Of a stretch of DNA of 17,729 nt, positions 1 to 17,729 are shown piece by piece. This DNA comes from Myxococcota bacterium (GTDB lineage: Bacteria > Myxococcota > JACRCW01). The stretch spans positions 1 through 17,729 of the forward strand of contig JBFMGU010000216.1 of NCBI GenBank assembly GCA_040752415.1, given 5' to 3'. The translations under genes and the position numbers were made by a program. The stretch's first letter is position 1. Every line of letters starts with the position of its first letter. Under the pieces are notes generated by a model. The model saw nothing but the letters and a program-made list of their open reading frames with translations. It ran no database searches and was not told where the DNA came from.

Positions 1-804
1 GAACCCGGGGCGCCCGACGCCAGCGTGCCCCCGGAGCCCACGCCCGACGCAGGCGCGCCCGTCGACCCGGCGCCGGATGCCGGCACCTCCGACCCGGTCA
101 CGCCCGACGCTGGCGTCGTGGAGCAGCCGGGGGACGGCCTGGACCCCACCGCGCTGCCCGCGGAGAACTTCGACCTGACGCACTGGAAGCTGACCATTCC
201 CGGTCCCACCGAGATCAAGCCGGACCAGCTGGCCAGCTACTCATCCAACTACTTCTATACGGACCCCGTCACCGGTGCCATGGCCTTCTGGCTGGATTCA
301 AGCGAGGAGGGCTCCACGGCTAACAGCAGCTATGTGCGTTCCGAGCTGCGCGAGATGATGGACCCCAATGACAAGACCGTGAACTGGCCCATGAGCGGGA
401 CGCACGTGCTCACCGCGGACCTGCAGCTCCTCTACACCAGCGAGACGCCCGACCAGGTGACGGTGCTCCAGATCCACGGCATCACCGACGACGGCGGCAA
501 CGTTCCTCCGCTGCTGCGCGTGGCCCTGATGGACGGCGACCTCTATGCCAAGGTGAAGACCAACGCGAGCGGCTCGGACACCGAGAGCGTGCTGCTGACC
601 ACCGGCATCAACAGTGATCGCTTCGTCACCGAGGTACGCGTGGTGGACTCGCGGCTCATCATCACCGTCAACGGCGTGGTGGAGCTGGATCGCGACGTTT
701 CGTTCTGGGATCACAGGAACTATTTCAAGGCGGGGCTGTACCCGCAGGCGCAGAGCGGCATCAGTGAAGCGCGCTTCTACGCCCTGACCGTGTCCCACCA
801 GTGA
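1..804 (+). CDS. Polysaccharide lyase family 7 (alginate lyase) behind a Pro/PDAG-rich stalk; 5' end lies outside the window
   Basis: The frame is open from base 1 (EPGAPDASVPPEP...) to TGA at 802-804. It carries the three PL7 signature motifs RSELREM, QIH and YFKAGLYPQ, plus FDLTHWKLTIP at the domain start. Confidence 0.9.
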   Translation, partial: EPGAPDASVPPEPTPDAGAPVDPAPDAGTSDPVTPDAGVVEQPGDGLDPTALPAENFDLTHWKLTIPGPTEIKPDQLASYSSNYFYTDPVTGAMAFWLDSSEEGSTANSSYVRSELREMMDPNDKTVNWPMSGTHVLTADLQLLYTSETPDQVTVLQIHGITDDGGNVPPLLRVALMDGDLYAKVKTNASGSDTESVLLTTGINSDRFVTEVRVVDSRLIITVNGVVELDRDVSFWDHRNYFKAGLYPQAQSGISEARFYALTVSHQ

Positions 805-813
805 CGTGAAGGG

Positions 814-1656
814 TCACCCCACGGCGTCAAAGCGTTGCACCTGGCGCCACGCCAGCAGCGCCGTGGCGGTACCCAACACCGTGGGCCACACCACGGCCAC
901 CAGCAGCGAGAGGTTGTTGCCCAGCGTGTTGGCCAGCCAGAACCCGACGGGCCCCAGGATGGACAGGTCAGGGTCCATGCCGCCCAGGATTCCCAGTCGG
1001 GCCGCTTCCACGGGATTGGCCGCCGCCAGCGCGAACACCGTGGGGGCGGGGATGTTCCAGCGCAACAGGATGCCCACCAGCGCAAAGTCATGCAGCGCCG
1101 CGGCGGCAATCCAGGCAATGAGCGCGTACACCACCGCACGCTCCGGCGTCCGCGCCGACGCACTGATCCACAGCCCCACGCCGGTGAACGCCCACGCCAA
1201 CGCCGCACAGATGCCAAAGGAGCGGAACGCGGTGTGCGCCGTCTCGCGGTCACCTTCCCAGACCAGCCCCAGGACGCCGGCCACCAGCAAGAGCGCCACC
1301 AGCGGCCCCACCAGCACCAGCGCGCGACTCAATGCCAGCGCGGTGAACCATTCTCCTCGTCGACACGGCTGGGTCAGCAGCATCTCCAGGAGCCCGCTGC
1401 TGCGCGCGCGCACCACCGACTGACTCGTGGCCACCAGCGCCAGCAACGGCACGGACAGCACCACCGCGTTGGCCACGTTGAGGATCACGCGCGACAGGCC
1501 GGTGAATCCCAGCACCGTGGACTCGCGCAGCCCCAACCACGTGAACACCGCGAACACCGCCGCGTAGGCCACGCAGGTGAAGAGCAGCCAACGGGAGCGG
1601 ATGGCGTCGGAGAGCTCCAGGCGCGTCAGCGCCACCACGTTGTCAGTGGTGCCCAT
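814..1656 (-). CDS. nosY: NosY, ABC-2-type permease of the NosDFY maturation transporter
   Basis: 280-aa multi-TM protein (ELSDAIRSRW..., LEMLLTQP, NPVEAAR). Last gene of the nos operon, with RBS GGAGGGAGG; overlaps the nosL stop by 14 bp. Confidence 0.88.
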   Translation of the reverse strand: MGTTDNVVALTRLELSDAIRSRWLLFTCVAYAAVFAVFTWLGLRESTVLGFTGLSRVILNVANAVVLSVPLLALVATSQSVVRARSSGLLEMLLTQPCRRGEWFTALALSRALVLVGPLVALLLVAGVLGLVWEGDRETAHTAFRSFGICAALAWAFTGVGLWISASARTPERAVVYALIAWIAAAALHDFALVGILLRWNIPAPTVFALAAANPVEAARLGILGGMDPDLSILGPVGFWLANTLGNNLSLLVAVVWPTVLGTATALLAWRQVQRFDAVG

Positions 1657-2080
1657 GGCCGCCTCCCTCCGCGCGCTTCTGCATCACGCGCTTGATCATG
1701 TCCGAGTAGGAGACCGTGCCCTGCTCCTCCCGCGTGGCGCTGAAACCGGAATCCATGGGCGTGCGCGCGCCATGGCGGTAGCGCGCGTGGGTGGCGTCCA
1801 ACCACACCGGCTCCGTCTCGTGGTGCACCCACGCGTGGTCCACCACCACCTCACCCTCCTGGAGCTTCTGCACCATGCAGCCGATGTCGTCGAAGTAGAG
1901 GCGCGCACCGTCCTTGGTGGTCACCTGCGCGGCGTAGGCGCGGTCACCCACCAGCATGGCGCAGTGCGCGCACTTCTCCTTGCCCCACACCGGGTCCACC
2001 GGCACGTCGGGACGCTCCTGGCAGGCCAGCACGAAGAGCCCCAGAACCGCGACGAAACACCACTTCATCCACGTCGTCAT
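1643..2080 (-). CDS. nosL: NosL, copper-chaperone lipoprotein
   Basis: Start placed at ATG 2080, which overlaps the nosF stop (ATGA) and follows RBS GGGGAG. Lipobox VLAC; NosL motifs CAHCAM, FDDIGCM and TPMDSG; His-rich end GGGHGHH. Confidence 0.88.
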   Translation of the reverse strand: MTTWMKWCFVAVLGLFVLACQERPDVPVDPVWGKEKCAHCAMLVGDRAYAAQVTTKDGARLYFDDIGCMVQKLQEGEVVVDHAWVHHETEPVWLDATHARYRHGARTPMDSGFSATREEQGTVSYSDMIKRVMQKRAEGGGHGHH

Positions 2081-2979
2081 GACGCACTCCCCTGCCAGGG
2101 CCGCATCCACGCGGCGCCTTCCCCGTCGGAGATGGTGAGGTCCTGCAACAGCTCACCGCGCTCCCGCACCAACCGCCCCACAATCGCCAGCTTCTCCGCG
2201 TGTCCCAGGTGCGCCGCCAGACGTCCCGGTCCCACCTGGCGGAACCCGAGGGTGCGGAGCTCGTCGGTGAAGACGGAAAGCTCGGGAGCGGCGCGCTTGA
2301 TCTCCACCTCCACGCGGAAGGTGGCCTCGGAATCCAGGTGCGTGGCCAGCGGGCAGTCGCGCACCACGCGGCCGTCGCGCAGCTCCACCACGCGGTCCAC
2401 CAACGTGCGCACCTCGTCCAGGCGGTGGGAGCAAAGGATCAGGATGCTCTCGCCCGCACGTTCGTGGACCTGCTCGAAGAACGCGGTGCGCGCCACGGGG
2501 TCCAGGTTCGCGGTGGGCTCGTCGCAGACCAGGATGGGCGCCTCCGTGGCCAGCGCCATGGCGGCCAGCAGCTTCTGCTTCTGCCCACCGGACAGGTCGC
2601 GGAACCGCGTGGGACGCAGCGCCTCCAGGTCCAGACCCAGGCGGGCCACCCGCGCGCGCACGTCGTCATACGTCCGGCCGCGCAGGGCGCAGAAGGCCCG
2701 CACCACCTCACCCACCGGGGCCTCCAGCGGCGGCGCAATCTGCGGGATGTACGCCACGTGACGCAGCGCCTCCTCGGGAGAACGCGCGGGGTCCACGCCC
2801 CGGATGCGCACCTGCCCCTCCACGCGTACCAGCCCGATCAGCGCCCGCAGCAACGTGGTCTTGCCCGAGCCATTGGCGCCAACGAAGGCCACGCGCTCAC
2901 CCGGCTCCACGCGCAGCGTGACGTCGTGCAGGGCCCGCACCCGGGAGAACGACTTGGAGACGTTGTTGACCTCGATCAC
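2077..2979 (-). CDS. nosF: NosF, ABC transporter ATP-binding subunit
   Basis: Walker A GANGSGKT, Q-loop YIPQ, signature LSGGQ, Walker B ILVCDEP and H-loop CSH. The GTG start overlaps the nosD stop (GTGA). Confidence 0.92.
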   Translation of the reverse strand: MIEVNNVSKSFSRVRALHDVTLRVEPGERVAFVGANGSGKTTLLRALIGLVRVEGQVRIRGVDPARSPEEALRHVAYIPQIAPPLEAPVGEVVRAFCALRGRTYDDVRARVARLGLDLEALRPTRFRDLSGGQKQKLLAAMALATEAPILVCDEPTANLDPVARTAFFEQVHERAGESILILCSHRLDEVRTLVDRVVELRDGRVVRDCPLATHLDSEATFRVEVEIKRAAPELSVFTDELRTLGFRQVGPGRLAAHLGHAEKLAIVGRLVRERGELLQDLTISDGEGAAWMRPWQGSAS

Positions 2980-4313
2980 GGCAGACTCCCCACCTCGCGC
3001 ATGCGCGGGCGCGCATCCACGAGCAACTGACGACGCGCCAGGAACGGAATGGCGTGCGCCACCGCGTCCACCAGCGCCATGGCGGCGGTGCCCTGGAAGA
3101 GCCGGATGGCGGGATGCGCGTCGGTGATCTCGTGGCCCAGCTTCTTCACCTCGAACGCCACGTCGCCGTGTCCGTCGTCATCCAGGTCGTAGCCGGCGTA
3201 GTCGCTCCAGCGGTTGCCGGTGAAGTCCACCCCCAGCACGTCGCCACCACCTTCCACCTCCACCACGAACCCGTTGTTCTCGAAGCTGTTGTCATGGAAT
3301 GAGACGCCGCGCTGGCTGCTGTGGAAGCGCAGCGCCACGTCGTTGAGCGCGAACGTGTTGCCAATGAAGTCCACCGGCTGCTCCACGACGCGCGGCGTGC
3401 GGTCCAGGTAGGTGCCGGTGGTGTTGCCCACCAGGCGGTTCCGACGCACGTGGACACCGTCGCTCTCCTTGAAGCCCAGGCCCACGCCCGCCGGTCCGCG
3501 TCCGCCGGCCAGCAGGTTGTCCTCCGCCACCAGGCGCGCGCTGTACATGACAAAGATCCCCACGGTGTTGTCGACGATGCGGCTGTTCCGCACCACGCTG
3601 TCGTGCGCGTACATGAAGTGCGTGCCGTAGCGCCCGTTGCGGATGGTGTTGCCATCCAGCGTCACGCGGCGGGAGTACCAGACCACCACGTCCCGGGTGT
3701 TCTCGACCAGGTTCCGCGCCACCACCGCGTCATGCGACTCCCAGACCTTGATGCCGTCGCCCTGCTCCGCGCCGTGCAGCCCGGGCTCACCCGCCACCCA
3801 GCAGTCCTGCACCGCGCACCCCGGGCACATCTCCAGCGAGATGCCGAAGAACGCGCCCTGCACACGCACGTGGCTCACCAGGTTGCCCTTGCCCTTGACG
3901 CGCACGCCCGCGTCCTCGGTGGTGTTGCGCCTCCCGGAGTTGCGCACCGTGAGGTTCTCCAGCGTGACGCCGTCCGCCACCACGTCCATCACGGTGCCTT
4001 CCCCGCGCCCGTCAATCACGGCGCCCGGCTCACCGCTGAGCGTGAGGGGGCGACGGATGTGCAGCGGTCCCTGGTACACGCCGGCCTTCAGCCAGATGTT
4101 TCGTGGTCCTTCGGGATCGTTTAGCCACGCGTGCAGCTCGCTGCTGTCGACGGGCGTGCGCGCGTGGGTGTCGGGCATGCGCTCCACCGGACCGGCGCGG
4201 AGGCCCGGCACCGGCCGCCCCAGCTCCGGCGGTTGGGCCGCGGACCGGGACGCCACCAGTCCCCCCACGACGAGGAGGAGCGCCAGCGGCAGGGTGATGC
4301 GCAGGGAGCCCAT
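2976..4313 (-). CDS. nosD: NosD, periplasmic beta-helix maturation protein
   Basis: Start placed at ATG 4313 (MGSLRITLPLALLLVVGGLVASRSAA, signal peptide), 10 bp after the nosB stop. Parallel beta-helix repeats; NosD motifs RYGTHFMY and GNRWSDYAGYDLDDDGHGD. Confidence 0.92.
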   Translation of the reverse strand: MGSLRITLPLALLLVVGGLVASRSAAQPPELGRPVPGLRAGPVERMPDTHARTPVDSSELHAWLNDPEGPRNIWLKAGVYQGPLHIRRPLTLSGEPGAVIDGRGEGTVMDVVADGVTLENLTVRNSGRRNTTEDAGVRVKGKGNLVSHVRVQGAFFGISLEMCPGCAVQDCWVAGEPGLHGAEQGDGIKVWESHDAVVARNLVENTRDVVVWYSRRVTLDGNTIRNGRYGTHFMYAHDSVVRNSRIVDNTVGIFVMYSARLVAEDNLLAGGRGPAGVGLGFKESDGVHVRRNRLVGNTTGTYLDRTPRVVEQPVDFIGNTFALNDVALRFHSSQRGVSFHDNSFENNGFVVEVEGGGDVLGVDFTGNRWSDYAGYDLDDDGHGDVAFEVKKLGHEITDAHPAIRLFQGTAAMALVDAVAHAIPFLARRQLLVDARPRMREVGSLP

Positions 4314-4323
4314 GGTCACGCCT

Positions 4324-5037
4324 TCAACGCGCCAGCCCCGCGCCCGGACCCACCAGCGCGCTGGGACAGACGGCGCCGCAGCTCCCGGCCCGGCTGCAGG
4401 AGGCACACACGCGACGACGGAGGTAGAACGCCACGGTGAGCAGCCCCAACGCCACCAGCACCAGCCAGAATCCCAGCTGCGGCGTGGCAAAGGTGCGGAA
4501 CTGCGCAATGACACCCTCGCCAAACATCGACGGCGTGAAGGGCGGGATCTTCAACGGCGCCTTGGGGTCCAGGTTGTTCCCGAAGCGGTGCATCCAATAC
4601 ATGTTGTCGACGATGAAGAGGGTGGGGAACAGCATTCCCGGCACCATCATCAGCGCGGAGAGCCTGCGCCCGGACAACAGGCTCAACGCCAGGACCAGGA
4701 TGCCCACCGCCGCCACGCCCCATCCCGCCAGACGACGTTCCACCGGCGCGGCTTCCTCCAGCTTGGCCATGCCGATGTAGTGGTTCAGCGTGTTGATCTC
4801 TCCAACGTCGCCGGAGACGCCGGTCAGGGAGATCGTGACGCTGAGGCCTTTGGGGTACTGCGGCGCGAACAGCGTGATGTTCCACCACGGTTGCGTGTAG
4901 CTCACCGCGTAGAGCACCACCGCGGCCAGCGCCAGCCCCACCACCGCCCACCGCAGGGCCAGGTTGCGCGGCTTGCGTGCGGGGGCGGTGTTGAGGACCG
5001 ACAGCGACGACGTGACGTGGGTGGCGGAGGCATTCAT
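4324..5037 (-). CDS. nosB: NosB, 4-TM membrane protein of clade II nos clusters, with a C-terminal Cys4 extension
   Basis: Start placed at ATG 5037, 2 bp after the cytochrome c stop. Contains the NosB hallmarks PWWNITLFAPQYPKGL, EINTLNHYIGM and FGNNLDPKAP, and lies between nosZ/nosC and nosD. Confidence 0.88.
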   Translation of the reverse strand: MNASATHVTSSLSVLNTAPARKPRNLALRWAVVGLALAAVVLYAVSYTQPWWNITLFAPQYPKGLSVTISLTGVSGDVGEINTLNHYIGMAKLEEAAPVERRLAGWGVAAVGILVLALSLLSGRRLSALMMVPGMLFPTLFIVDNMYWMHRFGNNLDPKAPLKIPPFTPSMFGEGVIAQFRTFATPQLGFWLVLVALGLLTVAFYLRRRVCASCSRAGSCGAVCPSALVGPGAGLAR

Positions 5038-5039
5038 GG

Positions 5040-5516
5040 TCACTTCTCGTTGGCTTTCAGGTAGGCCATGAGCGCGGGCAGCTCGGTGGCCGGGTCCACG
5101 CCCTGGTTCGGCATGGGGAGCATGTACGTCTTGAACAGCTCCTTGGCCGCGGGGTCCTGTTGGATCATCAGGTCCGGGCGCAGGATCATGCGCTGCGTCC
5201 ACTTGAGCGAGCGGCGCTCGGTGACGCCCTTGAGGTCAGGGCCCACCAGCTTTCCACCGCCGATCTTGTGGCACGCACCACATCCCTTGGAGCCGAAGAG
5301 CTCCTTGCCCTTCTCGACGTCCGCCGCCGCCGTGCTGATCGTCGCCAGGGGAGCGACAATCGCCTCGGGACCGTCCGCGGTGACCGCCGGAGCGGCGGGC
5401 GGGGCGGGTGCGGCGGCCGGCGCCGGCGCGGAAGCCTCCTCGGGGGGAGCCTCCTCCGCACGGGTGCAGGCCACCAGGAACGCCGCAGCCATCAACGAGA
5501 GTGCAACCGACTTCAT
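5040..5516 (-). CDS. nosC: Monohaem cytochrome c lipoprotein (NosC-type electron donor to NosZ)
   Basis: Lipobox LVAC, Ala/Pro linker, single haem motif CGACH, GPDL and a distal Met region (MLPMPN). RBS AGGAGG; directly downstream of nosZ. Confidence 0.85.
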   Translation of the reverse strand: MKSVALSLMAAAFLVACTRAEEAPPEEASAPAPAAAPAPPAAPAVTADGPEAIVAPLATISTAAADVEKGKELFGSKGCGACHKIGGGKLVGPDLKGVTERRSLKWTQRMILRPDLMIQQDPAAKELFKTYMLPMPNQGVDPATELPALMAYLKANEK

Positions 5517-5545
5517 GATACCTCCTAAACTTCACGAATGGGACT

Positions 5546-7528
5546 TCAACGCTTCTTCGGCTTCACCAGCAGGTAACCCGCCATCTCCAGGTGCAGCGCC
5601 GAGCAGAACTCCGTGCAGAAGAACGGGTAGACGCCGGGCCGGTCGGCCTTGAACGTCAGGTTCTCGTGCTTGCCGGGCTCCAGGCTGAGGTTCACGTTGT
5701 GCATGTTGAACGTGAGCCCGTGGGTCTGGTCCTCGCTCTGCTCCAGGCTGGTGATGTGGACGTTCACCGTGTCGCCTTCCTCCACGACGATCTGGTCCGG
5801 AGTGAAGTGGCTGCGGATGGCGGTCATGTAGACGTCCACCACGTTGCCCTTGCGCTCAATGCGCTCCTGGCCGGCCATCACCGCGTGCTCATCCTTCTGC
5901 ATGGTCCCGGGGTTGGTGCCCACGGGGTAGACCTTGAGCGGCTTGAGCTTGTCGGCCTTGATCATCTGGCTGTAGTGCGGCTCACCAATGCCAATGGGCG
6001 CGTCCACCAGCACCTTCATCTGCGGGCTGGCAATGTCCACCAACTGGAAGTTCTGCGGATAGAGCGGGCCCACGCCGGTGAACCGGTCAATGGACATCTT
6101 GTTCATGGCCACCACGTACTTGCCGTCGGGGCTGATGGTGTCACCCTCCGCCGCCAGGATGTGGCCGATGTTGTAGTGGACGCTGAGCTTCTCGATGGTG
6201 CGCAGCTCCTTGAGCGACCACTTGGCCACCGCGCTCTCCAGGAACACGCTGGTGTACGCGTTGCCCTGGTTGTCATAGACGGTGTGCAGCGGGCCCAGGC
6301 CAATCTCCACCTGGCCGCGGATGGCCTCCTTGAACGGCAGGATGGGAATCCCGTAGACGTCCTTGCCTTCGTACTTCTTCGCCTCGATGAGGCCCTTGAT
6401 CTTCTCGAAGGAGTAGACGGTGGCGTGCGTGTCCAGCTTGCCGCCCACCACGATGTCCACACCGTCCGGCGTCACGTCCACGCCGTGCGGGCTCTTGGGC
6501 TCACCAATGAGGGAGAGCACACCCTCCTCCGCCGCGGTGGTCATGCTGAGCACGCGCATGCCCTTGATGGTGGTGGTCTTGCCCGCGGCCACCAGCTGCT
6601 CGGCCTTCTTCCAGTTGATGACGTGGAGGTAGTCCATGTCGTTCTGGGAGGCGCCGGACTCAATGGGCGGCTTGCCATCCATCACGCCACCGGTGGCCAT
6701 CTCGGTGTTGAAGGAGTTGATGAACACCCAGCCGTCGCTGACCAGCTTGCCGGCGTCGGCGAGGTCCTGCGTGTAGGGCGGCAGCTCCAGCGCCCAGCTC
6801 TTGCTCTGGTCAATGCGGCCGGTCTTGCGGTCGAACTTCCAGAAGATGGCCACGCCCCGGTACTTGTCCTTGTACTCGTCCAGCGTGGCGTAGGTGCGGC
6901 CCAGCGGCGCGGGGTACTGGCTGGTCTCGATGATGTATTCGGTGTTCGGGTCGACGAACGCGCCGCCGTGGTCACTGGCCGCCAGCGGGTTGGCCACGAT
7001 CTGCTTGGTGCTGAAGTCCGCCAGGTCCACCACGGCCACGCGCGCATTGGCCTTGTCGTTCACGAACAGGAACTTGCCGTCGTACTCGCCGCCCGTCTCG
7101 GAGAGGTTGGGGTGATGCACGTCGGCCCAGGTGATGGGTCGGCCGTCCTGGTAGCCACCCTCCAACACCTTGTTGCCCTCTTCACCGCCGTAGCCGTAGC
7201 CCTGCCAGGGTTCCGGGGTGAAGACGCCAATGACCTTCAACAGGCGCATGGATGGGACGCCAATGACCAGCACCTGTCCGGACTGACCGCCGGAGGCGAA
7301 GATCATGTAGTCGTCCTGCTTGCCGGTGGGGTTGTAGGTCTTTAGTGCTGCTTCAACATCCGCTTCGCTCAGGCCGCGCGCGGTCATCAGCTCCTTGATG
7401 GAGGAAGAGGTGGCGGCGGCGGGGGCGGCCTTCTGGCCCCCCGAGGACTTGGCGGGAGTGCAGCTATAGGCGAGGCCGATGGCGCCAACTGCCACCGCCA
7501 CGGCTCCCAGGGTTTTCCATGCACGCAT
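5546..7528 (-). CDS. nosZ: Clade II (Sec-type) nitrous-oxide reductase NosZ
   Basis: 660 aa. All seven CuZ His are recognisable (DVHH, SDHGG, SPHG, GPLH, IGH, EPH), and the CuA domain has THG...CTEFCSALHLEM. No twin-arginine motif; DxHH/EPH rather than clade I DxHHxH/EPHD; FASGGQSGQ and PSMRLLKVIGVF motifs present. Confidence 0.97.
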   Translation of the reverse strand: MRAWKTLGAVAVAVGAIGLAYSCTPAKSSGGQKAAPAAATSSSIKELMTARGLSEADVEAALKTYNPTGKQDDYMIFASGGQSGQVLVIGVPSMRLLKVIGVFTPEPWQGYGYGGEEGNKVLEGGYQDGRPITWADVHHPNLSETGGEYDGKFLFVNDKANARVAVVDLADFSTKQIVANPLAASDHGGAFVDPNTEYIIETSQYPAPLGRTYATLDEYKDKYRGVAIFWKFDRKTGRIDQSKSWALELPPYTQDLADAGKLVSDGWVFINSFNTEMATGGVMDGKPPIESGASQNDMDYLHVINWKKAEQLVAAGKTTTIKGMRVLSMTTAAEEGVLSLIGEPKSPHGVDVTPDGVDIVVGGKLDTHATVYSFEKIKGLIEAKKYEGKDVYGIPILPFKEAIRGQVEIGLGPLHTVYDNQGNAYTSVFLESAVAKWSLKELRTIEKLSVHYNIGHILAAEGDTISPDGKYVVAMNKMSIDRFTGVGPLYPQNFQLVDIASPQMKVLVDAPIGIGEPHYSQMIKADKLKPLKVYPVGTNPGTMQKDEHAVMAGQERIERKGNVVDVYMTAIRSHFTPDQIVVEEGDTVNVHITSLEQSEDQTHGLTFNMHNVNLSLEPGKHENLTFKADRPGVYPFFCTEFCSALHLEMAGYLLVKPKKR

Positions 7529-7585
7529 TGTTGTCTGCTCCGGGACGAGGTGAAATCTCGTGAAAGGCGACCGGAACCCGCCCTG

Positions 7586-7602
7586 TGCAAGGGGTGTGAC
7601 AA
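7586..7602 (-). promoter_or_regulatory. Possible sigma54-like -24/-12 element upstream of nosZ
   Basis: The minus strand reads TTGTCAC-ACCCC-TTGCA against consensus TGGCAC-N5-TTGCW. Spacing is right and it is 57 nt before the nosZ ATG, but the nearly invariant GG is GT. Confidence 0.25.
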
Positions 7603-7807
7603 CGCGCGTGTGATTGCGGAAAGCCTACATCGCCCCGAAAGACGCGAAGGAAGTGCGCTTGGACGCAAAGGTTGTCGCGCGGGCGTGAGCGACGGAACCC
7701 AGCGGTATCCCGCCGAGAATCCGAACGAAGCGAACGGATCCGCGGTGCGTTGCAGATTCTGCGTCATGGGTTCCCGGTTGCGGGCGCGTCGGGACGTCAG
7801 CTGCGCA

Positions 7808-7823
7808 CCCGGGAAAGCCCGGG
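7808..7823 (-). terminator. Short GC hairpin immediately after the fibre gene stop
   Basis: CCCGGG-CTTT-CCCGGG begins 1 nt after the TAG at 7825-7827. There is no U-tract, so it is at most a weak terminator or pause site. Confidence 0.2.
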
Positions 7824-7824
7824 A

Positions 7825-10800
7825 CTACTGTTGCCGCTGCACGATGAGGGAGCGCTCGACGGCGGTGCAGAACTGGTCGCTGGCCGCTGCGACGTTCCAG
7901 CGGACCTCCAGGGTCTCATTGCCGGCCGAGGCGTTGGTGACGATGTCCTGGGTGCTGATGGTGAAGCTGTTGCCCGCCGTCACACGTTGCTGCCGCTCCG
8001 ACTCCGTTTCCAGGGTGCCGTTCCTGTAGAGGTTCAGGGACACGTTGTTGTTGTTGGTGCAGGCCACGCGGGCGTTCACGAACACCAGGTAGGTGCCCGG
8101 AGCGATGGTGGTGCTCAAGCTGTCCATGGGCACGTCGTCGAGGTCGGTGGCATTGAGGGTGTGCAGCACGCTGCCAGTGGCAACCGTCTCCGTCGCGGCC
8201 CGGGGTCGCTGCGCCCACGCCAGCGTTCCGGCGGTGTCCGACGACGTCAACACGGCGTCCGCGGTGGGGGCGGAGGCGGGAAGCGTGTAGGTGAGGGACG
8301 GGCCGGCCGCGGCGGGCTGCAGGGTGGTGGTGAAAGCGTTCCCGCTGTGCGCCAGCGTCACGGTACCCGCCGCGCTGCCCGCCGAGCCCAGAACCAAGGT
8401 GCCGGGAATGCTGACGGTTCCGGTCGTCCCCACCGTGACGCGGTTGGTTCCGTTGGTGGACAACGTGATGGTGTTGGCGCCCACGGCGTTGAGCTCCAGC
8501 GCGCCAGTGGCGTTCACCGTCACGCCGCCGCCGGTGGAGCTGATGTCGATGGCGGTGGCGTGCGTGACCTTGCTGGTGTCCACCTGCCCGACCTCCGCGG
8601 TGCCGGAAACAATGAGCGCCGTCCCGGTGGCGGTGAAGCGGTTGATGCCGGTGAAGGACTGGTCCGCGGACCCCAGCAGCGGAACCACCGCGCTGTCGAC
8701 GTGGAACGTGCCGCTGTTGAGCATCAAGCCCGTGCCCGCGGTGACGTTCTTGAGGCGCGTCCAGTCCACCGGGTTCGCGTTGTCGTTGAACGTGCCCGCG
8801 GTGTTGAGGTCGGTCTTGGCGTAGACGTCGGCAATGGCCGGGTAGCGCGCGTCGGATTCCACCTTGGTGTACGCGTCGCCAATCTGCGCGTAACGCGCGT
8901 CGGACTGGACCTGCGTGTACACGTCGGTGGTCAGTGGGTAGCGCGCGTCGGATTCCGCCTTGGTGTACGCGTCGCCAATCTGCGCGTAACGCGCGTCGGA
9001 CTGGACCTGCGTGTACACGTCGGTGGTCAGCGGGTAGCGCGCGTCGGCCTCGGCCTTCGTATAGACATCGCTTCGCGGATAATAGAGCGCGTCGTGCTTG
9101 TGATCCCCGCGGGCCACTGTCTCCAGCGCGCCGTTGTCATTGCCCGGATCCGCGGCGGTGAAGTCCACGTTGAACGTGTTGCCGCTCAGCGTGAGGCCCG
9201 CGCCGTCCAGGTACGCGCTCCCGTCGTCGATTCCGTCGGCAAACTGCGGCGGGATGCCCTTGATGCGCGTCCAGTCCACCGGGTCCGTCGGGTCGTTCAC
9301 CTGGGTATCCGCGGTGGCCAGGCTGGAGAACAGCGTATCCACCTCGGCCGCGGTGTAGACGTCGGTGGCCAGGGCAAAGCGCGCGTCGGACTCGGCCTGG
9401 GTGTAGAGCTGCGCCCGGGGGTAGTAGAGCGTGTCGTGCTTGTGGTCGCCGCGGGCCACCGTGGTGGCGGCACCGTTGTCATTGCCGGGATCCGCCGCGG
9501 TGAAGTCCGCCGCGAAGATGCCGGCGTTGAGCGTCAGGCCGTCGCCGTGGCTGTAGGTGGTGTCCTGGTCTCCGTCGAGGAGCGAGGCGGGGATGCCCTG
9601 GATGCGCGTCCAGTCCACCGGGTCGGTGCCTTCATTGGGAGCGGTGTCGGCGGTGAGCAGGTCGGTGCGGAGCTGGGAGAACTGCGCGTCCACCTGCGCC
9701 TGGGTGTACACGTCGGTGGTCAACGGGTAACGCGCGTCGGACTCCGCCTTGGTGTACGCGTCGCCAATCAGCGCGTAACGCGCGTCGGACTCCGCCTGGG
9801 TGTACGCGTCGCCAATCAGCGCATAGCGCGCGTCGGACTGCGCCTGGGTGTACACGTCGGTGGCCAGCGGGTAGCGGGCGTCCGACTCGGTCTTCGTATA
9901 GGCGTCACCAATCAACGCGTAGCGCGCGTCGGACTCGACCCGGCTATAGAGATCGCTTCGCGGATAATAGAGTGCGTCGTGACGGTGATCGGCGCGGGCC
10001 GCCACGGCCAGGTTTCCGTCCTCCGTGCTGGGCGCGGGGAAGGACACCGCAATCTGCACACCGGTGATGGTGATGCCCTCGCCCTGCGTGTAGGTCACAT
10101 CCGTCTCGGTGGAGCACGCCCACCCGTTCACGGTGTCAAACCGCAGGATCTCCCCGTCGGCGCACGGCATGACCGAGAGCGTGGCGTCGCCGCCGGTGGC
10201 CCCGCCGGTCAGGCCGTTGCCCGCAATCACCGCGCTGATGTCCCCGGTGCCGGGCGCGCCCACGTCGTCGGGAGCGCAGTCCCAGCCCGCGGGGCCGAAC
10301 TTCAGGATCTCACCATCCACGCAGGTCTGGAGCGCCAGGCTCACGTCGCCCGCGGCGGCGCCGCCCTGCAGGCCGCTGCCCACCGCGGTGTCCACCGACG
10401 TGACATCCCCGGTGGCCACCCCCAGGTCATCCGCCGCGCACGCCCAGCCGCTGGCGCCGAACTTCAGGATCTCCCCGGTCTGGCAGGTCACCAGGCCCAG
10501 GCTGATGTCGCCGGAAAGGCCGCCGCCCGTCAGGCCACCGCCCACCACGTTGATGCCGGTGACGTCGCCGGTGCCCGCCACGTCGTCGGAGCAGGCCCAC
10601 CCGGACGCACCGTACTTCAGGACCTGCCCATTGGCGCACGACGTCAACGTGAGCCCCACCGCGCCGCTGACCCCGCCGCTGGAGAGCCCGCTGCCACTGG
10701 CCACGGTGATGCCGGTCAGCGTGCCGCCGGAGTTGGTGTCGACGTCATTCGCGCAGCCCCACGCCGCTCCGTCGAACTTCAGGACCTGCCCCTCGAGACA

Positions 10801-11358
10801 GCCGGGGACGCTGAGGCTCAGCTCGTTGTTGCTCAGCCCCAGGGGACCGCGGACGGTGAGCGCGCGCTGGAACGCGGTGGCATCCAGGCCATCCAGCGTG
10901 TTGGCGGCCAGCGCCGTGGTGGCCACCGTGGCCGTGTCGGCCAGCACCGACTTGTCGGCGTGGGCGGCCTGGAACGCGTAGGGCGTGGTGGCCAGGGGGA
11001 AGCGCGGCAGCTCTCCGTCGGGATCACCTTCCACCGTGACGCCCAGCCACATGGTGCCGAAGGCGGCGAAGTCCAGCGGGTCCAGCGAGGTCACCCGGCC
11101 CAGCTGCACCGAGAACACGCCGCCATCCACCGCCACGCCGGTCTGCACCTCCTCGTAGACGGGGTTGGTGCCGGTCTGGTCGGCGTAGAGTCGGAAGGTC
11201 AGGTTGAACGTGCCGCTTTCCAGTCCGCCGCCGGTCTGTCGCAGGACACCCTGCACGTTCAGCGTGGTGGGAACCCCCGCCGCGCGCACGTCCCGCGCTC
11301 CCACGAGGAGCAACACCGCCAGGGCCAACACGTTCCTGATGCCGAGTTTCATGCTCAT
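7825..11358 (-). CDS. Secreted 1177-aa modular trimeric-fibre/adhesin-like protein (phage tail-fibre-like repeats, MAT-like N-terminal domain)
   Basis: Start at ATG 11358 with RBS GAGG overlapping the upstream stop; signal peptide ending VRA-A. N-domain PTTLNVQGVLR...FRLY...GVFSVQLG...WLGVTV...PRFPLATTPYA; five CxxG[QE][VI]L[KR][FY]...WxC repeats; three HxHD-xLYYPR / YTxxESDARY / PVDWTR super-repeats; beta-rich shaft; ~125-aa C-terminal beta-sandwich-like head. Confidence 0.85.
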   Translation of the reverse strand: MSMKLGIRNVLALAVLLLVGARDVRAAGVPTTLNVQGVLRQTGGGLESGTFNLTFRLYADQTGTNPVYEEVQTGVAVDGGVFSVQLGRVTSLDPLDFAAFGTMWLGVTVEGDPDGELPRFPLATTPYAFQAAHADKSVLADTATVATTALAANTLDGLDATAFQRALTVRGPLGLSNNELSLSVPGCLEGQVLKFDGAAWGCANDVDTNSGGTLTGITVASGSGLSSGGVSGAVGLTLTSCANGQVLKYGASGWACSDDVAGTGDVTGINVVGGGLTGGGLSGDISLGLVTCQTGEILKFGASGWACAADDLGVATGDVTSVDTAVGSGLQGGAAAGDVSLALQTCVDGEILKFGPAGWDCAPDDVGAPGTGDISAVIAGNGLTGGATGGDATLSVMPCADGEILRFDTVNGWACSTETDVTYTQGEGITITGVQIAVSFPAPSTEDGNLAVAARADHRHDALYYPRSDLYSRVESDARYALIGDAYTKTESDARYPLATDVYTQAQSDARYALIGDAYTQAESDARYALIGDAYTKAESDARYPLTTDVYTQAQVDAQFSQLRTDLLTADTAPNEGTDPVDWTRIQGIPASLLDGDQDTTYSHGDGLTLNAGIFAADFTAADPGNDNGAATTVARGDHKHDTLYYPRAQLYTQAESDARFALATDVYTAAEVDTLFSSLATADTQVNDPTDPVDWTRIKGIPPQFADGIDDGSAYLDGAGLTLSGNTFNVDFTAADPGNDNGALETVARGDHKHDALYYPRSDVYTKAEADARYPLTTDVYTQVQSDARYAQIGDAYTKAESDARYPLTTDVYTQVQSDARYAQIGDAYTKVESDARYPAIADVYAKTDLNTAGTFNDNANPVDWTRLKNVTAGTGLMLNSGTFHVDSAVVPLLGSADQSFTGINRFTATGTALIVSGTAEVGQVDTSKVTHATAIDISSTGGGVTVNATGALELNAVGANTITLSTNGTNRVTVGTTGTVSIPGTLVLGSAGSAAGTVTLAHSGNAFTTTLQPAAAGPSLTYTLPASAPTADAVLTSSDTAGTLAWAQRPRAATETVATGSVLHTLNATDLDDVPMDSLSTTIAPGTYLVFVNARVACTNNNNVSLNLYRNGTLETESERQQRVTAGNSFTISTQDIVTNASAGNETLEVRWNVAAASDQFCTAVERSLIVQRQQ
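8840..9047. repeat. In-frame 48-bp (16-aa) tandem array containing a near-perfect 96-bp duplication
   Basis: 8840-8935 and 8936-9031 differ at only 2 of 96 positions, and a further 16 bp repeat at 9032-9047. Encodes PLTTDVYTQVQSDARY-AQIGDAYTK[AV]ESDARY twice. Confidence 0.93.
9679..9966. repeat. In-frame 48-bp (16-aa) tandem array, six units
   Basis: Recurring gcgcgtcggact and gtgtac cores at 48-bp period. Encodes ALIGDAYTxxESDARY / PLxTDVYTQAQxDAxx units. Confidence 0.9.
10114..10800 (-). repeat. Five ~51-54-aa disulfide-knot/Gly-rich shaft repeats within the fibre gene
   Basis: CLEGQVLKF...WGC, CANGQVLKY...WAC, CQTGEILKF...WAC, CVDGEILKF...WDC and CADGEILRF...WAC, separated by G(D/T)(V/I/L)(T/S)...GxGLxxGG..G.(V/I)xL spacers. 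Confidence 0.9.
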
Positions 11359-11369
11359 GGCAAATGACC

Positions 11370-11963
11370 TCACCGGACTTCCAAGGTGCTGAAGAGACCC
11401 ACGGAGAGGATGGCGCCGTTCCCGTTGGCCACGGGACCGCTGACCACCGCCTCTCCCACGCACATCTGCAGGTCATGCGCCTGCCCCTGCGAACGGCCGC
11501 CGCCACCGGCGGTCATCCACAGGTCGCGGGTGGGCAACGTGCCGCCGCTGCTGCTGCTGCTGGTCGACGACGAGCTGATCACCCCGCTGGAGCTGCTGGT
11601 GCCGGACACCGAGCCGCTGCTGGAGGTGGAGCTGGAGGATGGCTCGCCACTGCTTGAGCTGGAGGACGAGACGATGACGCCGCTGCTCGACGACGAGCTG
11701 AGGCCCACGTTCCCGTCATCCGCCAGGCAGATGCCGGCCGCGCACACCGGCGTGCGTGCGGGGCAATCCCCGTCGCCCTCACAGAGCTTGCGACAGAGCC
11801 CGTCATGGCACGACCAGCCCTCCGCGCAATCCGCGGCGGAAGAACAGGGATAATCCCGGCCGTCCGTGGAAGGCAGCGGGCAGGCCACCGCGGCCAGCAA
11901 CGCCGCGACGATCCCTGTCAGCAGTGCGCCGCTCCGGCCGCGGGGAGCGTGTTCCAGGTGCAT
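11370..11963 (-). CDS. Small lipoprotein (~197 aa): Cys-rich domain, poly-Ser linker and C-terminal Gly-rich beta module; coupled to the fibre gene
   Basis: Probable start ATG 11963; hydrophobic stretch ending in lipobox AVAC; 8 further Cys in two CxxxxDC...C...C units; Ser-rich linker; C-terminal WMTAGGGGRS...VGEAVVSG...LSVGLF. Its TGA overlaps the fibre gene RBS (TGAGG). Confidence 0.75.
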   Translation of the reverse strand: MHLEHAPRGRSGALLTGIVAALLAAVACPLPSTDGRDYPCSSAADCAEGWSCHDGLCRKLCEGDGDCPARTPVCAAGICLADDGNVGLSSSSSSGVIVSSSSSSSGEPSSSSTSSSGSVSGTSSSSGVISSSSTSSSSSGGTLPTRDLWMTAGGGGRSQGQAHDLQMCVGEAVVSGPVANGNGAILSVGLFSTLEVR

Positions 11964-12168
11964 GCTCGGGAGACTACCAGCCCCTTTCGTCGTCACGCAC
12001 GCTTTGTGTCGGCAAAGGTGCATCCCACCTGCACGGACATGGGGCGAGACGACCCAGCGCGAGACGTGGCGCGCACCTCCGGCGGCGGGAGGATTCCCGC
12101 TCCGACACCGGGGGGATGACCGCACCGCACGGCTCTGACAGAACGCGGGCTCGTCGAGAGGACCCGCC

Positions 12169-13674
12169 GTGAGCACGTTTCTTCATCCCAGGACGCTCCT
12201 CCTCCACCTGGCGCTGCTGGCCGCCACCTCGCCGGCATGGGCCGCGGATACGTGGACGGATCCCTATCCCGGCATCCGCTACCTGCACCGCAGCACCAAC
12301 GAGCCCAAGGAGATCCACGCGCTGGTGGTGAACCTGCGGGAGCCGGGCCTGACCCTGCGCGCCAGCAAGGAGAGCGAGAAGGGCAAGACGCCCTCGCAGT
12401 TCAGTGACCTGGTGGGCGCCGCGGCGGTGATCAACGGGGACTTCTACAACACCAACGGGAGCTTCCAGCCCGTGGGACTCGCGGTGGGCGCGGGCGTGCA
12501 CTGGAGTGGCACCGCGGATTCCACCGGGCACCGCTTCCTCGCCTGCACGTCGGGGAATGACTGCATCATCGACACCACCAACTCCGCGCGCGCCCTCGAC
12601 GCGGACTGGCGCAACGTGGTGGGTGGCAACCGGCTGCTCATCAACGCCGGGGACCGCTGGACCACGCAGGATGACCAGGCGTGCGGAGACTTCTGCACCA
12701 CGCAGCACCCGCGCACCGCGGTGGGGCTGAGCCAGGACGGCAACACGCTGTACCTCGTCATGGTGGAAGGCCGTCAGACGCCCATCCTGGGCATGACGCT
12801 CTCGCGCCTGGCGGACCTCCTGGCGGAGCTGGGCGCCCACCACGCGCTCAACCTCGACGGAGGCGGCAGCTCAGGCATGGTGGTGGGCGGGGAGCTGGTG
12901 AACAACCGGCCCAGCAACGAGCCGAGTGAGCGTCGCGTGGCCAACTGCCTGGCGGTGCTCTACCAGCAGCCCACCAACTCCGGCCGCCTCAAGGGCTACA
13001 TCCGCGCCCGCGACATCTACGACACCAACGCCGGCATCAGCGGCGCCACCGTCACGCTCTCCACGGGACAGACCGCCACCACCAACAGCAGCGGGCTCTA
13101 TGATTTTCCGTCGGTGAGCACCGGGTCGGTGACCGTGACGGCGTCCAAGGCCGGCTGGCAGACCGCATCCGAGGCCAAGGTGGTGGAGCCCGGGATCACC
13201 AACTGGAAGAGCATGGCGCTGTTCCCCGTCGAGCAGGACGCGGGAACGCCGCCGGTGCCGGACGCGGGCTCGTCGGTGGATGCCGCCTCCCCGCCGGATG
13301 CCGCCTCACCGCCGGATGCCGCGGTCACGGTGGACGCGGGCACGCCCGACCTCGTCGACGCCGGCACCACCACGCCCGACGCCGCGCAGAACGAGGAGCC
13401 GGACGCCGCCACGCCGGGGACCGACGCGTCGGTGGAGGAACCGGACGCCGCCGTCGAGCCAACGCCGCAGGACGCGGGCACCGACGTGGCCGACGCCGCC
13501 ACCGGCACCGGGTCCACCGCCGACGCCGGCGTCGACGTGCAGCACGACGGTCACGACGAGGATCCCGCTTCCCAGGCCGACGACACCCCCGCCTTCGGCT
13601 GCAGCACCACCTCGGGCGCAACCCCGCTGTGGCTGCTGTTGGGCCTCCTGCCGCGACGTCGGGCGCGCCGCTGA
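12169..13674 (+). CDS. Phosphodiester glycosidase (NAGPA/DUF2233-like) family surface protein with carboxypeptidase-regulatory-like domain, DAG stalk and MYXO-CTERM-like tail
   Basis: GTG start after RBS GAGAGGA; signal peptide ending AWA-A. Motifs INGDFY, HPRTAVG, VEGRQ and ALNLDGGGSS; GATVTL...TTNSSGLYDF...VTASKAGW domain; C-terminus GCSTTSGATPLWLLLGLLPRRRARR. Confidence 0.85.
   Translation: MSTFLHPRTLLLHLALLAATSPAWAADTWTDPYPGIRYLHRSTNEPKEIHALVVNLREPGLTLRASKESEKGKTPSQFSDLVGAAAVINGDFYNTNGSFQPVGLAVGAGVHWSGTADSTGHRFLACTSGNDCIIDTTNSARALDADWRNVVGGNRLLINAGDRWTTQDDQACGDFCTTQHPRTAVGLSQDGNTLYLVMVEGRQTPILGMTLSRLADLLAELGAHHALNLDGGGSSGMVVGGELVNNRPSNEPSERRVANCLAVLYQQPTNSGRLKGYIRARDIYDTNAGISGATVTLSTGQTATTNSSGLYDFPSVSTGSVTVTASKAGWQTASEAKVVEPGITNWKSMALFPVEQDAGTPPVPDAGSSVDAASPPDAASPPDAAVTVDAGTPDLVDAGTTTPDAAQNEEPDAATPGTDASVEEPDAAVEPTPQDAGTDVADAATGTGSTADAGVDVQHDGHDEDPASQADDTPAFGCSTTSGATPLWLLLGLLPRRRARR
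13278..13322. repeat. 18-bp tandem repeat (2.5 copies) in the DAG stalk
   Basis: ggatgccgcctc[c/a]ccgcc twice plus ggatgccgc; encodes DAASPP-DAASPP-DAA. Confidence 0.8.
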
Positions 13675-13711
13675 TGTTGCCGGTGGGCGCACGGGAGGGC
13701 ACGCTCGGGTG

Positions 13712-15259
13712 ATGCACCGTTTCCTCGCGCGCCTGCTACCGGTGTTCCTGCTTCCCGCTCCGCTCCTGGCCGCGGAACCCGTGGTGCTGGAGGGCCAGGT
13801 TCCCGACGACGACTCGGATTTCCTCCTGCTCCCATTCACGGTGCCGGAGGGCACAGCGGAGCTGGAGTTCGCCCACGACGATCTTTCCGAGGAGAACATC
13901 CTGGACTGGGGCCTGGATGACCCGCAGGGCTTCCGCGGATGGGGCGGCGGCAACTCGGAGAACGCGCTCCTCACCGAGCAGGCCGCGTCGCGGAGCTACC
14001 TGCGCGGGCCGTTGCCGGCGGGGCCCTGGCAGGTGGTGGTGGGCAAGGCCAAGATCAACGACGCACCCGCGCAGTACCGCATCACGCTGACGTTTCGCGA
14101 GCAGCCCACGCTCCCCGCGCAGCCCGAGCGACGCGCGTACGTCGACGCGGCACCGCTGGAGACCACGGCGCGCTGGTACGCGGGGGACTTCCACGTCCAC
14201 TCGCGGGAGAGCGGGGACGCGCGCCCGCCTCTCGACGAGATTGCCGACTTCGCGCGCGGGCGCGGCCTGGATTTCGTGGAGATCTCCGACCACAACACCG
14301 TCTCCCACCTGGAGTTCCTCCCCGACGCGCAGTCCCGGCATCCGCGCCTGCTGCTCATGCCCGGCGTGGAATTCACCACCTACGGCGGGCACGCCAACGG
14401 CATCGGTGCCACGCAATGGGTGAGCCACCGCATGGGTCTGCCGGGCGTCGACGCGGAGGGCGCGGCGCGGGCGTTCCAGGACCAGGGCGCGGTGTTCTCC
14501 ATCAACCACCCCGAGCTCGACCTGGGCGACGCGTGCATCGGCTGCGTGTGGCAACACCAGGTTCCCGGCGAGCTGATTGGCGCGGTGGAGATTGCCACCG
14601 GCGGCTGGCGACAAGCGGGATTCCTCTTCACGCAGAAGGCCATCGACTTCTGGGAGTTCCTGTGCGGCCAGGGCTTCCACGTCACCGCCATCGGCGGCAG
14701 CGACGATCACCGCGCGGGCGTGGACCTTGGCGCCTTCGGCAGTCCCATTGGTGATCCCACGACGATGGTCTTTGCCAACGAGCTCAGCACCCCGGCGATT
14801 GTCGCCGCGGTGAAGGCGGGGCGCACGGTGGTGAAGCTGCAGGGACCGGAGGATCCCATGGTGGACCTGCGCGCGGGCACGGCCATGGTGGGTGACTCCA
14901 TCGCGGTTTCCTCGACGACGCTGAAGGCCACCGTCACCGACGGCGTGGGCGCGCAGCTCATCCTGGTGCACAACGGCGTGCCGCAGGATCCGGTCACCAT
15001 TGACGCCAACCCGTTCACGCATGAGCGCCTGGTGCAGAGCCCGGCGAGCGGTGAGGACCGCTGGCGCGCGGAGGTCCACGTCGACGGGAATCCGCGCACG
15101 GTGACCAGCCACCTCTACCTCCGCCACGGAGAGATTCCCAACGAGGGCCGGGACACGCTGTTCTGCCATTGCACCCACGTCGGTGGAGGCACGGGAGTCG
15201 GGATGCTGGTGCTCCTCGTCGGAGTGTTCAGGGGCCGGCGGTCTTCTCGGCGGGTTTGA
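13712..15259 (+). CDS. PHP-fold (CehA/McbA-like) metallohydrolase, secreted, with MYXO-CTERM-like tail
   Basis: Start ATG 13712 (or GTG 13709); signal peptide MHRFLARLLPVFLLPAPLLA. PHP metal motifs GDFHVHS, SDHN, GVE...GHAN, NHP and GGSDDH; C-terminus CHC...MLVLLVGVFRGRRSSRRV. Confidence 0.85.
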   Translation: MHRFLARLLPVFLLPAPLLAAEPVVLEGQVPDDDSDFLLLPFTVPEGTAELEFAHDDLSEENILDWGLDDPQGFRGWGGGNSENALLTEQAASRSYLRGPLPAGPWQVVVGKAKINDAPAQYRITLTFREQPTLPAQPERRAYVDAAPLETTARWYAGDFHVHSRESGDARPPLDEIADFARGRGLDFVEISDHNTVSHLEFLPDAQSRHPRLLLMPGVEFTTYGGHANGIGATQWVSHRMGLPGVDAEGAARAFQDQGAVFSINHPELDLGDACIGCVWQHQVPGELIGAVEIATGGWRQAGFLFTQKAIDFWEFLCGQGFHVTAIGGSDDHRAGVDLGAFGSPIGDPTTMVFANELSTPAIVAAVKAGRTVVKLQGPEDPMVDLRAGTAMVGDSIAVSSTTLKATVTDGVGAQLILVHNGVPQDPVTIDANPFTHERLVQSPASGEDRWRAEVHVDGNPRTVTSHLYLRHGEIPNEGRDTLFCHCTHVGGGTGVGMLVLLVGVFRGRRSSRRV

Positions 15260-15839
15260 CCGCGAGCCGGAAGCGCTCCCCGTGGTTGTCGTCGTGGTGC
15301 TCCTGCGAGCGGGTGGCGCGCGTCCAGTTGATGAACCACAGCTCCACCCCGGTGGCGCGCAGGGGAATGTCCACGCTGAAGGGCGCCGGCCGCACCTGGT
15401 TCGTGGGACGACCGCGCATGGTCTCGAACTCGAGCGCGGGACGCCTGGTCTCCTCGCCTTGCGGCAGGAAGCGCACGTGACCGGTCACGCCCCACACCGG
15501 CAACCCGCCCTCGGCCGCGCGCAGCGGCGCACGTTGCGGGTGGTATTCCACTGTGAGGCGGCCTCCCTGGCGCAATTCTCCGTCGACAACCGGCCCACCT
15601 TCCGCACCAAAGCGCACCGAGGCATGCGCGGTGACGGCAAGACGCGTGGGCACGGTGGTGGTGCCACTGATGGCGCGGTCGAAGCTGTCCGCGGCGAGGT
15701 TGGGACGGTTGCTGGCGGTGTCGGCGGGCTTGGCGCCCTGTCCTTTGCGCGCTCCTTCGGCCCTGGGCTTCTCGCGCGCACGCGCGGTCTGGGTCTGGGG
15801 TGCGGCGGGACGCGGCGGAGGACGGGAGATTTCGGTCAT
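15228..15839 (-). CDS. DUF6209-like small beta-sandwich protein with a disordered N-terminus
   Basis: RBS GGAGG before ATG 15839. The pattern GGRLTVEYHPQR...WGVTGHVRF...IP..ATGVELWF.N...DDNHGERFRLAV matches my recollection of myxobacterial DUF6209 proteins. Overlaps the convergent hydrolase gene by 32 bp. Confidence 0.65.
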   Translation of the reverse strand: MTEISRPPPRPAAPQTQTARAREKPRAEGARKGQGAKPADTASNRPNLAADSFDRAISGTTTVPTRLAVTAHASVRFGAEGGPVVDGELRQGGRLTVEYHPQRAPLRAAEGGLPVWGVTGHVRFLPQGEETRRPALEFETMRGRPTNQVRPAPFSVDIPLRATGVELWFINWTRATRSQEHHDDNHGERFRLAVKPAEKTAGP

Positions 15840-15915
15840 CGTCGTCCTCCGCGAGAGAAAACGCGCCGTCCGTCCAGGCGCCGGTTAGCATGCATAGCAT
15901 TTCGGGAACCGGGGG

Positions 15916-17535
15916 ATGAACGGTGTCACCGTGATCACGCGCGTTGTCCTTTGCTCTGCAGCATTCCTCCTCGCCGGTTGTTCTCCTCCCTCCTCCGCCA
16001 CCGACGCCGGCACCGCTGCTCTGGACGCCACCAACGCGGTGGACGGCGGTGTTGGCCAACCGGACTCCGGCACGCTTCCCGACGCAGGAACGCCCTTCCA
16101 CGACGGCGGCATCGACGGTGGAAGCACCGACGCGGGCACCCCGGAGACCGACGCCGGAACGCTGGGCACCTACGCCGACCTGGAGCAGACCCTCTGCCAG
16201 GACATCCCCGCGTTCATCTGTGAGTCGGCCACCAACTGCGGATGCATCGTACCCAGCGGTGACGTCGTGGATGCCACCACCTGCACCACCCAGCGTCGTG
16301 AGCAGTGCGTGCAGCAGCTCCAGGTCTTCCAGCAGCCCATTGCCGACGGGCTGGTGGTGGTGCTCAAGGACCGGCTGGCGCAGTGCCTGGCGCGTTACCA
16401 CACCGTGATTGGCACCTGTGAGGCGCCGCTCTCTCCGCTGCTGATCGCGGAGTGCGACCCGGTGGTGTCGACGACGGTGCGCCTGGGTGAATCCTGCACC
16501 GAGCCCATCTGCGACTTCGGGCGCGGCTACTGCGACAACAACGGTATCTGCCAACCGGTCCCCGGCCCCGGTGGGTCGTGCACGCGTTTGTGCCAGGTGG
16601 GCTCGTGGTGTCGTGAGGGTACGTGCACCGCGTTCGTGGCGGAGAACGGAGCCTGCACGACGAGGGAAGACTGCGCGCCGCCGCTCCAGTGCCTCAACAA
16701 CACGTGCACGTCGCTGGTGACGGAGAACGGCGCGTGCACCGACACCGCGCAATGCGCCGCGGGCCTGGAGTGCAGCAACAATGTGTGCACCGCGCCGGGC
16801 GCATGCTCCACGCACGGGCAGACGTGCGCCAACCTGGCCAGCTGCGCGGTGCCCGTCGACCGTCGCTGCGCGACGAGGGAGCCGGAGGGCGCCGCGTGCC
16901 AGCAGAACAGCGACTGCGCCGACGGCCTCTACTGCGACAACGTCACCACGACGTGCACCACGCTCCCCGGCGGCGGCTCAGCGTGCGGAAACGGGGTGAG
17001 CTGCGCGGCGGGACTCGGGTGCCATGAGCAGAGCACCACGTGCGAGACGTTGCCCGGCGACGGCGCGAGCTGCGCGCTGGGACCGGAGGGACCCTTCCTC
17101 TGCGCCGCGGGCCTGGGCTGCCTCAACGGAGTGTGCGGACCGCTGCCGGTGCAGGGCGAGGAGTGCGCCATCCCGAACACGTGCGCGCCGGAGTACGCGT
17201 GTGACTTCACGCCGGAAGGGAGCGTGTGCGCTACCCGTCGTGGCGACGGCGCAGCGTGCCAGAACGACCAGATCTGCGAGAGCGGCTTGTTCTGCGACTA
17301 CGCGGGCAACAGCACGTGCACGCCAGCGCGGCCCACCGGCGCGGCCTGCTCGTCGGGAAACGAGTGTGGATCGGACGCGGTGTGCCTCCCCGGCGGGAGC
17401 GGCTACCAGTGCGCGCCGATGCCACAGCAGGGAGAGTCATGCCTGTTTGACTGTGCGGCCGGACTCTATTGCCGCGCGAACCTGGGCGAAGGCCGGTGCG
17501 TCCCGGAACTGTGCTCGGCGGTGACGGGGAGCTGA
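15916..17535 (+). CDS. Cys-rich repeat lipoprotein (EB/Dickkopf-like disulfide modules) with DAG stalk
   Basis: Lipobox LAGC; DAG/DGG stalk; helical Cys domain followed by many GxxC...C...GLxC...C units, e.g. the duplicated CTxxVxENGACTxxxxC. Confidence 0.85.
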   Translation: MNGVTVITRVVLCSAAFLLAGCSPPSSATDAGTAALDATNAVDGGVGQPDSGTLPDAGTPFHDGGIDGGSTDAGTPETDAGTLGTYADLEQTLCQDIPAFICESATNCGCIVPSGDVVDATTCTTQRREQCVQQLQVFQQPIADGLVVVLKDRLAQCLARYHTVIGTCEAPLSPLLIAECDPVVSTTVRLGESCTEPICDFGRGYCDNNGICQPVPGPGGSCTRLCQVGSWCREGTCTAFVAENGACTTREDCAPPLQCLNNTCTSLVTENGACTDTAQCAAGLECSNNVCTAPGACSTHGQTCANLASCAVPVDRRCATREPEGAACQQNSDCADGLYCDNVTTTCTTLPGGGSACGNGVSCAAGLGCHEQSTTCETLPGDGASCALGPEGPFLCAAGLGCLNGVCGPLPVQGEECAIPNTCAPEYACDFTPEGSVCATRRGDGAACQNDQICESGLFCDYAGNSTCTPARPTGAACSSGNECGSDAVCLPGGSGYQCAPMPQQGESCLFDCAAGLYCRANLGEGRCVPELCSAVTGS

Positions 17536-17729
17536 CGGCTTTCCACCCTTCCCGCCCAGAATCGAGGGGCTGCGCCAGGACAAATTGCCCATCGGGTCGT
17601 GACACCCTCAAGCGGACCACAACCTGGAGTGCGGCGGGCCCTCGCCGCTTTGGACAAGTGCTCCAAAAACCGTCCTGGCTGTCGGCCGAGGCGGGTCCCG
17701 GGTCCCTTGTCGTCGTTGGCCTGGCTTGG

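Follow-up and report, generated by a model that had tools for sequence, protein, structure and literature searches.

A small lipoprotein coupled to a MAT-type fibre in a Myxococcota bacterium: a likely anchor for the fibre base

Introduction

The DNA examined here (the window, a stretch of 17,729 nucleotides from a Myxococcota bacterium) carries a tightly coupled pair of genes in which the C-terminal module of a small lipoprotein probably clips onto the base of a fibre, likely trimeric, of the mosaic adhesive trimer (MAT) type, the lipid holding the fibre on the envelope. In the original study of these fibres in Bdellovibrio bacteriovorus, the element that binds their N-domain is left unidentified (Caulton et al., 2024; PMC10769870, Discussion); judging from the structure predictions described below, the lipoprotein module is likely to be this cell-surface anchor. 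Homologues of MAT fibres in Myxococcota are already published, as Supplementary Table S3 of that study names members from Myxococcales and Bradymonadaceae (PMC10769870). The partner lipoprotein appears to be undescribed: a literature search, with most subscription papers outside its reach, returned no description of it, and the word "lipoprotein" has no occurrence in the main text and supplement file 1 of the MAT paper (PMC10769870).

The Gene Pair and Its Surroundings

All features described here lie on the minus strand. The gene of the partner lipoprotein (P0002, 11370..11963, an ORF of 197 aa) is followed by that of the fibre (P0001, 7825..11358, 1177 aa), and the stop codon of the former overlaps the GAGG ribosome-binding site of the latter (11368..11372), its TGA (11372-11370) being placed in TGAGG, 11 nt ahead of the fibre ATG. 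This overlap had been pointed out in a first-pass annotation made from the letters alone, and both ORFs proved to be real and correctly positioned. A simple scan of the locus gave no sigma-70 promoter. A functional tie to the neighbouring nos cluster was rejected, as the paralogous loci have different neighbours.

The same annotation had seen no phage, T6SS or eCIS genes nearby, and the family searches agree. PHROGs gave no virion genes among the fibre, the lipoprotein and 12 other genes of the window (zero matches for the first two; ABC-transporter and unknown-function families only for the other 12), and Pfam and NCBIfam scans of six flanking genes gave no T6SS or eCIS components. An outer-membrane translocator is likewise absent from the window (Pfam and NCBIfam on the flanking genes, PHROGs on the window genes); the genome encodes a type II secretin scoring above cut-off. 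A prophage or tailocin tail fibre is ruled against by the signal peptide of the protein and the lack of a virion-gene context.

The Fibre: Base, Shaft, and Tip

The fibre begins with a Sec-type signal peptide read from the sequence (residues 1-26, 11281..11358), directly after which the conserved domain starts in all relatives. This N-domain (residues ~27-135, 10954..11280), assigned by profile comparison and a structure model, is a predicted Ig-like beta-sandwich (model pLDDT 82) and corresponds to the beta-rich domain of ~130 aa found right behind the signal peptide throughout the MAT superfamily. Its resemblance to Bdellovibrio MAT proteins, proposed earlier from a motif pattern, is borne out by alignment against alignment (A3 versus the Bdellovibrio MAT N-domains, HHalign 98.8%, E 8e-16) and by model NF053851 (Bdello_MAT_N), which matches 27 of 39 members of the N-domain family at E<=0.1. 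The fibre itself scores under the cut-off of 60 of that model (20.1 bits at full length, 28.7 for the domain alone, 23.8 in the genome search), which places it outside this narrow subfamily.

The fibre has no Pfam or PHROG family, and neither it nor the N-domain profile has a sequence relative in the PDB; no similar solved structure was found for the base. A fold search of the N-domain against the PDB gave nothing at E<=0.001, the best matches being generic Ig-like domains (Z 7.2) and four weak viral Ig-like domains, and no family was identified from either. A single-protein scan of genome_contigs gave no match, and neither did a tblastn search of plasmids with the N-domain. The base domain comprises 89,354 clusters at 50% identity and has no Pfam family.

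Behind the base lie five Cys repeats like those of MAT shafts (residues ~180-420, 10099..10821), located by repeat motif and profile search; these C..G[QE][VI]L[KR][FY] units begin at residues 187, 241, 292, 346, and 399. Their profile matches 21 ORFs across 24 Bdellovibrio MAT loci (best E 7e-13), in line with the likeness noticed in the first reading, and provides the fibrous shaft with MAT-type repeats that characterizes the superfamily. The shaft continues with 16-aa YT...ESDARY repeats, encoded in 48-bp arrays, and three VDWTR blocks (8749..10086), recognized from the sequence and from weak tblastn matches (E 2e-5 to 1e-3) to tail and long-tail-fibre proteins of phages. A Gly/Thr-rich, probably beta-rich segment (8242..8748), partly common to a paralogue on contig C312 and with no family over cut-off, precedes the tip.

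The tip domain (7828..8211) is a predicted TNF/C1q-like jelly roll (AF2, mean pLDDT 77), folded on eight sequences, five of which were picked by eye from other fibre ends because the search for tip homologues returned no relatives. The model matches Pgp3 CTD (Z 13.2, rmsd 2.7 over 116), the TNF-like lectin PLTL (Z 11.9), and BAFF (Z 10.9), a fold that lies within the trimer-forming TNF/C1q families. A phmmer match of the tip to p34 (E 0.02, the sole one) was disregarded. The predicted jelly roll occupies the C-terminus, which fits the earlier remark that the fibre has no beta-barrel anchor and would set it apart from trimeric autotransporters, defined by a C-terminal beta-barrel. No S74 chaperone/peptidase occurs at this end either (no Pfam match; TNF-like model), and the fibre is not of the S74 subgroup.

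The Lipoprotein and Its Predicted Contact with the Fibre Base

The partner starts with a lipoprotein signal peptide and a lipobox-like LAAVA-C28 (11880..11963), read from the sequence and laid out in the same way in paralogous partners. A Cys-rich segment follows (11724..11882; the lipid Cys28 and eight further Cys, weak DUF7107 match under cut-off), of a type frequent among other lipoproteins of this genome, and then a poly-Ser spacer evident in the sequence (residues ~89-141, 11541..11699) in place of which relatives have DAG-, EG-, Pro- or Asp-rich spacers. The C-terminal module (residues 144-197, 11373..11534), the predicted fibre-binding clip, is delineated by alignments A2 and A4, the complex prediction, and a periodicity of ~19 residues; the signal for three repeats is modest, this periodicity being equalled in 23 of 2,000 shuffles. 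The module on its poly-Ser spacer had been recognized in the first-pass annotation, which called it Gly-rich; three short beta-strands linked by Gly turns are the more fitting description. The lipoprotein has no family over cut-off in Pfam, PHROGs or NCBIfam, and for the module no sequence relative in the PDB and no similar solved structure were found. A homologue search with the module returned eight proteins, and the matches in the Atlas belong to unnamed clusters only.

A complex prediction of the kind suggested in the first-pass annotation, with one module and three N-domains, places the module in contact with all three copies and scores 0.73 against 0.02 for the best control; the mark for this score is reached by 116 of 157 solved pairs and 2 of 215 mismatched pairs, a calibration set from which the present set-up (three copies, own alignments) differs, and the score is silent on trimer formation. 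The runs agree in at least 73% of contacts, with a pLDDT of at least 74 for the partner, which alone is covered by the score, and of 79-89 for the three N-domain copies. That the predictor reproduces an already solved structure is less likely, as no similar one was found for base or module. The predicted contacts fall on the same face of all three bases, grouped about the first strand, a conserved stretch (NVQGVL, residues 33-44), with an antiparallel register that pairs V35/G37/L39 with V169/M167/L165. On this model, the three internal repeats of the module would match three protomers in a predicted stoichiometry of 1:3.

Conservation of the Gene Linkage

The genome encodes 16 N-domain ORFs with unrelated, swapped C-terminal parts (by eye, S74-like, tail-collar-like, collagen, beta-helix-like, and propeller-like ends), a mosaic family with a conserved base, exchanged tips and many paralogues as expected of the MAT superfamily. 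Ten of the 16 genes are preceded, at gaps of -4 to 17 nt, by a small lipoprotein ending in the module of ~52 aa; the remaining six stand without such a neighbour. Of 52 N-domain genes in held-out genomes of the phylum, 18 (spread over 14 of the 29 new genomes) have an upstream ORF whose end reaches at least 10 bits for the module, and 34 stay under this mark; of 1,503 control ORF ends, 4 reach it, and two of these are in fact modules next to fibres. The loci of this survey and of those below were drawn from best-scoring lists and are related by descent, and the counts are therefore not independent. A sister genome (G001) has 25 N-domain matches and one weak match in the module search, and another genome (G136) 20 and two. 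The pairing is beyond chance because 10 of the 16 loci in the genome itself are paired and the held-out counts are far above the controls, so that the observation made on the window stands and the neighbourhood survey proposed with it finds the two modules conserved side by side in this genome and in held-out ones.

A module profile trained on this phylum alone was then run blind on Bdellovibrio-group genomes. Its top match lies directly upstream of a MAT gene in three of five genomes (a placement with a chance of about 8e-4 and 4e-4 in the two genomes computed), and the other two have no match; E values are 0.05-1, and it is position alone that carries these assignments. Aligned module to module, the two groups reach only 50% in HHalign. 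Among held-out Bdellovibrionota, four of 26 MAT loci score 9.6-22.9 bits, the control maximum being 5.2 among 721, and inspection by eye finds 33 of 47 MAT loci of the Bdellovibrio group without an adjacent partner. In distant metagenome loci, all 21 module ORFs found among 3,326 ORFs stand beside a fibre gene and on its strand, 24 of 37 loci having no adjacent partner; two of these ORFs bear a T9SS sorting domain over cut-off and no lipid. The sorting device attached to the module varies (lipobox, T9SS C-terminal domain, YLP-like tail), and the two genes stay linked even where gene order, anchor type, or lineage changes.

It is highly improbable, given these data, that the genes are simply co-regulated envelope genes whose proteins do not bind, or that a tail-fibre gene stranded from a phage encodes the fibre. 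The weak likeness of the shaft repeats to phage tail proteins would suit such an origin, and a module so short and divergent (~52 aa, 18% mean column identity) can give weak profile matches; however, the persistent linkage and a complex score far above the controls speak for binding, and the signal peptide of the fibre, the lack of virion genes in the window, zero tblastn matches of the N-domain in annotated phages and none for a relative's profile in viral contigs speak against a phage gene.

Another possibility, unlikely on balance, is that the module binds the base as a periplasmic trimerization chaperone or export adaptor and is then left behind or released, the fibre being held otherwise or secreted free. 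The predicted contact fits this equally well, a single pseudo-threefold peptide on three protomers could nucleate the trimer, and the many fibres without an adjacent partner are expected of a reusable factor. However, in every case the module is borne on a spacer or a sorting tail, in the manner of a tether, its near one-to-one gene coupling in this genome fits a stoichiometric part, and in other lineages it is fused to a T9SS sorting domain. Such domains export a protein and attach it to the cell surface.

Proposed Mechanism and Implications

The reading of the first-pass annotation, a MAT-like fibre with a linked lipoprotein, is supported by the MAT homology, the linkage, and the predicted contact, and the anchoring of the fibre may be envisaged as follows. 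Fibre and lipoprotein would both be Sec-exported across the inner membrane, the fibre would trimerize, and the pair would reach the outer face, most plausibly via type II secretion, a system encoded in the genome. The module is predicted to clip onto the trimer base, and the lipid would anchor the fibre on the envelope, the Ser spacer presumably giving reach; the tip, whose predicted fold resembles TNF-like lectins, may bind a surface glycan. The target could be prey, other cells or the substrate; that it is prey specifically is doubtful.

The pair might also form and the fibre nevertheless be carried on outer-membrane vesicles, shed into the matrix or turned towards the periplasm instead of acting as a cell-surface adhesin. 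This seems improbable: it was a vesicle proteome that first revealed the MATs of Bdellovibrio (PMC10769870), and the window holds no outer-membrane translocator, but every C-terminally tagged MAT tested was on the cell surface (PMC10769870) and a long shaft with a lectin-like fold at its end suits an outward-facing adhesin.

For surface anchoring beyond this genome, the chances are about even that the pair exemplifies a very widespread two-part display system, in which a pseudo-threefold peptide of ~52 aa clips any trimer with MAT-type bases to the envelope anchor proper to each lineage (lipoprotein in Myxococcota and Bdellovibrio, T9SS domain, YLP-like tail); this would also be the anchor sought for the prey-recognition fibres of Bdellovibrio, with few module lipoproteins serving many fibres there. 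For the question of how MAT bases are anchored, the locus puts forward a specific protein, contacts predicted down to single residues, and a predicted 1:3 stoichiometry. Since candidate module homologues precede MAT genes in Bdellovibrio, which is open to genetic work, the question becomes a simple matter of binding and knockout. Shared anchors, if they exist, would mean that deleting a few of them might remove many redundant fibres together and bypass the weak phenotypes reported for single MAT genes. The base domain is a very large unannotated family across bacteria, and the rule, if true, would explain how many cellular proteins that resemble phage fibres and show no visible anchor are retained.

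Comparison with Known Systems

The closest known system is that of the non-S74 MAT fibres of B. bacteriovorus (Caulton et al., 2024; PMC10769870), above all Bd2439 and Bd2734 with their TNF tips. Shared features are a homologous beta-rich N-domain behind a signal peptide, the Cys shaft repeats, paralogues with swapped tips, a TNF-like tip fold (predicted here), and the absence of a beta-barrel anchor. In contrast to those fibres, the N-domain of the present one lacks their Cys-containing insertion and scores under the Bdello_MAT_N cut-off, the shaft has YT...ESDARY repeats, and the gene has a dedicated coupled partner, of which the paper makes no mention.

Phage long tail fibres (the T4-like distal subunit, the tail protein of Maribacter phage Molly) are also modular with exchangeable tips and are weakly similar in their shaft repeats (E 2e-5 to 1e-3), but the present protein has a signal peptide, no phage context, and an N-domain not found in phages; phage fibres are held by the baseplate, this one, if the prediction is right, by a cell-envelope partner. 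The tethering logic is also that of cohesin-dockerin systems, where secreted proteins are kept at the surface by a compact docking module that can be exchanged between anchors; searches gave no relation to them in sequence or family.

Strand pairing with an Ig-like domain, predicted here, also occurs in chaperone-usher pili and in the CPR Pam pilus (PMC13278184), which polymerize pilins with one strand per subunit, whereas here one three-repeat module would serve three protomers. The N-terminal part of PamT (NF058579) weakly matches 4 of 12 module-bearing proteins (best E 8e-7, 28.8 bits against a cut-off of 240) and one of the 52 module members of A4 (E 0.03). It does not match the module of the window, which falls outside PamT as defined by at least 240 bits and a pam operon.

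Trimeric autotransporter adhesins of the YadA type carry their head at the N-terminus and are anchored by a beta-barrel at the C-terminus. These are trimeric fibrous adhesins of the diderm envelope, as the present fibre probably is; in it the polarity would be reversed, the C-terminus forming the tip and the base relying on a separate partner.

The two-gene locus

The fibre gene (1177 aa; 7825-11358, minus strand) and that of its partner lipoprotein (197 aa; 11370-11963, minus strand) lie on one complete contig of 17,729 nt, from a genome of 11 Mb with 68.9% GC whose homologues, by the names they carry, indicate Myxococcota. As the first-pass annotation had stated, the stop codon of the small lipoprotein overlaps the ribosome-binding site of the fibre gene: it is contained in the TGAGG motif, and the fibre starts after a gap of 11 nt. 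The reported absence of phage genes nearby also holds, with none of the 14 window proteins scanned matching a PHROG virion family. Pfam/NCBIfam scans place in the flanks an alginate lyase, a nitrous oxide reductase cluster downstream of the fibre (814-7528, minus strand) and, on the plus strand, a phosphodiester glycosidase-family protein (12169-13674), a CehA/McbA hydrolase (13715-15259) and a Dickkopf-like Cys-rich lipoprotein (15916-17535); MYXO-CTERM-like ends occur on the glycosidase-family protein and the hydrolase. The cluster includes nosZ, with a Sec/lipoprotein-like leader, a c-type cytochrome and nosD/nosF/nosL/nosY-like genes in a clade II layout; nosZ was assigned by Pfam and the ABC ATPase by family match, the remaining labels by eye.

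Architecture and distribution of the fibre

A signal peptide (read by eye) precedes a base domain of ~110 aa, for which the model is a confident Ig-like beta-sandwich (81 residues exceed a pLDDT of 90). Among solved structures the fold search found nothing close to it, the best match having Z 7.2. The fibre matches the NCBIfam model Bdello_MAT_N (NF053851) weakly, at 20.1 bits and under the cut-off of 60, as do 27 of 39 aligned relatives; a profile of 97 relatives aligns with N-domains of mosaic adhesive trimers (MAT) from Bdellovibrio genomes at 98.8% (HHalign, E 8e-16). The base is followed by five Cys repeats; in a set of 24 Bdellovibrio MAT loci, their profile matches 21 ORFs. The likeness to MAT fibres first noticed in both N-domain and shaft is supported. 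Mid-shaft YT...ESDARY repeats weakly match phage tail proteins (10 records). The last ~128 residues are predicted to form a TNF/C1q-like jelly roll (Pgp3 CTD, Z 13.2; PLTL lectin, Z 11.9; BAFF, Z 10.9).

Sixteen ORFs of the same genome share the base and have unrelated ends. Of 151 genomes of the phylum, 65 have the domain, which also occurs in 89,354 clusters at 50% identity; a search with a single query did not find it in annotated phages or plasmids. Some proteins (P0014, P0125 and P0003-P0008) carry two or three tandem base domains per chain; P0014 and P0125 lack a shaft and end in what looks by eye like a PEP-CTERM-like tail. Prey recognition by the fibre, though possible, is unsupported for the present organism because the family reaches far beyond known predators.

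The partner module in the phylum

By eye, a small lipoprotein is found at -4 to 17 nt in 10 of the 16 base loci of this genome, with a low-complexity spacer and then a C-terminal beta module of ~45-55 aa; two divergent ones among the ten were kept out of the alignments. An eleventh partner, itself truncated, runs into its fibre, which is devoid of base domain and signal peptide; a second, intact fibre comes next (L038, G000:C481:37000-42600). The N-terminal loss is either a deletion or an assembly fault. Of the six fibres without a counted partner, four come after large unrelated proteins and one after another fibre, and the last lacks a nearby gene upstream. Two divergent base-domain proteins (L035 and L036, on G000:C504 and C112) lie after secreted proteins of ~2,400 aa with no small lipoprotein upstream; one of them has a small lipoprotein downstream.

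The expectation that both genes would be linked in other genomes was upheld in a held-out test, in which a module profile trained on 25 sequences was applied to other loci of the phylum; 3 genes whose upstream stretch was shorter than 400 nt and 10 that belonged to training genomes were dropped. For 18 of the 52 remaining N-domain genes, spread over 14 of 29 genomes, the upstream ORF end reached at least 10 bits, against 4 of 1,503 other ORF ends, two of which are real modules beside fibres. The loci came from the top of the match list and are kin to one another. About a dozen further loci among those listed have, by eye, a lipoprotein with a weaker module. Counting against a pairing rule, adjacent partners are almost absent from three genomes with 20-25 base matches apiece (the sister genome G001, G136 and G149). 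Genome-wide module searches retrieved one partner adjoining a fibre in G001 (L120), nothing convincing in G136 and, in G149 (23 base-domain matches; none of 7 fibre genes examined has a partner beside it), one stand-alone Ig-domain lipoprotein (Big_5) ending in the module (L118, G149:C52), a candidate shared anchor. Such anchors would account for these partner-poor genomes.

Predicted base-module complex

The module has a periodicity of ~19 residues, a level reached by 23 of 2,000 column shuffles and in line with three repeats. A multimer prediction, proposed in the first-pass annotation for the N-domain trimer and the lipoprotein C-terminus, was made with three base copies (residues 26-165), one module (144-197) and our own alignments. 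Contact is predicted, with a score of 0.73 (runs 0.77, 0.64 and 0.73), compared with 0.02 for the highest of three controls; the score rates the module partner only, neither trimer formation nor affinity. This mark is reached by 116 of 157 solved pairs and 2 of 215 mismatched pairs, counts that hold only roughly because the job used copies and its own alignments. Agreement between runs covers at least 73% of contacts, and the pLDDT of the partner is 74 or higher. Module residues 1-52 contact each of the three base copies, in every copy at residues 33-44 and about 105-127. In the strongest contact pairs (V35-V169, G37-M167 and L39-L165) the index sum is constant, and the module is therefore read as pairing antiparallel with the conserved QGxL strand of the base in the model.

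Exchangeable anchors and proposed mechanism

Among the 3,326 ORFs of 80 metagenome loci carrying more distant relatives of the base, 21 reach at least 10 bits for the module (up to 41.8; some duplicates). All are on the fibre strand and adjoin a fibre gene, mostly downstream, and modules are found in 13 of the 37 distinct loci having room after the last fibre. Their usual layout is a Sec signal peptide, the module and a further tail. In two of them this tail is a T9SS sorting domain that exceeds its cut-off, in several it is of YLPL type (YLP-like) and in one it consists of FG-GAP repeats; one protein is a lipoprotein. What stays constant in the system is therefore the module, whereas anchors are swapped. 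Atlas clusters of the YLPL-type tail lean to Chloroflexota, a lead only. HTH-like proteins immediately upstream of fibre genes (loci L305, L306, L309, L313 and L334) have a short C-terminal stretch resembling part of the module.

The mechanism that we favour as reasonably probable is that fibre and partner would be exported by Sec, the partner would be lipidated, the fibre would trimerise, one module would clip into the fibre base and the fibre would be displayed outwards, plausibly via type II secretion, an inferred route; GspD is over its cut-off in this genome. The chief rival, in which the module would serve in the periplasm as an adaptor for assembly or export, appears rather unlikely.

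The module in the Bdellovibrio group

A 52-sequence module profile trained on the phylum of the present organism only was searched against five Bdellovibrio-group genomes. Matches were weak (E 0.05-1) and none was obtained in two genomes; in the other three, the top match is the C-terminus of a ~190-aa lipoprotein immediately upstream of a MAT gene, a placement with a chance of about 8e-4 and 4e-4 in the two genomes computed. Another match, within a purine-synthesis gene, was rejected as false. By eye, 14 of 47 MAT loci have, upstream, a small protein whose end resembles the module (11 of 44 without the three module-found loci; 5 of 21 in strain s4). Seven MAT loci score 7-18 bits (control maximum 5.6 in 1,076 ORF ends); among 26 further Bdellovibrionota loci, four score 9.6-22.9 bits (control maximum 5.2 of 721). 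Module-to-module HHalign between the two groups gives only 50%, so homology here rests largely on position. At one Bdellovibrio locus an outer-membrane-barrel-like gene (L220:149-934, plus strand) is found upstream of the genes for the partner lipoprotein and the MAT fibre.

Comparison with known systems

The predicted tip belongs to the same fold class as the MAT tips Bd2439 and Bd2734 (PMC10769870). Base homology, Cys repeats, tip fold and swapped ends together identify the fibre, from sequence and models, as a non-S74 MAT in the broad sense, outside the narrow NCBIfam model. MAT-type fibres in Myxococcota are already known ground, since Table S3 of that paper includes one Myxococcales and one Bradymonadaceae member. 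The portions consulted of that paper describe no partner, and no anchor is named in those of PMC13689555, PMC13147790, PMC13721041 and PMC12034629; literature searches, with most subscription papers outside coverage, found no description of the partner. Four proteins with the module (L341, L318, L287 and L321) weakly match the N-terminal ~80 positions of PamT (NF058579), a CPR pilus protein (PMC13278184), a possible link to the Pam system. Lipoprotein and fibre are a real two-gene unit, and the partner module, widespread and apparently undescribed, makes a strong candidate, amenable to direct testing, for the missing anchor of MAT fibres.
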